A model generated the notes under the pieces. It saw only the letters and a program-made list of their open reading frames with translations. It made no database searches and was not told the DNA's origin. From NCBI GenBank assembly GCA_046331125.1, contig JAXLRL010000016.1, positions 930 through 64,929 of the forward strand: a stretch of DNA of 64,000 nt, written 5' to 3'. The DNA is from Acidimicrobiia bacterium. Its GTDB lineage: Bacteria; Actinomycetota; Acidimicrobiia; IMCC26256; DASPTH01. Position numbers and translations under genes: made by a program. Positions 1 through 64,000 of this stretch are shown piece by piece. The stretch's first letter is position 1. Each line of letters starts with the position of its first letter.

Positions 1-1286
1 TGGGCACCGCCGGTGGCGGTCTCGGTGGCGGTGCAGGTCGCGTCGAGCAGCTCGTCGCGGCCGATCACCTCCCAGGTACCGTCGACGATCGCCCATCCCT
101 TGACCGTGGCGCCGGGGTCGGGTGTGCCGTCGGCGAGGTAGGGGAGGTCGCCGGTGACGGTGACCTTCGTCGCGGCCGCGACGATCGGCGTCGTGCACTC
201 CACGTGCACCGTGAACCCGGTGGTCGAGGGACCCGACACCACCTTCTTCACCTGCAGGCTGGGCGGGCAACCGAGGCCGGCCTCTGCCGGTGTGATGGTC
301 ACCTCGCCGTTGCCACTGCGCACGCCGGTCTCGAAGCTGTCGCCGAGGCTCGACCCGCCGCCGCCACCACCGGAGTACAAGTCGTCCTGGAACTGGGTGA
401 GGTCGGCAGCGCCGCCGCCACCGCCGCCGTAGAGGCCACCGCCGCCGGCGCCCCCGACCCCCACGAAGACGGTGCGCGGGTTGGTGCCCTGGGCCGAGCC
501 GTGGGCGCCGCCGTTGCCACCGACGCCGAGCGCCCCGGCCGAGCCGTTGGCGCCGTCGGCGGTGCCCGCTGCGCCACCGGCCGAGCCGGTGCCGCCCTTG
601 CCGGCGGCGGTGTCGCCCGCTCCGTCGGTGCCGTCCTGTCCGCCGCTCCCGCCGTCGCGGCTGAAGCCGTTCCCGTTGATGGGGTTCAGGAAGAGTGACA
701 TGCCGGAGCTGCCGCCGCCGCCGGCCACGACGATGCGGTCGTCGAGGGTGCCGGCGCCGACGCGCACGTCGGACGCACCGCCGCCACCGCCGGCCGCGAC
801 GTACAGCGAGACTCCCGAACCGCTGACGATGTTCGTCGCGCCGGTGCCGCCGCCGGTGCCGCCGCCGTTGTACCCGCCGGCCCCACCGATGGCTTCGCCG
901 TTGATCCCGGCCGTCGCCTGGCCATCCGCGCCCCGGCCACCCACGATCACGATGAGCGTCTCACCGGGCACGACCCTCGTGTACTTCTGGGCGTGGCCGC
1001 CGAGCTTCGGCCCCACCGCGGCAGGGGCGAAGACGGCGGTGTCGAAGTCGAAGTTGCCGGCCTCGGCGCCGTAGGCGTCGATGGTGACCCGGCACACGTT
1101 GTCGGGCACCACGTACTCCTGCGGTGAGCCGTCGGTGCCGTCGGAGCCGTTGTAGGAGAAGGTCGTGCTGGTGGCCGCGTGGGCCGGAGCCTGCTCCACG
1201 ATCGTCAGCGCACCGAACACCAGTCCGCTCGTCGCCAACGCGCCGGCGAGTCCGGCCGCGCCGATCCGACGTCGAAATGCCTTCAT
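1..1286 (-). CDS. Secreted glycine-rich repeat protein (C-terminus runs off the window)
   Basis: ATG at 1286-1284 with a GGAGGGG RBS upstream. My translation gives MKAFRRRIGAAGLAGALATSGLVFGALTIVEQAPAHA (signal peptide), then an unbroken frame with GGxGG/GGGGG tracts, GNGEVTITP, and a CPPSLQVKKVVSG.. domain. It is missing from the ORF track only because no stop lies inside the window. Confidence 0.7.
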   Translation of the reverse strand, partial: MKAFRRRIGAAGLAGALATSGLVFGALTIVEQAPAHAATSTTFSYNGSDGTDGSPQEYVVPDNVCRVTIDAYGAEAGNFDFDTAVFAPAAVGPKLGGHAQKYTRVVPGETLIVIVGGRGADGQATAGINGEAIGGAGGYNGGGTGGGTGATNIVSGSGVSLYVAAGGGGGASDVRVGAGTLDDRIVVAGGGGSSGMSLFLNPINGNGFSRDGGSGGQDGTDGAGDTAAGKGGTGSAGGAAGTADGANGSAGALGVGGNGGAHGSAQGTNPRTVFVGVGGAGGGGLYGGGGGGAADLTQFQDDLYSGGGGGGSSLGDSFETGVRSGNGEVTITPAEAGLGCPPSLQVKKVVSGPSTTGFTVHVECTTPIVAAATKVTVTGDLPYLADGTPDPGATVKGWAIVDGTWEVIGRDELLDATCTATETATGGA

Positions 1287-1409
1287 CTGTCGCCCCTCCG
1301 CAGGTACGGGAATCCTGCAGAAACTAGTGAGCGCGGCGCCCGACTCACATCTCTTGCGCCCAAGTCGTGAAACGCGGCACGCGGCGGCCGCGTCCAGACC
1401 CGAAGCGGA

Positions 1410-2189
1410 TCAGTAGGGCGCGGCGGTCTCGTCGACGAGGAGGCTGGCGGTGCAGGTGCCGACGAAGCCGTCGACGTCGAACAGGTCGGCGCGGGCGTGG
1501 CCGATGCCGTCGTGCGAGTACCAGGCCCGCGTCGCAATGCCGGTCCACTCGCCGACGGGCGCGCGCCCCAGGGTGATGGTGAGGTCGCTGTTGATCGCCG
1601 ACCACTGCGTGAGGTCGAGGTAGTTGCCGCCGTTGGCGGTGAAGTCGGCGGCCCACGCGAGGCGGACGACGGGGGACGCGTCCTCACCCGCGACGACGGG
1701 GCGCGACGCCCGGAACCAGTTCGTGGTGGCGTTGGGGTGCTCCGACTCCCGCACCTCGACGGCGTCCATGAACCCGCACAGCCCGGTGGGCGGCGCGGTG
1801 CGTGCCTGCACCGGTCCGAGCGGCGGTGTGGTGATCACCGGGTGGCGCGGGTCGTTCGCCGCGTCGTGGGGCCCGGCGTCGACGCGCATGCGCAGCACCG
1901 TGGCGCGTGCGACCTCGAGCCCGGCGGGATCGCGGATCGTCGAGAGCACGAGTTGCAACCGCTTCCCCTCGCGCACGATCTCGGCCTCGACACCGAGCGG
2001 GCCGAGCGGCACGCGGCGGTGCATATCGACGGTGATGCGCGCCATGCGCATCGGCACCAGGGTGGGCACGCGCTCCGCCGCCCAGGTGAGCAGCGCGGCC
2101 GGGCAGCCGCCGTACTGGGCGCCCGGGTCCCACGGCCCCTGCGTGAGCATCGTGGCGATCACGCGGCCCTCGCCGTCGGGCACGAACAT
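1410..2189 (-). CDS. Thioesterase-superfamily (acyl-CoA thioesterase-like, double hot-dog) protein
   Basis: ORF 1410..2264. GPWDPGAQYGGCPAALL and the C-terminal WYSHDGIGHARADLFD resemble 4HBT_3-type thioesterases. I set the start at the internal ATG 2189 (MFVPDGEG) because 2264 would overlap the divergent start at 2254. Confidence 0.5.
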   Translation of the reverse strand: MFVPDGEGRVIATMLTQGPWDPGAQYGGCPAALLTWAAERVPTLVPMRMARITVDMHRRVPLGPLGVEAEIVREGKRLQLVLSTIRDPAGLEVARATVLRMRVDAGPHDAANDPRHPVITTPPLGPVQARTAPPTGLCGFMDAVEVRESEHPNATTNWFRASRPVVAGEDASPVVRLAWAADFTANGGNYLDLTQWSAINSDLTITLGRAPVGEWTGIATRAWYSHDGIGHARADLFDVDGFVGTCTASLLVDETAAPY

Positions 2190-2253
2190 CGCTGCGTCGG
2201 TCGTCACGTGCGCATCATTGCGCACGGCGATGGCCACGAGGCAAGACTGCCGG

Positions 2254-2874
2254 ATGGACGACAACCGCTTCCCACCGCGGTTCTTCGACCGGGCCGACCC
2301 GTCGTCGGACGCGCAGTTCTACGCGATGCCGCGGATGGTCACCCACATCGACGCGCACGCGATCGCCGAGGTGGGCGCGCTCTACGACGAGCTCGGGATC
2401 ACCGGCACGGTGCTCGACCTCATGGGCTCGTGGGTGTCGCACTTCCGCGAGGCGCCGGCCGAGCTCACCGTGCTCGGCATGAACGCGCAGGAGCTCGCCG
2501 CCAACCCGCAGGCCGCGGCCTGGCTCGTGCACGACCTCAACACCGACCCCTGCCTCCCGTTCGCCGACGCGCAGTTCGACGCCGTCGTGTGCTGCGTGTC
2601 GGTCGACTATCTCGTGCGGCCGCTCGAGGTGTTCGCCGAGGTGGCCCGCGCCAGTCGCCCGGGCGCCCCGTTCGTGTGCACCTTCTCCAACCGGTGCTTC
2701 CCCACCCGGGCGATCCGCGGCTGGATGACGACGACCGACGAGGAGCACTGCGAGATCGTCGCCTCCTACTTCCGCCTCGCCGGCGGCTGGGACGAACCGG
2801 TGATCTCCCGCCGCACCGATCCCGCACATCGTGGGGACCCGCTGTTCGCGGTCTGGGCGCGCCGGTCGGCCTGA
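2254..2874 (+). CDS. Class I SAM-dependent methyltransferase
   Basis: In-frame ATG 2254 (MDDNRFPPRFFDR) inside ORF 1624..2874. Carries VLDLMGSWVSH and DAVVCCVSVDYLVRPLEVFAEVARASRPGAPFV (motif I and post-I like). Confidence 0.7.
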   Translation: MDDNRFPPRFFDRADPSSDAQFYAMPRMVTHIDAHAIAEVGALYDELGITGTVLDLMGSWVSHFREAPAELTVLGMNAQELAANPQAAAWLVHDLNTDPCLPFADAQFDAVVCCVSVDYLVRPLEVFAEVARASRPGAPFVCTFSNRCFPTRAIRGWMTTTDEEHCEIVASYFRLAGGWDEPVISRRTDPAHRGDPLFAVWARRSA

Positions 2875-2882
2875 GCGCGAGG

Positions 2883-3422
2883 ATGGGTGCCGTGGACCAG
2901 CAGTTCGTGCCCATGGTGGCCGTGGAAGACCTGCCCGACGACCTCCGGGCGCAGTGGGAGGCCACGGAACGCCCGGGCCTGCGTGACTTCATCCGGGTGA
3001 TGGCGAACGCCCCCGAGCACTTCCGTCGCTACAACGAGGTCTACGGACAGCTCCGCTTCGACAACCACCTCGACCCCCGCCTCACCGAGCTCGTGCGCAT
3101 CGCGGTGGCGCAGACCACCCGCTGCCAGGTGTGCATGGCGGGTCGCCACCCGGGCGCGATCGAGGCCGGGCTCACCGAGGAGCTGGTCGACGAGATCGGC
3201 GAATCGGAGCGACGTGCCATGACCGAGGCGGAGTTCGCCGCAGTCACCTACGCGACCAAGCTCGCCACCGACCACCTCTCCGTGACCGACGACGACAAGG
3301 CCGAGCTGCGTCGCCACTTCGACCCGGAGCAGGTCGTCGAGCTCTCACTGCTCACCGTGATGTGCATGGTGGGGCGCTTCTCCGCCGTGCTCGGCCTCGA
3401 AGAAACATGGTGCCCGACATGA
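2883..3422 (+). CDS. Carboxymuconolactone decarboxylase (AhpD-like) family protein
   Basis: ATG 2883 (MGAVDQQF) in the frame of ORF 1497..3422. ELVRIAVAQTTRCQVCMAGRH is the CMD-family CxxC-type helix. Confidence 0.7.
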   Translation: MGAVDQQFVPMVAVEDLPDDLRAQWEATERPGLRDFIRVMANAPEHFRRYNEVYGQLRFDNHLDPRLTELVRIAVAQTTRCQVCMAGRHPGAIEAGLTEELVDEIGESERRAMTEAEFAAVTYATKLATDHLSVTDDDKAELRRHFDPEQVVELSLLTVMCMVGRFSAVLGLEETWCPT

Positions 3423-4183
3423 TCACGATCACTCCCGAAACCGCGGCGCTCGGCGCGGTGGTCGACGGCATCGACATCACCGCTGACGCCGGTCCCGAGG
3501 TCATCGCCGAACTGCGAGCCGCACTCACCCGTCACGAGGTGCTGTTCTTCCCGCGCCAACCGGTGTCGCCCGAGGCGCAGGTGCGCTTCGGGCAGCAGTT
3601 CGGCGCGCTCCAGGTGCACGTGACGCTCGACGCGCTGCCCGACCACCCCGAGGTCGTGGTGTTCGACACCGCGCGCAAGGCGACGACCGCGGAGTGGTGG
3701 CATGCCGACGTCACCTGCGCGCCCGCGCCGCCGATGGCCGCGATGCTGCAGCTCGCGGTCGTGCCGTCGAGCGGCGGCGCCACGCACTGGGCGAGCATGA
3801 CCGCGGCCTACGACGCGCTCGACGACGCCACCAAGGAGCGCATCGACGGACTGCAGGCCCGGCACGTGTCGTGGTGGCAGCCGCTGCAGGAGAGCGTGCA
3901 CCCGGTGGTGCGCGTGCACCCCGAGACCGGGCGCAAGGCACTGTTCGTCGACGGGATCTTCACCAAGGAGATCCTCGGGCTCGAGGGGCAGGAGGGCGCG
4001 GCGCTGCTCGGGCAGTTGTGCGAGCACGCCACCCGCGACGAGTTCACCGTGCGCCACGACTGGCAGGCCGGCGACATCGCCTTCTGGGACAACCGCTGCA
4101 CGCAACACCGCGTCGACAACGACTTCGGCGGAGCGCGTCGCTGCGGTCACCGCATCGCGCTGGAGGGCGACGTCCCGCGCTGA
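3407..4183 (+). CDS. TauD/TfdA-family Fe(II)/2-oxoglutarate dioxygenase
   Basis: MVPDMITITPETAALGAVVDGIDI..WHADVT..HRVDNDF, carrying the HxD...H facial triad pattern. An alternative ATG at 3419 forms an ATGA overlap with the upstream stop. Confidence 0.8.
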   Translation: MVPDMITITPETAALGAVVDGIDITADAGPEVIAELRAALTRHEVLFFPRQPVSPEAQVRFGQQFGALQVHVTLDALPDHPEVVVFDTARKATTAEWWHADVTCAPAPPMAAMLQLAVVPSSGGATHWASMTAAYDALDDATKERIDGLQARHVSWWQPLQESVHPVVRVHPETGRKALFVDGIFTKEILGLEGQEGAALLGQLCEHATRDEFTVRHDWQAGDIAFWDNRCTQHRVDNDFGGARRCGHRIALEGDVPR

Positions 4184-4190
4184 CGGGCCA

Positions 4191-4664
4191 CTAGTGCCGT
4201 CGATGTGCGTCCAGCGCGGCGCCCAGCTCGGTGGCGAGCGTCGTCGTGCAGCGGCCGACACCACGCCCGAGCACCGAGCCCTGTCGGTCGAGCGCGAGCA
4301 CGGTGATCGTCGAACGGTCCTCGATCCCGAGCGGACCCGTCACGAGTGACACGTCGCCGTAGATGGTGAACGTGCGCTGCAGGACGACCGGGTCGCGGAT
4401 CGCGGCGGCCATCCCGCCGTCGATGAACCGGCGCACCGGCGCCCAGATGCGACCGATCGTGGGGAGCTCGTAGAAGCGCAGGTCGGGATCGGTCGTGGCC
4501 TGTTCCTCGAACCACGGCACCCACGAGTCGACGAGGTCCTGGTGGTCGCGCTGGAACGCGACCACGACGATGTTGCGCGCACCGGTGAACGCATCGGGGA
4601 GTTGGACGTCGAGGCCTTCGAGGTCCCGCGCCCGCAGCGGAGGAAAGGTCTCGGCGCCGGCCAT
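4191..4664 (-). CDS. Hypothetical protein (157 aa)
   Basis: Intact ORF with coding-like composition. No motif recognised. Confidence 0.45.
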   Translation of the reverse strand: MAGAETFPPLRARDLEGLDVQLPDAFTGARNIVVVAFQRDHQDLVDSWVPWFEEQATTDPDLRFYELPTIGRIWAPVRRFIDGGMAAAIRDPVVLQRTFTIYGDVSLVTGPLGIEDRSTITVLALDRQGSVLGRGVGRCTTTLATELGAALDAHRRH

Positions 4665-4727
4665 GCGCCCAGGCTACGGATCCCTTCCTCGATTGCGTGC
4701 TCGATTGCCCCCTAATCTCGCGGTCCC

Positions 4728-4800
4728 GGGTCGCTAGCTCAACTGGCAGAGCATCGGGCTTTTAACCCGCAGGTTCAGGGTTCGAGTCCCTGGCGACCCA
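4728..4800 (+). tRNA. tRNA-Lys (anticodon UUU)
   Basis: Hand-folded cloverleaf: acceptor GGGTCGC/GCGACCC, D arm GCTC/GAGC, anticodon loop CTTTTAA, T arm CAGGG-TTCGAGT-CCCTG, discriminator A. CCA is not encoded. Confidence 0.9.
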
Positions 4801-4841
4801 CTGCGTGCACGGGCGAGGGAAGTCGGCCAGACTGCGCCCTC

Positions 4842-6035
4842 GTGGTGGCTCGGCTGCACGACCCGGACTGGTACCGCTCGCCCGACGTGCACGCGCGCCT
4901 GGCCGGATTGCGCGCCACCACGCCCGTCCAGTGGGTCGACGAACCCGACGGCCCCGGCTACTGGGCGGTGCTGCGCCACGCCGACATCGTGCACGCCTCC
5001 CGTCACCCCGAGGTGTTCTCCAGCTCGCTCGGCGGCATGATCCTCGAGGACTCGGACCCCGAGATGCTCGAGCAGTCGCGGCGGATGCTCGTGGTGATGG
5101 ACCCGCCGAAGCACTCGGCGTACCGACACCCGCTCGCGCCCCACTTCGCGGCGCGCGTCATCGCCACGATGGAACGGCAGGTGCGCGCGCTCTGCCGCAC
5201 GCTGATCGACGACGCGCTCGACCGGGGTGACGTCGAGTTCGTGCACGAGGTCGCGGGCCCGCTGCCGTCGCTCGCCATCGCCGCGATCATGGGCATCCCG
5301 GCCGAGGACACGCCGCGCATCCGACGCTGGGCGGAGCTCTCGCTCGGTGGCCAGGACGACGACGTGCTCGACGGCTACGAGGGCAACGCGTCCATCGAGA
5401 TGATCGGCTACGCGATGCAGTTCGCCGCGCAACGTCGCGGTGCACCCCGCACCGACGACATCACGTCGCTCCTGCTCGACACCACGTTCGAGGGTGGCGC
5501 GCCGATGGACGACGTCGAGTTCGGCAGCTTCTTCTTCCAACTCGTCGCCGCCGCCAACGACACCACGCGCACGCTCATCGCCTCGGGCGTCGACGAGCTC
5601 CTCGACCGGCCCGACGACCTTGCCGCGTTGCGTGCCGACCCCACCGGCATCCCGACCGCGGTCGAGGAGATGCTGCGCTACCGCAACCCGGTCCACTACA
5701 CGCGTCGTACGGCCACCACCGACACCGAGCTCGCGGGGCAGGCCATCGCCGCCGGTGACAAGGTGGTGCTCTCGTACACGTCGGCCAACCGCGACGACGA
5801 CGTCTTCGTCGACGCGCAGTCGTTCGACACGCGTCGCTCGCCGAACCCGCACCTCGGCTTCGGGGTGGCCACCCACTTCTGTCTCGGCGCCCATCTCGCC
5901 CGCCTCGAGGTGCGCGTGTTCCTCGAGGAACTGCTCGCGAACTGTGCAACGATCGAACGCACGGGCGCGCCGGTGTGGGTGCGCTCCAACCTCACCAACG
6001 GCTACCGCGCACTGCCGCTGCGGCTCGCGCGCTGA
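4842..6035 (+). CDS. Cytochrome P450
   Basis: 397-aa ORF with a GTG start. Carries EEMLRY (ExxR) and the heme loop FGVATHFCLGAHLA. Confidence 0.9.
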   Translation: MVARLHDPDWYRSPDVHARLAGLRATTPVQWVDEPDGPGYWAVLRHADIVHASRHPEVFSSSLGGMILEDSDPEMLEQSRRMLVVMDPPKHSAYRHPLAPHFAARVIATMERQVRALCRTLIDDALDRGDVEFVHEVAGPLPSLAIAAIMGIPAEDTPRIRRWAELSLGGQDDDVLDGYEGNASIEMIGYAMQFAAQRRGAPRTDDITSLLLDTTFEGGAPMDDVEFGSFFFQLVAAANDTTRTLIASGVDELLDRPDDLAALRADPTGIPTAVEEMLRYRNPVHYTRRTATTDTELAGQAIAAGDKVVLSYTSANRDDDVFVDAQSFDTRRSPNPHLGFGVATHFCLGAHLARLEVRVFLEELLANCATIERTGAPVWVRSNLTNGYRALPLRLAR

Positions 6036-6065
6036 GGCCACCGACCGACACCCAGGGGGATCCAC

Positions 6066-7104
6066 ATGCAGGCATGGCGCGTGCACGGCGTCGGCGAGCC
6101 CGCCGACGTGCTGAAGCTCGACGAGATCGCCGAGCCCACCGTCGACGACTTCGCGCACATGAGCATGGGTCTCCCCGGCTGGATCCCCGCGGGCCCCGGC
6201 CTGGAGCCGTTCACCGACTGGGTGCTCATGCGCATGAGCCACGCCGCGCTGGCGCTGCCCGACGTGACGATGGCCCGCGGCGACTACCCGGTGCCGATCG
6301 AACGGCCGTACATCACCGGGCAGGAGGGCGTCGGCGAGGTGATCGGCGCCGCGCCCGCGTGGGAGCACCTGCTCGGCAAGCGCGTCGCCGCGGTGGCGAT
6401 CCAGCCCTGGGGCAGCCTCGCGCCGGTGACCGTCGGCATCTCGATGATCTTCGAGATCCCGACCGGCATGGACGAGGAGCAGGCCGCCGGCTTCCTCATC
6501 CCCGCGCACACCGCCTACCACGCCGCGATCCGTCGTGGGCAGGTGCGCGCCGGTGAGACCGTCGTGGTGCTCGGCGCCGCCGGCGGGCTCGGTTCGGCGA
6601 TCGTGCAGCTGTGCCTGGCCCAGGGTGCGCGCGCAGATCGCGGTGGTGGCGGTGCCGACAAGGTGGCGTTCATCCACGCCTGGCGCCGAGGCGGTCGACC
6701 ACTCGCTCGGCGACTTTCCCGGCCAGGTGCGCGCACTCACCGGCGGCGCGGGCGTGAACGTGGTGATGGACCCGGTGCAGGGTCCGATGGGGGTGGAGGC
6801 GCACACCCTGCTCGCGCCCGACGGCCGGCGCGTGCTCTGCGGTCATGCGGGCGGCCTGGTGCCCCACGACCCGCACTTCTACATGTACAACACCACGCTG
6901 GTGGGTGCGACGCTCGGCAGCTACCCGCGCGACGAGATGCGCCGCATCAACCGTGAGACCCAGGACGCGCTGGTCACCTTGCTCAGCGAGGGTCGCTACC
7001 GCCCGACGGTCGAACGCGTCGTGGGCTGGGACGACGTCCCCGAAGCGTGCACCGACCTCGCGCAGCGGCGCACCACCGGACGCGTCGTGGTGCGCGTGCC
7101 ATGA
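6066..7104 (+). pseudogene. MDR-family quinone/NADPH oxidoreductase, frameshifted near 6620-6700
   Basis: The N-terminal part with VVVLGAAGGLGSAIVQLCLAQGA sits in ORF 6066..6956. The C-terminal part (GAEAVDHSLGDF...GRVVVRVP) sits in ORF 6535..7104. The total length is not a multiple of 3. Confidence 0.75.
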
Positions 7105-8330
7105 CCAAGGTGCTCGACGGCATCCGGGTGCTCGACGTCACGCAGTGGGCGTTCGTGCCCTCGGCGGGCGCGGTGCTCGCCGACTGGGGCGCGACCGTGC
7201 TCAAGGTCGAGCACCCCGAACAGGGCGACCCGATGCGCGGTCTCGTGACGTCGGGGCTCGTCCCCGGCGGCGCGGGTGGCATCAACTTCATGTGGGAGCT
7301 CCCGAACCGGGGCAAGCGCAGTGTCGGCATCGACCTCGCGCAGCCCGAGGGTCGAGAGGTGCTGTTGCGCCTCGCCGCCACGTGCGACGTGTTCCTCACG
7401 AGCTTCCTGCCGGACGCGCGGCGACGGCTCGGCATCGACGTCGACGACATCAAGGCGGTGAACCCTCGCATCGTCTACGCCCGCGGGCACGGGCAGGGTA
7501 CCGAGGGGCCGGAGGCGGAGGAGGGCGGCTACGACAGCGCGTCGTACTGGTCGCGTGGCGGCGTCGCGATGGCCACCACCCAACCGGGCGCGTCGATGCC
7601 CACCCCGATGCCCGGCGCCGCGTTCGGTGACGTCACCACCGGTATGACGCTCGCCGGCGGCATCGCCGCCGAGCTGCTGCACCGAGAGCGCACGGGGGAG
7701 GCAGTGGTCGTCGACGTGTCGCTGCTCGGCATGGCGATGTGGTCGATGTCGCCGGGCATCACCGCGAGCAAGCTCTACGGGCTCGAGGGCTCGGTCCCGA
7801 TGGGGCCGCGCCCCGAGCGTGCCGCGAGCGCGAACCCGCTCGTCAACATCTTCCGCACGAGCGACGACCGGTTCGTCAACCTCGTGTTCCTCCAGCCCGA
7901 CCGGTTCTGGGCCGAGTTCTGCGAGCTTGCGGGTCGCCCCGAGCTGGCGGCCGACCCGCGCTTCGCCGACATGCGGTCGCGCGCCGAGCACAGCATCGAG
8001 TGCCAGCAGATCCTCGACGACCTGTTCGGCTCGAAGACACTCGCGGAGTGGCGGGAGATCCTCGACCGCGGTGCGGGCGTGTGGGCGCCACTCCAGCTGC
8101 CCCACGAGCTCCACGACGACCGCCAGGCGCAGGCGAACGGCTATCTGAGCGACATCGACACCAACGGGGGCACGCTCACGGTCGTGGCCAGCCCGGTGGT
8201 CTTCGACGGCGAGCAGCCCGCGCTCGAACGCGCGCCCGACCTGGGTGAGCACACCGACGAGACCCTGCTGGAGCTCGGGTACGACTGGGACGCGCTGATT
8301 GCGCTCAAGGAGCGCGGCGCGATCTACTGA
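7101..8330 (+). CDS. Family III CoA-transferase (CaiB/BaiF-like)
   Basis: MTKVLDGIRVLDVTQWAFVPSAGAVLADWGATVLKVE. ATGA overlap with the upstream stop. Confidence 0.9.
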   Translation: MTKVLDGIRVLDVTQWAFVPSAGAVLADWGATVLKVEHPEQGDPMRGLVTSGLVPGGAGGINFMWELPNRGKRSVGIDLAQPEGREVLLRLAATCDVFLTSFLPDARRRLGIDVDDIKAVNPRIVYARGHGQGTEGPEAEEGGYDSASYWSRGGVAMATTQPGASMPTPMPGAAFGDVTTGMTLAGGIAAELLHRERTGEAVVVDVSLLGMAMWSMSPGITASKLYGLEGSVPMGPRPERAASANPLVNIFRTSDDRFVNLVFLQPDRFWAEFCELAGRPELAADPRFADMRSRAEHSIECQQILDDLFGSKTLAEWREILDRGAGVWAPLQLPHELHDDRQAQANGYLSDIDTNGGTLTVVASPVVFDGEQPALERAPDLGEHTDETLLELGYDWDALIALKERGAIY

Positions 8331-8355
8331 GGGCAGCGTCGAAGGGGGAACGACC

Positions 8356-9602
8356 ATGGAAGAGCAGGCCGGCACCACGAACGTCAACCCGCCCACGGAC
8401 ACCTACGCGCTCGAGGAGCTCTTCGACCTCTCGGCGCCGCAGCCGCGCTACCGCGCCATGCTCGAGCAGTGCCCGGCGAGGAAGATCATGGACGGCTTCG
8501 TGATCGTCCAGTCGCGCGACGCGATCGACGAGACGTTCCGTGACCCGCAGCGGTTCTCGTCGGCGTACGGCGGCGGCGTGCCGCTGGGCAACGTGCGACC
8601 GTTGATCCCGCTGTCGGTCGACCCGCCCGACCACTCGAAGTACCGCAAAGTGCTCGACCCGCTGTTCGCACCGAAGCGCATGGACGCGATCGAGGACGAC
8701 ATCGCCGCGCGCTTCAACCGGTTCCTCGACACCTTTGCCGACCGGGGGCACTGCCACTTCACCGACGAGCTCGCGGTGCCGTTCCCGTCGGCGGTGTTCC
8801 TCGGCCTCATGGGCCTGCCGTGGGAGGAGCTGCCCACGTTCCTGCGCATGAAGGACGGCATCATCCGCCCGCAGAGCGAGAGCGGCACCCCGGAGGACAA
8901 CGCGCAGGTGCAGCGCGACACCGCGCAGGACATCTACGCGTTCTTCGACGGCATCCTCGACGAGCGCCAGAAGGCGCCGACCGACGACATCCTCTCGCAC
9001 TTCCTCGCGGCCGAGATCGACGGCGAGAAGCTCACCCGCGAGGAGATCCTCGACATCTGCTTCCTGTTCCTCATCGCCGGTCTCGACACCGTCACCGACT
9101 CGCTCACCTGCTTCTTCGCGTTCCTCGCGCAGCATCCCGAGCACCAACGGGTGATCGCGAAGGATCCGGCGATCATTCCCGCCGCGGTGGAGGAGCTCCT
9201 GCGCTGGGAGAGCCCGGTCGCCGGCGTACCGCGCTTCGCGACGGTCGAGACGGAGATCGGCGGCTGCCCCGTGAACGTCGGTGACTCGATCCTGGTGAAC
9301 ATCGGTGCGGCCAACGTCGACCCCGCCGCGTTCCCCGACGGCTTCGACGTGCGCTTCGACCGTGACGTCAACCCGCACATCGTGCTTCGGCGGCGGTGTG
9401 CACCGCTGCCTCGGTTTCCTCGCCCACCTCGCACGGCGCGAGCTGCGCGCCGCCATGCGCGAGTGGGGCGACCACGCGCATCCCCAGTACTGCCTGAAGC
9501 CGGGCATCGAGTCGAGTACGCGCCGGCGCTGCGGACGGTGGAGAACCTCCAACTCGAGGAAGAGCAGGGCCCTGCACCGGTGCGGACCCCCGTCGCGACT
9601 GA
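8356..9602 (+). pseudogene. Cytochrome P450, at least 2-3 frameshifts in the last 250 nt (3' end uncertain)
   Basis: ATG 8356 after GAAGGGGGAA. EELLRWESP lies in frame 1. The heme loop FGGGVHRCLG..HLARRELRAAMREW lies in the frame of ORF 9305..9946. EYAPALRTVENLQLE is back in frame 1. The only nearby stop (TGA 9600) is in the third frame. Confidence 0.7.
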
Positions 9603-9618
9603 TCCTGCGTCTGCGGTG

Positions 9619-10914
9619 TCAGCCGCCGGCGGGTGCCGCCGTGGTGGTGGGCGCCTCGGCCACGGCCGACGCACCGATGGTCTTCGACTGGACGGGCTTG
9701 CCGTCCTTCGGGAACAGCACGTACTTGCCGTTCTTCACCTGCACGTACCAGTTGCACTGGGTTGCCGGCGGCTTGCCGAAGTTCGTGAGGCTGATGTCGA
9801 TCGGCTGGCACGTGAGCCCGGCGCCGTCCCAGGTGCCGGCGTTGTGGAGCCCGTCGATGAAGCCCTGGCGGGTCGGCGTCTTCCCGGCCTCCTCGAGGCC
9901 CTTGATCGCCAGGTCGGCGGCCATGTACCCGGTGTACATGCCGTAGTCGGGCACGCCGGTGAACTTGGCGTACTTCTTCAGGTCGGACTGGAACTGCTTC
10001 GTCGCCGCGGTCTTCAGCTCCACCGGCGCGAACGTCGTCGACAGCAGCGTGTTCGGCCCGAGCGTCGATGCGATGGGCGAGTCGAGCAGGTCCTGGCCGT
10101 AGCCGGTGGCGAGCACGTTCGCCTTCATGTTCACGCCGTTCTGCGCCAGGCCCTGCACCACGGCGAAGTTCGTCGAGGCCACCATGGGCAGGTACACGGC
10201 GTCGGCGCCCGAGTTCTTGATCCCGAGCACGAGTGGACCGACGTCGGACGTGCCGAAGTCGACACTGGTGTTCGTGTAGACCGCCTTGAGCCCGGCCTCG
10301 GGCACCGCGAACTTCTGCAGGTTCGTCGCGGCCGCGCTCGACGACGCCGACGCGCCGTACGCGAGTGCTGCCACCTTCGTGGCGCCGAGCTTCTTCATGA
10401 CCTGCGGGATGTTGTCGGACGTCACGCCGTTCACCGGTGCGGCGTTGCCGAGCTGGGAGATGATGCTCTCGTTGCCCGGCTGGCCGTAGTACGTGCCGTC
10501 GAACCCGCCGCCGATCATCGGCACCTTGTTCTGCAGCAGGAAGCGGTACGACAGGAACGCGAACGACGAGTTGTTCACGACCGCGAACACGTTCTGGTTC
10601 TGCACCAGGTCCTGCGCGCCGGTGAGGTTCGCACCCGACGACTGGTCGTCGACGATCTCGGTCTCGATCTTCCGGCCGTTCACACCACCCGCGGCGTTCT
10701 GCGCGTCGATGCGGGCCTGGAACGCCTTGCCCGAGTTCTTGAACGTCGAACCCGCGACACCGGTCTGCGAGAAGATGTACCCGAGCTTGATCGTCTTGTC
10801 GGTGACGCCGGGGTCGTTGGCGTCGGCGCCACGTGCCACCCCCGCCGTCCCGAGAGCCATCGCCGTGGTCACCACGAGCGTGACGGTCAGCCTCTTCATG
10901 CCGAGCTTGCGCAT
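9619..10914 (-). CDS. ABC transporter substrate-binding protein (Liv/HAAT family)
   Basis: MRKLGMKRLTVTLVVTTAMALGTAGVARGADAND signal peptide, then IKLGYIFSQTGVAG...GGVNGRKIE. This is the internal start of ORF 9619..11295. Confidence 0.85.
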   Translation of the reverse strand: MRKLGMKRLTVTLVVTTAMALGTAGVARGADANDPGVTDKTIKLGYIFSQTGVAGSTFKNSGKAFQARIDAQNAAGGVNGRKIETEIVDDQSSGANLTGAQDLVQNQNVFAVVNNSSFAFLSYRFLLQNKVPMIGGGFDGTYYGQPGNESIISQLGNAAPVNGVTSDNIPQVMKKLGATKVAALAYGASASSSAAATNLQKFAVPEAGLKAVYTNTSVDFGTSDVGPLVLGIKNSGADAVYLPMVASTNFAVVQGLAQNGVNMKANVLATGYGQDLLDSPIASTLGPNTLLSTTFAPVELKTAATKQFQSDLKKYAKFTGVPDYGMYTGYMAADLAIKGLEEAGKTPTRQGFIDGLHNAGTWDGAGLTCQPIDISLTNFGKPPATQCNWYVQVKNGKYVLFPKDGKPVQSKTIGASAVAEAPTTTAAPAGG

Positions 10915-11038
10915 CCGTTCCCCCCAGATCGGTGCTCGTTGTACGGATCTTGCCGTTGCTGCCCTCCGTCGTGCCGGCACGGTAACCCAGCCGGCCCCTC
11001 CGTGGTGCGCGGCCCCCGGCCACGCGACACGTGTCAGG

Positions 11039-11755
11039 TCATGCTCGGCCGCCTCGCCCAGGTAGCGGTCGAGCACCTCCTGCTCGGCACCCGCGGCCGG
11101 ACCGGCCCAGGCGACCTCGCCCTGCTTCAGGATCACCGCGCTGGTGGCCAGGGCCAGTGCGGTGCACGAACTGCTCGATGAGCACGACGGCTTGCCGCTG
11201 CGCGCCGCCGCCTCCAGGTTCTCGAAGACGGAGTCGACGACGAGCGGCGCCAGCCCGAGCGACATCTCGTCGGCGACGACGAGTCGCGGCGGCACCGCCA
11301 GCGCCGCGCGAGCGCCAGCATCTGCTGCTCACCGCCCGACAGCGATCCTGCGCGCTGCGACCGACGGTCGGCGAGCACGGGGAACAGCTCGAACGCCCGG
11401 GCGATCGCCGGCGCGCGCCGCCTGTTCGTGCCCACCCGCCGGACCGCCATCCGGAGGTTCTCCTGCACGGTGAGGCCGGGGAACACGCCGCGCCTCCGGG
11501 ATGTGCACGAGTCCGGCGCGCCGGATCCGGTGGGTCCGGCCAGTTCGTGGTGTCCTCGCCCCCGAATTCGATGCGGCCCGACTCGACGGGCACGAGCCCC
11601 GAGACGGCGCGGGCGAGCGTGCTCTTCCCGGCGCCGTTCGCGCCCAGCACCGCGGTGACCGAACCCTCGGGCACCTCGATGGACACGCCGAACAGCGCCT
11701 CGACCGACGCGTACCGCACGCGCAGGTCCGTGACCGACAGCAGCGTGCCGCTCAT
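11039..11755 (-). pseudogene. LivF-type ABC ATPase with at least 4 internal frameshifts
   Basis: Walker A (VLGANGAGKST) lies in the frame of ORF 11039..14536. LSGGEQQMLALAR lies in ORF 11133..11762. LVVADEMSLGLAP and the YLGEAAE tail lie in ORF 9619..11295. AVVLIEQFVHR is back in the first frame. Confidence 0.75.
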
Positions 11756-12558
11756 TGCCCACCTCCGCCCGTGCCGACCACCGCTTCGTCGTCGCCGAGG
11801 TACGCGGCGCGCACGGCGGGGTCGTTGCGGATCTCGTCGGGGGTGCCCGACGAGATCCGGCGCCCGAAGTCGAGGACCGACACCGAGCTCGACAACCCGA
11901 GCACCATCGCGACGTCGTGCTCCACGAGCAGCATCGACACCTTCTCCTCGGCCACGACCGTCTGCAGGGCCCGGGCGAGTTGCACGCTCTCGACCGCGTC
12001 GAGCCCCGACGAGGGTTCGTCGAGGAGCACGATCGACGGCGACGTCGCGAGCGCCCGCGCGACCTCGACGCGACGCGAGGTGCCGAGCGACAGCGACGCG
12101 GCCGGCGTGTCGGCGAACCGGGTGAGCGCCAGCAGGTCGAGCAGCTGGTCCACCCGCTCCCGTTCGGCGGGCGACTGGCGGTGCAGTGCGCCGGCGGTCA
12201 ACAGGTCGCTCCAGAGCCGGGCCCGCTCGTTGCGGACGCGGTAGCCGAGCACCACGTGCTCGCGCACCGTCAGGCCGGCGAACAGCTCCAACTGCTGGAA
12301 GGTCCGGGCCAGGCCGAGGCGGGCGCGCTTCGACGGCGAGCTGCGGGTGACGCGCCGACCGGCGAGGAGCACGTCGCCGGCCTGGGGGCGCAGCAACCCC
12401 GAGAGCACGCCGAAGAGCGTCGTCTTCCCGGCGCCGTTGGGCCCGACGAGCCCCACGATCGTCGCCGGGGGCACGGAGATGTCGACCTCCGACAGCGCGA
12501 CCAGGCCGCCGAAGCGGACGGTGACGCCGCGTGCCTCGAGGACGGGGGCGTCGCTCAC
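11752..12558 (-). CDS. LivG-type ABC ATPase
   Basis: Intact 268-aa ORF with GPNGAGKTT, LSLGTSRRVEVARAL and VLLDEPSSGLD. ATGA overlap with the downstream ATPase. Confidence 0.85.
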   Translation of the reverse strand: MSDAPVLEARGVTVRFGGLVALSEVDISVPPATIVGLVGPNGAGKTTLFGVLSGLLRPQAGDVLLAGRRVTRSSPSKRARLGLARTFQQLELFAGLTVREHVVLGYRVRNERARLWSDLLTAGALHRQSPAERERVDQLLDLLALTRFADTPAASLSLGTSRRVEVARALATSPSIVLLDEPSSGLDAVESVQLARALQTVVAEEKVSMLLVEHDVAMVLGLSSSVSVLDFGRRISSGTPDEIRNDPAVRAAYLGDDEAVVGTGGGGQ

Positions 12559-14536
12559 GAGCCCGCTCCTTCGGGAGCCGGGACGACGGGGCCCGGCGGA
12601 TCACCCGTCGCGGGTTCCCTGGTGGAGGACAGTCGCGCCGCAGCACGCGTTGCGCCTGCATCGCCTGCATGTGCACGGTGCCCTCGGGATTCTTGGCGAG
12701 CATGATCGCACCGAGCCCGAACAGCAGCACCGGGATCGCGGCCCAGGTGGACCCCACGTACTTCTGGAAGAGCACCGGCGTCATCACGAACGCAATCGCG
12801 GCGAGCAGCGCCGCGATGTTCGAGCGCACGCCGAAGCTCACGAGCACCGCGAGCCACGCGAGTCCGAAGAGGGTCGCGAAGTCGCCGGGGATCGCCTGCT
12901 GGTGCATGCTCGCGTAGAGCCCGCCGCCCACGCCCGCCACGAACGCCGCGAGGCCGGCCACGATGAGCTTCATCTGCAGCACGCTCAGGCCCATGGTGCG
13001 CGACGCGTTCTCGCTCCAGCGCACGGCGCCGAGCGCGAGGCCGGTGGTGGACCGGCGCAGGTTCACGATGAGCACGGCGAAGATCGCGAACACGCCGAGG
13101 GAGAAGAGCACGAACGCCTGGTCCGACGTCGCGAAGTCGGGGCGCGCGACCGCGATGCCGGCGCCGAACTGCGAGAAGTCCTTCAGGTTGAAGACGAGTT
13201 GCTCCATGAGCAGCCCGAAGGTGAGCGTGACCAGCGCGACGTAGAGGTTGCCGAGGCGGATGGTGAGCGCGCCGATGAGCAGGCCGATCGCCGCCGCGAC
13301 CACCCCGCCGGCGACGATCGCCAGGAGCAGCGGCCACCCGTGCTCGGTGGCGAGCTGCCCGGTGGTCAGCGCGCCCACGCCGGCGAACGTGATCTGGCAG
13401 AGCCAGAGCATGCCGCCCTCGCCGGTGACCAGCGTGTACGACAGGAACACCACGGCGAGCGCGACGGCGGTGCCGAGCAGCCCGAGCCAGAAGGGCGCGA
13501 GCACGAACACGAGCAGGCATACGACGCCGAACAACACGACGGGGAACCCGAAGTTCAACCGCGGGTACGGGTTGTCCACGCCGGCGGCCGCGCCGAGCCG
13601 GCTCCCCCCGTTCGGGGTGATCGCCCGGTCGAGCGCGCCGCCGACGGCGTCGGCCTCGTTGACCCGACCCGACCGCGCGATGTTGTAGACGAGCGACAGG
13701 ACCACGAACACGAACGGGATGCTCGGGATCACCTTCGCGGTGAACTCGCTGTCGGGCGGCAGGTAGTACTGCAGGAGGCTGCTCGCGATGCCCATCAGCA
13801 GGCCGACGGTGACCGCGATCGGCAGGCTGCGCAGCCGGGCGGCGATCACGGCCGCGAACGCCGCCGCGGTCAACAACACGAACTTGCTCGAGTCCAGCCC
13901 GATCAACGGTGCGGCGAGGATCCCCGCGAGCCCGGCGAGGAACGTCGCGACCATCCACACCCCGGCCGCCGTGCGCGACGGGTCGCTGCCCGACAACGAC
14001 GTCATCGCCTGCGAGTCGACCATGGCCCGGACACTCAGGCCGGCGCTGGTGAAGCGCAGGATCAACGCTCCGGCCACCACGATCACGAGGAGGGACGCGT
14101 ACGCGATGAGCTGGTCCTGCGTCACCGCGGTGTCGAACACCGTGTACACCTTCACCGGCACCGGCGCGAGCCCCTGCGCCTGGAAGATCTGATCGGTGCC
14201 GAACACGAGGTCGACGATCGGCAGGATCATCACGGAGAGGCCGATCGTGACGACGACCTTGATCAACTGCGGTGCGAGCCGCAGGTGCCGGAAGATCAGG
14301 ACGTAGAGCAACAGGCCGATCGCGGGCGAGATCACGAACAGGCACAGCCCGGCCGAGAGCAGGATCCCCCAGCCCTTCTCCACGTGCATCCAGTAGTAGG
14401 TGCGCGCCACGAAGAAGGCGAGCGACCCGAACGCGAAGTTCAGGATGCCGGTCGACACGTAGGTGACGACGAGCCCGGAGGCGGCGAGCGCGTAGATGCT
14501 CCCCAGCACGAGCCCCGCAACGATGAACTGCAGCAC
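12555..14536 (-). pseudogene. Fused LivH/LivM-type ABC permease, one frameshift near 12650
   Basis: GTG 14536 after a GGGGGG RBS. About 630 aa of two tandem permease domains in one frame. The tail ...EPATGDPPGPVVPAPEGAGS and its stop (a GTGA overlap with the livG-like start) lie in the frame of ORF 12555..14567. Confidence 0.75.
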
Positions 14537-14583
14537 GTTCAGCCCCCCAGCTGTCCGGCTCGAGCAATGTGAGGTGTGGAACG

Positions 14584-14597
14584 GAGGGCGCGCCCTC
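14584..14597. terminator. GC palindrome GAGGGCGCGCCCTC just downstream of the amidohydrolase stop
   Basis: A perfect 14-nt palindrome, 8 nt 3' of the TAG at 14607-14605. Confidence 0.3.
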
Positions 14598-14604
14598 TGT
14601 CGTG

Positions 14605-15891
14605 CTACTCGGTCATGCGGTGTGCGTCAGACGTCTGCGCGGCGAGGTCGGTGGCGAGCGTGCCCCGGGCCTTCGTGCCGAAGGATCGCTGGCTGATGTC
14701 CCAGTCGGCCGCCTTGGCGCGCAGCGCACCGACGGTGCACTGATCCTTCGGGATCACCGAGAACGGGTCGTACTGGAAGATCCGCATCGCATTCTCGTGG
14801 GTGATCTTGCGGATCTCGTCGTCGGGCACACCGTCGAGGCTCTTCATCAGCGCCTCGGGCGACGTGGGCCACGTGCTGTCGGAGTGCGGGTAGTCGCACT
14901 CCCACGTGATGTTGTCGAGGTTCAGGCGATGCCGGCTCTCCACGCCGAACGGGTCCTCGATGAAGCACGTGACGACGTGCTCGTGGAACACCTGCGACGG
15001 CAGCTTGTCGCCGAAGTCCTGGCCGGTCCACCGGTGGTGCTTCTCGTACGTGCTGTCGATCCGCTCCATCACGTAGGGGATCCAGCCGATGCCGCCCTCG
15101 GAGAGCGCGAACGTGAGGTCGGGGAACTTGCGGAAGATGGGTGACCAGATGAGGTCGGCCGCGGCCTGCACGAGGTTGATCGGCTGCAGGGAGATGAGCA
15201 CGTCCATCGGCGCGTCGGGCGCGGTGATCACCAACTGCGACGACGACCCGATGTGCAGGCACACGACGGTGCCCTCGTCTTCGCACGCCTTCCAGAACGG
15301 GTCCCAGTGGTCGGAGTGCAGCGACGGGTAGCCGAGCTTCGACGGGTTCTCCGAGAACGTGACCGCGTGGCAGCCCTTCGCCGCGTTGCGCTTCACCTCG
15401 GCCGCGAGGAGCTCGGGATCCCAGATCGGCGGGATCATCAACGGGATCATCCGACCGGGGTGCGTGCCGCACCACTCGTCGATGTGCCAGTCGTTGTAGG
15501 CGCGCACCATCGCGATCGCCTGGTCCTTGTCCTCGGTGCGCGCGAAGAGCTGGCCGGCGAAGTGCACGAACGACGGGAAGTTCATCGAGCCGAGCACACC
15601 GTTGGCGTCCATGTCGCGGATGCGGGCGTCGATGTCGTAGCAGCCGGGGCGGATCTCCTCGAGCGAGGTCGGCTCCATGCCGTACTCCTCGGGCGGCCGG
15701 CCCGCCACCGCGTTGAGACCGATGTTGGGCATCACGTTGCCCTCGTAGGTCCACACGTCGGTGCCGTCGTCGAGGTGCACGAACTTCGGCGCCGCGTCGA
15801 CGTACTTGGCGGGGAGGCGCCCTTCGAAGAGGTGCGCGGGCTCCACCACGTGGTCGTCGACGCTCACCAGGATCAGGTCTTCGATCTGCAT
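14605..15891 (-). CDS. Amidohydrolase_2 (ACMSD/decarboxylase-like) family metal-dependent hydrolase
   Basis: 428-aa ORF with VSVDDHVVEP (HxH-like start), CLHIGSS, and WECDYPHSDSTWP near the C-terminus. Confidence 0.8.
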   Translation of the reverse strand: MQIEDLILVSVDDHVVEPAHLFEGRLPAKYVDAAPKFVHLDDGTDVWTYEGNVMPNIGLNAVAGRPPEEYGMEPTSLEEIRPGCYDIDARIRDMDANGVLGSMNFPSFVHFAGQLFARTEDKDQAIAMVRAYNDWHIDEWCGTHPGRMIPLMIPPIWDPELLAAEVKRNAAKGCHAVTFSENPSKLGYPSLHSDHWDPFWKACEDEGTVVCLHIGSSSQLVITAPDAPMDVLISLQPINLVQAAADLIWSPIFRKFPDLTFALSEGGIGWIPYVMERIDSTYEKHHRWTGQDFGDKLPSQVFHEHVVTCFIEDPFGVESRHRLNLDNITWECDYPHSDSTWPTSPEALMKSLDGVPDDEIRKITHENAMRIFQYDPFSVIPKDQCTVGALRAKAADWDISQRSFGTKARGTLATDLAAQTSDAHRMTE

Positions 15892-16062
15892 CCGGAGTTC
15901 CCCCTGAGTCGCAGCGCAGTCGCTGGTCCCTCGAACTTAGACGGAGTACAGAAACTGATCAATGGCCCCTTGGTCGCGGTTCCGGTCGCGCTCCCGAGCG
16001 ACCCTGAAGCGAACCTGAGAAGCGGGCGGAACCGGCGGAACTCCGACCTCCGTTCCTGTTGC

Positions 16063-17439
16063 ATGACCACACACGAGGGCGCGCTGACCAAGCAGCGCAT
16101 CAGGAAGTTCGTGGCCGCCGTCACGGCGACCACGCTCGCCGGGATGCTCACGCTCGCCACCGGGGTCGGTGTCGCGCAGGCGCAGACCGGGAAGACCTAC
16201 GACGCGTCGGTGACCGAGACCATCGCCGACATCCAGTCGTACTGGAGCAACACCATGCCCGACGTCTACGGCATGCAGTACGAGGCGATCCCGGCCGACC
16301 GGGTGTTCCCGTACAGCGAGAGCAACCCGCCGCCGAACTGTGAGGACGGCGGCCGCACGACCACGCCCTACAAGGAGATCGCGGGCAACGCGTTCTACTG
16401 CAGCAACGGTGACTTCGTCGCCTACGACGAGCAGGGCCTCATCCCCGAGCTGCGCTCGAAGTACGGCGAGTTCGCGGTGGGTCTCGTGTTCGCCCACGAG
16501 CTGGGGCACGCCATCCAGGCCCGGGTGAACTACAACCCGAGCGCGTCCGTGTACCTCGAGCAGCAGGCCGACTGCTTCGCCGGGTCCTGGGCGCAGCACG
16601 TGGCCTCGAGCGACGACTCGAACGTGCACCTCTCGAAGGACGACCTCGACGTCGCCCTTGCCGGTCTGCTCGCCCTGCGTGACCCGTCGGGCATCGACGG
16701 TTCGCAGGACGGCGCGCACGGCAACGGCTTCGACCGGGTGAGCGCGTTCCAGGACGGCTACGAGGGCGGCGCGCAGGCGTGCGCCGACTACGAGAACAAC
16801 CCGCCGACCGTCACCGAGAGCGCCTACACGAGCCAGTCCGACTACGACAACAGCGGCAACCTGTCGATGAGCGAGCTGCTCCCGCTGGTGACCGACAGCA
16901 TGAAGTCCTACTGGACGAACGCGACGTCGAAGTTCACCGGCACGACGAAGATCGTGGCCGGCGACCCGACCGATGCGGCCGACCGCTGCAGCAGCGGTGA
17001 CGCCGGTGCGCTCGACGACACAGCCGTGTACTGCGCCGCCACCGACACCATCACCTACGACGCACAGGCACTGGCGTCGGAGTACGAGTCGATCGGCGAC
17101 TTCGCCCCGGCGGTGCTGCTCGCCACCGAGTACGCGGCGTCGGTGCAGCACTCGCTCGGACGTGACGTGCAGAGTGCCGCCGGCCGCAGCGCCTCGGTGT
17201 GCCTCGCCGGTGCCTGGGCCGCCAACGTCGGCAACGAGACGGGCAGCAGCTCGCAGGCGTCGAGCCTGTCGCCCGGCGACCTCGACGAGGCCATCTCCGC
17301 CCTCGTCGCCAGCCGCAGCGGCAACGTCGACCGCGGCAGTGCCTTCGACCGGGTGTCCGCCTTCCGCAAGGGATTCCACGACGGCCCGTCGGCGTGTGTG
17401 AAGACCACCGCCGCGGCCCACAAGACGACGAAGGTGTAA
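16063..17439 (+). CDS. Secreted neutral zinc metallopeptidase-like protein with an internally duplicated domain
   Basis: ATG 16063. Signal-like AAVTATTLAGMLTLATGVGVAQA. HELGH at 16495-16509. The second half repeats the fold but reads TEYAA at the same position. Confidence 0.7.
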   Translation: MTTHEGALTKQRIRKFVAAVTATTLAGMLTLATGVGVAQAQTGKTYDASVTETIADIQSYWSNTMPDVYGMQYEAIPADRVFPYSESNPPPNCEDGGRTTTPYKEIAGNAFYCSNGDFVAYDEQGLIPELRSKYGEFAVGLVFAHELGHAIQARVNYNPSASVYLEQQADCFAGSWAQHVASSDDSNVHLSKDDLDVALAGLLALRDPSGIDGSQDGAHGNGFDRVSAFQDGYEGGAQACADYENNPPTVTESAYTSQSDYDNSGNLSMSELLPLVTDSMKSYWTNATSKFTGTTKIVAGDPTDAADRCSSGDAGALDDTAVYCAATDTITYDAQALASEYESIGDFAPAVLLATEYAASVQHSLGRDVQSAAGRSASVCLAGAWAANVGNETGSSSQASSLSPGDLDEAISALVASRSGNVDRGSAFDRVSAFRKGFHDGPSACVKTTAAAHKTTKV

Positions 17440-17610
17440 GCCCTCACACCTCGTCAGGGTCGGTCTCCCGGAATGCCCTCCTGGGGGACCGTCGAAGGGC
17501 CGGGTGCCGCACGCACCCGGCCCTTCACCTTTAACCTCGCTCTTACACGTGTGCGTTACAACGTCGACGTGACGGACGTGCGCTCGGTCGAGACGAAGCG
17601 GGGCGAGACG

Positions 17611-18327
17611 ATGGCGAACCACGGGACCCCTCCTGCGCACGGCCGTGTGCTGGTCGCCGAGGACGACCGCAGCGTGCGCGACTCGCTCGTGCGGGCGCTC
17701 ACGTTCGAGGGGTACGAGGTGCACACGGCCACCGACGGCGCCGAGGCACTGCTCGCCACCGTCGAGACCGATCCCGACGTCATCGTGCTCGACGTGCTCA
17801 TGCCCAACGTCGACGGCCTCACCGCGTGTCGCAAGCTCCGCGAGCGCGGCGACCGCACGCCGGTGCTGATGCTCACCGCGCGCCACGAGGTGAGCGACCG
17901 CGTCGCCGGCCTCGACGCCGGGGCCGACGACTACCTCGTCAAGCCGTTCGCGCTCTACGAACTGCTCGCCCGCCTGCGCGCCCTGCTGCGCCGCGGCAGC
18001 GTGGCGGGTGACGACGACGGCGACTCCCTGCGGGTCGGCGACCTCACCCTCGATCCCGCCCGGCGTCAGGTGCACCGTGCCGGGCGCGAGCTCGAGCTCA
18101 CCAAGACCGAGTTCGACCTCCTCGAGCTCCTCATGTACAACGCGGGCATCGTGCTCACGCGCGATCAGATCTACGAGCGCATCTGGGGCTTCGACTTCGA
18201 GACGTCGTCGAAGTCGCTCGACGTGTACATCAGCTACCTCCGGCGCAAGACCGAGGAGGCCGGCGAGTCGCGTCTCATCCACACCGTGCGCGGCGTGGGG
18301 TACGTGGCGCGCGAGTCCCAGGCGTAG
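17611..18327 (+). CDS. OmpR-family response regulator
   Basis: [31 protein letters not shown] receiver domain, followed by a winged-helix domain ([18 protein letters not shown]). Confidence 0.9.
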
Positions 18328-18329
18328 CC

Positions 18330-19745
18330 GTGTCGCTCCGCACCAAGCTCACGCTGACCGTCGCCGCGATCGTCGCGGTCGCGGTGTTCGGCGGCGCGTA
18401 CGCCGCGCACGTGAGCGCGGGCAACGCGCTGCGTGACGAGACCGACAAGTTCCTGGCGCAGCGTGCAGCCGAGTTCGTCGCCCGGCCCCCGGGCGCCGCG
18501 TTCGGTGCCACCACCACGTCGGTGCCCGCCACCACGGTGACGACCGTCGCCCCCGCCCCGCGCGACGACTCCGACCACGAGCACGACGACGACGAGGGCC
18601 CGGGCCGCTACTTCGACTACGACGCCGTGCAACAGACGGTCGGGGGCGACGGCACCGTGACCCAGTTCTCGGCGGCGCAACCGAAGTTGCCCGTCGACCG
18701 CGAGGACAAGCAGATCGCCACCAGCGGCGACGGCACGCGCTACCGCGATGTCACGGTCAAGGGCGATCAGTACCGGATGGTCACCCAGGGTCTCGGTCAG
18801 GGCAACGGCGCCGTGCAGATCGCCCGTCGCGTGCAGGAGACCCACGACGTCCTCGACGTGCTGCGCAACAAGCTGCTCCTGATCGCGCTCGTCGGCGTCG
18901 GTGCCGCCGCGATCATCGCCTGGTTCGTGGGGCGCAGCATCACCAAGCCGATCCGGCGCCTCACCCAGACCGCCGAGCACGTCGCGCAGACCCAGGACCT
19001 CACCACGCCGATCCCGGTGCAGGGCGACGACGAGGTCGGTCGCCTCGCGGCGAGCTTCAACACGATGCTGGTCGCGCTCGACACGTCACGCCAGCAGCAG
19101 CAACGCCTCATCCAGGACGCCAGCCACGAGCTGCGCACGCCCCTCACCGCGGTGCGCACCAACATCGAGTTCCTCGCCCACGCGCCCACGCTCCCGGCCG
19201 ACGACCGCGCGCAACTGCTCGAGGAGACGCGCCTCGAGCTCGACGAGCTCACCAACCTGGTGAGCGAGATGGTCGACCTCGCCACCGACGTCCGCAGCGA
19301 GGAACCCGTCGAGACGGTCGACCTCGGCGACGTCGCCGGCGAGGTCGTGCAGCGCTACCGCCGGCGCACCGGCCGCGAGATCACCCTCGCCGACGACGGC
19401 GCAGGCACGGTGCAGGGCCGACGCTCCATGCTCGACCGCGCCGTGTCGAACCTCGTCGACAACGCGCTCAAGTTCAGCCCCGGCGACGCACCCGTCGACG
19501 TGTCCGTGCACGGCGTCCGCATCGAGGTCGCCGACCGTGGCCCCGGCGTCGACGGCGACGACCGCACCCGCGTGTTCGACCGCTTCTACCGGGCCACCAG
19601 CGCCCGCACCCTGCCCGGCTCCGGTCTCGGTCTGTCGATCGTCTCCCAGATCGCCGAGCTGCACGGTGGCCGGGCCGCGCTCGAGCCCCGTGAGGGCGGC
19701 GGCACCGTCGCGGTGATCGACCTCACCGCGCGGAAGTCACGCTGA
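18330..19745 (+). CDS. Sensor histidine kinase (HAMP plus HisKA plus HATPase)
   Basis: GTG start 2 nt after the regulator stop. Carries a TM helix, the H-box SHELRTPLTAV, and a G-box GSGLGLSIV. Confidence 0.9.
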   Translation: MSLRTKLTLTVAAIVAVAVFGGAYAAHVSAGNALRDETDKFLAQRAAEFVARPPGAAFGATTTSVPATTVTTVAPAPRDDSDHEHDDDEGPGRYFDYDAVQQTVGGDGTVTQFSAAQPKLPVDREDKQIATSGDGTRYRDVTVKGDQYRMVTQGLGQGNGAVQIARRVQETHDVLDVLRNKLLLIALVGVGAAAIIAWFVGRSITKPIRRLTQTAEHVAQTQDLTTPIPVQGDDEVGRLAASFNTMLVALDTSRQQQQRLIQDASHELRTPLTAVRTNIEFLAHAPTLPADDRAQLLEETRLELDELTNLVSEMVDLATDVRSEEPVETVDLGDVAGEVVQRYRRRTGREITLADDGAGTVQGRRSMLDRAVSNLVDNALKFSPGDAPVDVSVHGVRIEVADRGPGVDGDDRTRVFDRFYRATSARTLPGSGLGLSIVSQIAELHGGRAALEPREGGGTVAVIDLTARKSR

Positions 19746-19909
19746 CCCGGAAAATTGCCGGTCGCGGGAATCCTCGGCGTTCTTGCCAGGTTCTAAGGGT
19801 CACCAAACGCTGCTCTCACCTTCGGTCGAGATACTGAAGATGTTCCCGAAGATCCGGGACAGGGCATCCGAGAGAAGCCCTGGCAGCGAAGAACTGACAA
19901 ACGAGATGT

Positions 19910-20041
19910 GTGCCGGCGCCACTGGCGCCCCCCACGGTGGCGCCGGCACTGAATCGAGCTCCCCGGGAGTCCCCGCACAGCCCGGGGGAGCGAGCGCCGG
20001 ACACGCCGGCACCACCGTCCCCTCCCTCCGGTGGTGCCGGC
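19910..20041 (+). ncRNA. Candidate 6C-like small RNA: three strong hairpins with C-rich loops
   Basis: Stems 19910-22/19937-49 (13 bp, loop UGGCGCCCCCCACG), 19958-67/19981-91 (loop AGUCCCCGCACAG) and 20005-16/20030-41 (12 bp, loop GUCCCCUCCCUCC). No credible ORF. Confidence 0.35.
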
Positions 20042-20068
20042 GAGGCGCTTCCTTCCTCCGATCGTCGG

Positions 20069-20412
20069 CTCCGCCTCCTCCGTCCCTCGGATTCCACCGG
20101 GGAGACCCCGGCGCAATCCGGTACGCCGGACCTGCGAGTGACTGATCCGCTCACTCCGTACCAGCGGATGACGGCGGGGATCCGGTACGCCCGACGTGCG
20201 AGTGACCGTCCGCCTCCTCCATCCCTCGGATTGCACCGGGGAGACCCCGGCGCAATCCGGTACGCCGGACTGCGAGTGACTGATCCGTTCGTTCCTTTTC
20301 ACCCTCGCTCACCCGTCCGCTCCGTACCAGCGGATCGCACCGGGGAGACCCCGGCGCAATCCGGTACGCCGGGCCTGCGAGTGAATGTCCCCGCCCCCTC
20401 CGTCCCTGCGGA
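20069..20412. repeat. Nested, tandem-like repeat array
   Basis: The core CACCGGGGAGACCCCGGCGCAATCCGGTACGCCGG.CTGCGAGTGA occurs at 20095-20149, 20234-20287 and 20338-20384, with a partial copy at 20176-20206. The flank GTCCGCCTCCTCC(G/A)TCCCTCGGATT occurs at 20069-93 and 20208-32, with a degenerate copy at 20387-20412. Confidence 0.75.
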
Positions 20413-20531
20413 GCCGTATTCCGCCTGTTTGCCTCGCTCGCATCATCCGGGCGGTCGACGGTGGCGAACAGATGGAGAACACTGGCCCGGCCGGATCACC
20501 GGCGGACTCACCAGGGAGAGCGGGGGACACC

Positions 20532-21110
20532 ATGGCCAACGACACGATCAGCACCATGACGGGCGTCATCGAGGAGACCCGACGGGTCGTCAACGGCATC
20601 GACGAGTCGCAGCTCGGCGCGCCGACCCCGTGCGCGGAGTGGTCCGTGCGCGACGTGCTCAACCACGTCACCGCCGGGGCGAAGATGTTCACCATCTCGG
20701 TGCGCGAGGGCTCGATCCCCGACGACCAGCTGGGTGAGCTGATGACCGGCGACAACGTCGGCCCCGACTTCAAGGCGTCCTTCGGTGCCGCGGCCGACGA
20801 CGCCGAGGCGGCGTTCGCGGCGCCGGGCGTGCTCGACCGCGTCGTGAAGCTGCCGTTCGGCGAGATGCCGGCCGGCATCGCGCTGAACATCGCGATCTTC
20901 GACCTCACCACGCACGCGTGGGACCTCGCGAAGGCGACCGGACAGAGCACTGCGCTCGATCCCGACGTGCTCGCGGCCGCCTACGGCGCGGCGCAGGGGA
21001 TGCTCAACGACGACATGCGCGCGATGGGCATGTTCGGTCCCGAGGTCACCGTTGCGGCCGACGCGCCGCTCCAGGACCGACTCGCCGCGCTCGCGGGGCG
21101 TCAGCCCTGA
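20532..21110 (+). CDS. TIGR03086/DinB-like (mycothiol maleylpyruvate isomerase N-terminal domain) protein
   Basis: MANDTISTMTGVIEETRRVVNGIDESQLGAPTPCAEWSVRDVLNHV. ATG 20532 after GGGAGAGCGGGGGA. Upstream in-frame starts (20385, 20472) lie inside the repeats. Confidence 0.7.
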   Translation: MANDTISTMTGVIEETRRVVNGIDESQLGAPTPCAEWSVRDVLNHVTAGAKMFTISVREGSIPDDQLGELMTGDNVGPDFKASFGAAADDAEAAFAAPGVLDRVVKLPFGEMPAGIALNIAIFDLTTHAWDLAKATGQSTALDPDVLAAAYGAAQGMLNDDMRAMGMFGPEVTVAADAPLQDRLAALAGRQP

Positions 21111-21122
21111 CGCGACGCGGGC

Positions 21123-22259
21123 TCAGCCGAGTGCGTCGCCGAGCGTGACGCTCGGCCTCCCGAGGGCTTCGGCGACGACGGGATTCACCACGTGCCCGCC
21201 GGCGGTGTTCACGCCACCGGCGAGCTCGGGTTCCGCGTCGATCGCACCCCGCACACCACGCGTCGCGAGCGCGACCGCGTAGGGGAGCGTCGCGTTGGTG
21301 AGCGCGTAGGTGGAGGTGTGCGGCACCGCGCCGGGAATGTTGCCCACCGCGTAGTGCAACACGCCGTGGCGCTCGTACACCGGCTCGGCGTGGGTGGTCT
21401 CGTGGATGCCCTCGATGCAGCCGCCCTGGTCGATGGCGACGTCGACCACGACCGCCCCCGGACGCATGCCCGCGACCATCGCGTCGGTCACCACGACCGG
21501 GGCACGACCGCCCGGCACCAGAACCGCACCGATCACCAGATCGGCCTCCGCCACCGCGCGTTCGACCGCGAGCCGGTTGCTCGCCAGCGTCATGATGCGC
21601 CCCTGGTGGATCTGGTCGACCCAGCGCAGCCGGTCGATGTTCTTGTCGAGCAGGAGCACCTCGGCCTCCATGCCCTGCGCGATCCACGCCGCGTTCCACC
21701 CGACGTTGCCTGCGCCGAGCACCACGACGCGCGCGGGTCGGACGCCGGGCGCGCCGCCGAGCAGCACACCGCGCCCGCCGTGCTCACGTTCGAGGAAGTG
21801 CGAGCCCACCTGGGGCGCCATGCGCCCGGCCACCTCGCTCATCGGCGCGAGCAGCGGCAGCGCACCCGACTCCAATTGCACCGTCTCGTACGCGACCCCG
21901 GTGACACCGCGGGCGAGCAGCTCGTCGGCGACCTCGGGGTACGCCGCGAGGTGGAGGTAGGTGAACAGCACGAGCCCCGGTCGCAGCCGTTCGAACTCGG
22001 CGGCCTGCGGTTCCTTCACCTTCATCACGAGGTCGGCGCGGTCCCACGTGTCGTCGGCGCTCGCGACGATCTCGGCCCCCGCGCCGGCGAAGTCGGCGTC
22101 GGCGATCGACGAACCGGCACCGGCGTCGTGCTCCACCAAGACGGTGACGCCGTGACCGACCAGTTCGTGCACGCCGTCGGGCGTGATGGCGACGCGGTGC
22201 TCGCCGAGCTTCGTCTCGCGCGGGACACCGACCACCAGGGGAGTGCCGGGGACGCTCAT
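21123..22259 (-). CDS. ald: Alanine dehydrogenase
   Basis: MSVPGTPLVVGVPRETKLGEHRVAITP...VVVLGAGNVGWNAA...HYAVGNIPGAVP. 378 aa. Confidence 0.9.
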   Translation of the reverse strand: MSVPGTPLVVGVPRETKLGEHRVAITPDGVHELVGHGVTVLVEHDAGAGSSIADADFAGAGAEIVASADDTWDRADLVMKVKEPQAAEFERLRPGLVLFTYLHLAAYPEVADELLARGVTGVAYETVQLESGALPLLAPMSEVAGRMAPQVGSHFLEREHGGRGVLLGGAPGVRPARVVVLGAGNVGWNAAWIAQGMEAEVLLLDKNIDRLRWVDQIHQGRIMTLASNRLAVERAVAEADLVIGAVLVPGGRAPVVVTDAMVAGMRPGAVVVDVAIDQGGCIEGIHETTHAEPVYERHGVLHYAVGNIPGAVPHTSTYALTNATLPYAVALATRGVRGAIDAEPELAGGVNTAGGHVVNPVVAEALGRPSVTLGDALG

Positions 22260-23641
22260 CCGCCGAGCATAGGGACCGGCTCCGGGGGTGCCGCGCTGGC
22301 GCGGCGGAGGCGCCGTGCGGCCTCGACGGTGAGACCGACGAGCGCAACGGTGGCGAACGCCACGGTCGCGCCCGAGCCCACCCACGCGACCGTGTCGCCG
22401 AGCGACGACGGCAGCCCGCGCGCCGACTGGTAGGCGAGCAACAGCAGGCTCGACCACACGATCAGGACCCGGCTCACCCCCGCGTGGTGCCGCCAGGCGA
22501 GCAGGGGAAGCACCCACATCACGTACGACGCCAGCACGTACGACCCGGCGAGCAGGAACGCCGCGATCGCGGCGACCACCACGAGTTCCGGCGTCGGGTC
22601 GGCGAGCCGTGACAGCACCCAGACCAGTGCGAGCACGGCGATGGCGCACAACGCGAAGGGGCCGACCCAGGCCAGGATGCGGCGCACCGGCTCGGCGGGC
22701 TCGCTGCCGAGGAGATGGTCGATCCCGTCGCGGCGTGCCACCTGCCACACCGACGCACGACTCAGGCGGTCCGATGCCGTTGCCAGGGGTCGCAACGCGG
22801 TCACACCACCGGCGAGCGCATAGGGCACCGCGAGCAGTGCGGCCCCGAGGGCCACTGCCCGCGCCGCGACGCGACGTCCGCCGTGCACCGCGAGCCAAAG
22901 GATCAGGGCACCGAGCGCGAGCACGGCGACGATCTTCACGAGCGCCGCTACGGCCAGCACCGCCACTGCGATCATCGGGCGTCGCCGTCTGACGAGGAGC
23001 ACGGCCCCGAGCACCGCCAGCCCGACGAGCGCGTCGTTCCGGCCCGGGTTCACGATCTCCATCGCGACCACCGGGTTCGCGCCGACCACGAGCACCGCGA
23101 GGGGATCCCTGGTCTCGCGGGCGACGAGCCAGGTCGCGAGCAGGACGGCGGCGGCCGCCAACAACTGGAAGGCGAGTCGGGTCGCCAGCCGGTCGGCGCC
23201 GGTCAGCCCGGTGATAGCCGCCGAGACCCACGTGAACACCGGCCCGTACACCGACCGCGTGGCGCGCCACCCGCTCCCCACGAGGTGGAGGAAGGCGTCG
23301 TGGGGGTAGTGCGCCGGTGAGTGCACGTACGGGCTCGATCCGTACTGCGAAACGATCCGGCCGTCCATCGCGTACGACCACAGATCGTGCGACTCGTTGG
23401 ACGGCAACGCGACCGCACCGCCGGTGAGGACGAGCGACGCGAAGAGCGCCGCGCGCAGCGTGAGCGCAGCACGGAGCGCGGGCACGAGTGCCACCAGGAA
23501 GAGTGGCGCGAGCGCGGTCACCACGAGCGCCGCGCGCACCAGGGGCGGATCGCCGAACCCACCGGCGACCGCAACGAGCACCGCGCTGATCGAGATGCCG
23601 AGCCCGGCAACGGTGACCCGGTGCGCGGTGGACGGCGTCAC
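22256..23641 (-). CDS. Polytopic membrane protein, GT-C/DUF2029 (GT87-like) glycosyltransferase candidate
   Basis: 461 aa with at least 10 hydrophobic segments. GTGA and ATGA overlaps with its neighbours. Confidence 0.5.
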   Translation of the reverse strand: MTPSTAHRVTVAGLGISISAVLVAVAGGFGDPPLVRAALVVTALAPLFLVALVPALRAALTLRAALFASLVLTGGAVALPSNESHDLWSYAMDGRIVSQYGSSPYVHSPAHYPHDAFLHLVGSGWRATRSVYGPVFTWVSAAITGLTGADRLATRLAFQLLAAAAVLLATWLVARETRDPLAVLVVGANPVVAMEIVNPGRNDALVGLAVLGAVLLVRRRRPMIAVAVLAVAALVKIVAVLALGALILWLAVHGGRRVAARAVALGAALLAVPYALAGGVTALRPLATASDRLSRASVWQVARRDGIDHLLGSEPAEPVRRILAWVGPFALCAIAVLALVWVLSRLADPTPELVVVAAIAAFLLAGSYVLASYVMWVLPLLAWRHHAGVSRVLIVWSSLLLLAYQSARGLPSSLGDTVAWVGSGATVAFATVALVGLTVEAARRLRRASAAPPEPVPMLGG

Positions 23642-24303
23642 GGACGATCAGCGAGTTGCCGGTGGAGGTGTTCGGCCAGTGCGGCGGGCGAGGTCACCAC
23701 GTCGAAGCGGTCGACCACCGTGAGGTGCTCGAGGTTGCGCGCGTGCAGCCCCGCCGCGGCCGAGTCGTCGCCGAAGCGGTTCAACGCGACGACGACCGGC
23801 TTCCCCGCGAACGCCGAGGCCGACAGCCGCACTGCGTTGATCGTGCCCAGGCCGGCATCGGCCACCAGCACCACGAGATCGGGATCGAGGATGCGGGCGA
23901 GGTCGACACTGTCGCCGTCGGACGCGATGGGCGAGCGGGGCCCGCCGACGCCCTCGACCATCCCGAGGTCGGTGCCGTCGTCCCACGTGATCTCGGCGGC
24001 GAGGTCGGCGACGGTGAACGGCGGCAGCCCCAGCTCGTCGGCGGCCATGGGCGGGGCCCACGCGACGGGGTACGTGCGGTGGGGTGGGCACACGCGGTCG
24101 ACCGGCTCGCCGGGGGCGGCGGCGAGGAGGTCGGCGTCCGACGGCGGGCCGGGCTCGCCCGACTGCACCGGCTTGCGCGCGACCTGAACCCCCGCGCCGC
24201 GCAACTCCGCCGCCGTGGCCGCGCCGAACCACGTCTTGCCGATCTCGGTGGCGGTGCCGGTCACCAACACGAGCAACGCCGGGCGACGGGTCGGGTCGCT
24301 CAT
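23638..24303 (-). CDS. bioD: Dethiobiotin synthase
   Basis: LLVLVTGTATEIGKTWFGAA P-loop. 221 aa. ATGA overlap with bioF. Confidence 0.85.
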   Translation of the reverse strand: MSDPTRRPALLVLVTGTATEIGKTWFGAATAAELRGAGVQVARKPVQSGEPGPPSDADLLAAAPGEPVDRVCPPHRTYPVAWAPPMAADELGLPPFTVADLAAEITWDDGTDLGMVEGVGGPRSPIASDGDSVDLARILDPDLVVLVADAGLGTINAVRLSASAFAGKPVVVALNRFGDDSAAAGLHARNLEHLTVVDRFDVVTSPAALAEHLHRQLADRP

Positions 24304-25445
24304 GCGGGGAACAGTCGTTGCAGCGCTGCCGCGAGGTGGTCGAGCTGGTCGGGGGTGTGCGCCGCGGAGATGGCGACGCGCAGACGAGACGTTCCCGGCG
24401 GCACCGTCGGCGGGCGGATCGCGGTGACGAGGATCCCGTCGTCGAGGAGCGCGGCGGCGGCCCCCAGGGTGGCGTCCTCGCTCCCACACACGTACGGGAT
24501 GACCGGCGACGGGTGTCCGGGGCGCACGCGGTCGATGTTCGCGCGCAGGCGGGCGCGCAGCGCGGCGCCTTCGTCGGAGCGCACCACACCCACCGCGGCG
24601 AGCGCGGCGGCGGTGTCGGCCGGCGTCGACGCGGTGGTGAAGATGTAGGAGCGGGCCTGGTTGACGAGCAGGTCGGTGAACCGCGCCGGCCCGGCGACGA
24701 AGCCACCGAGCGCACCCAGCGTCTTGGAGAGCGTGCCGACCCGCAGCACGTCGGGACCGCCGACGGCCGCGTCGGCGAAGTCGGGATCGGGGCCGAGCAC
24801 CGCGTGGGCCTCGTCGACCACCAGCAGCGCGCCGTGACGCGCGCACACCGCGGCGAGGTCGTCGATCGGCGCGACGTCGCCGTCCATCGAGAACACCGAC
24901 TCGGTGACGACGAGCTTGCGCGGCGCGTCACTTGCGAGCAGGAGCCGCTCGGCGTGCGCGACGTCGCAGTGGTCGTACACCGCGAGGGGCGCGCCCGCGA
25001 GGCGTCGGCCGTCGATCAGCGACGCGTGGTTCAGCGCGTCGGACAGCACGAGCACGTCGGGGCCGGCGAACGTGGACAGCACGCCGAGGTTGGCGGCGAA
25101 GCCGGTGGAGAACAACACGGCGCGTTCGGTGCGCTTCCACTCCGCGAGGGCATGCTCGAGATCGTCGTGCACCGGACGTGAGCCCACGATGAGTCGGGCG
25201 GCGCCGGCGCCGGTGCCCCACTGGTCGATCGCGTCGTGCGCGGCGGCGACCACCGCGGGGTGGCGGGTGAGGCCGAGGTAGTCGTTCGAGGCGAACGACA
25301 CGACCGCGCGCGGCGCACCGTCGGCGAAGACCGTGCCGGCCGTGCCGCCGGCGTCGCTCGCGTCGAACGCACGCGGGGCGCGCCACTGCCCGGCCGCGCG
25401 CACCTGCGCGGCCTGCGCGTCGGCCCACGCCTGCCAGTCGGTCAC
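24300..25445 (-). CDS. bioF: 8-amino-7-oxononanoate synthase
   Basis: SNDYLGL, GSRPVHDDLE and TESVFSMDGD (PLP lysine context) in a 381-aa ORF. Confidence 0.9.
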   Translation of the reverse strand: MTDWQAWADAQAAQVRAAGQWRAPRAFDASDAGGTAGTVFADGAPRAVVSFASNDYLGLTRHPAVVAAAHDAIDQWGTGAGAARLIVGSRPVHDDLEHALAEWKRTERAVLFSTGFAANLGVLSTFAGPDVLVLSDALNHASLIDGRRLAGAPLAVYDHCDVAHAERLLLASDAPRKLVVTESVFSMDGDVAPIDDLAAVCARHGALLVVDEAHAVLGPDPDFADAAVGGPDVLRVGTLSKTLGALGGFVAGPARFTDLLVNQARSYIFTTASTPADTAAALAAVGVVRSDEGAALRARLRANIDRVRPGHPSPVIPYVCGSEDATLGAAAALLDDGILVTAIRPPTVPPGTSRLRVAISAAHTPDQLDHLAAALQRLFPA

Positions 25446-26764
25446 GACGATCCCGGGCCGGCGTCCAGCTCGGCGCCGGTGACCTCGTCGAGCGCGCCGT
25501 CGAGCGCGTGCACGATGCGGTGCAACTCCTCCGAAGTGATGGTGAGCGGGGGCATGAGCACGACGACGTCACCCAGGGGGCGCAGCAACACGCCGCGAGC
25601 CACCGTGGCCGCGCACACGCGCCGGCCCCATCGGAGTCCGTCGGTGGGTGGCGCCAGCTCGACGCCCCCCATCAACCCCTGCAATCGCACCTCGCGCACC
25701 GCCGGGCGGGGAGCGATGCGGTCGTCGAGCAGCTCCCGCAGCTCGGCGCTGCGGTCGCGCACGTTCGCGAGCACGTCCCAGGCGTCGACCAGTTCGAGGT
25801 GCCGCAGCGCGACGGCGGCGGCCAGCGCGTTCCCGGAGTAGGAGTGCCCGTGGTACAGCGTGCGCTCGCCGAGGTCGTCGCCGAGGAACGCCTCGAAGAC
25901 GCGTCCGCTCGCCACCGTCGCCGACATCGGCAGGTAGCCGCCGGTGATCCCCTTGCCCAGCACGAGCAGATCGGGGCGCAGGCCGGCCTGCTCGCACGCG
26001 AACAGCGTGCCGGTGCGACCGAAGCCGGTCGCCACCTCGTCGCAGAGCAGGAGCACGTCGTGTTCGCGACACGCGCGCCCGAGCGCGGCGAGCCCGTCGG
26101 CGTCGCCCATGAGCATCCCGCCCGCGCCCTGCACCAGCGGTTCGACCACCACCGCGGCGATCTCGTGCGCGTGCTCCTCGAGCATCTCGATCGCGCGCGT
26201 GAAGCACTGTGGATCGGTGAAGCCCGGCGCGCGCAACACGGGGAAGCGCAGCGGGTCGAACAACTCGGTACCGAAGCCGCCGTCGCCGAGCGAGAGCGCG
26301 CCGATGGTGTCGCCGTGGTACGCGTCGCCGAACGCGAGGAAGGTGGTGCGGCCCTGCACGCCGCGGTTCCACCAGTACTGGAACGCGATCTTGAGCGCCT
26401 GCTCCACCGCGGCGGCGCCGTCGGACGCGTAGAGGAAGTGGGGGTCGTCGACCGGGACCCGCGCGGCCATGGCCTCCGACAGCTCGATCACCACGCGGTT
26501 GCCGTTGCCCAGCATCGTGGAGTGCGCACCGCGGTCGAGCTGGTCGCGGATCGCGTCGTCGAGTTCGGGCACGTGGTGGCCCAGCGTGTTCACCCACAAC
26601 GACGAGATGGCGTCGAGGTAGCGGTTGCCGTCCACGTCGATCAGCTCGTGGCCCTCGGCCCGTTCCACGACGACGGGCGAGTTCTCCGCGTACGCCGACA
26701 TCTGGGTGAAGCCGTGCCACACCACCGAGGCGTCGCGCGCGACCCAGTCGTCGTGCTGCGTCAT
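25442..26764 (-). CDS. bioA: Adenosylmethionine-8-amino-7-oxononanoate aminotransferase
   Basis: 440-aa class III aminotransferase with LCDEVATGFGRTG and LGKGITGGYLP. Confidence 0.9.
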   Translation of the reverse strand: MTQHDDWVARDASVVWHGFTQMSAYAENSPVVVERAEGHELIDVDGNRYLDAISSLWVNTLGHHVPELDDAIRDQLDRGAHSTMLGNGNRVVIELSEAMAARVPVDDPHFLYASDGAAAVEQALKIAFQYWWNRGVQGRTTFLAFGDAYHGDTIGALSLGDGGFGTELFDPLRFPVLRAPGFTDPQCFTRAIEMLEEHAHEIAAVVVEPLVQGAGGMLMGDADGLAALGRACREHDVLLLCDEVATGFGRTGTLFACEQAGLRPDLLVLGKGITGGYLPMSATVASGRVFEAFLGDDLGERTLYHGHSYSGNALAAAVALRHLELVDAWDVLANVRDRSAELRELLDDRIAPRPAVREVRLQGLMGGVELAPPTDGLRWGRRVCAATVARGVLLRPLGDVVVLMPPLTITSEELHRIVHALDGALDEVTGAELDAGPGSS

Positions 26765-26767
26765 GGT

Positions 26768-27190
26768 TCAGTCGGAGACGTGCTCGGCCCCGAGGTCGCG
26801 CAGGGCGGCGCGGATCTTCTGCGCGGCGGCGTCGAGTGAACCTTCGGGCGGGTTCGGGTCGGCGTTCTTGAACGACAGCTCCGACACCGCGTCGAAGGGC
26901 ACGACGTGGATGTGGAAGTGCGGCACCTCGTCGCCCACGACCATCACCCCGACCCGGCGCGGGTTCAGCGCGGCCTGCTGGGCCCGGCCGATCGTCTGCG
27001 CGACGGTGAAGCAGTGCGCGGCGATCTCCGGGTCGAGATCGATCCAGTGGTCGACCTCCGCCACCGGCACGACCAGGGTGTGACCCGGGTGCATCGGGTT
27101 GATCGACAGGAACGCGACGCACTGCGGGTCGCGCCACACGAACACGCCCGGGATCTCGCCCTCGATGATGCGCGTGAACAGCGTCGGCAT
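26768..27190 (-). CDS. HIT-family protein
   Basis: MPTLFTRIIEGEIPG...VPHFHIHVVP histidine triad. This is the internal start of ORF 26768..27397. Confidence 0.85.
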   Translation of the reverse strand: MPTLFTRIIEGEIPGVFVWRDPQCVAFLSINPMHPGHTLVVPVAEVDHWIDLDPEIAAHCFTVAQTIGRAQQAALNPRRVGVMVVGDEVPHFHIHVVPFDAVSELSFKNADPNPPEGSLDAAAQKIRAALRDLGAEHVSD

Positions 27191-27200
27191 GGGGCGCAGG

Positions 27201-28052
27201 CTAGTGGGGGCCCGACAGGATGGAGTCGGCCTGGGCGCCCGCCCGGCGGGCTCCCACCACGATCGACGCCAGGGCGAAGAGCGCGGCGGCGACCAGCACG
27301 ATCGCGCCGCCGGCGGCGAGCGCCCACTGGCGGGCGGCGAACAGCCCGAGCACCGCGGAGAGCACTCCGAACACGACTGCCAGCACCAGGGTGCCACGGA
27401 ACGAGCGCGCGAGCAGCCGGCTCGTGGCGACCGGCAGCACCATCAGCGCCGCGACCAGGAGCACGCCGACGATGCGCATCGCCGCCACCACCGTGACCGC
27501 GGTCAGCACCGCGAGGAGCGCGTTCAGCGCGCGTGCCGGCACGCCCGCGACACGCGCGGAGTCCTCGTCGAGGACCACCGCGAACAGGGCGCGTCCCGCG
27601 AAGGCCATCGCCACCGCGATGCCCGCGCCGAGGCCGACGATCGTCCACACGTCGTTCGCGTTCGCGGTGAGGATCGAGCCGAAGAGGTAGGGCTGGAGGT
27701 TGGTGTTGGTCGCGCTGCGGCTCGCGAGCACCACGCCGGCGGCGATGCCGCCGTAGAACACGAGCGCGAGCGCGAGGTCACCGGTCGCGTTGCCGCGCGA
27801 GCGGAGGAACTCGATGAGCAGCGCGGCCGCGATGGCGACGACGAGCGCCGTCCACGTGGGGGAGGTGCCCATCAGCAACGACGCGCCGATCCCGGCGACG
27901 GCGACGTGCCCGATGCCGTCGCCGAGGAGCGACATGCCCTTCTGCACGACGAACACACCGATCAGCGGCGCGGTGGCGCCGACCACGATGCCCGCGACCA
28001 GCGCGAGCTGCAGGGAGCTGCGGTCGAACGGCCACGGGAGCGGCCACGGCAT
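27201..28052 (-). CDS. ABC-3 (ZnuB/MntB-like) metal importer permease
   Basis: MPWPLPWPFDRSSLQLALVAGIVVG..., 283 aa, multi-TM. It is intact within ORF 27201..28502. Confidence 0.8.
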   Translation of the reverse strand: MPWPLPWPFDRSSLQLALVAGIVVGATAPLIGVFVVQKGMSLLGDGIGHVAVAGIGASLLMGTSPTWTALVVAIAAALLIEFLRSRGNATGDLALALVFYGGIAAGVVLASRSATNTNLQPYLFGSILTANANDVWTIVGLGAGIAVAMAFAGRALFAVVLDEDSARVAGVPARALNALLAVLTAVTVVAAMRIVGVLLVAALMVLPVATSRLLARSFRGTLVLAVVFGVLSAVLGLFAARQWALAAGGAIVLVAAALFALASIVVGARRAGAQADSILSGPH

Positions 28053-28092
28053 CCCGGGCAGCACGCCGCCGAGGACCCGCGCGCCACGAGCG

Positions 28093-28828
28093 TCACGTGA
28101 GCTCGAGCCACAGCGGCAGGTCTTCGGTGCACCCCGAGGCTCACGCCGGTGGCCGCGCAGGTCGCCCGGCGGCCCGTCGAACACGATCGAGGCCAGTACG
28201 AGCACGTGGTCGAGGTCGCCGGCGATCGCGCTGGCTCGCGGGAGACGAGCAGGATCGCGGTGTCGTGCTCGCGCACGAGGTGCACGAGCGAGTCGTTGAA
28301 CAGGCGCTGCGGACTCCACGTCGACGCTCGGCGATCGGTTCGTCGAGCACGAGGAGACGCGGCTCGACGAGCGCCTCGCGATCAGCGCGCGCCGCTGCTG
28401 TCCGCCCGACAGCTCGTTGAGCCGCTTGTTGCATGTCGGCCAGCGCCACCGACTCGATCGCGGGTCGATCGCTGCGTGTCGGCCGGGTGGCGGCGCCACC
28501 ACCTCTGCTTCGGGAGGCGATCACCGCGACCACCCCACGGTGGCGGGCAGGTCGGGGGCGATGCGGAGCCGCTGGGGGACGTACCCCACCCCGCCACTCG
28601 CTCGCGGTTCCTCACCGGGGCCTGGCCGAAGATCTCGATGGTGCCGCTGGCGGGGCGCGGCAGGCCGAGGAGGATGCGCAGGAGGGTCGACTTGCCCGAC
28701 CCGTTCGGGCCCACGAGCGCGGCGAACTCCCCGGCCCGCACGTCGAGGTCGACGTCGGTGAGCACGGGTTCCCGCCCGTAGGCGAACGAGATCCCGCGGG
28801 CCGAGAGGGCGGGCGCCGAAGTGAGCAT
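28093..28828 (-). pseudogene. ZnuC/MntA-like ABC ATPase, many frameshifts
   Basis: GPNGSGKSTLLRILLG lies in ORF 28382..28828. GVGYVPQRLRIAPDLPATV lies in ORF 28521..29150. LSGGQQRRALIA lies in ORF 27201..28502. LLVLDEP lies in ORF 28141..28533. HLVREHDTAILLVS lies in ORF 27962..28285. The tail EDLPLWLELT-TGA ends at 28093. Confidence 0.75.
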
Positions 28829-28873
28829 GATTCTCGGCTATGGCGGCTGGGGGCTGGGAAGTGACAGCGGACC

Positions 28874-29907
28874 TCAGGCGGGGTGCGGGGGCGGGGGCCG
28901 CCGGCTTCACCGGGCGGAGCCGCCAGGCGGCAGCGATGGCGGTGCCGAGCCCCACGCCGAGCGTGACGGTCACGGAAAGGTCGGCTGAAGGCGGGGCTGA
29001 AGGAGGTGGGGAGTTGGGAGCGGGCGAGCGAGGTGATGTCGGCCAGACCGCCCGCGACACGAAGAGGAAGATGCTGGCGAGCAGCACCAGCGGCACGGCC
29101 GACCTGGCGCCCTTCCGCCGCATCCACCAGAGTGCCAGCAGCGACAACACGTGATGCCGGCGATCGAGTAGAGGCTCGAAGCCCTTCTTCCCGAAGCTCC
29201 TCCGTGCTCGCGGTGTAGAGCCCGATCACGTGGAGGGTCTCGGTCGCCACGAGCACGCCGAGCGCGACAGCGGAGCACGCGGCCCAGTGGCGGGTGCGCG
29301 ACGCCCACACCACCAGGACTGCGAAAGCACCACGGCGACCGCGACCCAGGGCCACGGCGACGGCGGCGGCACCCAGATGATGCGGCCCTGCGCCACGACG
29401 TCCTCGCCGTTCCACACCATCTTCACCTGGTAGCGGTCGATCACGCGGCGCTGCGACGGGTCGCGCTGCACGGCGGGCGGGTCCTGGGTGCCCATGTAGT
29501 GCGCGCTGTGGTCGTGCCAGCGCACGGTGTCGCCGCCGCCGATCTTCTCCCACTTCGGTGGCGCGCTTGGGTCGGCCGACCTCGGTGGTGCCTTCGCGCT
29601 GGTGAGGTCTTGCCGACTTGTTGATGTACACCGCGGGTGAGCGCACGTTCTGGAAGACGCCGCGAGGCCCGACGCGCAGGTACGGCTCGTCGTCGCCGAG
29701 GATCACGACGTCGTGCGCGGTGGTGTTGCGCACCTGCAAACGGGTCCCGAGGTCGACGACCTCCACGGTGAGCCGCACCTGCGGTGACACCGAGTCGATC
29801 GGTGAGGTAGTTGCGGTCGTGACGCCGCCCACGCCGTGGGCGGCCGCCGGGCTCGCGGTCGCGACGCTGCCGCGCTCGCGAGAGCACGACTGCGAGCAGC
29901 CGCCCAT
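28874..29907 (-). pseudogene. Unknown extracytoplasmic/membrane protein, frameshifted (3' end uncertain)
   Basis: ATG 29907 sits 6 nt after GGAGG. The pieces ..ASPAAAHGVGGVTTATTSPIDSVSPQVRLTVEVVDLG..VYINKS, KWEKIGGGDTVRWHDHSAHYMGTQDPPAV..IIWVPPPSPWPWVAVAVV and several TM-like stretches are spread over three frames. Confidence 0.4.
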
Positions 29908-29922
29908 CCCGCCTCCTCGCCG

Positions 29923-30440
29923 TCACGCTCCCGCGCCGCCTCCGCGCGCGCGCCGGCGAGCTGCTCAGGCCCGGGCCACGCGGAACGGATCGTCCCCACC
30001 GGGACGCCGCACACTGCGGCGGCCTCCTCGTAGGAGCAGCCGACCACCCGCGGAGCACGAACGCAGGCGGTCGTCGGGCAGGGCGTCGACGAGGTCCTGC
30101 ACCGTGGTGACCCCCTGCGGATCGGCGGCGAGCGCGGTGCTGCGAGGGGTGGCGGTCGAGCAGGCCGGCCAGTTGAGGCGGCGGCGGTGCACCTGACCGC
30201 GACGTCGGAGCATATCGCCCGCCGGGCGATGGCGAGGAGCCAGGTGCGGGCGGAGGCGTCGCCGCGGTAGCCGGCAGGGCGCCAGGCCCGGACGAACACG
30301 TCCTGGGTCACGTCGTCGGCGTCGTCGCTTCCCACGAGGGTGACGTCAACCGCCAGACGTCGGCCTGCCCGGCCCGATGGCCTGCAGCAGTGCGCCAGGT
30401 CGCTGTCGGCGGTGAGGAAGAGTTGCGCGGTACTGTCCAC
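29923..30440 (-). pseudogene. ECF (sigma-70 family, group 4) sigma factor, frameshifted
   Basis: Region 2 (DADDVTQDVFVRAWR) and region 4 (CSYEEAAAVCGVPVGTIRS) lie in ORF 29703..30521. LPDDRLR lies in ORF 29965..30213. The start (GTG 30440) and the stop are tentative. Confidence 0.6.
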
Positions 30441-30493
30441 CGTCGGCGACGATACCGGCGGAACTTCTCGACCTCCCAGCCGACAGAAGGGGC

Positions 30494-31095
30494 ATGAGCT
30501 GCACGCAGATCCGTGACGCACTGTCGGCGCGCCTCGACGGCGAGGACCCCGGCGTTCGACGAGTCCACCCTGTACGCCTCACCTCGCGGTGTGCGACCCT
30601 GCCGGCCTTCGCCCACGACGCCGAGGACCTCCATCGCGCGGTGCGGCTGGAACCGGCCCCGGCGATCCCCTCGACCTCGCTCGTTGTCCTGGCCGGCATC
30701 GGCGACGAGACCCTCGCCGCCCGCGCCTCGAACCCGGCCCGCGACTCCCGTGAACGTGCTGCGGTGGGTGCTGGTGGCGCTGGCCGTCGTGCAGATCGCG
30801 GTGGCGATCCCGGCCCTGTTGGGCAACGACGCCGGCCTGCCGGTGCACACGGCCCGGCACCTCGGGTCGATCGACCTCGCCCTCGGCCTCGGCTTCCTCT
30901 ACGCAGCTCGAGGACTGCGGCGCATCGCGGATGCTGCCGATCGTGGCCGCCCTGGTGCTGCCCTGGTCGCGCCGCTGGTCGACGTGGCCTGGGAACGCCG
31001 CGGTGGGGGAGAGCCACCACCTCGCCGATCTCGGCGGGCTGCTGGTGATGTGGCTGATCGGCCGGGAGGCGACCCACGCCGTAGCGTTGGCGTGA
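30494..31095 (+). pseudogene. zf-HC2-type anti-sigma factor with TM segments, frameshifted
   Basis: MSCTQIRDALSARLDGEDPG, followed by NVLRWVLVALAVVQIAVAIPALLGNDAGLPVHTARHLGSIDLALGLGFLY in a second frame. Divergent from the ECF sigma gene. Confidence 0.55.
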
Positions 31096-32905
31096 TGCGA
31101 CTGCCTGTCCGCCTGCTGTCGCGCCACGGCGCTGGGTCTCCTCGCGCTCGCGATCGTCGCGGCGCTGGCCGTGCCGGCCTCGGCCCACGCGTCGCTGCTC
31201 TCCACCGAGCCGTCGCCCGACGGGGTCTACGCGTCCTCGCCGTCGGCCATCACCCTGCGCTTCAGCGAGCCGGTGGAGGTCACGCTCGGTGGCGTGAGGG
31301 TGTTCGACGCGAAGACGGAGAAGCGCGTCGACAACGGTCCGGCCGAACACCCGAACGGCGACGGCACCTACGTCACGAGCGATCTGCCGAAGCTCGGGAA
31401 CGGCACGTACGTCGTCACGTGGCGGGTGGTCTCCCAGGACTCGCACCCCATCGAGGGTGCGTTCACGTTCCAGGTGGGGCCCAAGGCCAGCGTCTCGAAC
31501 GCACAGGGTGTCGCGACCACGCTGCCGAGACCAGCAAGGGTACTCCAGCAGTCGGCATCATCTACGGTTCCAGCAAGCCATCCTCTACGCGCCCTCGCTG
31601 CTCATCGGTGGCGTCGTTCGTCGTGTTCCTGTGGCCGAGCGGCCGCGCCGACCTGCTGCAGCCAAGGGATCGTGCTCGGCGGTTGGCTCGCCGCGGTGGT
31701 CGCCACGATCGTCGGCATCGCGCCCGAGGGCGTGTACGGCGTGCAGCTCGGCCTGTCGAAGGTGTTCGACCGTTGCGTTCGGCGACGTGATCGACACCCG
31801 CTACGGGCACATCGCCCTCGTGCGGATCGCACCAGTTGCGTGCGCCCTCCTCCTGTGGGTCGTGTTCGGCCGTGCGGGTAGCGGGCGAAGTGGCCGTTGC
31901 CGGTGGATCGTGCCGGCCGTTGGTCGCGATCGGGTTGTCGCTCACCCCGGCCCTTGCGGGCACGCGGCCCACGGGCATCCAGACCGATCTCGCCATCCCG
32001 CTCGACGAGTTGCACGTGCTCGCGATGGCGGTGTGGCTCTCGGCGGCCTGGTGGTGCTCGTCGCTGCGCGGCCGTTGCTGGCGGATACGGCGGAGATGCG
32101 GATGCGTTGCCGCGGTGGTCCACCACGCCTCGGGTGCGGGTCGTGCCGGTGGTCACGGGCATCTACCAGTCGGCGTCAGGTCGGCAGCATCGACGTTGCG
32201 CAACACCGACTCCGGTCGCCTGCTCATCGCGGTCATCGCCCGTGGTGCTGGTGGTCGCCGCCTTTGCGCGACGTCGTGAACCGTCGCTACCGCGAGTACG
32301 ACGACGACTTCGCAGTCGACGACGCGCTCGCCGCCGCACGCGAGGAGTTCGAGGTGCCCGTCGCCGTCGGCGCGGGATGGCGTCGGATCTCGACCTGACC
32401 CGCCTCGCGCCGGCGCCGGGCGACGCGCCCGCTGCCGGATCCCGACGAGCCCGACGAGTTCGGCCGCACCGAGGCCGGTGAGCAGAAGCGATCGCGCCGC
32501 ACCGTGGATCGAGGTGCTGCTGATGGTCGCGGTGTTCGGCGGTCGCCGCGCCGGTGAACGGCGCTTCCGGCCGCACCACCAGCACGCGCCAGTTCTCTAC
32601 GTTGAAGACCGATGTACGGTTCGATGTCACGATTGCCCCGGGTCGGCGGGGCCGAACGACGTCCACATCACCGCGCCGTCGACTGGAGGCGGGCTCTACC
32701 CAGGTGCAGAAGATCACGGTGCAGCTCACCCAGCCCGGTCGCGACCTCCTGCTGTTCGATGCGCCGATGCAGGAGCCTCGGCACCAACCACTACTACGCG
32801 CCGCAGTTCGACATCCCGTACCCGGGCGCCTGGAAGATCACCATCCGCGCGCAGGTCAGCGAGGTCGACGAGACGGTCGCGACCGGGAGGTTCACGCTGC
32901 GGTGA
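31095..32905 (+). pseudogene. CopC-CopD-YtkA/FixH-like fused copper resistance protein, many frameshifts
   Basis: The CopC domain (HASLLSTEPSPDGVY..VVTWRVVSQDSHPIEGAFTF) lies in ORF 31171..31881. CopD-like TM stretches are spread over three frames. The C-terminal LGTNHYYAPQFDIPYPGAWKITIRAQV lies in ORF 32612..32905. Confidence 0.7.
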
Positions 32906-33522
32906 TGCCGAAGGTCGAGACCGCGAACAACTTCTACCTGGTGCTCGCGCTGTTCGCCGACGTGGTCGTGCTCCTCGCGACGCGTCTGCGCCTGCGGCGC
33001 TGGTGTCGAAGCGCGCACGCGAGGTCGCCACCGGCATCGCCGCGGCGTCGTTTCCCACGCCAACCTGCTCGGCTTCGTGGTCGCTGGTCACGACCACGGG
33101 CAGCCTCTACTACTCGGAGCAGGCGGGTTCGATCCCCGCCAGCTGTGCTGGTACCAGCGGATCCTGATGTACCCGCTCGTGTTCGTGCTCGGCGTGGCCG
33201 GTGCCTGGAAGGACCGGCGGGCGTGGATGACCGCGCCAAGCTGTTCGTGGTCGTGGGCGCGGCGTGTCCACCTACCACTGGCTCGTGGAGCGGGTGCCCG
33301 CCTGCCGAGACGGCGCCCTGCTCGCCCGAGGCGCCGTGCACTGCCCCGTGGTTCGAGAAGCTGGGGTTCGTGACCCTGGCCTGGATGGCGCTCAGCGGGT
33401 TCCTCCTCATCGGAACTCTGATGGTGTGCCAGATCGTTGGGAACAGAGTGGCGGCGACCCCCGGCGCCACGGACGAGGACGACGACGAGCGCGACGAGCG
33501 CGAGATGGAGACCGTGTCATGA
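32905..33522 (+). pseudogene. DsbB/BdbC-like disulfide oxidoreductase, central part out of frame
   Basis: The start (MPKVETANNFYLVLALFADVVVLLAT) and end (PWFEKLGFVTLAWMALSGFLLIGTLMV) share one frame. TGSLYYSEQAG and GFDPRQLCWYQRILMYPLVFVLG lie in two other frames. Confidence 0.6.
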
Positions 33523-34224
33523 GCAACAAGCACTCCCGGGCCGCGATGGCCGCCCGGCACCGCCGCAACCAGTGGCTGATCTGGGGCGGCGTCGCCGTCG
33601 CCGCCGATCCTCGTACGGGCTCCCTGTCGCGTCCGGTGGCAGCGACGACTCGTCGAAGGCGTCGAAGAGCAGCGGCACCGAGACGGCGCCCGTCACCGTG
33701 TCGGGTACGAAGCTCCCGGCGTTCACCGACGCGTCCACCGACCTCGCGGTCGGGGAGACCATGCCCACGCTCACCGGCAAGTCGCTCTCGGGCGGTGGTG
33801 TCGAGGTCGCGCCCAACGGCAACCCGCAGATGCTCGTGTTCGTCGCCCACTGGTGCCCGCACTGCCAGGCCGAGGTGCCCCGCATCGTCACGCTCGCGAA
33901 CGACGGCGTGTTCGACGGCGTCGACGTCACCGCGATCGCGACCGGCACCAACTCGGGCTACCCGAACTACCCGCCGTCGTCGTGGCTCGAGCGCGAGAAG
34001 TGGCCCTTCGACGTGATGGCCGACTCGACGACGTTCACCGCGGCCAAGGCCTACGGGCTCGCGTCGTACCCCTACATCGTGTTCGTCGACAAGGACGGCA
34101 AGATCGCCGGCTGCACGAGCGGCGAGATCGCGCCGGCCGACCTCACGAAGATGGTCGAAGTGATCAAGGCCGGCGAGCCGATCCCGGGGTGTCGCCTCGG
34201 CGCGCGCCCTCGTCGGCGAACTGA
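33519..34224 (+). pseudogene. TlpA/ResA-like membrane-anchored thioredoxin, frameshifted
   Basis: MSNKHSRAAMAARHRRNQWLIWGGVAVAA lies in one frame. FVAHWCPHCQAEVP...YPYIVFVDKDGKI lies in ORF 33437..34399. The stop is probably the TGA at 34224, in a third frame. Confidence 0.65.
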
Positions 34225-34228
34225 GGCG

Positions 34229-34659
34229 TCAGCCGCAGTCGCGGCAGAGGCCGACGAGGTCGATGCGGTGGTGCTGCGTGGTGAAGCCCGTCGTGCGGGT
34301 GATCTCCAAGGCCGCCGCGGCGAGCGACTGCTCCACCCGGCCGACGCCGGGACGTCGTCGACACGACCGCACTTGGTGCAGATCGTGCGATGGTGGTGAT
34401 CAGCGAGGTCCTCGGCGAGCTCCCAGCGCGCGAACTCGTCGGTGCCGATCACGCGGTGCACGATCCCGGCCTCCTCGAGCACGACGAGGTTGCGGTACGC
34501 GGAGCTCTGCGCGAGCTCGGGGCGGAGGTCGCGGATCGCGGGGATGGTGAGCGGGCCGGGCGCGTCCGCGAGCGCCTCCACGAGTGCCTGCCGGCTCGGT
34601 GTGAGGCGTTGGCCGACGTCGCGCAGTCGCGTCGACGCGGTCTCGAGCACCTCACCCAT
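34229..34659 (-). pseudogene. Fur-family metalloregulator, frameshift near 34330-34345
   Basis: MGEVLETASTRLRDVGQRLTPSRQALVEAL...DHHHRTICTKCGRVDDV is followed by ...HRIDLVGLCRDCG-TGA in another frame. The length of 431 nt is not a multiple of 3. Confidence 0.7.
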
Positions 34660-34696
34660 GGCCGCCGAGTGTACGTGTAGCGTCGCGACGGTGGAC

Positions 34697-35485
34697 ATGA
34701 CGGACCGGTTCACCGAGCTCGTGAATCGGCCCGAGGCCGAGATCCCGCTCGACGAGACCGCGCTCGTGATCGCGGCGCACGCGCACCCGGAGCTCGACAT
34801 CGAGGTACGCCTGAGCGAGCTCGACGCACTCGCGGGTGGCGCCGCCGACGCCGGCATCACCCCCGGGAGCGACGCCCCCACGCAGCTCGCGCACCACCTC
34901 TTCGTCGACCTCGGCTTCACCGGCAACCGCGAGGACTACACCGACCCCGAGAACTCCTACCTCGACGCGGTGCTCGACCGCCGCATCGGCATCCCGATCA
35001 CGCTCAGCGTGGTGATGATGGAGGTGGGCCGCCGCCTCGACTTCCCGCTCCGCGGGGTGGGCATGCCCGGGCACTTCCTCGTCGGCGGTGGCGCGGGCGA
35101 GTGGTTCGACCCGTTCAACGGCGGTGAGCGCCTCGACCTCAACGGCTGCGCGGCGCGCTTCGCCGAGACGCAGAACGCGGCGGCCTTCCGCCCGCAGCAC
35201 CTGCGCCCGGTCGGCGCGCTGCGCATCGTCGAGCGCATGCTGGCGAACCTGCAGCACACGATGTTGCAGGACAAGTCGCCCGACGCGGTGTGGGTGACGC
35301 GTCTGCGCCTGCGCATCCCAGACATCTCGCTGAGCCTGCGGGGCCAGCTCGCCGGGGTGCTCGGCAACTTCGGCCACTTCGGCGAGGCCGCGCGCGAGCT
35401 CGACGTCCTCGCGCGTCAGCTTCCCGGCGACGGTGGCAAGCAGGCAGCCGACGCGGCGACACGCTTCCGCGCCCGCACGAACTGA
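34697..35485 (+). CDS. Transglutaminase-like (SirB1 N-terminal) plus TPR-like protein
   Basis: YTDPENSYLDAVLDRRIGIPITLSVVMMEVGRRLDFPLRGVGMPGHFLV. Confidence 0.65.
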   Translation: MTDRFTELVNRPEAEIPLDETALVIAAHAHPELDIEVRLSELDALAGGAADAGITPGSDAPTQLAHHLFVDLGFTGNREDYTDPENSYLDAVLDRRIGIPITLSVVMMEVGRRLDFPLRGVGMPGHFLVGGGAGEWFDPFNGGERLDLNGCAARFAETQNAAAFRPQHLRPVGALRIVERMLANLQHTMLQDKSPDAVWVTRLRLRIPDISLSLRGQLAGVLGNFGHFGEAARELDVLARQLPGDGGKQAADAATRFRARTN

Positions 35486-35512
35486 GCGGCACCCGGCCGG
35501 TACCGTGACGGG

Positions 35513-36145
35513 ATGGCCGAGCGAGGGTTGCCGATGTTCCCGTTGGGGACGGTGCTCTTCCCGCACGCGGTGCTCCCGCTCCATCTCTTCGAGGAGCGCT
35601 ACCGACTGCTCGCTGAGACCTGCCTGCGCGGCGACGGTCGCTTCGGGGTCGTCCTGATCGAGCGCGGCTACGAGGTGGGTGGCGGCGACACGCGCTTCGC
35701 GGTCGGCACCGTCGCGCGCATCGTGGAGGCCGCGCGCACGCCCGACGGCCGGTTCCTGCTCGCGACGGTCGGCACCGAACGGCTGCGCGTGCGCAAGTGG
35801 CTCGACGACGACCCGTTCCCGCGCGCCGACGTCGACCTCCTCTCCGACGCGCGGGTCAAGGACACCGCACGCGCCGGCGAGCTGCGTGCCTCGGTGCAGA
35901 AGCTGCTCACCCGGGTGCTCGCGATGAGCGCCGAGCTGGGCGACCGCGCGGCGCCGGTCGACGCGGCCACCCTCGACGACGATCCCGCGCGTGCCTCCTA
36001 CGAGGCGGCGGCCCTCGCCCCCGTCGGCCCGCTCGACGCGCAGCGCCTGCTCGAGCTCGACGACCCGCTCGCGCGGCTCGCGGAGCTCGAGGTGGTCCTC
36101 GCCGACACGGCCGAGCTCCTGCAGCTTCGGCTGGCCGCCGGGTGA
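35513..36145 (+). CDS. LON N-terminal substrate-binding domain protein
   Basis: LPMFPLGTVLFPHAVLPLHLFEERYRLL...GTVARIVE. 210 aa. Confidence 0.8.
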   Translation: MAERGLPMFPLGTVLFPHAVLPLHLFEERYRLLAETCLRGDGRFGVVLIERGYEVGGGDTRFAVGTVARIVEAARTPDGRFLLATVGTERLRVRKWLDDDPFPRADVDLLSDARVKDTARAGELRASVQKLLTRVLAMSAELGDRAAPVDAATLDDDPARASYEAAALAPVGPLDAQRLLELDDPLARLAELEVVLADTAELLQLRLAAG

Positions 36146-36162
36146 GCGGTAGATTCCGGGAC

Positions 36163-36519
36163 GTGACTGCACCGATCGATCCCGAACTGGCCCGAGCGCG
36201 CATCGCCGACGAGCAGGCGCGCGTCGAGGGGCTCATCTCCGGCCTCCGCGAGGAGCTCGGCACCTCCGAGAACGAGGACGTCTCGGAGCTGAGCGACTAC
36301 GACCAGCACCCCGCCGACCTCGGCACGGAGACCTTCGAGCGCGAGAAGGACCTCTCGATCCTCGAGCAGCTCGAGGCCGAGCTCTCGGAGCTGCAGGCCG
36401 CGCTCGAGCGCATCGACAACGGCACGTACGGCATCGACGAGGTCACCGGCGAGCCCATCGCACCCGAGCGCCTCGAGGCCCTGCCGGCCGCGCGCACCAA
36501 CGTCGACACCGAGCACTGA
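36163..36519 (+). CDS. DksA/TraR-like protein lacking the four zinc-finger cysteines
   Basis: GTG 36163. Coiled-coil DYDQHPADLGTETFEREKDLSILEQLEAEL, then RIDNGTYGIDEVTGEPIAPERLEALPAARTNVDTEH where CxxC...CxxC would be expected. Confidence 0.55.
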   Translation: MTAPIDPELARARIADEQARVEGLISGLREELGTSENEDVSELSDYDQHPADLGTETFEREKDLSILEQLEAELSELQAALERIDNGTYGIDEVTGEPIAPERLEALPAARTNVDTEH

Positions 36520-36529
36520 GGCGGCGGCG

Positions 36530-36790
36530 CTGAGCGCGACCGTCCGCCTGCGCCTGTTCGCCCAGGCCCGCGACGCCGCGGGCGTCACCGCCGACGACTT
36601 CACCCTGCCCGACCCGGCGACCGTGGCCGCGCTCGTCGACGACGCGATCGCGCGCTACGGCGCCGAGTTCGCCGCGGTGCTCGACACCGCACGCGTGTGG
36701 GTCAACGGCGACGAACCGCTCGACGGCCCCGCCACCCTTCTCCACGACGACGACGAGGTCGCCGTCCTCCCCCCTGTCTCCGGCGGCTGA
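36530..36790 (+). CDS. MoaD/ThiS-family sulfur-carrier-like ORF (start codon unresolved)
   Basis: My translation reads ..TVRLRLFAQARDAAGV...VWVNGDEPLDGPATLLHDDDEVAVLPPVSGG-TGA. No in-frame ATG/GTG/TTG lies upstream, only CTG 36530. It is absent from the ORF track. Confidence 0.45.
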   Translation: MSATVRLRLFAQARDAAGVTADDFTLPDPATVAALVDDAIARYGAEFAAVLDTARVWVNGDEPLDGPATLLHDDDEVAVLPPVSGG

Positions 36791-36876
36791 CGCGACCTAG
36801 GTGTCGCGCGGGCCAGCAACCCGCGGCGACGGAGTCGAGCGGAGCGAGCGAGTCGCTCGCCAGCGAGCGAGCGCCC

Positions 36877-36899
36877 GCGGCGCAGGTACCCTGCGCCGC
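36877..36899. terminator. Bidirectional hairpin between convergent genes
   Basis: GCGGCGCAGG-tac-CCTGCGCCGC (10-bp perfect stem), 15 nt past the reductase stop. Further palindromes lie at 36791-36808 and 36844-36870. Confidence 0.5.
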
Positions 36900-36913
36900 A
36901 GCGAGGGAGCGAT

Positions 36914-38182
36914 CTAAGACGGGTCGGGCAGGGTGGCGACGAGCGCGGCGACCATCTTGTAAGCCGCTTCGGCGGGGCCGAGCTCGTCGGCGCGCAGCAG
37001 GTTGGCCAGGATGCGCAGCACCCACTCCATGAGCGTGCGCGACTGCATGCCGATGCGGGTGAGCTCGCGCATCACCGTCGGGTTGCCGATGGCCTTCACG
37101 AACGCCCGGGCGACCCGCCAGTAGAGGCCGTAGATCTCCTCGAGCCGCTCCGGGTAGCGCGCCAGCGCGAGCCCGTCGCCGGTGCGCAGCGCCTCCGACA
37201 CCGACTCCGCCGCCAGGCGCCCCGTCTCGTACGCGAGCGAGATGCCCTCGCCGTTGAACGGGTTGACCGAGCCCGCGGCGTCGCCGACGGTGAGCCAGGT
37301 GGGCCCGATGTTGGGCGTGACCGATCCGCCGGTGGGCAACTTGCCGCCGGTGAACGCCCCGCACGACGTGTCGGGGGAGATGCCCCAGCGCGCCGGCGCG
37401 GTGTCGCAGAACGCCTCCATCAGCCGGCTGGTGTTGATGTCCTTCCAGCCCGAGAAGGTGGAGAGGAGGCCCACGCCGACGTTCACGGTGCCGTCGCCCA
37501 CGGGGAAGATCCAGCCGTACCCGGGGAGGTGGTTGCCGTCGCGGTCGCGGATGTCGAGGTGGCTCTCGATCCAGGGCTCGTCGTGGTGGGGGCTGCGGAA
37601 GTAGCCGCGCACGGCCATCCCGAGCGGGTAGCTGCGGTCGCGGCTGGTGCCGAGCGCCCGGCCGAACCGGGAGTTGGCGCCGTCGGCGACCACCACGTAG
37701 CGGGCCCGCACGGCCTGCGGTGTGCCCTCGCGCTTGACGACGGCACCCGTGACGAGGCCGCCTTCGTGCAGGGGCTCGACGGCCTCGCTGGCGGTCCAGA
37801 CCGTGGCGCCCGCCTTGGTGGCGTTGTCGGCGACCATCTGGTCGAGGTCGCGCCGGCGCATCACGTAGCCGTAGTTGGGGAAGTCGGGGTGGTCGGGCCA
37901 CTTCAGCTCGAGGGTGACCCCGTGGGCGATGGAGCGCAGCCCGTCGTAGCGGAGGCACTCGGAGAGGGGCTGGGCGAGGCCCATGTCCTCGAGCTGGCGC
38001 ACGGCCCGGGGCGTGAGCCCGTCGCCGCACGTCTTCTCACGGGGGAAGCGCTTCTTCTCGACGACGAGGACGCGGTGGCCGGCCTCGGCGAGCCAGTAGC
38101 CGCACGCCGCGCCCGACGGCCCGCCGCCGACGACCAGGACGTCCCAGACGTCGCTCGACCGATCGGTGGGGGGCGCGCTCAT
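36914..38182 (-). CDS. Geranylgeranyl reductase family FAD-dependent oxidoreductase (MenJ-like)
   Basis: WDVLVVGGGPSGAACGYWLAEAGHRVLVVEKK Rossmann motif, CGDGLTP, GDAAGSVNPFNGEGI. 422 aa. Confidence 0.85.
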   Translation of the reverse strand: MSAPPTDRSSDVWDVLVVGGGPSGAACGYWLAEAGHRVLVVEKKRFPREKTCGDGLTPRAVRQLEDMGLAQPLSECLRYDGLRSIAHGVTLELKWPDHPDFPNYGYVMRRRDLDQMVADNATKAGATVWTASEAVEPLHEGGLVTGAVVKREGTPQAVRARYVVVADGANSRFGRALGTSRDRSYPLGMAVRGYFRSPHHDEPWIESHLDIRDRDGNHLPGYGWIFPVGDGTVNVGVGLLSTFSGWKDINTSRLMEAFCDTAPARWGISPDTSCGAFTGGKLPTGGSVTPNIGPTWLTVGDAAGSVNPFNGEGISLAYETGRLAAESVSEALRTGDGLALARYPERLEEIYGLYWRVARAFVKAIGNPTVMRELTRIGMQSRTLMEWVLRILANLLRADELGPAEAAYKMVAALVATLPDPS

Positions 38183-38383
38183 CGTGCTTGTGCGCTTGTG
38201 ATCGTGGGGGTCGCCCGTCGCGGGGCCGATGCACAGGTCGTCACACCCCCATCGTCGCGCGCGGATCGTCGCGAAAACCCACCGGATCTCGTACCCACGA
38301 TGGGCAGATGCCTGGGATAGCGTGTTAGAAACCGCTGAGAACTCAGAGTCCCGTCACTGCACCCCGGAGGAGCAGGGACCAAC

Positions 38384-38929
38384 ATGGTCAACCTCATCCC
38401 CGACTGGATGCCCTGGATGCGGCCCGCAGGCCGTCTCATCTGGTCGGTCGTACTGCTCGTCATCGGCCTCGTGATCGTCGCTGTGCTGATGCACAAGCGC
38501 AGTCCCGACAAGAAGGCCACGTGGGCGGAGGCGATGGCCGGCGCGGTCGGCGTGTTCGCGTTGATGACGCTCGCGTACGCCGTGATCCCGCACGAGTGGA
38601 TCACCTACTCCGACAAGTACCTGCAGTGGGACACCACCAAGTTCGTGTTCCGCAGCAACCAGGACGTCTTCGGGCTGGGCCTCGTCAACTGGCCCTTCAA
38701 CATGGACAAGAAGGCGATCCGCGACATCGTCGCGGTCGGCATCTACGTCGTGCTGTTCGGCCTGAACCTCTACCTCTTCGCCGCCTGGCAGAAGCGCGGC
38801 GAGAAGGCCGCGGCCACCGGCGAGGAGACGCCCAAGAAGTCGCGCTTCGGCCGGCCGCTGCGTCGCAAGGCGGCGACGCCCGCTGCGGCGACGGCCACGG
38901 CCGGCGCCACCGCTGGAGGGGGTGACTGA
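38384..38929 (+). CDS. Membrane protein, first gene of the Rieske/cytochrome b6 cluster
   Basis: 181 aa, GGAGGAG RBS, 3-4 TM segments. Its stop overlaps the ferredoxin ATG (TGATG). Confidence 0.6.
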   Translation: MVNLIPDWMPWMRPAGRLIWSVVLLVIGLVIVAVLMHKRSPDKKATWAEAMAGAVGVFALMTLAYAVIPHEWITYSDKYLQWDTTKFVFRSNQDVFGLGLVNWPFNMDKKAIRDIVAVGIYVVLFGLNLYLFAAWQKRGEKAAATGEETPKKSRFGRPLRRKAATPAAATATAGATAGGGD

Positions 38930-39342
38930 TGGCCCGCACCGACGCGAACCCGGCAATGCCCGAGTTCGCCACCGACTACCAACTGCAGGAGGTGGACCCG
39001 TCGTTCCTGACGGCGTCGGTGAAGCCCAAGCAGTTCCTCCACATCGACCAGGCCGAGTGCATCATGTGCGAGGGCTGCGTCGACATCTGTCCGTGGAAGT
39101 GCATCCACATGCTGTCGGTCGACGTGATCGACGGCGCGGTCAACACCGAGAAGCCCGGTGAGGACCCCCGCGACCACGTCGCGTTCATCGTCGACGAGGA
39201 CGTCTGCACGCGCTGCGCCCTCTGCGTCGACCGCTGCCCCACCGGCGTCATCGTCCTGGGGAAGCTCTCGTCCGACGTCGCCAACGGCGACCCCCACACC
39301 CGCACGCCGCGGCACGGCTACGCCTACGGCGTGCGGTTCTGA
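38929..39342 (+). CDS. 2x[4Fe-4S] ferredoxin-domain protein
   Basis: CIMCEGCVDICP and CTRCALCVDRCP (two CxxCxxCxxxCP motifs). 137 aa. Confidence 0.85.
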   Translation: MARTDANPAMPEFATDYQLQEVDPSFLTASVKPKQFLHIDQAECIMCEGCVDICPWKCIHMLSVDVIDGAVNTEKPGEDPRDHVAFIVDEDVCTRCALCVDRCPTGVIVLGKLSSDVANGDPHTRTPRHGYAYGVRF

Positions 39343-39372
39343 GCACCACAGGTTCCGAGGGAGAACACGTTC

Positions 39373-40167
39373 GTGGCCAACGGCAACGGCACCAGCAACG
39401 GCAGCGGCGGCGTGAAGGTCGCCGAGAAGCTGGACAAGGTCGACGAGAAGGTTCGTGGTTCACAGGCGTGGACCGCGATCTTCCGACCCGGTTCGGTCTT
39501 CCGGCGGGGGTTCACCGACAGTCCCCGTAACCGGTCCTACGTGATCATGAACAACGTGCTGTACCACCTTCACCCGGTGAAGGTGAAGCGGCACGCGGTG
39601 AAGGTGTCCTACACCCTCTGCCTGGGTGGGCTCTCCTTCTTCCTGTTCATCCTGCTCACGGTCACCGGCATCTTCCTGATGTTCTTCTACCGGCCGACCG
39701 CGGCGGCGGCGTGGCCGACGGTGCGCACGCTGGAGACGGCGGTCACCTTCGGTTCGCTCGTGAGAAACATGCACAGATGGGCGGCGCACCTCATGGTGCT
39801 CACCGTCTTCCTGCACATGGCGCGCGTCTTCTACCACGGTGCCTACAAGGCGCCGCGTGAGTTCAACTGGGTGATCGGCGTGGTGCTGCTCACGCTCACC
39901 CTGCTGCTCTCGTTCACCGGCTACCTGCTGCCCTGGGACCAGCTGGCCCTCTGGGCGGTCACCGTCGGTACGAACATGATGGGGTACACGCCGGTCTTCG
40001 GATCGTCGGTGAAATACGTGTTGCTGGGATCCAAGGAGATCAGCAACGAGACCCTGCGTCGTTGGTACGTCCTGCACGTGTTGCTGCTGCCGTTCACCAT
40101 CGTCATCTTCATGGCGGTGCACTTCTGGCGCGTCCGCAAGGACGGCGGCATCTCCGGACCGCTGTAA
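39373..40167 (+). CDS. Cytochrome b6-type (N-terminal half of cytochrome b, 4 TM)
   Basis: RNMHRWAAHLMVLTVFLHMARVF (H-x13-H), VLHVLLLPFTIVIFMAVHF (H-x14-H), YTLCLGG cysteine, PREFNW, C-terminus RKDGGISGPL. Confidence 0.9.
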   Translation: MANGNGTSNGSGGVKVAEKLDKVDEKVRGSQAWTAIFRPGSVFRRGFTDSPRNRSYVIMNNVLYHLHPVKVKRHAVKVSYTLCLGGLSFFLFILLTVTGIFLMFFYRPTAAAAWPTVRTLETAVTFGSLVRNMHRWAAHLMVLTVFLHMARVFYHGAYKAPREFNWVIGVVLLTLTLLLSFTGYLLPWDQLALWAVTVGTNMMGYTPVFGSSVKYVLLGSKEISNETLRRWYVLHVLLLPFTIVIFMAVHFWRVRKDGGISGPL

Positions 40168-40184
40168 TCGGGAGCTGAGAGAAC

Positions 40185-41033
40185 GTGGCGGAGATCCCCG
40201 AACACCTGCTGCAGCGCAGCAAGGAGCGCCGGAAGGCGCTCGGCCTTCCCGTGGACGGTGACGAGGGCGGCGAAGCCGCTGCCCCGGCGGCGGCCGACGA
40301 GGCGACCCCGGCTGAGGCCGCCCCCGCGGCGGCCGAGGCGGCCGCGCCCGCGGAGGCATCCGCGCCGGCCGAGGACGTCACCACCGAGAGCGGCGCCAAG
40401 ATCCCGGCGCACCTGCTCGAGCGGGCCAAGCGTCGCAAGGCCGCGGCTGCGGGTGGCGGCGCGGCGGCGGCTGCCGGCGGCGGTGCCGCGGCGGCGGCCA
40501 CGGCCACCCTGCCCGCGCCCACCACCACCGGCCCCGGCGGTCACACGCAGCGACTGCTGACGGTCGTGAAGTCGGGCTCGATCCAGCAGGCCCGGGGCGA
40601 GGCCCAGGACAAGGTCCACACCTGGCCGCACCTGCTCGTCATCGAGTTCGCGGCGATCCTGATCATGCTCGCGGGGCTCACGATCTTCGCGGCCCTGGTC
40701 CGGGCGCCACTGCTCGGTCTCGCCGACTTCAACAAGACGCCGAACCCGTCCAAGGCTCCGTGGTACTTCCTCGGTCTGCAGGAGCTCCTGACGATGTTCC
40801 ACCCGATGGTCGCGGGTGTGACGGTGCCGGGCATCGCGCTCTTCCTGCTGATGGTGGCGCCGTTCGTCGACAAGAACCCGTCGAACAAGCCCGACGACCG
40901 CAAGTTCGCCATCTCCATGTTCACGCTGTTCATGCTGATGTGGGCCGTCCTTGTCATCATCGGTTCGTTCTTCCGTGGCCCGGGCTTCAACTTCGTGATG
41001 CCCTGGAACGACGGCATCTTCTTCGAGTTGTAG
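40185..41033 (+). CDS. Subunit IV-like (C-terminal half of cytochrome b) with a long Ala/Pro-rich N-terminal extension
   Basis: 3 TM segments. Qo-loop NPSKAPWYFLGLQELL. The N-terminal 130 aa are low complexity with a duplicated basic motif. Confidence 0.85.
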   Translation: MAEIPEHLLQRSKERRKALGLPVDGDEGGEAAAPAAADEATPAEAAPAAAEAAAPAEASAPAEDVTTESGAKIPAHLLERAKRRKAAAAGGGAAAAAGGGAAAAATATLPAPTTTGPGGHTQRLLTVVKSGSIQQARGEAQDKVHTWPHLLVIEFAAILIMLAGLTIFAALVRAPLLGLADFNKTPNPSKAPWYFLGLQELLTMFHPMVAGVTVPGIALFLLMVAPFVDKNPSNKPDDRKFAISMFTLFMLMWAVLVIIGSFFRGPGFNFVMPWNDGIFFEL

Positions 41034-41045
41034 GAGCTGGGGTCA

Positions 41046-41897
41046 GTGTTGATCGCCATCGCCATCGTTGCGATCGTCGTGCTCGCGGTCGTGGGGCTCG
41101 TGGTCTCCGCGCGCAAGCGTTCGACGACCGGGAACCTGAGCCGCGAGACGCGCAAGCGCGACGAAGCCGCCGCCGCGTCCGCGACGCCGTCGACCTCCGG
41201 TGAGGTCGAAGCGGAGACGGCCGAGGGTCGCGAGCGCGCCGACGAGGCGCGTCAGGCCATCGAGTCGGGTGCCTCCTCCGTGCCCGAGCCGCGTGCCGCG
41301 GCCACGCCCGTCGCCTACGAGCCGGTCGACCTCGACGAGCTCGGGGTCACCCGTCGCCAGTTCTTCAACCGCTCGATCCTCGCCGGCGCGGGTCTCGGCC
41401 TCGGTGCGTTCGGCGTGTCGGTGCTCGCCTTCCTCTGGCCCTCCGGTGGCGGCGGCTTCGGCGGCAAGGTGGTCGTCGGTTCCGAGGCCGACGCGAAGTC
41501 GGCCTTCGACAACAAGCAGCCGTACTACAACGCCGCCGCCAAGACCTACATCGTGGCCTACCCGAAGGAAGACCTCCCGAAGGCCAAGAAGGTGTACGAC
41601 CCGCCGGTGTTCGCGGGCATGGAGGCCGGCTACGTCGCCCTCTACCAGAAGTGCGTGCACCTCGGCTGCCGCGTCCCGTGGTGCCAGAGCTCGCAGTGGT
41701 TCGAGTGCCCGTGCCACGGCTCGAAGTACAACCGCGTCGGTGAGAAGCAGGGTGGTCCGGCCCCGCGTGGTCACGACCGCTTCGCCCTCCAGGTGTCGGG
41801 CGGCAACATCGTCGTCGACACCGCCGTCATCTACAACGGCCCGCCGATCGGCACGAACACCACGAACCAGAGCCCTGAAGGGGCGCCCTGTGTCTGA
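41046..41897 (+). CDS. Rieske [2Fe-2S] subunit with a Tat-type anchor
   Basis: TRRQFFNRSILAGAGLGLG, CVHLGC and CPCHGS boxes. Confidence 0.9.
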   Translation: MLIAIAIVAIVVLAVVGLVVSARKRSTTGNLSRETRKRDEAAAASATPSTSGEVEAETAEGRERADEARQAIESGASSVPEPRAAATPVAYEPVDLDELGVTRRQFFNRSILAGAGLGLGAFGVSVLAFLWPSGGGGFGGKVVVGSEADAKSAFDNKQPYYNAAAKTYIVAYPKEDLPKAKKVYDPPVFAGMEAGYVALYQKCVHLGCRVPWCQSSQWFECPCHGSKYNRVGEKQGGPAPRGHDRFALQVSGGNIVVDTAVIYNGPPIGTNTTNQSPEGAPCV

Positions 41898-41954
41898 TCG
41901 TCTCGTGCTTCCCCCCACCGGCTCGGCTCTCGCGATCTCCGGAGCTTCGCTCGC

Positions 41955-43247
41955 ATGAGTACCCGCACCGTCCTGATCATCATGAACTTCGTCGCGGTGG
42001 CGGCGATCGGCGGGTATCTGCTGTGGCGCGTCTTCAGCGTCAAGCGCAACCCCGACGTCACCACCCCGGAGAACCTCGAACCGTTCTTCGACGACGAGGT
42101 GCTCGAGGGCGCCCACCTCGAGCGGGCCCTCGGTGTCGCGCTCATCGCGCTGATCATCGTGATCATCGGCCTCCTCGCCTACTTCATCTGGGAGCCGTTC
42201 CGCGAAGACGCCGCTGGTGACGGCTTCAAGGAGCGTTCGGTCGAGCGCGGCGCGGTGCTGTTCGCCAACTCCGCGTCGAAGAACTACGACTCCACCAAGT
42301 CGCTGCTGTGCGCCAACTGCCACGGTGTCGACGGCGGTGGCGGTGTCGCCAGCTTCGTGGTCAAGAGCGAGGACCCGCGCTGCGACCCGAACCAGACGGT
42401 CAACCAGGACCTCGTCGACAACGCGCCGTACTGCCTGCCTAAGCAGGTCTCGTGGGCGGCGCCGAGCCTGAAGCTCGCGTCGTTGCGCTACGACCGCAAA
42501 CAGCTCACGCAGATCATCACCTACGGACGCCCGGGCACACCCATGCCCGCGTGGGGTGTGGTCTCCGGCAAGGGCGCGCTGCAACAGCAGTCGATCCAGG
42601 ACCTCGTCAACTACGTCGACAGCCTGTCGACCACGAGTGACAAGGCGATGACCGAGGCGGCCCAGGAAGTGCGCGACTGCACCTCCCGCTCCGCCTGCGT
42701 CGGCCGCAAGCAGCTCCAGAGCACCGAGGTGCGTGACGCCGCCGACAAGTGGGTCACCGACGCCCGTGCCGAGCTCGTCGCCGCGCAGGCCGAGAAGGCC
42801 GCGAACATCGACCCCAAGCAGGACGCGACCTACGACAAGCTGGTCGCGCTGAAGCAGGAGACGCTCGACACCGCGCTGTCGTGGCAGGACGCCACCGTCA
42901 ACGCGACCGACGGTCAGATCCTCTTCATGAACCAGTGCGCCCGCTGCCACACCCGCGGCTGGTCGTACTTCGACCCCGCCAACCCCAACGGCGACAGCAG
43001 CCCGAACCCGCCGATGGGCACGATGGGTGGCGGGGCGTACGGCCCGAACCTCACCAACGGCGACGTGAACAACCAGTTCCCGCCGCCCACCGGCGAGGCC
43101 GAGCTGTTCGCGTGGATCAGCGAGGGTGTGCCGGCCAACCAGGGCTACGGCATCCGGGGCATCTCCTCGGGCCGCATGCCGCACTTCGGCGCCGTGCTCA
43201 CCAAGACCCAGATCGAAGCCATCATGGCCTACGAGCGTTCGCTGTAG
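41955..43247 (+). CDS. Membrane-anchored diheme c-type cytochrome
   Basis: Two N-terminal TM helices, CANCHG and CARCHT heme motifs, 430 aa. Confidence 0.85.
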   Translation: MSTRTVLIIMNFVAVAAIGGYLLWRVFSVKRNPDVTTPENLEPFFDDEVLEGAHLERALGVALIALIIVIIGLLAYFIWEPFREDAAGDGFKERSVERGAVLFANSASKNYDSTKSLLCANCHGVDGGGGVASFVVKSEDPRCDPNQTVNQDLVDNAPYCLPKQVSWAAPSLKLASLRYDRKQLTQIITYGRPGTPMPAWGVVSGKGALQQQSIQDLVNYVDSLSTTSDKAMTEAAQEVRDCTSRSACVGRKQLQSTEVRDAADKWVTDARAELVAAQAEKAANIDPKQDATYDKLVALKQETLDTALSWQDATVNATDGQILFMNQCARCHTRGWSYFDPANPNGDSSPNPPMGTMGGGAYGPNLTNGDVNNQFPPPTGEAELFAWISEGVPANQGYGIRGISSGRMPHFGAVLTKTQIEAIMAYERSL

Positions 43248-43259
43248 GAGCTTGACGAC

Positions 43260-44111
43260 GTGCACCTGACCATCACGCTCGCCAACGAGGCGCTGCACAA
43301 GACGATCTGGTACCCGACGATCCTCGGCGCGCTCGCCGTGGTCGCCGGCGTCATCCTCTTCGTCGGATCCGTGTACCTGCTGCTCGGCACCAACCTCGGT
43401 GCCCGGCTCGGGTTCCTCATCTCCTTCACCGGTCTCGCCGGCTTCATGGTGGTGCTCACCCTCCTCTGGATGACCACCGCCTCGCCGCTCAACACCCTCA
43501 AGGGCCGACTCCCGCAGTGGAAGGTGCTCGAGGTCACCGCCGACATCGGGAACGCGAAGACCGAGGCGGTGCGCGGCATCGCCAACCCGGAGAACAAGGC
43601 CCAGGGCTCCGACATCGCGAACGTGAAGGCCGCGGTCGACACCGCGCTCGTCACCAAGGTGGCGACGCCCACCGTCGAGGTGAAGCCGAACGACAACCGC
43701 TTCGCCAAGTTCCAGGACGTCACCAAGTACATGGTGCTCGAGACCTACGTGATCGGTGGGTCCCGACCGCAGTTCTGGAAGGGTGAGTTCACCCACCAGT
43801 CCAAGTACGCGGTGGTGCAGTACTGCGCGACCGCGGAGCAGACCCAGGTCTACGGTCTGCCGCCGCTGCCGCCCGAGTGCGCGACCGGCGCCGACGCGCA
43901 GAAGGGCTTCGTCGTGCTCGAGTACGACCTCGGCTCCGTGCGCATGCCGCCGTTCTTCGCCTTCCTCGGCTCACTCGTGCTCTTCGGCCTCGGCCTCCTC
44001 TGCCTGCACTGGCGGGAGAAGGACCTCGCCGAGGCCAAGGCCGCCGAGGAGGCCGCCAAGGCGCCGAAGCCGGCCCCTGCTCCCGACGACTCCGAACTCG
44101 CGAAGGTCTGA
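43260..44111 (+). CDS. Membrane protein (2 N-terminal TM, 1 C-terminal TM, large external domain)
   Basis: Intact 283-aa ORF, 12 nt after the cytochrome c stop. Confidence 0.6.
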
Positions 44112-44114
44112 GCC

Positions 44115-44345
44115 ATGCTGCGTCGAATCCGTTCCGTCGCCGGTGCCGCGCTCGTCGCGATCGCCGCGCTGCTCGTGCTCTCGGCGCCGGCCGGCGCGCA
44201 GCAGCTCGTCGACGCCGGCAAGGAGGGCGACGGCTCCGGTGGCCTCGCCTTCGTGATCATGGTCTTCGTGATCGTGTGCATCGCGGCGTCGCTGTTCTTC
44301 CTCGACCACGTGCGCCGCAACCGGCTGCCGAAGGAAGAGGACTGA
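44115..44345 (+). CDS. Small membrane protein with signal peptide plus TM (76 aa)
   Basis: Begins 3 nt after the previous stop. [20 protein letters not shown] and [19 protein letters not shown]. Confidence 0.5.
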
Positions 44346-44370
44346 CCGTCCCTTCCTTCGCACCCACGAG

Positions 44371-45638
44371 TCAGACGAGCGTCGCCGCGGCCTCCGGAGC
44401 GCGGCGATCGTCGTCTCCAGGGTCTCGTCGTCGTGGGCCAGGCTCACGAACAGCGTCTCGTAGCCGCTCGGCGCGAGGAACACGCCGCGGTCGAGCATCG
44501 CGTGGAAGAAGCGGGCGTAGCGCTCGTGGTCGGCCTGCTGCGCCTCGGCGTAGTCGTGCACCGGTGACGACGAGAAGAAGAACCCGGTGAGGGTGCCCAC
44601 CTGGGTGACCTGCGCGTCCACGCCCGCACCGGCGAACGCGTCGCGCAGCCCGGCGGCGAAGGTGGCCGCCCTGGTCTCGATCGTCGTGTAGCTCGCGTCG
44701 CTCAGCTGGCCGAGCACGGCGAGGCCCGCGGCGGTGGCGAGCGGGTTCCCCGAGAGCGTGCCCGCCTGGTACACCGGCCCCACGGGGGCCAGGCAGTCCA
44801 TCACCGCGGCGGAGCCGCCGATTGCCGCGAGGGGCAGGCCGCCGCCCACCACCTTGCCGAACATCGAGAGGTCGGGGGTGATGCCGTAGCGGCCCTGCGC
44901 GCCGGCGAGGCCGAGCCGGAACCCGGTGATCACCTCGTCACACACGAGCAGCGCACCGGCGTCGGTGCAGCGGCGGCGCAGCCCGGCCAGGAAGCCGTCG
45001 GCGGGCGGCACCAGACCCATGTTGGCGGCGACCGGCTCCACCAGCACGGCGGCCAGGTCGGCCCCGTGGGCGGCGAAGGCCTCGTCGAGCGCGGCCTCGT
45101 CGTTGTAGGGGATCACGACCGTGTCGGCGACGGTGCCGGGGGTGACGCCCGCCGAACCGGGGATGCCGAGGGTCGCGACGCCACTCCCCGCGGCGACGAG
45201 CAGCGCGTCGGTGTGGCCGTGGTAGCAGCCCGCGAACTTCAGGATCTTGGTGCGGCCGGTGGCCCCGCGGGCGAGCCGCACTGCGGTCATCCCGGCCTCG
45301 GTGCCCGACGACACGAGGCGCACCTTGTCGACCGAGGGCACCCGCTCGGCGATCGCCTCGGCGAGCTCGACCTCGCGCTCGGTGGGCGCGCCGAACGAGG
45401 TGCCGTCGGCCGCCGCCTTCGCCACCGCCTCCACCACTGCAGGGTGGGCGTGCCCGAGGATCGACGCGCCCCACGACTGCACGTAGTCGAGGTAGGTGCG
45501 GCCCTCGGTGTCGGTGAGGGTGGCGCCGGCGCCCTTCGCCACGAAGAACGGCTCGCCCCCCACCGAGGAGAACGAGCGGACGGGCGAGTCGACCCCACCC
45601 GGGATGCGCGCCTGCGCGCGCTCGAACAGCGAACTCAT
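44371..45638 (-). pseudogene. hemL: Glutamate-1-semialdehyde 2,1-aminomutase, single frameshift about 25 nt before the stop
   Basis: [23 protein letters not shown]... is intact for about 415 aa in ORF 43971..45815. The expected tail EAAATLV-TGA (44371) lies in another frame. The length of 1268 nt is not a multiple of 3. Confidence 0.85.
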
Positions 45639-45663
45639 GTCCCGCAGGCTAGGACCCGCCCGT

Positions 45664-46641
45664 TCAGGACAGGCGCTCGGCGACTTCCCGGGCGAGGTAG
45701 GTGAGCACGAAGTCGGCGCCGGCGCGCTTGATGGAGGTGAGGATCTCCAGCGCCGCGGTGTCGCCGTCGAGCCAGCCGTTGGCGACCGCGGCCTTGAGCA
45801 TCGCGTACTCGCCACTCACGTGGTAGGCCGCGATCGGCACGTCGAACGACGCACGCAGCGCGGCCACGATGTCGAGGTAGGTCGCGGCCGGCTTGACCAT
45901 CACCATGTCGGCGCCCTCGGCGATGTCGAGCGCGGTCTCGTCGAGTGCCTCGCGCGCGTTGGGCGCGTCCATCTGGTAGCCGCGGCGGTCGCCGAACTGC
46001 GGCGCGCACTCGGCCGCGTCACGGAACGGGCCGTAGAGCGCCGACGCGTACTTCGCGGAGTAGGCGAGGATCGCGCGATCCGTGTGGCCCGAGCCGTCGA
46101 GCGCGGCGCGGATCGCTGCGACCTGTCCGTCCATCATCCCCGACGGTGCGATCACGTCGGCGCCGGCGTCGGCCTGCGCGATCGCGATCGACGCGTACCG
46201 CTCGAGCGTGCTGTCGTTGTCGACCTCGCCCGAGGCGGTGAGGAGCCCGCAGTGGCCGTGGTCGGTGAACTCGTCGAGGCAGTCGTCGGCCATGAGCACG
46301 AGGTCGTCGCCGACCTCGTCGCGCAGGTTGCGGAGCGCGACCTGCACCACGCCGTCGCTCGCGTCGGCCCCCGAACCGCGGGCGTCCTTCGTCGCGGGCA
46401 CCCCGAACAGGATCACCGCCGGCACGCCGAGGTCGGCGAGGGCGCGCACCTCCTTGCGGAGGCTCTCCTGCGTGTGCTGCACCACGCCGGGCATCGACGC
46501 GATCGGCTCCGGGTCGCGCAGCCCCTCCTTCACGAAGAGGGGTGCGACGAGGTCGTCGACCGACAGCCTCGCCTCGGCCACCAGGCGCCGCAGCGCGGGC
46601 GTGCGCCGCAACCGGCGCATCCGCCGCTCGGGAAACGTCAT
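45664..46641 (-). CDS. hemB: Porphobilinogen synthase
   Basis: 325 aa. [13 protein letters not shown], the MVKPA active-site lysine context, and YHVSGEYAM. Confidence 0.9.
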
Positions 46642-46650
46642 GTCACCAGC

Positions 46651-48108
46651 CTACAAACGGGCGAGCAGGGTCTCGACGAGGCCGTCGATGGTGTGCTGCT
46701 CGGCCTCGGCGTCGACCCGCAGGCCCCGCTCGACCGCGGTGGCCGAGGTGACCGGGCCGATCGAGCACACGAAGGGCTGGGGATCGGGGATCGCACCGAG
46801 CAGGTCGAGCAGGTTGGTGACCGTCGACGACGACGTGAAGGTGAAGGCGTCGACCTCGCCGGCGCGCACCCGCTCGACCACCCGGGGATCGGGCGTCGCG
46901 GTCACCGTGCGGTAGACGGGCAGCACCTCGACCTCGTAGCCACGGGTGCCGAGCCCCTCGGGCAGCACGTCGCGCGCCTGCTCGGCGCGTGCCAGCAGCA
47001 CCTTCGCCCCCGAGGCCGACGGCGCGGGGAACGCCTCGAGCAGCGACTCGGCGACGAATCGCTCCGGCACGAGGTCGACGGCGATGCCGTGCGCCGCGAG
47101 CTCGCGCGCGGTGCCCGGGCCGATGGCGGCGACGTGAAGCCCCGCGAGCGCACGGGAGTCCCGTCCGCTCGGTGTCAGCCCGTGGTCGAAGAAGGCCTTC
47201 ACGCCGTTCGGCGAGGTGAACACCAGCCACTCGTACGCGGTGAGGTCGGGCACGGTGACGTCGACCCACTCGATCGCGATCGACGGGAGTTCGAGCACCT
47301 CGGCGCCGAGCTCTTCGAGGCGGTGGCGCAGCGCGCTCGCCTGCTCGCGCGCGCGGGTGACCACCACCGACTTCCCGAACAGCGGACGCGACTCGAACCA
47401 GGAGAGGTCGAGCGCGGCGACGCCGCCGATGACGATCGCGCTCGGTGCCTTGATGCCCGCGCCGGCGGCCTCGCCGAGGGTGGTGCGAATCGTGCGTTGC
47501 TCGGGCCGCGTGCCGTTGCGCACGGCGGCCACCGGCGTGCTCGCGGGCAGACCGCCGGCCATGAGTCGCTCGGCGATCTGCGGCAGGTGGCCCGCGCCCA
47601 TGAGCACGACGAGCGTGCCGCCCGTCTTCGCCAACGCCTCCCACTCGACGTCGGTGCGACCCTTCTCCGGGTCCTCGTGGCCGGTCACGACGGTGAAGTG
47701 CGTGGACACGCCTCGGTGCGTGACCGGGATACCGGCGTAGGCGGGTGCGCCGATCGACGACGTGATGCCCGGCACCACCTCGAAGGGGATGCCGGCGGCC
47801 GCGAGCGCCTCGGCCTCCTCGCCGCCGCGCCCGAACACGAACGGGTCACCGCCCTTGAGCCGCACGACGGTGCGTCCGGTGGCGCCCTTCTCCACGAGGA
47901 CGTCGTTGATCTGCTCCTGCGTGAGGTCGACCTGGCCGGGGGCCTTGCCCGCGGTGATGAGCTCGGCGCCCTCGGGCGCGAGTGCGAGCAGGCTCGGCGA
48001 CGCGAGGCGGTCGTACACCACGACCTCGGCGCGCCGCATCAGCTCGGCGCCGCGCACGGTGAGCAGGCCGGGGTCACCGGGGCCCGCGCCCACGAGGTAG
48101 ACGGTCAT
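46651..48108 (-). CDS. cobA: Bifunctional uroporphyrinogen-III C-methyltransferase / uroporphyrinogen-III synthase
   Basis: MTVYLVGAGPGDPGLLTVRG...VRLKGGDPFVFGRGGEE, followed by a HemD-like half. ATGA overlap with hemC. Confidence 0.85.
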   Translation of the reverse strand: MTVYLVGAGPGDPGLLTVRGAELMRRAEVVVYDRLASPSLLALAPEGAELITAGKAPGQVDLTQEQINDVLVEKGATGRTVVRLKGGDPFVFGRGGEEAEALAAAGIPFEVVPGITSSIGAPAYAGIPVTHRGVSTHFTVVTGHEDPEKGRTDVEWEALAKTGGTLVVLMGAGHLPQIAERLMAGGLPASTPVAAVRNGTRPEQRTIRTTLGEAAGAGIKAPSAIVIGGVAALDLSWFESRPLFGKSVVVTRAREQASALRHRLEELGAEVLELPSIAIEWVDVTVPDLTAYEWLVFTSPNGVKAFFDHGLTPSGRDSRALAGLHVAAIGPGTARELAAHGIAVDLVPERFVAESLLEAFPAPSASGAKVLLARAEQARDVLPEGLGTRGYEVEVLPVYRTVTATPDPRVVERVRAGEVDAFTFTSSSTVTNLLDLLGAIPDPQPFVCSIGPVTSATAVERGLRVDAEAEQHTIDGLVETLLARL

Positions 48109-49010
48109 CAGTTCGCTTCCTTCGGGAGTTCGAGCAGTGCCCGGCCGCCGCGGCCGAGCAGGTCGTCGGCCACCGCGCGTCCGGTGGTGAGGGGATCGGC
48201 GCCGCGGGCGCCGGCGCGCAGCACCGTGGTGCCGTCGATCGACGCGAGCACCGCGTCGATCGTGATCGTGTCGCCGTCGAGACGAGCGTGCGCGCCGCAC
48301 GGGAGGTCGCAACCGCTGCCGAGCTCGGCGAGGAACGCCCGCTCGGTGTCGACGGCACGGTGCCCGGCGACGTCGTCGATCGCGCGCAGGCGGGTGAGCG
48401 TCTCGTCGTCGTCGGCGCGGCACTCCACCGCCAGCGCGCCCTGCCCGACCTGCGGACACATCACCGAAGGATCGAGCACGTCGCTCACCCGGTCGGCGAG
48501 GCCGAGGCGTTCCAGCGCGACGAGCGCGACGACGATCGCGTCGAAGTCGGCGGCCTTCTCGAGCCGGGTGGCCATGTTGCCGCGGAGCTCGGCGAACTCG
48601 AGGTCGGGCCGCAGCGCGGCGAGCTGGGCGCGTCGGCGCACCGAGCCGGTCGCGACGCGTGCGCCCTCGGGCAGTGCGTCGAGGGTGGACCCGACGAGGG
48701 CGTCGCGCACGTCACCCCGCTCGGGGACCGCGGCGAGCACCAACCCCTCCGGGGTGTCGGAGGCGGGGAGGTCCTTGGCCGAGTGCACCGCGAGGTCGGC
48801 GCGGCCGTCGAGCACCGCGGCCTGCACCTCCTTCACGAACACGCCGGTGCCGCCGAGCGCGTGCAGTGGCGTGGTGAGGTCGAGGTCGCCCGTGGTCGTG
48901 ACGGGCACCAGCTCCACGGCGTCGCCACCGCCGAGCAGTGCGGCCACGCGCTCGGCCTGCCAGCGGGCCAGCGCACTCGCGCGCGTGGCCACGCGGAGCG
49001 GCCGGGGCAT
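48108..49010 (-). CDS. hemC: Hydroxymethylbilane synthase
   Basis: LRVATRASALARWQAE...RGNMATRL...GSGCDLPCGA. 300 aa. Confidence 0.9.
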   Translation of the reverse strand: MPRPLRVATRASALARWQAERVAALLGGGDAVELVPVTTTGDLDLTTPLHALGGTGVFVKEVQAAVLDGRADLAVHSAKDLPASDTPEGLVLAAVPERGDVRDALVGSTLDALPEGARVATGSVRRRAQLAALRPDLEFAELRGNMATRLEKAADFDAIVVALVALERLGLADRVSDVLDPSVMCPQVGQGALAVECRADDDETLTRLRAIDDVAGHRAVDTERAFLAELGSGCDLPCGAHARLDGDTITIDAVLASIDGTTVLRAGARGADPLTTGRAVADDLLGRGGRALLELPKEAN

Positions 49011-50299
49011 CAGTCGGCGAGATCCGACTCGTCGGGTTCGGGGAGCCCGAACAGCTCGACGAGCGCGTCGGCGTACAGCCGACCGCGTGCGCTGCCCGCG
49101 GCGTCCTTCACCCGCACCGTGGGCTCGTGCAGCAACTTGTTCACCACGCCGCGTGTGAGCTGTTCGACGAGCTCACGCGCCGCGGGGTCGAGGGCGTCGA
49201 GCTTGGCGCGGTGACGGTCGAGCTCGACCTCGCGCACTTCGTCGGCCTTGGCGCGCAGCCCGGCGATGATCGGCGCGACCTCGCGGGCCGACCGGTCCAT
49301 GCGGTGACGGTCGAGCTCCTCGGCGATGATCTCGCGGACGTTGCCGATTTCCTGGCGACGCTGCGCGAGCGACTGCTCGCCGACGGCGCGCAGGTCGTCG
49401 ATGTCGAGCAGCGTGACGCCGAACACCTCGCCCGCACCGGGGTCGATGTCGCGCGGCACGCCGATGTCGACGATGAGGATGGCGCGGCCGTCGCGGGCCT
49501 GCATCACCTGCTCGATCGCGCTGCGCTCCACGAGCAGGTCCTGCGCACCGGTGGACGCGAGCAGCACGTCGCAGGTGAGCAGCGCCTCGGGGATCTCGTC
49601 GAGCGAGATCGCCCGTCCGCCGACCCGGGCGGCGAGCTCCTGCGCGCGCTCCTCGGTGCGGTTGGCGACGACGATCTCCTGCACCCCCGCGCCTGCGAGC
49701 GCGAGGGCCATGCCCTGGCCCATCTCGCCGGCGCCGAGCACGAGCACGCGCCGCTCGTCGAGCGAACCGAGCTTCTCGGTCGCGACGGTGACCGCGGCCG
49801 ACGACACCGACACCGCGTGACGGCCGATGCCGGTCTCGGTGCGGGCGCGCTTGCCGACCTCGATCGCGTGACGGAAGGTGCGCGACAGCACCGGGCCGCT
49901 CACGCCCTCGCGCTCGGCGAGTGACCAGGCCTCGCGGACCTGGCCGAGGATCTCGCCCTCGCCGATGATCATCGAGTCGAGGCCGGCGGCGACCCCGAAG
50001 AGGTGCGCCACCGCGGCGTCGTCGTGGTAGGCGTAGAGCAGGTCGGAGATCTCGCGGGGGTCGACGTCGGCGGTGTCGGCGAGGAAGTTGCCGACGTCCT
50101 GCATCGCCGGGTGGAACATCGTGGCGTGCGCGTAGATCTCGGTGCGGTTGCACGTGGAGAGCAGCACGGCCTCGGCGAGGTGCTCGGCCTTCGCCAGCGA
50201 CTGGAGCGCCTTCGGGAGGTTCTCGGGCGCGACCGCGACGCGCTCCAGCAACTCCACGGGAACGGTGCGGTGGTTGAGCCCGACTACGACCAGAGACAT
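49010..50299 (-). CDS. hemA: Glutamyl-tRNA reductase
   Basis: MSLVVVGLNHRTVPVELLERV..LSTCNRTEIY..VLGAGEMG. This is the internal start of ORF 49010..50380. Confidence 0.9.
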   Translation of the reverse strand: MSLVVVGLNHRTVPVELLERVAVAPENLPKALQSLAKAEHLAEAVLLSTCNRTEIYAHATMFHPAMQDVGNFLADTADVDPREISDLLYAYHDDAAVAHLFGVAAGLDSMIIGEGEILGQVREAWSLAEREGVSGPVLSRTFRHAIEVGKRARTETGIGRHAVSVSSAAVTVATEKLGSLDERRVLVLGAGEMGQGMALALAGAGVQEIVVANRTEERAQELAARVGGRAISLDEIPEALLTCDVLLASTGAQDLLVERSAIEQVMQARDGRAILIVDIGVPRDIDPGAGEVFGVTLLDIDDLRAVGEQSLAQRRQEIGNVREIIAEELDRHRMDRSAREVAPIIAGLRAKADEVREVELDRHRAKLDALDPAARELVEQLTRGVVNKLLHEPTVRVKDAAGSARGRLYADALVELFGLPEPDESDLAD

Positions 50300-50952
50300 G
50301 CCCGGAGCAGCTCCTCGGCTTCGTCCACGCGACCGGCGCGGATCAGATCGAGCATGCCGGAATCGAGCGCAGTCTGCCAATCGGCGCCCTCGGTGGGACG
50401 CCCCTCGGCGCGCAGGCGCTCCCGTGCCTCCGACATGATGTCCACCAGTCTCGCGTACTCGGGCCCGATCTCCTCACCCAGGCGCCGGCGGAGCCAGGCC
50501 GCCAGTGCCGGGCTGCGCCCGCCGGTGCCCACGGCCACCAGGAGGTCGCCCCGGCGCAGGGCCGACACGCTGGTGAGCGAGCCCACCTCGGGGTCGTCGG
50601 CGGTGCCCAGCCACACCCGGGCGGCCTCGGCGGTGGCGGCCACCGCCCGGTCGACGGCCGGGTCGCCCGTGGCGGTGAACGCCAGCCAGGCGCCGTCGAG
50701 GTCGGCGGGGGCGAAGGCCCGCTCGTGCAGGGTGACGGTGCCCTCGGCGGCCCACCCGCGCACCTGTTCGCCCGGCTCGGGGGCGATCACGACGACCTGG
50801 GCGCCCGCCTCGAGCAGTCCGGCGATCTTGCGGGCCGCGATCCGACCGCCGCCCACCACCACGCACCGACGGCCGGTGAGCACGAGGCTGACGGGGTAGC
50901 CCGTGACCGCGTCGCGGCCTCCCGCGCCAGGGTCCGCGCCGGTGTCGGTCAC
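50284..50952 (-). CDS. Precorrin-2 dehydrogenase/sirohydrochlorin ferrochelatase (SirC/CysG N-terminal domain-like)
   Basis: GTG 50952 forms a GTGA overlap with the rex stop. RRCVVVGGGRIAARKIAGLLEAGAQVVVIAP. Confidence 0.75.
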   Translation of the reverse strand: MTDTGADPGAGGRDAVTGYPVSLVLTGRRCVVVGGGRIAARKIAGLLEAGAQVVVIAPEPGEQVRGWAAEGTVTLHERAFAPADLDGAWLAFTATGDPAVDRAVAATAEAARVWLGTADDPEVGSLTSVSALRRGDLLVAVGTGGRSPALAAWLRRRLGEEIGPEYARLVDIMSEARERLRAEGRPTEGADWQTALDSGMLDLIRAGRVDEAEELLRACLWS

Positions 50953-51647
50953 CCCGTGGCCTCGGCGGGGGTGGTGTCGCGGCGCTGCTGGTAGAAGGAG
51001 AGGATCTGGAGCTCGATCGCCAGGTCGACCTTGCGCAGCGACACCTCGGGCGGCGCGGCCACGACCGTGGGTGCGAAGTTGAGGATCGAGGTGACGCCGG
51101 CCTCGACGAGGCGGTCGGCCACCTCCTGCGCGGCGTGCGCCGGCGTCGCGATGATGCCGATGGCGACGCCCCGCTCCTGGGTGATCGCGGGCAGGGCGGC
51201 GAGCGGCTCGATCACCAGGCCGCCGACGGTGCGGCCGACCTTCTCCGGGTCGGCGTCGACCAGCGCCACCACCCGGTAGCCCCGGGCCTCGAAGCGCTGG
51301 TAGTTGGCGAGCGCGTGGCCGAGGTTCCCCACGCCGACGATGACGACCGGCCAGTCGTGGGTGAGACCGAGCTCGCGGGCGATCTCGTGCACGAGGTGGG
51401 CGACGTCGTACCCGACGCCCCGCGTGCCGTAGGAGCCGAGGTACGACAGGTCCTTGCGCACCTTCGCCGCGTTCACCCCGGCCAGTTCGGCGAGGCGCTG
51501 CGAGGAGACGGTGCCGATGCCGTGTTCGGCCGTCTCCAACAGGGCCCGGTAGTAGAGCGGGAGCCGGGCGACGGTCGCCTCGGGGATGCGGCGGACCTCG
51601 GGAATCGGAGCCTCCTTCGGCTGGTGCCCCGGACACGTCGGGGGCAC
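50949..51647 (-). CDS. rex: Redox-sensing transcriptional repressor Rex
   Basis: IPEATVARLPLYYRAL winged helix, VVIVGVGNLGHALANY Rossmann motif. 232 aa. Confidence 0.9.
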   Translation of the reverse strand: MPPTCPGHQPKEAPIPEVRRIPEATVARLPLYYRALLETAEHGIGTVSSQRLAELAGVNAAKVRKDLSYLGSYGTRGVGYDVAHLVHEIARELGLTHDWPVVIVGVGNLGHALANYQRFEARGYRVVALVDADPEKVGRTVGGLVIEPLAALPAITQERGVAIGIIATPAHAAQEVADRLVEAGVTSILNFAPTVVAAPPEVSLRKVDLAIELQILSFYQQRRDTTPAEATG

Positions 51648-51669
51648 CCGTTCCCGTCAGCGTACCGAC

Positions 51670-51687
51670 CTTGTGCACAAATTCTCA
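51670..51687. promoter_or_regulatory. Candidate Rex operator
   Basis: TTGTGCACAAATTCTCAA matches 12 of 14 specified positions of TTGTGAA-N4-TTCACAA. It lies 23 nt upstream of the rex start, in the divergent intergenic gap. Confidence 0.5.
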
Positions 51688-51725
51688 AAGTCACGAAGTG
51701 AGGTCCGCACGCGTACGCTCCGGGC

Positions 51726-52448
51726 GTGGTCGTAGCCCTGGCGTTCGTCGCGACGGTCGTGTCGACGCTGTTCGCCGAGTCGATGCTCGTCCACTACACG
51801 CAGAAGCACCGCCCGCAGGACCGCGCCTGGGCCATCTCCCTGGCGATGTTCGCGCTGGCCTCGGTGGCGCTCTCGGTGGGCACCTCGACGGGTTGGGACA
51901 ACGGCACCTTCCGCGTCTTCTACCTGTTCGGCGCCATCCTCAACGTCCCGTGGCTCGCCATGGGCACGGTGTTCCTGCTCGCCTCACCGGTGCTCGCCCG
52001 CCGCGTGCACTGGGGCCTCGTGCTCTTCAGCGGGTTCGCCGCCGGCGTGATGTTCAGCGCGCCGATGACGACGGTGAAGGGCGACGCGATCCCGGTGGGC
52101 AAGGAGGTCTTCGACGCCCTGCCCCGCATCCTCGCCGCCGTCGGGAGCGGCGTGGCCGCGGTCGTGATCATCGCGGGGGCGATCACCTCGGCCGTGCGCT
52201 TCGCCCGCGACCGATCGGTCCCTGCCCATGGCCGTCTCGCCGCCGCCAACGGTCTCATCGCGCTCGGCACGATCGTGCTCTCGAGCGGCGGACTGCTCCA
52301 GGGCGTGGTCGGCCACGACGAGGCGTTCACCCTCAGCCTCGCGGTCGGCATCAGCATCATCTACGGCGGCTTCGTGCTCGCCAGCGGACGACGGCCGCGC
52401 CTCGGCACCGACGACGCGGTTTCGACCGACAAATCTCACGCTGAGTGA
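51726..52448 (+). CDS. Integral membrane protein (about 7 TM), unknown function
   Basis: Intact 240-aa ORF, hydrophobic throughout. Confidence 0.55.
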   Translation: MVVALAFVATVVSTLFAESMLVHYTQKHRPQDRAWAISLAMFALASVALSVGTSTGWDNGTFRVFYLFGAILNVPWLAMGTVFLLASPVLARRVHWGLVLFSGFAAGVMFSAPMTTVKGDAIPVGKEVFDALPRILAAVGSGVAAVVIIAGAITSAVRFARDRSVPAHGRLAAANGLIALGTIVLSSGGLLQGVVGHDEAFTLSLAVGISIIYGGFVLASGRRPRLGTDDAVSTDKSHAE

Positions 52449-52664
52449 CTATTTCGGCTCAAGCTCTCGCAAAGAGTGGCCGATGCCACAGTACGAGCGT
52501 CCCCCGGGGGGAAGCTCGCCAGGTCCCCGGCGTGCGAGAGCGGGTGGCGTGGATCGGTTCGCCGGTTCACGAAGCCTCCCAGCCCGCCCCAAGCCCATCC
52601 GCGATCCACGCCGGGGACCCACTTTCTTCGCTCGGACGCTGCTCGGCGGGATACCCGCCTCGCG

Positions 52665-52687
52665 GCCGCTCCTCGCTGGCGAGCGGC
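52665..52687. terminator. Hairpin between convergent genes
   Basis: GCCGCTC-ctcgctggc-GAGCGGC, 7-bp stem. The inner motif CTCGC-tg-GCGAG is also seen at 36.86 kb. Confidence 0.35.
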
Positions 52688-52797
52688 TCCGCTCCCGCCT
52701 CCGGCGTTCGCTGCGCCGCCGCAACCCATGTGACTCGGGCTCGGTGCGTGTGTGCTCGCCTCGCTGCGCTCGGCCTCACGCGTTGTCGCTGGCGCGC

Positions 52798-52884
52798 CTA
52801 CAGGTGAAAAACAAACTGGAGCATCGCGGCCATGAGGATCATGAAGAGCAGGATCACGATGGCGATGGTGGTGCCGGGCCTCAT
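52798..52884 (-). CDS. 28-aa hydrophobic micro-ORF coupled to the SAM hydrolase gene
   Basis: My translation is MRPGTTIAIVILLFMILMAAMLQFVFHL-TAG. Its ATG overlaps the upstream TGA (ATGA). Confidence 0.35.
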   Translation of the reverse strand: MRPGTTIAIVILLFMILMAAMLQFVFHL

Positions 52885-53780
52885 TGGTCACCTCGACGGG
52901 AGAGCTCCACGGGGGTCTCGACGCCCGTGAGGGAAGGATCGGTGGCGGTGGTGCCGCCGGCGCCCTCGGGGACGAGGGTGACACCACTGCCGGCCCGGAG
53001 GCCCAGTTCGTCAGCGGCCGACGCCCGGTCGAGGCACAGCGCGAGCAGGCCGTAGGAGTCGACCAGCACCACCAGCTCCGAGGGCTTCGCCTCGGCGTAC
53101 GTGGTCACCCAGCGGGCCACCCGTACGGTCTCGTTGCCGCCCGCCTCGCGGACGTGGACCTCGATGCGGGAGCCGAGCGACGCGCCGGAGACCTGCAGCT
53201 CACCGGGGTCGACGTTGAGCTGGGCGTTGCCGAATCGGTCGACCCACCACACCTCGCCGACGATGGTGCCGTCGTCGCGCACCTCGGGCAGCGACACCAG
53301 GCCGGGCACCAGCGTGGCCGGGTCGACCGGCGTGCCGAGCTGGGCGATGTCGGCACCCGCGGCGAGATGACCGGCGGCCGGGGCGAGCACGTCACGACCG
53401 GCGAACGTGGGTCCGGGGGCGGGGAGCTGGAAGTCGGGGTTGTCGAGCGAGAACACCCGGCGGGCGCCGCCGGCCATCGCCACCGCGGGCGCGAGCAGGC
53501 CGTTGTCGGGGCCGAGGAAGATGCCGCCGCCCAGCTCGACGGCCAGGAGGCGACGCTCCGTGCCCACGCCGGGGTCGACGACGGCGACCACGATGCAGTC
53601 CTCGGGGAGGTACTGCACGGCACGCACCAGCAGCAGCGCGCCGGCCCGCACGTCGTGGGCGGGGATGTCGTGGCCGAGGTCGACGACGCGCGCATCGGGC
53701 GCGAGGCCGAGCATGACGGCCTTGCAGACGCCGACGAACTCGTCGGCGTGGCCGTAGTCGGACGCGAACGCGATCAGCAC
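52881..53780 (-). CDS. SAM hydrolase / SAM-dependent halogenase family (DUF62) protein
   Basis: LIAFASDYGHADEFVGVCKAVM...GPDNGLL...WVDRFGNA. GTG 53780 chosen. The ORF track's alternative start is GTG 53840. Confidence 0.75.
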   Translation of the reverse strand: MLIAFASDYGHADEFVGVCKAVMLGLAPDARVVDLGHDIPAHDVRAGALLLVRAVQYLPEDCIVVAVVDPGVGTERRLLAVELGGGIFLGPDNGLLAPAVAMAGGARRVFSLDNPDFQLPAPGPTFAGRDVLAPAAGHLAAGADIAQLGTPVDPATLVPGLVSLPEVRDDGTIVGEVWWVDRFGNAQLNVDPGELQVSGASLGSRIEVHVREAGGNETVRVARWVTTYAEAKPSELVVLVDSYGLLALCLDRASAADELGLRAGSGVTLVPEGAGGTTATDPSLTGVETPVELSRRGDQ

Positions 53781-53850
53781 GGCCGCGACGCTAGACCGCG
53801 GCCGTGCTGCCCACTGAGCCGGGCGCCCACCAGGGGGCACCCCGAGACGA

Positions 53851-54045
53851 TCAGCCGGCTTGCGTGTAACGCTTGCCCAGGTACGTGTCGACGTCGACGT
53901 CGCGCACGCGGAACGACCGCCCCACCCGGACCGCGGGCAGTTCGCCCGACTTGATGATGCGATAGACCGTCATGGTCGACACGCGCATGAGATCCGCGAC
54001 TTCCTGGACTGTCAGGAACCGCGCCGTGGCGAAAGATTGCGCCAC
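53851..54045 (-). CDS. Excisionase-family (HTH_17) DNA-binding protein
   Basis: LTVQEVADLMRVSTMTVYRIIKSGELPAVRVGRSFRV. 64 aa. Confidence 0.8.
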   Translation of the reverse strand: MAQSFATARFLTVQEVADLMRVSTMTVYRIIKSGELPAVRVGRSFRVRDVDVDTYLGKRYTQAG

Positions 54046-54121
54046 TGAACACCCCTTCCGTTTCCCCCGCTTTTCCGCGCCGTGAGCGTATGCCCCTGGG
54101 GCTCGTGTTGCAAAAGAGCAG

Positions 54122-55042
54122 CTAGGGGACGGTGTGGGAAGCGACGGGGGTCACGATCCCCCTCGGGGCGTCGAGGCCGTCGCCCACGAGGCCCTGCGCC
54201 GGATCGAGCGGCCCGTCGGCCTGCGCCAACTCGGCCAGGCGGCCCCGGAGCGCCTGGTAGGCCACGGGCGGGCGGCGCTCGTCGAGCGGCACGACCCGGA
54301 CGGAACGGCCCCGGTGGGCGGCCACGGCGAGGGCCAGCGCGTCGAGGTCGGCGAAGGCCACCACCTCGATCCCGGCGTTCAGGGCCACCCCGGCGAAGCA
54401 GCGGTCGGCCACGAGGAGATCCGGCCGCGACAGCGTGAAGAGGAGCTCCTCGGCGGCGGGGACGTCGTCGTCGCCGAGGAGCTGGACACCGTCGGTGACG
54501 ACGGCGACGTCGTCGAGCCACCGGAGCCGGCGGCCGCCGGTGCCGATGGGCCCCGACTCGCGGGCGCTGAGCACCTTCCCGCCCGCGGCGGATGCCGACG
54601 CGGCGATCGCGCAGTGGAGGGGCAGCAGCGACGCCGGCCGGGCCGTCGCGAAGGCGAGGTCGCCGCCGGCACGCGCGACCTCGAGCACCCGCGCCATCGC
54701 GGCGTCGAAGCCGGCGACGGTGGACGACGCGGCGATGCGGGCCCGCGGCCCGTCGCCCTCCCACCCGTAGACGGCCGCGACCGCCGCCTCGACCTGCGCG
54801 TACGTGGTCGTCCCGAGCGGGTCGAGACCGAGTCGGGCCGGAGGTGCGCCCGCGGCGAGACGGCGCATCAGCGCGACGACCTCGTCGCGCCCGAACCGCG
54901 CGCTGCGCCCCGCGACGTGGGCGCGCTTCAACTGGTCGTTGAGCGACGGGCCGGGAGGTGCGACATCGACGCGCGGCCGCTTCGGCCCGCGCGTGTCGTC
55001 GTCGAGCCGCGGCGGGAGGTTCGAACGGTTGCGGCGCGTCAT
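54122..55042 (-). CDS. Hypothetical protein (306 aa)
   Basis: ATG 55042 forms an ATGA overlap with the proC stop. The frame is coding-like and no motif was recognised. Confidence 0.5.
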   Translation of the reverse strand: MTRRNRSNLPPRLDDDTRGPKRPRVDVAPPGPSLNDQLKRAHVAGRSARFGRDEVVALMRRLAAGAPPARLGLDPLGTTTYAQVEAAVAAVYGWEGDGPRARIAASSTVAGFDAAMARVLEVARAGGDLAFATARPASLLPLHCAIAASASAAGGKVLSARESGPIGTGGRRLRWLDDVAVVTDGVQLLGDDDVPAAEELLFTLSRPDLLVADRCFAGVALNAGIEVVAFADLDALALAVAAHRGRSVRVVPLDERRPPVAYQALRGRLAELAQADGPLDPAQGLVGDGLDAPRGIVTPVASHTVP

Positions 55043-55839
55043 GCGCGGCCCAGCTCCTCCGACCGACGCGTCGCGGCCTCGACCGCCTCGAGGAACGCGG
55101 CGCGCACCCCGTGGGCCTCCAGCGCGCGCAGGCCGGCCGCGGTGGTACCCCCGGGCGACGTGACCGCGGCTCGCAGCGCCTCGGGCCCTTCGTCGCCGTC
55201 GCCGAGCAACGCGGCCGCGCCCGACAGCGTCTGGCGCACGAGCGCCGTCGACGTCTCGCGGGTGAGACCGACGAGCACCCCGGCCTCGATCATGGACTCC
55301 GCGACGAGGAACACGTAGGCCGGGCCCGAGCCCGACAGGCCGGTGACCGCGTCGAGCTGCGACTCCTTCACCCGCACGACGAGGCCGACGGCGCCGAGCA
55401 CCCGCTCCGCGAGGTCGAGGTGGGTGTCGTCCGCGTGGGTGCCCTTCGCGATCGCGGCCGCGCCCTGCCCGACCAGCGCGCCGGTGTTGGGCATCGCGCG
55501 CACGACGGGACGGCCGGGCAGCGCGGCCTCGAGCCCGGCGATCGTGATCCCCGCCGCGATCGACAGCACGAGCGCGTCCTCGCGCACGGCGTCGGCGCAA
55601 CTCGTGAGCGCCTCGATGACGTCGGTGGGCTTCACTGCGACGACCACGATGTCGGCGTCGTTCGCCGCCCACGACGGGCTGTGCACCACCCGCACTCCCG
55701 GGAGGCGTGCCTCCACGACGTGCCGACGGTCGGCGTCGACCTCCGCGATGACGATGGTCTCCGGGTTCCACCCTGCCTCGACGAGGCCGATCGCGAGCGC
55801 CTCGCCCATTCGGCCACCGCCGAGAAGTGCCAACTGCAT
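55039..55839 (-). CDS. proC: Pyrroline-5-carboxylate reductase
   Basis: MQLALLGGGRMGEAL...SPGGTTAAGL. 266 aa. Confidence 0.9.
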   Translation of the reverse strand: MQLALLGGGRMGEALAIGLVEAGWNPETIVIAEVDADRRHVVEARLPGVRVVHSPSWAANDADIVVVAVKPTDVIEALTSCADAVREDALVLSIAAGITIAGLEAALPGRPVVRAMPNTGALVGQGAAAIAKGTHADDTHLDLAERVLGAVGLVVRVKESQLDAVTGLSGSGPAYVFLVAESMIEAGVLVGLTRETSTALVRQTLSGAAALLGDGDEGPEALRAAVTSPGGTTAAGLRALEAHGVRAAFLEAVEAATRRSEELGRA

Positions 55840-56066
55840 GCGGGAAGGCTAACCGTGCCCGCGACCGGCGTGGTGCGGGATCGTCGAAGGTGGCCGGGTC
55901 CGAGGAACGATCGCGGTGACCCGCACTTCCCCGAACGGGCTGCGCTCCTGCACCTCGGACCCGGTCCCACGGGCCCCGTCGGGCGCCGTGCCCCCGAGGA
56001 GACGACGTGCGGCCGCAGCTGTCACGCGCGTTCCGGGGAGCGCGCCGGGGAGCGTCGGCCGGGGCG

Positions 56067-56534
56067 TCAGGAACGGCGGCCGTACGCGAGCTGCACGACC
56101 GCCTGGAACCAGCGCTCGGTGAGCTCGTAGAGCACGCCGATGATGCGGTCGAGCTCGTCCTCGGTGAGGTGCTCGAGCCCGAGGCGACCGACGAGGTAGA
56201 TGTCGCCGTCGGGGCCGAGCGAGAAGCGCGCGCCGTACATCGTGTGGTTGCGCTTCAGCAGGAACTCGTGGAGCTCGGCGCGCTGCTCGGCGGTCGCGGT
56301 CTCGGGCGAAGGCAGGAAGTACACCTCGTAGCGCAGCGTGCGTTCGCGCAGGTCGAAGTAGATGGTGGTCGCGTCGCGCGCGTCACACGTGAAGCGCACG
56401 TACCAGCGCCGCAGCTCGGGGTCGTACTCGACGGTCTGGATGTAGGGCTCGGCAGCGACCGTGCCCTCGAGGTGGTCGCGCACGAGCGCGAACGCGACCT
56501 CCGGGTCCATGGGGAGGTCGAACTGCGTGCTCAC
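56067..56534 (-). CDS. YbjN-like domain protein
   Basis: GTG 56534 sits 8 nt after the mshA stop. RWYVRFTCDARDATTIYFDLRERTLRYEVYF. Confidence 0.6.
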   Translation of the reverse strand: MSTQFDLPMDPEVAFALVRDHLEGTVAAEPYIQTVEYDPELRRWYVRFTCDARDATTIYFDLRERTLRYEVYFLPSPETATAEQRAELHEFLLKRNHTMYGARFSLGPDGDIYLVGRLGLEHLTEDELDRIIGVLYELTERWFQAVVQLAYGRRS

Positions 56535-56541
56535 GCGCGCG

Positions 56542-57759
56542 TCACCGGCACTGCACGGGCGCACGCATGGCGAGATCGTCGTAGTGACGGCGCAGGCGCG
56601 CGGCCGCGATGCCCCAGCCGAAGCGTGCGGAGTTCGCCGCGGCGCGCTCGCGCATCGGCGACGGGTCGTCGAGCGCGAGGACGCGCTCGATCGCGTCGGC
56701 GTAGTCGGTGGGTTCGCGCGTGTCTATGAGGTACCCGGTCTCGCCGTGCGCCACGAGCGACCGCAGCCCGCCGACGTTGGCGGCCACGACCGGAGTGCCG
56801 CACGCCGCGGCCTCCAGCGCGACCAGACCGAACGACTCGGTGCGCGAAGGCACGACGCACACGTCGGCGGCACGGTACCAGCTCACCAACTCGTCGTGGG
56901 GTTGGGGCGCCACGAAGCGCACGCGGTGCGTGAGCCCGAGCTCGTCGACCAGCGCGTGCAGTGCCGACTCCTCGTGCGCGCCGTCGGGCCCGCTCGGGCC
57001 GCCGACGACGACGAGCTCCGCGCTGGTGTCGCGCAGCTCGGCCAGCGCGTGCACGGCGACGTCGACGCCCTTGAGCGGCTGGATGCGACCGACGAACAGC
57101 ACGACGGGGTTGCAGCCGATGCCGAGGTGGCGGCGGGCCGCGACGCGATCACCGGGCTGGAACACGTGGTGGTCGACACCGGGCGCGATGATCTCGACGC
57201 GCTCGGGGTCGGCGCCGTAGTACCGCACGAGTTGGTCGTGCTCCTCGTTCGTCGACGCGACGACGAGGTCGGCGCAGCGCACCACCTCGGCCTCGACGCG
57301 GGGCCGCAACGCGACGCCGTCGGCCAGACCGACCTCGGCCTTCACGCGGTCGAGGGTGTGGAACGTGGTGACCAGCGGGAGGCCGAGCTCGTGCTTGAGC
57401 CGGTGGCCGACCGCGCCCGACACCCAGTAGTTCGCGTGGAGCAGGCCGTACTCGGTGCCGGTGCGCTCGATGTACGCGCGGGTCGCGTCGCAGAACTCGC
57501 CGACGAGGTCGGGGAGGAGGTGCTTGTCGACCGGCGCCCGCGGCCCCGCCTCGACGTGGAGCACCCGGAAGCCGGGCTCCACCACGATCGACTCGGCGTG
57601 GTCGGGGTGCTCCGCTCGGGTGAGCACGTCGACGGCGACGCCCGCGCGGGCCAACGCCGACGCCAGCGAACGCACGTACACGTTCATCCCACCACCGTCG
57701 CCGGTGCCCGGTTGGGCGAGCGGCGAGGTGTGCACGCTCAGCATGGCCACCCGTTGCAT
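56542..57759 (-). CDS. mshA: D-inositol-3-phosphate glycosyltransferase (mycothiol biosynthesis)
   Basis: MQRVAMLSVHTSPLAQPGTGDGGGMNVYV... and the GT4 C-terminal ESFGLVALEAAACGTPVVA. 405 aa. Confidence 0.85.
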   Translation of the reverse strand: MQRVAMLSVHTSPLAQPGTGDGGGMNVYVRSLASALARAGVAVDVLTRAEHPDHAESIVVEPGFRVLHVEAGPRAPVDKHLLPDLVGEFCDATRAYIERTGTEYGLLHANYWVSGAVGHRLKHELGLPLVTTFHTLDRVKAEVGLADGVALRPRVEAEVVRCADLVVASTNEEHDQLVRYYGADPERVEIIAPGVDHHVFQPGDRVAARRHLGIGCNPVVLFVGRIQPLKGVDVAVHALAELRDTSAELVVVGGPSGPDGAHEESALHALVDELGLTHRVRFVAPQPHDELVSWYRAADVCVVPSRTESFGLVALEAAACGTPVVAANVGGLRSLVAHGETGYLIDTREPTDYADAIERVLALDDPSPMRERAAANSARFGWGIAAARLRRHYDDLAMRAPVQCR

Positions 57760-57807
57760 AGCGGGGGAGATCCTACCCAGCGGCCTCGCTGACGGTTGCG
57801 GGTCGGG

Positions 57808-58305
57808 CTACTGGCGGGTGCGGGCGAGCTGCAGGTCGATCGCGTCGATCACCCCGAACAGCTGGCGGCGCTGGGCCGAGACCTCGTGCTCGAGCTCCCG
57901 CAGGCCCTCGATCGCGCTCCGGACGTCGTCGTCGCCGAGGAGGGTGACGTTGGCGAGCACGCCGTCGAAGCGGGCGAGGTCGGGGGCCCACTCGCTGTCG
58001 CGCTCGGGCGCCATCTGCTGCGGGATGCGGCTGGTGGCCGGGTTCCCGCGGGGACCGCTGTCGGCCAGGATGCGCGGGAGGTCGTCGATGAGGTCGCCGA
58101 GGGTCTTGCCGCTGGCGCGCCGGTCGAGCTCCGCCTCGAGGATGTCGATGCGGGCCTGCGTGAGGCGCCGCACGTACGACACCTCGGTCTCGAGCTCGAG
58201 GCACTCGGCGTGCTTGGTGCGCAGTTCGGCCTCGGGGAGACCCTCGAGCCCGCTGCTGTAGGCGGGATCGAGGACCCGGGCGCTGCGAGGGTGGCGTGCG
58301 GCCAT
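57808..58305 (-). CDS. RsiG-like coiled-coil protein (candidate c-di-GMP-binding anti-sigma)
   Basis: E39-x3-S-x2-R-x3-Q-x3-D54 (ETEVSYVRRLTQARID), and a second copy exactly 100 residues later with F in place of Q (EHEVSAQRRQLFGVID). Confidence 0.45.
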   Translation of the reverse strand: MAARHPRSARVLDPAYSSGLEGLPEAELRTKHAECLELETEVSYVRRLTQARIDILEAELDRRASGKTLGDLIDDLPRILADSGPRGNPATSRIPQQMAPERDSEWAPDLARFDGVLANVTLLGDDDVRSAIEGLRELEHEVSAQRRQLFGVIDAIDLQLARTRQ

Positions 58306-58342
58306 GTGGTGTGCCTCCGGTGCGACTGCCGAGGTTGTCGCC

Positions 58343-59422
58343 TCAGCAGCCTGCCGACTTGAGCGAAGGATAGGGATCCGTGCGCGATCCGTTCGGACCG
58401 CCGACGCGGATCTCGAAGTGCAGGTGCGGGGCGCTGGCGTTGCCCGTCATGCCCGTCAGGCCGATGATCTCACCCTGGGAGACCTGGCGTTCGCCACCCA
58501 CGTACTGGGAGAAGTGCGCGTAGTAGTAGGTGTTGCCGTCGGTGGCGTCGATGTAGGCCTCGTTGCCGCCGGCGCCGTCGTTCGGCATGAACCAGAGCTT
58601 GCCGGCCTTGACCGCGACCGCCGGCGTCCCGGTGGGCACGAACATGTCGATGCCGGGGTGGCCGGTGGGGCCGCCGTAGTCGTCGCTGTAGGCGGCCCCG
58701 GCCACCGGGCACTGGAACGGTCCGGAGACGGGGTTGGCGATGATCTGGCCGACGCCGCCGTTGCTCACGGCCTGCTGCGCTGCCAGAGCGGCCTTCTCCT
58801 TCTCGAGCTCCGCCTTGCGGGCCGCCTCGGCCTGCGCGATCTCGGCGTCGAGCTTGGCCTGGAGCTGGTCGACGGCCTGCTGCACGTCGGCCTGCTTCGA
58901 CTGGAGGTCCTTGAGCTTGGCGTCGGCCTGGGCGCTCGCGGCCTTCTGGGTGGCCTCTTCCTTCTGGAGCTCCTGCTCCTGCTGCTTGAGGTCGGCGGTG
59001 AGCGCCGCCAACTGCTTCACGACGTCGTTGTCGGTCTGGTTGGCGTGGTCGAGCAGCTGCTGCCGCCGGATCGCGTCGATCGCGGACGACCCGTCGAGGA
59101 GGTTCTCGAGGTCGTTGGAGTTCGAGTGGACGTAGGCGAAGAGCGCCCGCTGGCGGGCGACGTCGCGCAGGGTGGCGGCCTTCGCCTTGCCGGCGGCGAT
59201 CTGGTTGCCCAACTGCTCGATGTGCTGCTCGGTGGCCGCGAGCTTCTGGTCGGCCTCGGAGAACTCGGAGGCGGCCTGGTTCGCGGCGTCGCGGGCGTCC
59301 GCCAGCGACTGCCGCGCGGCGTCGAGGTCGCCCTGGGTGTCGGCGCCGGCGGCGGTGCCCACCGCTGCCACCAGGAGGAGCCCGGCAAGCGCGACGGCGA
59401 GCAGACGACGGGCGGGACGCAT
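58343..59422 (-). CDS. Secreted coiled-coil M23 (LytM-type) peptidoglycan endopeptidase
   Basis: MRPARRLLAVALAGLLLVAAVGTAAGA signal peptide, a long Q/A/K-rich coiled coil, then HPGIDMF...YYYAHF...APHLHFEI. Confidence 0.8.
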   Translation of the reverse strand: MRPARRLLAVALAGLLLVAAVGTAAGADTQGDLDAARQSLADARDAANQAASEFSEADQKLAATEQHIEQLGNQIAAGKAKAATLRDVARQRALFAYVHSNSNDLENLLDGSSAIDAIRRQQLLDHANQTDNDVVKQLAALTADLKQQEQELQKEEATQKAASAQADAKLKDLQSKQADVQQAVDQLQAKLDAEIAQAEAARKAELEKEKAALAAQQAVSNGGVGQIIANPVSGPFQCPVAGAAYSDDYGGPTGHPGIDMFVPTGTPAVAVKAGKLWFMPNDGAGGNEAYIDATDGNTYYYAHFSQYVGGERQVSQGEIIGLTGMTGNASAPHLHFEIRVGGPNGSRTDPYPSLKSAGC

Positions 59423-59632
59423 GTGGCGGGGGCGACTCCGGGGCGGGGACAGGGCGCATCCGGGGAGCGAACCGGGTTCGAACTCCGGGGGGATCGGGGA
59501 ACGGTAGCAGCTACCTTGAACGTTGGGGTGTAGGCCAGGGTACGGCCGACAGCACGTGCGAAATCCGTCCGAACCGGCACGAAACGTTCGAGAAGCCGAC
59601 CACGACGACCACGACACGACGAGGAGCACGAC

Positions 59633-60247
59633 ATGCCCCGCTACGAACTGCCCGAGCTCGACTACGACGTCGCCGCGCTGGAGCCGCACCTCTCGGCCCG
59701 CATCGTGGAGCTCCACCACGACAAGCACCATGCCGCCTACGTCGCCGGCGCCAACGCCACGCTGGAGAAGCTGGCGGAAGCCCGCGAATCGGGCGAATTC
59801 GCCACGATCAACCAGCTGGAGAAGAACCTGGCCTTCCACGTGTCGGGCCACGTCCTCCACTCACTCCTCTGGAAGAACATGTCGCCCGACGGCGGCGGCA
59901 CGCCCGAGGGCGAGCTCGCGGCAGCCGTCGACGAGTCGTTCGGGTCCTTCGACGCCTTCCGCAAGCAGTTCGACGAGGCCGCCATGGGCGTGCAGGGTTC
60001 GGGCTGGGCCGCGCTCGCCTGGGAGCCCACCGGCGGCCTGCTCGTCGTCGAGCAGGTGTACGACCACCAGAGCAACCTCGCGCAGGGCGCGCCCCCGCTC
60101 CTCGTGCTCGACATGTGGGAGCACGCGTTCTACCTGCAGTACGAGAACGTGAAGGGCGACTGGGTCAAGGCGTTCTGGAACCTCGTCAACTGGCCCGACG
60201 TCGCCGCCCGGTTCGCCGCCGCGCGATCGCTCGGCGCACTCGTCTGA
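59633..60247 (+). CDS. sodA: Fe/Mn superoxide dismutase
   Basis: [23 protein letters not shown]...[11 protein letters not shown]. 204 aa. Confidence 0.9.
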
Positions 60248-60411
60248 TCCACCCCGGGAACCGGTCGTCATCCCACGACCACGAACCCGCGTCACGAGCA
60301 GGCATCGTGGCGCGCGGTTCGGATAGCCTGCGCGCGAAGTACGCCTAGGACGGCGCCGGGTGCTGCACACAGGTGCAGTGCGGCCGGCGCGTGGGGAAGG
60401 GGAGCCGGGTC

Positions 60412-60887
60412 GTGAGCGTGTACCTGCCGATCCTCATCATGATCGTGCTGGTGTTCCTCTTCGCGGCCGGATCGTTCGTGGCGTCGACGTTCCTCGCGCC
60501 CGGCGGCCGACCTCCGCGAAGGAAGCCCCGTACGAGTGCGGCATCGTGCCGGAGTACGAGCCGGCCGAGCGCTTCCCGGTGAAGTTCTACCTGGTCGCGA
60601 TGGCCTTCATCGTCCTCGACGTGGAGATCATCTTCCTCTATCCGTTCACCACGATCCTGCGCAGCCTCGGCGCGTACGGCCTGCTGATCATGGGCTTCTT
60701 CCTGCTCGTGCTGCTCGTGCCGTTCGCCTACCTGCTCTCCACCGGCGCGCTCGACTGGGGTCCGGTGAAGCAGGTCGTGTCGCGTGCCGGCACCACCATC
60801 CTGCGCGCCGCCGGCGCGCCCGGTCGCGACGGTCTCGACCCGGCCGACGTCGCCGCCGCCCGTGACGAGTCCGGGAAGGCCGCGTAG
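60412..60887 (+). pseudogene. nuoA: NADH-quinone oxidoreductase subunit A, single frameshift at the C-run 60499-60501
   Basis: GTG 60412 after GGGGAAGGGGAG. VSVYLPILIMIVLVFLFAAGSFVASTFLAP lies in ORF 60373..60582. KEAPYECGIVPEYE...FYLVAMAFIVLDVEIIFLYP lies in ORF 60360..60887. Confidence 0.8.
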
Positions 60888-61430
60888 ATGGGGCTCGAAG
60901 CCGTTCCGCACAACTTCCTCACGGGGAAGGTGGAAGACCTCGTCAAGTGGGCGCAGCGCAACTCGGTGTGGCCCGCCACCTTCGGTCTCGCCTGTTGCGC
61001 GATCGAGATGATGGCCGCCGGCGCCGCGCACTACGACCTCTCGCGCTGGGGCATGGAGATCTTCCGTGCGAGTCCGCGTCAGGCCGACCTCATGATCGTC
61101 GCCGGCCGTGTCAGCCAGAAGATGGCGCCGGTGCTCCGCCAGGTCTACGACCAGATGGTCGAGCCCAAGTGGGTCATCTCGATGGGCGTCTGCGCGAGCA
61201 GCGGCGGCATGTTCAACAACTACGCGATCGTGCAGGGCGTCGACCAGATCGTCCCCGTCGACGTCTACGTGCCGGGGTGCCCGCCCGGGCCCGAGACGCT
61301 CATGCACGGCATCCTCACCCTCGGCGAGGAGATCAAGAGCGGCGAGATCATGAAGCGCCGCGCCGCCTCCCGCAGCGGTGGTGCCGAGATCACGATCGAC
61401 CAGCGCGACGGCGTCCCGTCCGCCGTCTGA
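60888..61430 (+). CDS. nuoB: NADH-quinone oxidoreductase subunit B
   Basis: [20 protein letters not shown] cluster N2 cysteines. Confidence 0.9.
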
Positions 61431-61446
61431 GGGACCCGAGCGCGAG

Positions 61447-62016
61447 ATGCCCGACGAGAACACCGAAGCTCGTGAAGAAGATCACGAGGTGGAGCCCGAG
61501 CCCGAGCCCATCTCCGACGACGTCGCCGCCGCGGTCGCCGAGAAGTTCCCCGGCACCGTGTTCGTGGAGTCGCACGGCCAGGCCGTCGTCCACGTCGAGC
61601 GCGAGTCGTGGCACGCGGTCGGCGCGTTCCTGCGCGACGAGCAGCGCTTCACGCAGTGCATGGACGTCACCGCGGTCGACCACCTGCGCAGCGAGGGCCG
61701 CTTCCTCCCCGGCGCGGTCGCGCCCGAGCGGTTCGAGGTCGTCGCCAACTACCTGTCGCACCCGCGCAACCGCCGGCTGCGCGTGATCACGCAGGTGCCG
61801 GCCGACGACACCACCATCGCGAGCCTCGTCGACCTCTACCCCGGCCTGGCGTTCGCCGAGCGCGAGGTGTGGGACCTCCTCGGCATCTCCTTCGAGGGCC
61901 ACGACGACCTCACCCGCATCCTGATGCCCGACGACTGGCCCGACCACCCCCTGCGCAAGGACGACCTGCCGGCGCGGGTGCCGGTCACGTTCAAGGGAGA
62001 CCCGAGCCCCCGATGA
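61447..62016 (+). CDS. nuoC: NADH-quinone oxidoreductase subunit C
   Basis: ATG 61447. FAEREVWDLLGISFEGHDDLTRILMPDDW. Confidence 0.9.
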   Translation: MPDENTEAREEDHEVEPEPEPISDDVAAAVAEKFPGTVFVESHGQAVVHVERESWHAVGAFLRDEQRFTQCMDVTAVDHLRSEGRFLPGAVAPERFEVVANYLSHPRNRRLRVITQVPADDTTIASLVDLYPGLAFAEREVWDLLGISFEGHDDLTRILMPDDWPDHPLRKDDLPARVPVTFKGDPSPR

Positions 62017-63338
62017 GCGAACGAGTCGACAGCCCGAGCCCGGTCGCCGAGCAGTCCGCCGAGCAGCGGCGACTGGAAGCGCAGACCGACGAGGGCGCGC
62101 AGCTCCTGCGTCCCCTCACCGGGGAGGCCGCGGAGAAGGAACTGGTGTTGACGGGCGGGCCGTGGCCCGACCTCGACGACACCATGATCATCAACATGGG
62201 GCCGCAGCACCCGTCCACGCACGGTGTGCTCCGCATCATGATGGAGCTCAACGGCGAGACGGTGCTGCGCGCCAAGCCGGTCATCGGTTACCTGCACACC
62301 GGCATGGAGAAGACGGCCGAGGAGCTGTCGTACGTGCAGGGCTGCACCAACGTCACCCGCATGGACTACGCGTCGCCGTTGTCGAACGAGCTCGCCTTCT
62401 CGCTCGCGACCGAGCAGCTGCTCGACCTCGAGCTCCCCGAGCGTGCGACGTGGATCCGCATGCTCATGGTCGAGCTCAACCGCATGTCGTCGCACCTCCT
62501 GTTCCAGGCCACGAACGGCATGGACGTCGGTGCGCTCTCGATGATGATCTACGGCTGGCGTGAGCGCGAGCGTGCGCTGCGCGTGCTCGAGATGATCACC
62601 GGCCTGCGGATGAACCACAACTACATCCGCCCCGGTGGAGTCGCCGCCGACCTGCCCGACGGCTGGCAGGAGGAAGTGCTCGAGCTCTGCGACTTCGTCG
62701 AGGAGGGCGTGCGCGAGTACGACGAGCTGCTCACCGACAACCCGATCTTCCGCGAGCGCACCGTCGGCGTCGGTGTCATCACCACCGAAGAGGCGCTCGC
62801 GCTCGGCGCCACCGGGCCGATCCTGCGCTCCACCGGCTTCGCCTGGGACCTGCGCCGCGCGCAGCCGTACCTCGCCTACGACGACGTCGACTTCGACGTG
62901 ATCTACACGCAGAACGGCGACGTCTTCGACCGCTACCAGATCCGGCTCTACGAGATCCTCGAGTCGGTGAAGATCGTGCGCCAGTGCGTGGAGAAGATGC
63001 CCAAGGGCGACTACCGCGTCCAGGACCGCAAGGTCACCCCGCCGCCGCGCGCTCGCATCGACGAGTCGATGGAGGCGCTGATCCACCACTTCAAGCTCTT
63101 CACGGAGGGCTTCCGCGTCCCGCCGGGCGAGACCTACTCGGTGGTCGAGTCACCTCGTGGCGAGATCGGCTGCTACCTCGTGTCTGACGGCTCGCCGAAG
63201 CCGGTGCGCATGCACATCCGGGGCCCGTCCTTCTACAACCTCCAGTCGATGGACGCGATGGTGCCGGGCTGCATGTTCGCCGACGCCGTGGCGATCGTGT
63301 CGAGCATCGACCCGATCATGGGGGAGGTCGACCGCTAG
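62013..63338 (+). CDS. nuoD: NADH-quinone oxidoreductase subunit D
   Basis: ATGA overlap with nuoC. NMGPQHPSTHGVLR...IGYLHTGMEK...DPIMGEVDR. Confidence 0.9.
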   Translation: MSERVDSPSPVAEQSAEQRRLEAQTDEGAQLLRPLTGEAAEKELVLTGGPWPDLDDTMIINMGPQHPSTHGVLRIMMELNGETVLRAKPVIGYLHTGMEKTAEELSYVQGCTNVTRMDYASPLSNELAFSLATEQLLDLELPERATWIRMLMVELNRMSSHLLFQATNGMDVGALSMMIYGWRERERALRVLEMITGLRMNHNYIRPGGVAADLPDGWQEEVLELCDFVEEGVREYDELLTDNPIFRERTVGVGVITTEEALALGATGPILRSTGFAWDLRRAQPYLAYDDVDFDVIYTQNGDVFDRYQIRLYEILESVKIVRQCVEKMPKGDYRVQDRKVTPPPRARIDESMEALIHHFKLFTEGFRVPPGETYSVVESPRGEIGCYLVSDGSPKPVRMHIRGPSFYNLQSMDAMVPGCMFADAVAIVSSIDPIMGEVDR

Positions 63339-63850
63339 TGCCGTTCACTCCGTCGAATCTCGAGGCCGCCCGCGAACTGATCGCGCGGTACCCGCAGAAG
63401 AAGTCCGCCGTCCTCCCGCTCCTGCACCTCGCGCAGGACCAGGAGGGGTACGTGAGCCCGGAGGCGATCGAAGAGGTCGCCGACCTCCTCGACCTCACGC
63501 CCGCGCTCGTGCTCGGGACGTGCAGCTTCTACACGATGTTCAAGCGCGAGCCGGTCGGCAAGCTCCTCGTGTCGGTGTGCACGAACGTGAGCTGTCTCGT
63601 GAACGGCGGTCCCGACCTGTTGTCGCAGCTCCAGCACCGCTACGCCGACGACACCGACGTCACCGTCGAGGAGGTCGAGTGCGTCGCGGCGTGCGACCTC
63701 GCGCCGGTGCTGCAGGTCAACTACGAGTTCCACGGCCCGCTCACGGGCGAGACCGCTGTCGACCTCATCGAGGCGTACAAGCGTGGCGAGCGCGTGGCCC
63801 GCACGATCTCCGGCACGGCCGTGAAGTCTTCGGGCGGAGGCGCAGCCTGA
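63338..63850 (+). CDS. nuoE: NADH-quinone oxidoreductase subunit E
   Basis: GTG overlaps the nuoD stop. [2Fe-2S] motif CTNVSC...CVAACDLAP. Confidence 0.9.
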   Translation: MPFTPSNLEAARELIARYPQKKSAVLPLLHLAQDQEGYVSPEAIEEVADLLDLTPALVLGTCSFYTMFKREPVGKLLVSVCTNVSCLVNGGPDLLSQLQHRYADDTDVTVEEVECVAACDLAPVLQVNYEFHGPLTGETAVDLIEAYKRGERVARTISGTAVKSSGGGAA

Positions 63851-64000
63851 TGGTCCAGGAAACCCGCATCGTCACCAAGTTCCTGCGGGAGCGCCCCGAC
63901 GACAGCTACACGATCGACGCCGCGCTCGAGAACGGCGCGTACGACGCGCTGCGCAAAGCCCTCACCATGACGCCCGACGAGATCGTCGCCGAGGTCACCA
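63850..64000 (+). CDS. nuoF: NADH-quinone oxidoreductase subunit F (N-terminal fragment, runs off window)
   Basis: ATG overlaps the nuoE TGA. My translation is MVQETRIVTKFLRERPDDSYTIDAALENGAYDALRKAL. Confidence 0.8.
   Translation, partial: MVQETRIVTKFLRERPDDSYTIDAALENGAYDALRKALTMTPDEIVAEVT

Follow-up and report, generated by a model that had tools for sequence, protein, structure and literature searches.

The operon at positions 38384-44345 of the window (the whole stretch of 64,000 nucleotides that was analysed) is read here, tentatively, as encoding a respiratory complex III of the Acidimicrobiia on a b6f-type core, in which the bH/ci haem branch would be wired via a ferredoxin to a cytoplasmic partner, with outward electron flow favoured. 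A ferredoxin on the cytoplasmic side may let complex III exchange electrons with the cell interior. The arrangement is standard for the whole class and no peculiarity of one genome, and we found neither a characterisation, in relatives included, nor a solved structure of such a complex in the literature or the PDB.

Gene arrangement and conservation

The locus comprises eight co-directional open reading frames with coding-type GC3 (0.91-0.96), encoding, in order, a membrane protein (g1), a 2x[4Fe-4S] ferredoxin (g2), cytochrome b6 (g3), subunit IV (g4), a Rieske protein (g5), a dihaem cytochrome c (g6) and two further membrane proteins (g7 and g8; Table 1). Pfam and NCBIfam families were matched by g2-g6, with best values from 1.3e-09 to 1.8e-47 and 5.2e-08 for the Rieske protein, while g1, g7 and g8 matched no family in either collection. 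The order and product types given in the earlier note are thus borne out by the reading frames and family matches, and all the motifs that it quoted were located in the translations. By contrast, its spacing of 0-40 nt and its two overlapping junctions have to be corrected: the intergenic distances from g1 to g8 are -1, 30, 17, 12, 57, 12 and 3 nt, so that the largest gap is 57 nt and, with longest-ORF starts, only g1 and g2 overlap.

Table 1. Genes of the operon and the motifs discussed in the text
Feature	Position (nt)	Strand	Basis
g1, membrane protein, 181 aa, three predicted TM segments	38384..38929	+	ORF, GC3
g2, 2x[4Fe-4S] ferredoxin-like, 137 aa	38929..39342	+	Fer4 families, 7.7e-11
g2 cluster motif CIMCEGCVDICP	39058-39102		
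g2 cluster motif CTRCALCVDRCP	39205-39240		
g3, cytochrome b6, 264 aa	39373..40167	+	PF00033 Cytochrome_B, 1.8e-47
g3 basic N-terminal extension	39460-39540		
g3 YHLHPVKVKRH	39562-39594		
g3 CLGG (CxGG), residues 83-86	39619-39630		
g3 haem b ligands H134-x13-H148	39772-39816		
g3 haem b ligands H235-x14-H250	40075-40122		
g4, subunit IV, 282 aa	40185..41033	+	PF00032 Cytochrom_B_C, 1.3e-09
g4 basic motif, first copy	40194-40244		
g4 basic motif, second copy	40401-40448		
g4 GPGGHTQRLLTVVKSGSIQ	40530-40589		
g4 WPHLLVIEF, with Glu154	40623-40649		
g4 Qo motif APWY, residues 191-194	40755-40766		
g5, Rieske protein, 283 aa	41046..41897	+	PF00355 Rieske, 5.2e-08
g5 twin-arginine motif TRRQFF	41349-41366		
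g5 box I CVHLGC	41652-41669		
g5 box II CPCHGSKY	41706-41729		
g6, dihaem cytochrome c, 430 aa, membrane-anchored	41955..43247	+	PF13442 and PF00034, ~1e-11
g6 CANCH	42309-42323		
g6 CARCH	42936-42950		
g7, membrane protein, 283 aa	43260..44111	+	ORF, TM prediction
g8, small membrane protein, 76 aa	44115..44345	+	ORF; no family

In the window, the operon sits between a homologue of the menaquinone reductase MenJ, which at 317 bits is below the model cut-off of 700, and a rex-hem operon. Both had been named as flanks in the earlier note; nuo, which it also named, starts only at ~60360, about 16 kb downstream, and is not adjacent.

Synteny was followed in the 80 closest Acidimicrobiia loci and in distant actinomycetotal contigs. 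Genes 1-7 are all present in 64 of the 80 loci, in the same order in 64/64, and this order is also kept in three distant contigs (L081, L083 and L085). The ferredoxin gene lies directly upstream of b6, in the same position and strand, in 79/80 loci, and the same adjacency recurs in five distant lineages, with ferredoxins 35-43% identical to g2; in a one-genome-per-species collection the arrangement was found at about 500 places. The membrane protein genes differ in this respect: g1 precedes the ferredoxin gene in 75/80 loci and g7 keeps its position in 64/80, both also in the three distant contigs, whereas g8 was detected in only about 12-15 loci, all of them close relatives. In Acidimicrobiia and distant relatives, the b6 and Rieske genes are thus accompanied by g2, g1 and g7, the co-conservation for which the earlier note had proposed a test, while g8 is tied weakly to the unit and is not co-conserved, so that the conserved unit has seven genes (g1-g7) and not eight.

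The b6f-type core and its relatives

As proposed earlier, the b subunit is split, with g3 matching PF00033 and g4 matching PF00032. In HMMER alignments, the haem-ci-type Cys83 of g3 falls on Cys35 of spinach, Nostoc and Chlamydomonas b6, which is the residue that binds haem ci covalently, Arg255 falls on Arg207, and the His spacings map to the haem ligands of b6, an outcome that the earlier note had set as a test. The protein ends in RKDGGISGPL, and 67% of its positions are at least 95% conserved. At its N-terminus, a lineage-specific basic extension is followed by the invariant YHLHPVKVKRH. Subunit IV is predicted to carry a cytoplasmic N-terminal extension of 145 aa before three TM helices; this extension holds a duplicated basic motif (in 60/72 sequences) and the conserved GPGGHTQRLLTVVKSGSIQ. 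Its profile matches Chlamydomonas subunit IV at 7e-06, and both the APWY of the Qo loop, located where it had been claimed, and Glu154 are invariant (72/72). As HMMER puts Glu154 one residue ahead of the Phe40-equivalent position, the assignment of a haem ci ligand is ambiguous.

The Rieske protein is predicted to have an N-terminal TM segment, a cytoplasmic loop of ~85 aa, the twin-arginine motif and then a second TM segment. Its top PDB matches are b6f PetC (5.6e-14) followed by Kuenenia Kuste4569 (9rk4), to which its box II is identical and whose centre has been measured at +303 mV. Box II bears the high-potential Ser/Tyr signature (Ser226 in 70/71 sequences and Tyr228 in 71/71), which predicts a high potential, taken here as roughly +300 mV. 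Cytochrome c, for which the PDB search returned no relative, has an N-terminal TM hairpin and two conserved CxxCH motifs; it varies widely, with 25-76% identity and a monohaem version in L081.

On sequence grounds, the complex is a member of the "APWY clade" of Rieske/cytochrome b complexes, an uncharacterised group described by Kao & Hunte (2014, PMC4122944) that includes Geobacter, anammox bacteria and others; the same 2014 paper already lists the split, APWY-type cytochrome b of Ilumatobacter. Among solved structures, the best relative of the b subunit (4e-48, chloroplast and cyanobacterial b6, with QcrB at only ~1e-22) and of the Rieske protein is b6f. Both complexes have b6 and subunit IV as separate proteins, the same His spacings, counterparts of Cys35 and Arg207, and GISGPL at the C-terminus of b6. 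However, the Acidimicrobiia complex has APWY instead of PEWY and long N-terminal extensions on b6 and subunit IV, its operon contains neither cytochrome f nor PetG/L/M/N genes, its substrate is presumably menaquinol and not plastoquinol, and its ferredoxin is gene-linked, whereas that of b6f is a transient soluble partner.

Thus, the b6f-type core suggested in the earlier note stands, but its "Firmicute-type" label is imprecise, as the nearest group is the APWY clade. The Firmicute b6c-type complexes (Bacillus QcrABC, heliobacterial) are similar in being Gram-positive and menaquinone-based, and in having a split b6, a Cys in CxGG and a cytochrome of the c type that often carries two haems. By contrast, g3 reaches only 213.6 bits with the Bacillus-type b6 NCBIfam model (cut-off 325), subunit IV and cytochrome c are separate proteins, the Qo loop has neither PDWY nor PEWY, and the Rieske signature is of high and not low potential. 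Firmicute b6c-type operons are not known to include a ferredoxin gene. The proposed difference from actinobacterial QcrCAB (Mycobacterium, Corynebacterium, Streptomyces) was upheld. The two have in common phylum and presumed role, two haems in cytochrome c, and a Rieske protein with several TM segments and a twin-arginine motif within the chain, but here cytochrome b is split and short instead of ~540 aa, the haem ci Cys is present, and scores with the NCBIfam models are far below the cut-offs: 118 bits for QcrB (cut-off 500), 17.5 for QcrA (275) and 17.3 for QcrC (200).

Within the APWY clade, b6 passes the model of Geobacter ExtP (of the Cbc-type ExtO/ExtP/ExtQ; 305.9 vs 290 bits), and subunit IV resembles ExtQ, although at 54.7 bits against a cut-off of 150. 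The ExtP model begins only at residue 58 of g3; the highly conserved extensions of b6 and subunit IV fall outside both Geobacter models, as ExtP and ExtQ lack them. The Geobacter cluster has no ferredoxin, and the multihaem, porin and rhodanese ext genes are all absent from the Acidimicrobiia operon. The closest analogues are the complexes of anammox Kuenenia stuttgartiensis (Kuste4569-4574 and Kustd1480-1485), which carry cytoplasmic Fe-S subunits. They share with the Acidimicrobiia complex the split b6/subunit IV, the haem cN-type site and the high-potential Rieske protein, and each either belongs to the APWY clade (subfamily G) or lies next to it. Nevertheless, the Acidimicrobiia n-side protein is a bare two-cluster ferredoxin without a FAD or NAD(P) domain, subunit IV has three predicted TM helices instead of five, cytochrome c is dihaem and not hexa- or octahaem, there is no HAO-like subunit, and the hosts are aerobes with oxidase genes.

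The ferredoxin and the accessory membrane proteins

Position, conservation, a narrow family and the lack of an export signal or TM segment suggest that the ferredoxin is a core part of the complex. Its sequence is predicted to be soluble, with no TM segment, signal or twin-arginine motif, and neither Pfam nor NCBIfam revealed a flavin or NAD(P) domain. Across 79 species, 45% of its positions are at least 95% conserved, as compared with 18% in the Rieske protein and 8% in cytochrome c; its C-terminal tail HGYAYGVRF is also conserved. A search of 1.84 billion representatives gave only 33 clusters for its family at E<=1e-30. None of its nine Cys varies; the ninth, in the CPWxC of the first motif region, comes in addition to the eight cluster ligands. 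AlphaFold2 gave an unusable model of g2 alone (pLDDT 55). Database ferredoxin-b6 "fusion" proteins were considered as support for the association and rejected as frameshift artefacts.

The b6 and subunit IV extensions are a candidate docking surface for g2 (net charge -9), as the charges are complementary: -9 to -11 in the ferredoxins, +8 in the b6 extension and +4 to +7 in the basic cytoplasmic C-terminal tail of g1 (WQKRG ... FGRPL). This argument is weak, because basic cytoplasmic loops are predicted by the positive-inside rule anyway. Neither g1 nor g7 matches a Pfam or NCBIfam family or a PDB profile. The former is a candidate lineage-specific subunit or anchor and the latter, for which TM prediction puts an external domain of ~160 aa between two TM segments at the N-terminus and one at the C-terminus, a candidate lineage-specific subunit; like g2, both are presumably associated with the core.

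It is improbable that g2, perhaps together with g1, serves only to assemble the complex and is not part of the finished enzyme, either attaching haem ci on the n-side (the task of CCB in chloroplasts) or delivering Fe-S clusters or haem. In organisms with b6f, haem ci maturation on the n-side does require a dedicated set of small membrane proteins whose Trp and Tyr residues are conserved (PMC2712960); g1 is likewise small and membrane-bound, has conserved Trp, His and Tyr residues and is translationally coupled to the ferredoxin, its stop codon overlapping the ferredoxin start by 1 nt. However, Pfam shows no resemblance of g1 to the CCB families, CCB factors carry no redox cofactors (PMC2712960), such factors are rarely more conserved than the catalytic Rieske subunit, and the extensions of b6 and subunit IV suggest permanent docking. 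Somewhat less unlikely, but still doubtful, is a bound g2 that offers no through-route, as a structural subunit, electron buffer or redox sensor that would stabilise or gate the n-side haem pair, for instance to keep down side reactions of semiquinone and oxygen in an aerobe that uses menaquinone. Such a role would fit the ninth invariant Cys and the strong conservation of g2 in an operon that encodes no partner domain or partner protein; two canonical clusters with full ligand sets are commoner in wires than in sensors.

Electron route and direction

In the favoured reading, menaquinol (the quinone presumed from taxonomy and the MenJ-like neighbour, itself below its cut-off) would be oxidised at a Qo site made of cytochrome b6 and subunit IV. 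One electron would pass to the Tat-exported Rieske protein, the membrane-anchored cytochrome c and the terminal oxidases, and the other through haems bL and bH, presumably loaded as their ligands predict, across the membrane to a covalent haem ci on Cys83. There, the acidic g2 would be docked, probably held by the basic b6/subunit IV extensions and the g1 tail, and its two clusters would form a wire from the bH/ci pair to a cytoplasmic partner. A respiratory role is suggested by the MenJ-like/rex-hem setting, by the cytochrome c maturation genes adjoining the cluster in all three distant loci and the terminal oxidase genes in two of them (COX1/COX2 in L081 and cbb3 FixN/FixO in L085), and by the split cytochrome b of Ilumatobacter, reported to be the only one there (PMC4122944).

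Outward flow is favoured. The large drop from menaquinol to a Rieske centre of ~+300 mV could serve to load the second electron onto an acceptor of low potential in the cytoplasm. Such use, which would come besides the Q cycle, has likewise been proposed, unproven, for the anammox complexes, in which cytoplasmic Fe-S chains lie beside haem cN in AlphaFold3 models; by analogy, these chains, the near-invariant Ser226/Tyr228 and the box II shared with Kuste4569 point in the same direction. Against it, aerobic heterotrophs have no obvious need for a low-potential reductant from quinol, and the Qi site must stay functional if this is the sole complex III.

Less likely, though ahead of the other alternatives, is the opposite direction, in which g2 would be reduced by cytoplasmic donors, for example the soluble ferredoxin of 2-oxoacid oxidoreductases, and hand the electrons on through haem ci to menaquinone at Qi. 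This would give the complex a ferredoxin:quinone reductase function of its own, as has long been postulated of b6f in cyclic electron flow. The same structural evidence backs both directions, entry of electrons from ferredoxin at haem cn is a recognised hypothesis for b6f (PMC5600118), and an inward route fits a normal Q cycle and a sole complex III beside oxidase genes. However, it leaves unexplained the high-potential Rieske signature and APWY, which are common to the anammox complexes, no donor enzyme is encoded nearby, and Hauser et al. judged the inward route energetically wasteful for anammox.

Some Acidimicrobiia oxidise iron, which would suit a complex run mainly in reverse, from a high-potential periplasmic donor via cytochrome c and the Rieske protein to menaquinone or ferredoxin. 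Kao & Hunte tie APWY to reverse operation (PMC4122944). We regard this as very improbable, given that the cluster is universal in the mostly aerobic, heterotrophic Acidimicrobiia and that forward operation is needed, as it adjoins terminal oxidase genes and seems to encode the sole cytochrome b of Ilumatobacter.

The b6-type core of the operon

Eight plus-strand ORFs (g1-g8), with a GC3 as usual for the genes of this ~71% G+C genome, make up the operon. The earlier note had read the genes correctly, and every motif quoted in it was located in the window proteins; its spacing of 0-40 nt and its two overlapping junctions, however, require small corrections, as the intergenic distances from g1 to g8 are, in order, -1, 30, 17, 12, 57, 12 and 3 nt. 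A terminator scan gave no plus-strand terminator-like sites within the operon, and nothing was found in a sigma-70 promoter scan for it. Long opposite-strand ORFs lie over the same genes (e.g., 41043-43796 on the minus strand, 917 aa), but their codon-position GC is of the non-coding type and they are high-GC artefacts. A local dip in GC (0.67-0.69 vs. 0.72-0.73) does not support horizontal transfer, as GC3 is that of the genome as a whole and the cluster occurs throughout the class.

Features of the operon and its surroundings in the window
Feature	Position	Strand	Length	Description
Thioredoxin/AhpC-TSA-like protein	33437-34399	+		Upstream of the operon
Geranylgeranyl reductase family protein	36914-38182	-		Divergently upstream of the operon; MenJ-like
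Operon, g1-g8	38384-44345	+		Eight genes
g1, g7, g8		+		Predicted membrane proteins, without family
g2, ferredoxin		+	137 aa	4Fe-4S dicluster families
g2, CPWKC	39091-39102	+		C58 and Trp56, right after the first cluster motif
g3, b6	39373-40167	+	264 aa	Cytochrome_B (PF00033), 1.8e-47
g4, subunit IV		+	282 aa	Cytochrom_B_C/PetD (PF00032), residues 180-262
g4, [IV]PxHLLxRSxxRRKA, first copy	40194-40244	+		Residues 4-20
g4, [IV]PxHLLxRSxxRRKA, second copy	40401-40448	+		Residues 73-88
g5, Rieske		+	283 aa	Rieske family
g5, N-terminal region	41046-41429	+	129 aa	Residues 1-129; extra TM segment and cytoplasmic loop
g6, cytochrome c		+	430 aa	Two cytochrome c domains
rex	50949-51647	-		Heads rex-hemA-hemC-cobA/hemD-hemB-hemL
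Rex-operator-like site	51671-51688			TTGTGCACAAATTCTCAA; just upstream of rex
Fe/Mn superoxide dismutase	59633-60247	+		
nuo (NADH dehydrogenase) operon start	~60360-63850	+		~16 kb downstream of the operon

Judged by its sequence, the core of this operon is a Rieske/cytochrome b complex of the b6f type and not an actinobacterial QcrCAB, since the NCBIfam models of the latter fall far under their cut-offs (QcrB, QcrA and QcrC with 118.1, 17.5 and 17.3 bits vs. 500, 275 and 200) and since the PDB ranking for g3 runs from b6 (4e-48) through bc1 cytochrome b (7e-33) to mycobacterial and corynebacterial QcrB (~1e-22). There is also no unsplit QcrB of ~540 aa; cytochrome b is split as in b6f, with PF00033 on g3 and PF00032 on the adjacent g4, 17 nt downstream, for which three TM segments are predicted. 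The g3 pairs H134/H148 and H235/H250, with spacings of 13 and 14 residues, align with His86/100 and His187/202 of b6 and are conserved in 80 species. Cys83, in CLGG, aligns with Cys35 of spinach, Nostoc and Chlamydomonas b6 in HMMER and is invariant (80/80), being thus the putative attachment site of haem ci (also haem cn or cN), the cytoplasmic, n-side haem of b6. Arg207 of b6 is likewise matched in the HMMER alignment, and the C-terminal GISGPL is common to both proteins. In g4, HMMER aligned Glu154 one residue before the equivalent of subunit IV Phe40, so that it is ambiguous where Glu154 lies with respect to the axial site of haem ci. Glu154, Ser226 and Tyr228 of the Rieske protein and both CxxCH motifs of g6 are invariant or nearly so, while the CVHLGC, CPCHGS and RR (Tat) motifs of g5, whose best PDB match is PetC, are conserved.

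Cytochrome b6f proper was nevertheless rejected, as the Qo loop reads APWY instead of PEWY (in all 72 g4 sequences), g6 is a dihaem protein of class I type and not cytochrome f, and no Pet small-subunit family was matched. No relative of g6 was found in the PDB, and g1, g7 and g8 gave no match in Pfam or NCBIfam, nor did the profiles of g1 and g7 against PDB sequences. A role of g1 as a CCB (system IV) factor of haem ci maturation was also considered and rejected, as Pfam gave just a sub-threshold CbtA and no CCB1, CCB2/4 or YGGT.

By its sequence signatures, APWY, the CxGG cysteine and the split gene, the predicted complex would belong to the "APWY clade" described by Kao & Hunte (2014), or subfamily G of Dibrova et al. 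The description of this clade (PMC4122944) takes in Actinobacteria and Ilumatobacter; the paper lists the latter among just five Actinobacteria with a split cytochrome b and states that an APWY complex was yet to be characterised. The cysteine context of the window b6, LCLGG, differs from the WCMGG that has been described as characteristic of this clade.

A further NCBIfam model, ExtP, scores higher on g3 (305.9 bits) than those of Bacillus b6 (214) and actinobacterial QcrB (118), and it is because this score just exceeds the equivalog cut-off of 290 that the b6 receives the database name "selenite/tellurite reduction operon b-type cytochrome". A Geobacter ext cluster was rejected: ExtQ reaches 54.7 bits with a cut-off of 150, there are no multihaem, porin or rhodanese genes, and no other Geobacter ext genes (ExtH-O, ExtS) are present around the operon. 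Consequently, the functional label that ExtP carries is misleading for the b6 of Acidimicrobiia. An NCBI-annotated record (P0050) bears the selenite/tellurite name on an Acidimicrobiia b6 with the ext context absent.

Conservation in Acidimicrobiia and in distant Actinomycetota

In a collection that holds a single genome for each species, ~500 places encode a protein closely related to the b6, the best 80 of which were studied. These are 78-97% identical, all come from Actinomycetota of the Acidimicrobiia type and include Candidatus Microthrix, Ilumatobacteraceae and the isolate Aquihabitans sp. G128. As observed with tblastn of the window proteins, the order and strand from g1 to g7 are kept wherever the contig is long enough, g8 being found in close relatives only. 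The sole exception is a metagenome-assembled genome of Ilumatobacteraceae, where a b6 78% identical to g3 (L035:10001-10792) has no partner genes nearby; either an orphan paralogue or an artefact of assembly or binning could account for this. The share of positions that are at least 95% conserved is 67% in b6, 45% in the ferredoxin, 32% in subunit IV, 18% in the Rieske protein, 8% in cytochrome c and 5% each in g1 and g7.

An exhaustive ferredoxin search of 1.84 billion cluster representatives produced just 33 clusters at E<=1e-30, and the ferredoxin family is consequently narrow. True distant members, 35-47% identical, do exist, and a profile of four of them retrieved proteins that, where the source gives a name, are assigned to Actinomycetota or Actinobacteria. 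The distant contigs share a module of a small membrane protein, ferredoxin, b6, subunit IV, Rieske protein, cytochrome c and a membrane protein. On the first of them (L081, GC 68%), the module lies between ResB/CcsA/CcdA and COX1/COX2, and its cytochrome c is monohaem, the counterpart of g6 being variable; on the second (L083, GC 58%), Ccm system I genes adjoin it; and on the third (L085, GC 66.5%), ResB/CcsA/CcdA and cbb3 FixN/FixO do so. Rex is downstream of the module on the first two. In a fifth lineage (L087), the ferredoxin gene is followed immediately by this b6. The same module is thus accompanied by system I (Ccm) in one lineage (L083:30-6530) and by system II in others (L081:2969-6407, L085:1775-5709).

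Some database proteins would suggest fusions of the ferredoxin with b6 (P0077, P0084, P0080) or with g1 (P0256, P0307, P0323). All six contain out-of-frame stretches rich in Arg, Pro and Ser, and were therefore rejected as frameshift artefacts. Such over-long versions (P0036 is another) are common in public collections, as a result of frameshifts or alternative-frame gene calling in contigs of high GC, and searches based on domain architecture could be led astray by them.

As far as sequence can tell, the operon encodes a class-wide b6-type variant of the Rieske/cytochrome b complex whose distinctive part is the co-conserved di-cluster ferredoxin, predicted to be cytoplasmic. Searches of the literature available without subscription returned no description of this ferredoxin-containing complex.

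The ferredoxin and the proposed direction of electron flow

As g2 has neither a TM segment nor an export signal, it should be cytoplasmic, that is, on the side of haems bH and ci. Its eight cluster cysteines and a ninth one, in CPWxC, are invariant or nearly so; in this last motif, C58 and Trp56 are invariant family-wide, even at 29-40% identity. An AlphaFold2 model of g2 from an alignment of 89 sequences was unusable (mean pLDDT 55, pTM 0.36).

Candidate docking surfaces are found in several of the other subunits. The N-terminal cytoplasmic extension of b6 is conserved (residues 30-57, followed by an invariant YHLHPVKVKRH), and so is that of subunit IV, with 145 residues, a duplicated basic motif and, additionally, GPGGHTQRLLTVVKSGSIQ; neither extension is covered by the ExtP and ExtQ models of Geobacter, and b6f lacks both. 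The two copies of the basic motif, between which there are acidic linkers rich in Ala, Pro and Glu, occur in 60/72 species. Additionally, one cytoplasmic loop each is added to the Rieske protein and to cytochrome c by an extra N-terminal TM segment, according to TM prediction. In g5, this loop of ~85 aa precedes the twin-arginine motif and TM2, a layout similar to that of QcrA in other Actinobacteria, which is multi-TM and Tat-targeted internally. The charge is -9 for the ferredoxin (family mean -11), +8 for the b6 extension and +4 to +7 for the g1 tail. Because of these charges, the conservation and the 1-nt overlap of g1 and g2, the most economical reading is that g2 would be a permanent n-side Fe-S subunit of the complex. 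Two less likely readings are that the ferredoxin is non-catalytic or serves as an electron buffer, or that it acts in assembly, in a way comparable to the CCB pathway (PMC2712960).

The closest analogues are found in the anammox bacterium Kuenenia stuttgartiensis, whose complexes Kuste4569-4574 and Kustd1480-1485 are b6-type and have a cytoplasmic Fe-S flavoprotein. AlphaFold3 models of these complexes show an electron route that leads from haem cN to the Fe-S clusters, perhaps by way of an additional b haem, for which a His in the N-terminus of b6 (Kuste4571 His43, Kustd1481 His62) is the proposed ligand, and their Rieske potentials (+303 and +335 mV) fit quinol-driven NAD(P)+ reduction. Kuste4569 (9rk4) ranks second among the PDB matches of the window Rieske protein; box II, CPCHGSKY, is the same in the two and includes the potential-raising Ser/Tyr pair (Ser226/Tyr228 here). 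By contrast, the anammox complex has a large subunit with FAD and NAD(P) domains and an Fe-S chain, whereas g2 has Fer4 domains only, and no gene for an n-side oxidoreductase of the FAD/NAD(P) type was found in the operon or its flanks. It is from this tie to the anammox complexes that we favour, by analogy, the hypothesis that the complex runs a Q cycle and that low-potential electrons would also pass from bH/ci, through the two [4Fe-4S] clusters, to an acceptor in the cytoplasm. Nearly as plausible is the inward direction, in which electrons of ferredoxin would reach menaquinone by way of haem ci; it fits a sole complex III better and corresponds to the FQR idea discussed for b6f (PMC5600118).

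Probable respiratory role and genomic setting

The oxidase and cytochrome c maturation genes observed in relatives, together with the MenJ-like reductase and the rex-hem operon in the window, point to a housekeeping menaquinol:cytochrome c reductase. The complex appears to be the main quinol-oxidising respiratory enzyme of Acidimicrobiia; the statement that it is their sole complex III is drawn from a single published survey of genomes (PMC4122944). We can suggest, tentatively, that a class of abundant aerobes may use for respiration a b6-type complex III that has a permanent two-cluster ferredoxin at haem ci, either bifurcating menaquinol electrons towards an acceptor of low potential in the cytoplasm or acting, by way of haem ci, as the long-sought ferredoxin:quinone reductase; we consider this a possibility with the odds against it. 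If true, a reaction that has so far been just postulated, in chloroplast b6f and in the anammox complexes, would gain a model system that tolerates oxygen and can be cultivated. Acidimicrobiia occur in abundance in soil, fresh water and the sea, as well as in activated sludge (e.g., Microthrix). The question bears on the purpose of haem ci/cn and on whether Rieske/cytochrome b complexes can exchange electrons with cytoplasmic carriers at the ferredoxin level, a matter that concerns both chloroplast cyclic flow and anammox NAD(P)H production. As the ferredoxin is genetically fixed to the complex in aerobes, including at least one named isolate (Aquihabitans sp. G128, locus L056), ordinary biochemistry and cryo-EM would apply.

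The best match of the geranylgeranyl reductase family protein is MenJ, with 317 bits and thus under the equivalog cut-off of 700, and a MenJ-like neighbour is present in ~45 of the 80 related loci. A Rex operator is absent upstream of g1, the sole good site being the one upstream of rex itself, the gene of a redox-sensing repressor. The wider surroundings of the operon also contain the thioredoxin/AhpC-TSA-like protein, the superoxide dismutase and the start of nuo listed in the table.
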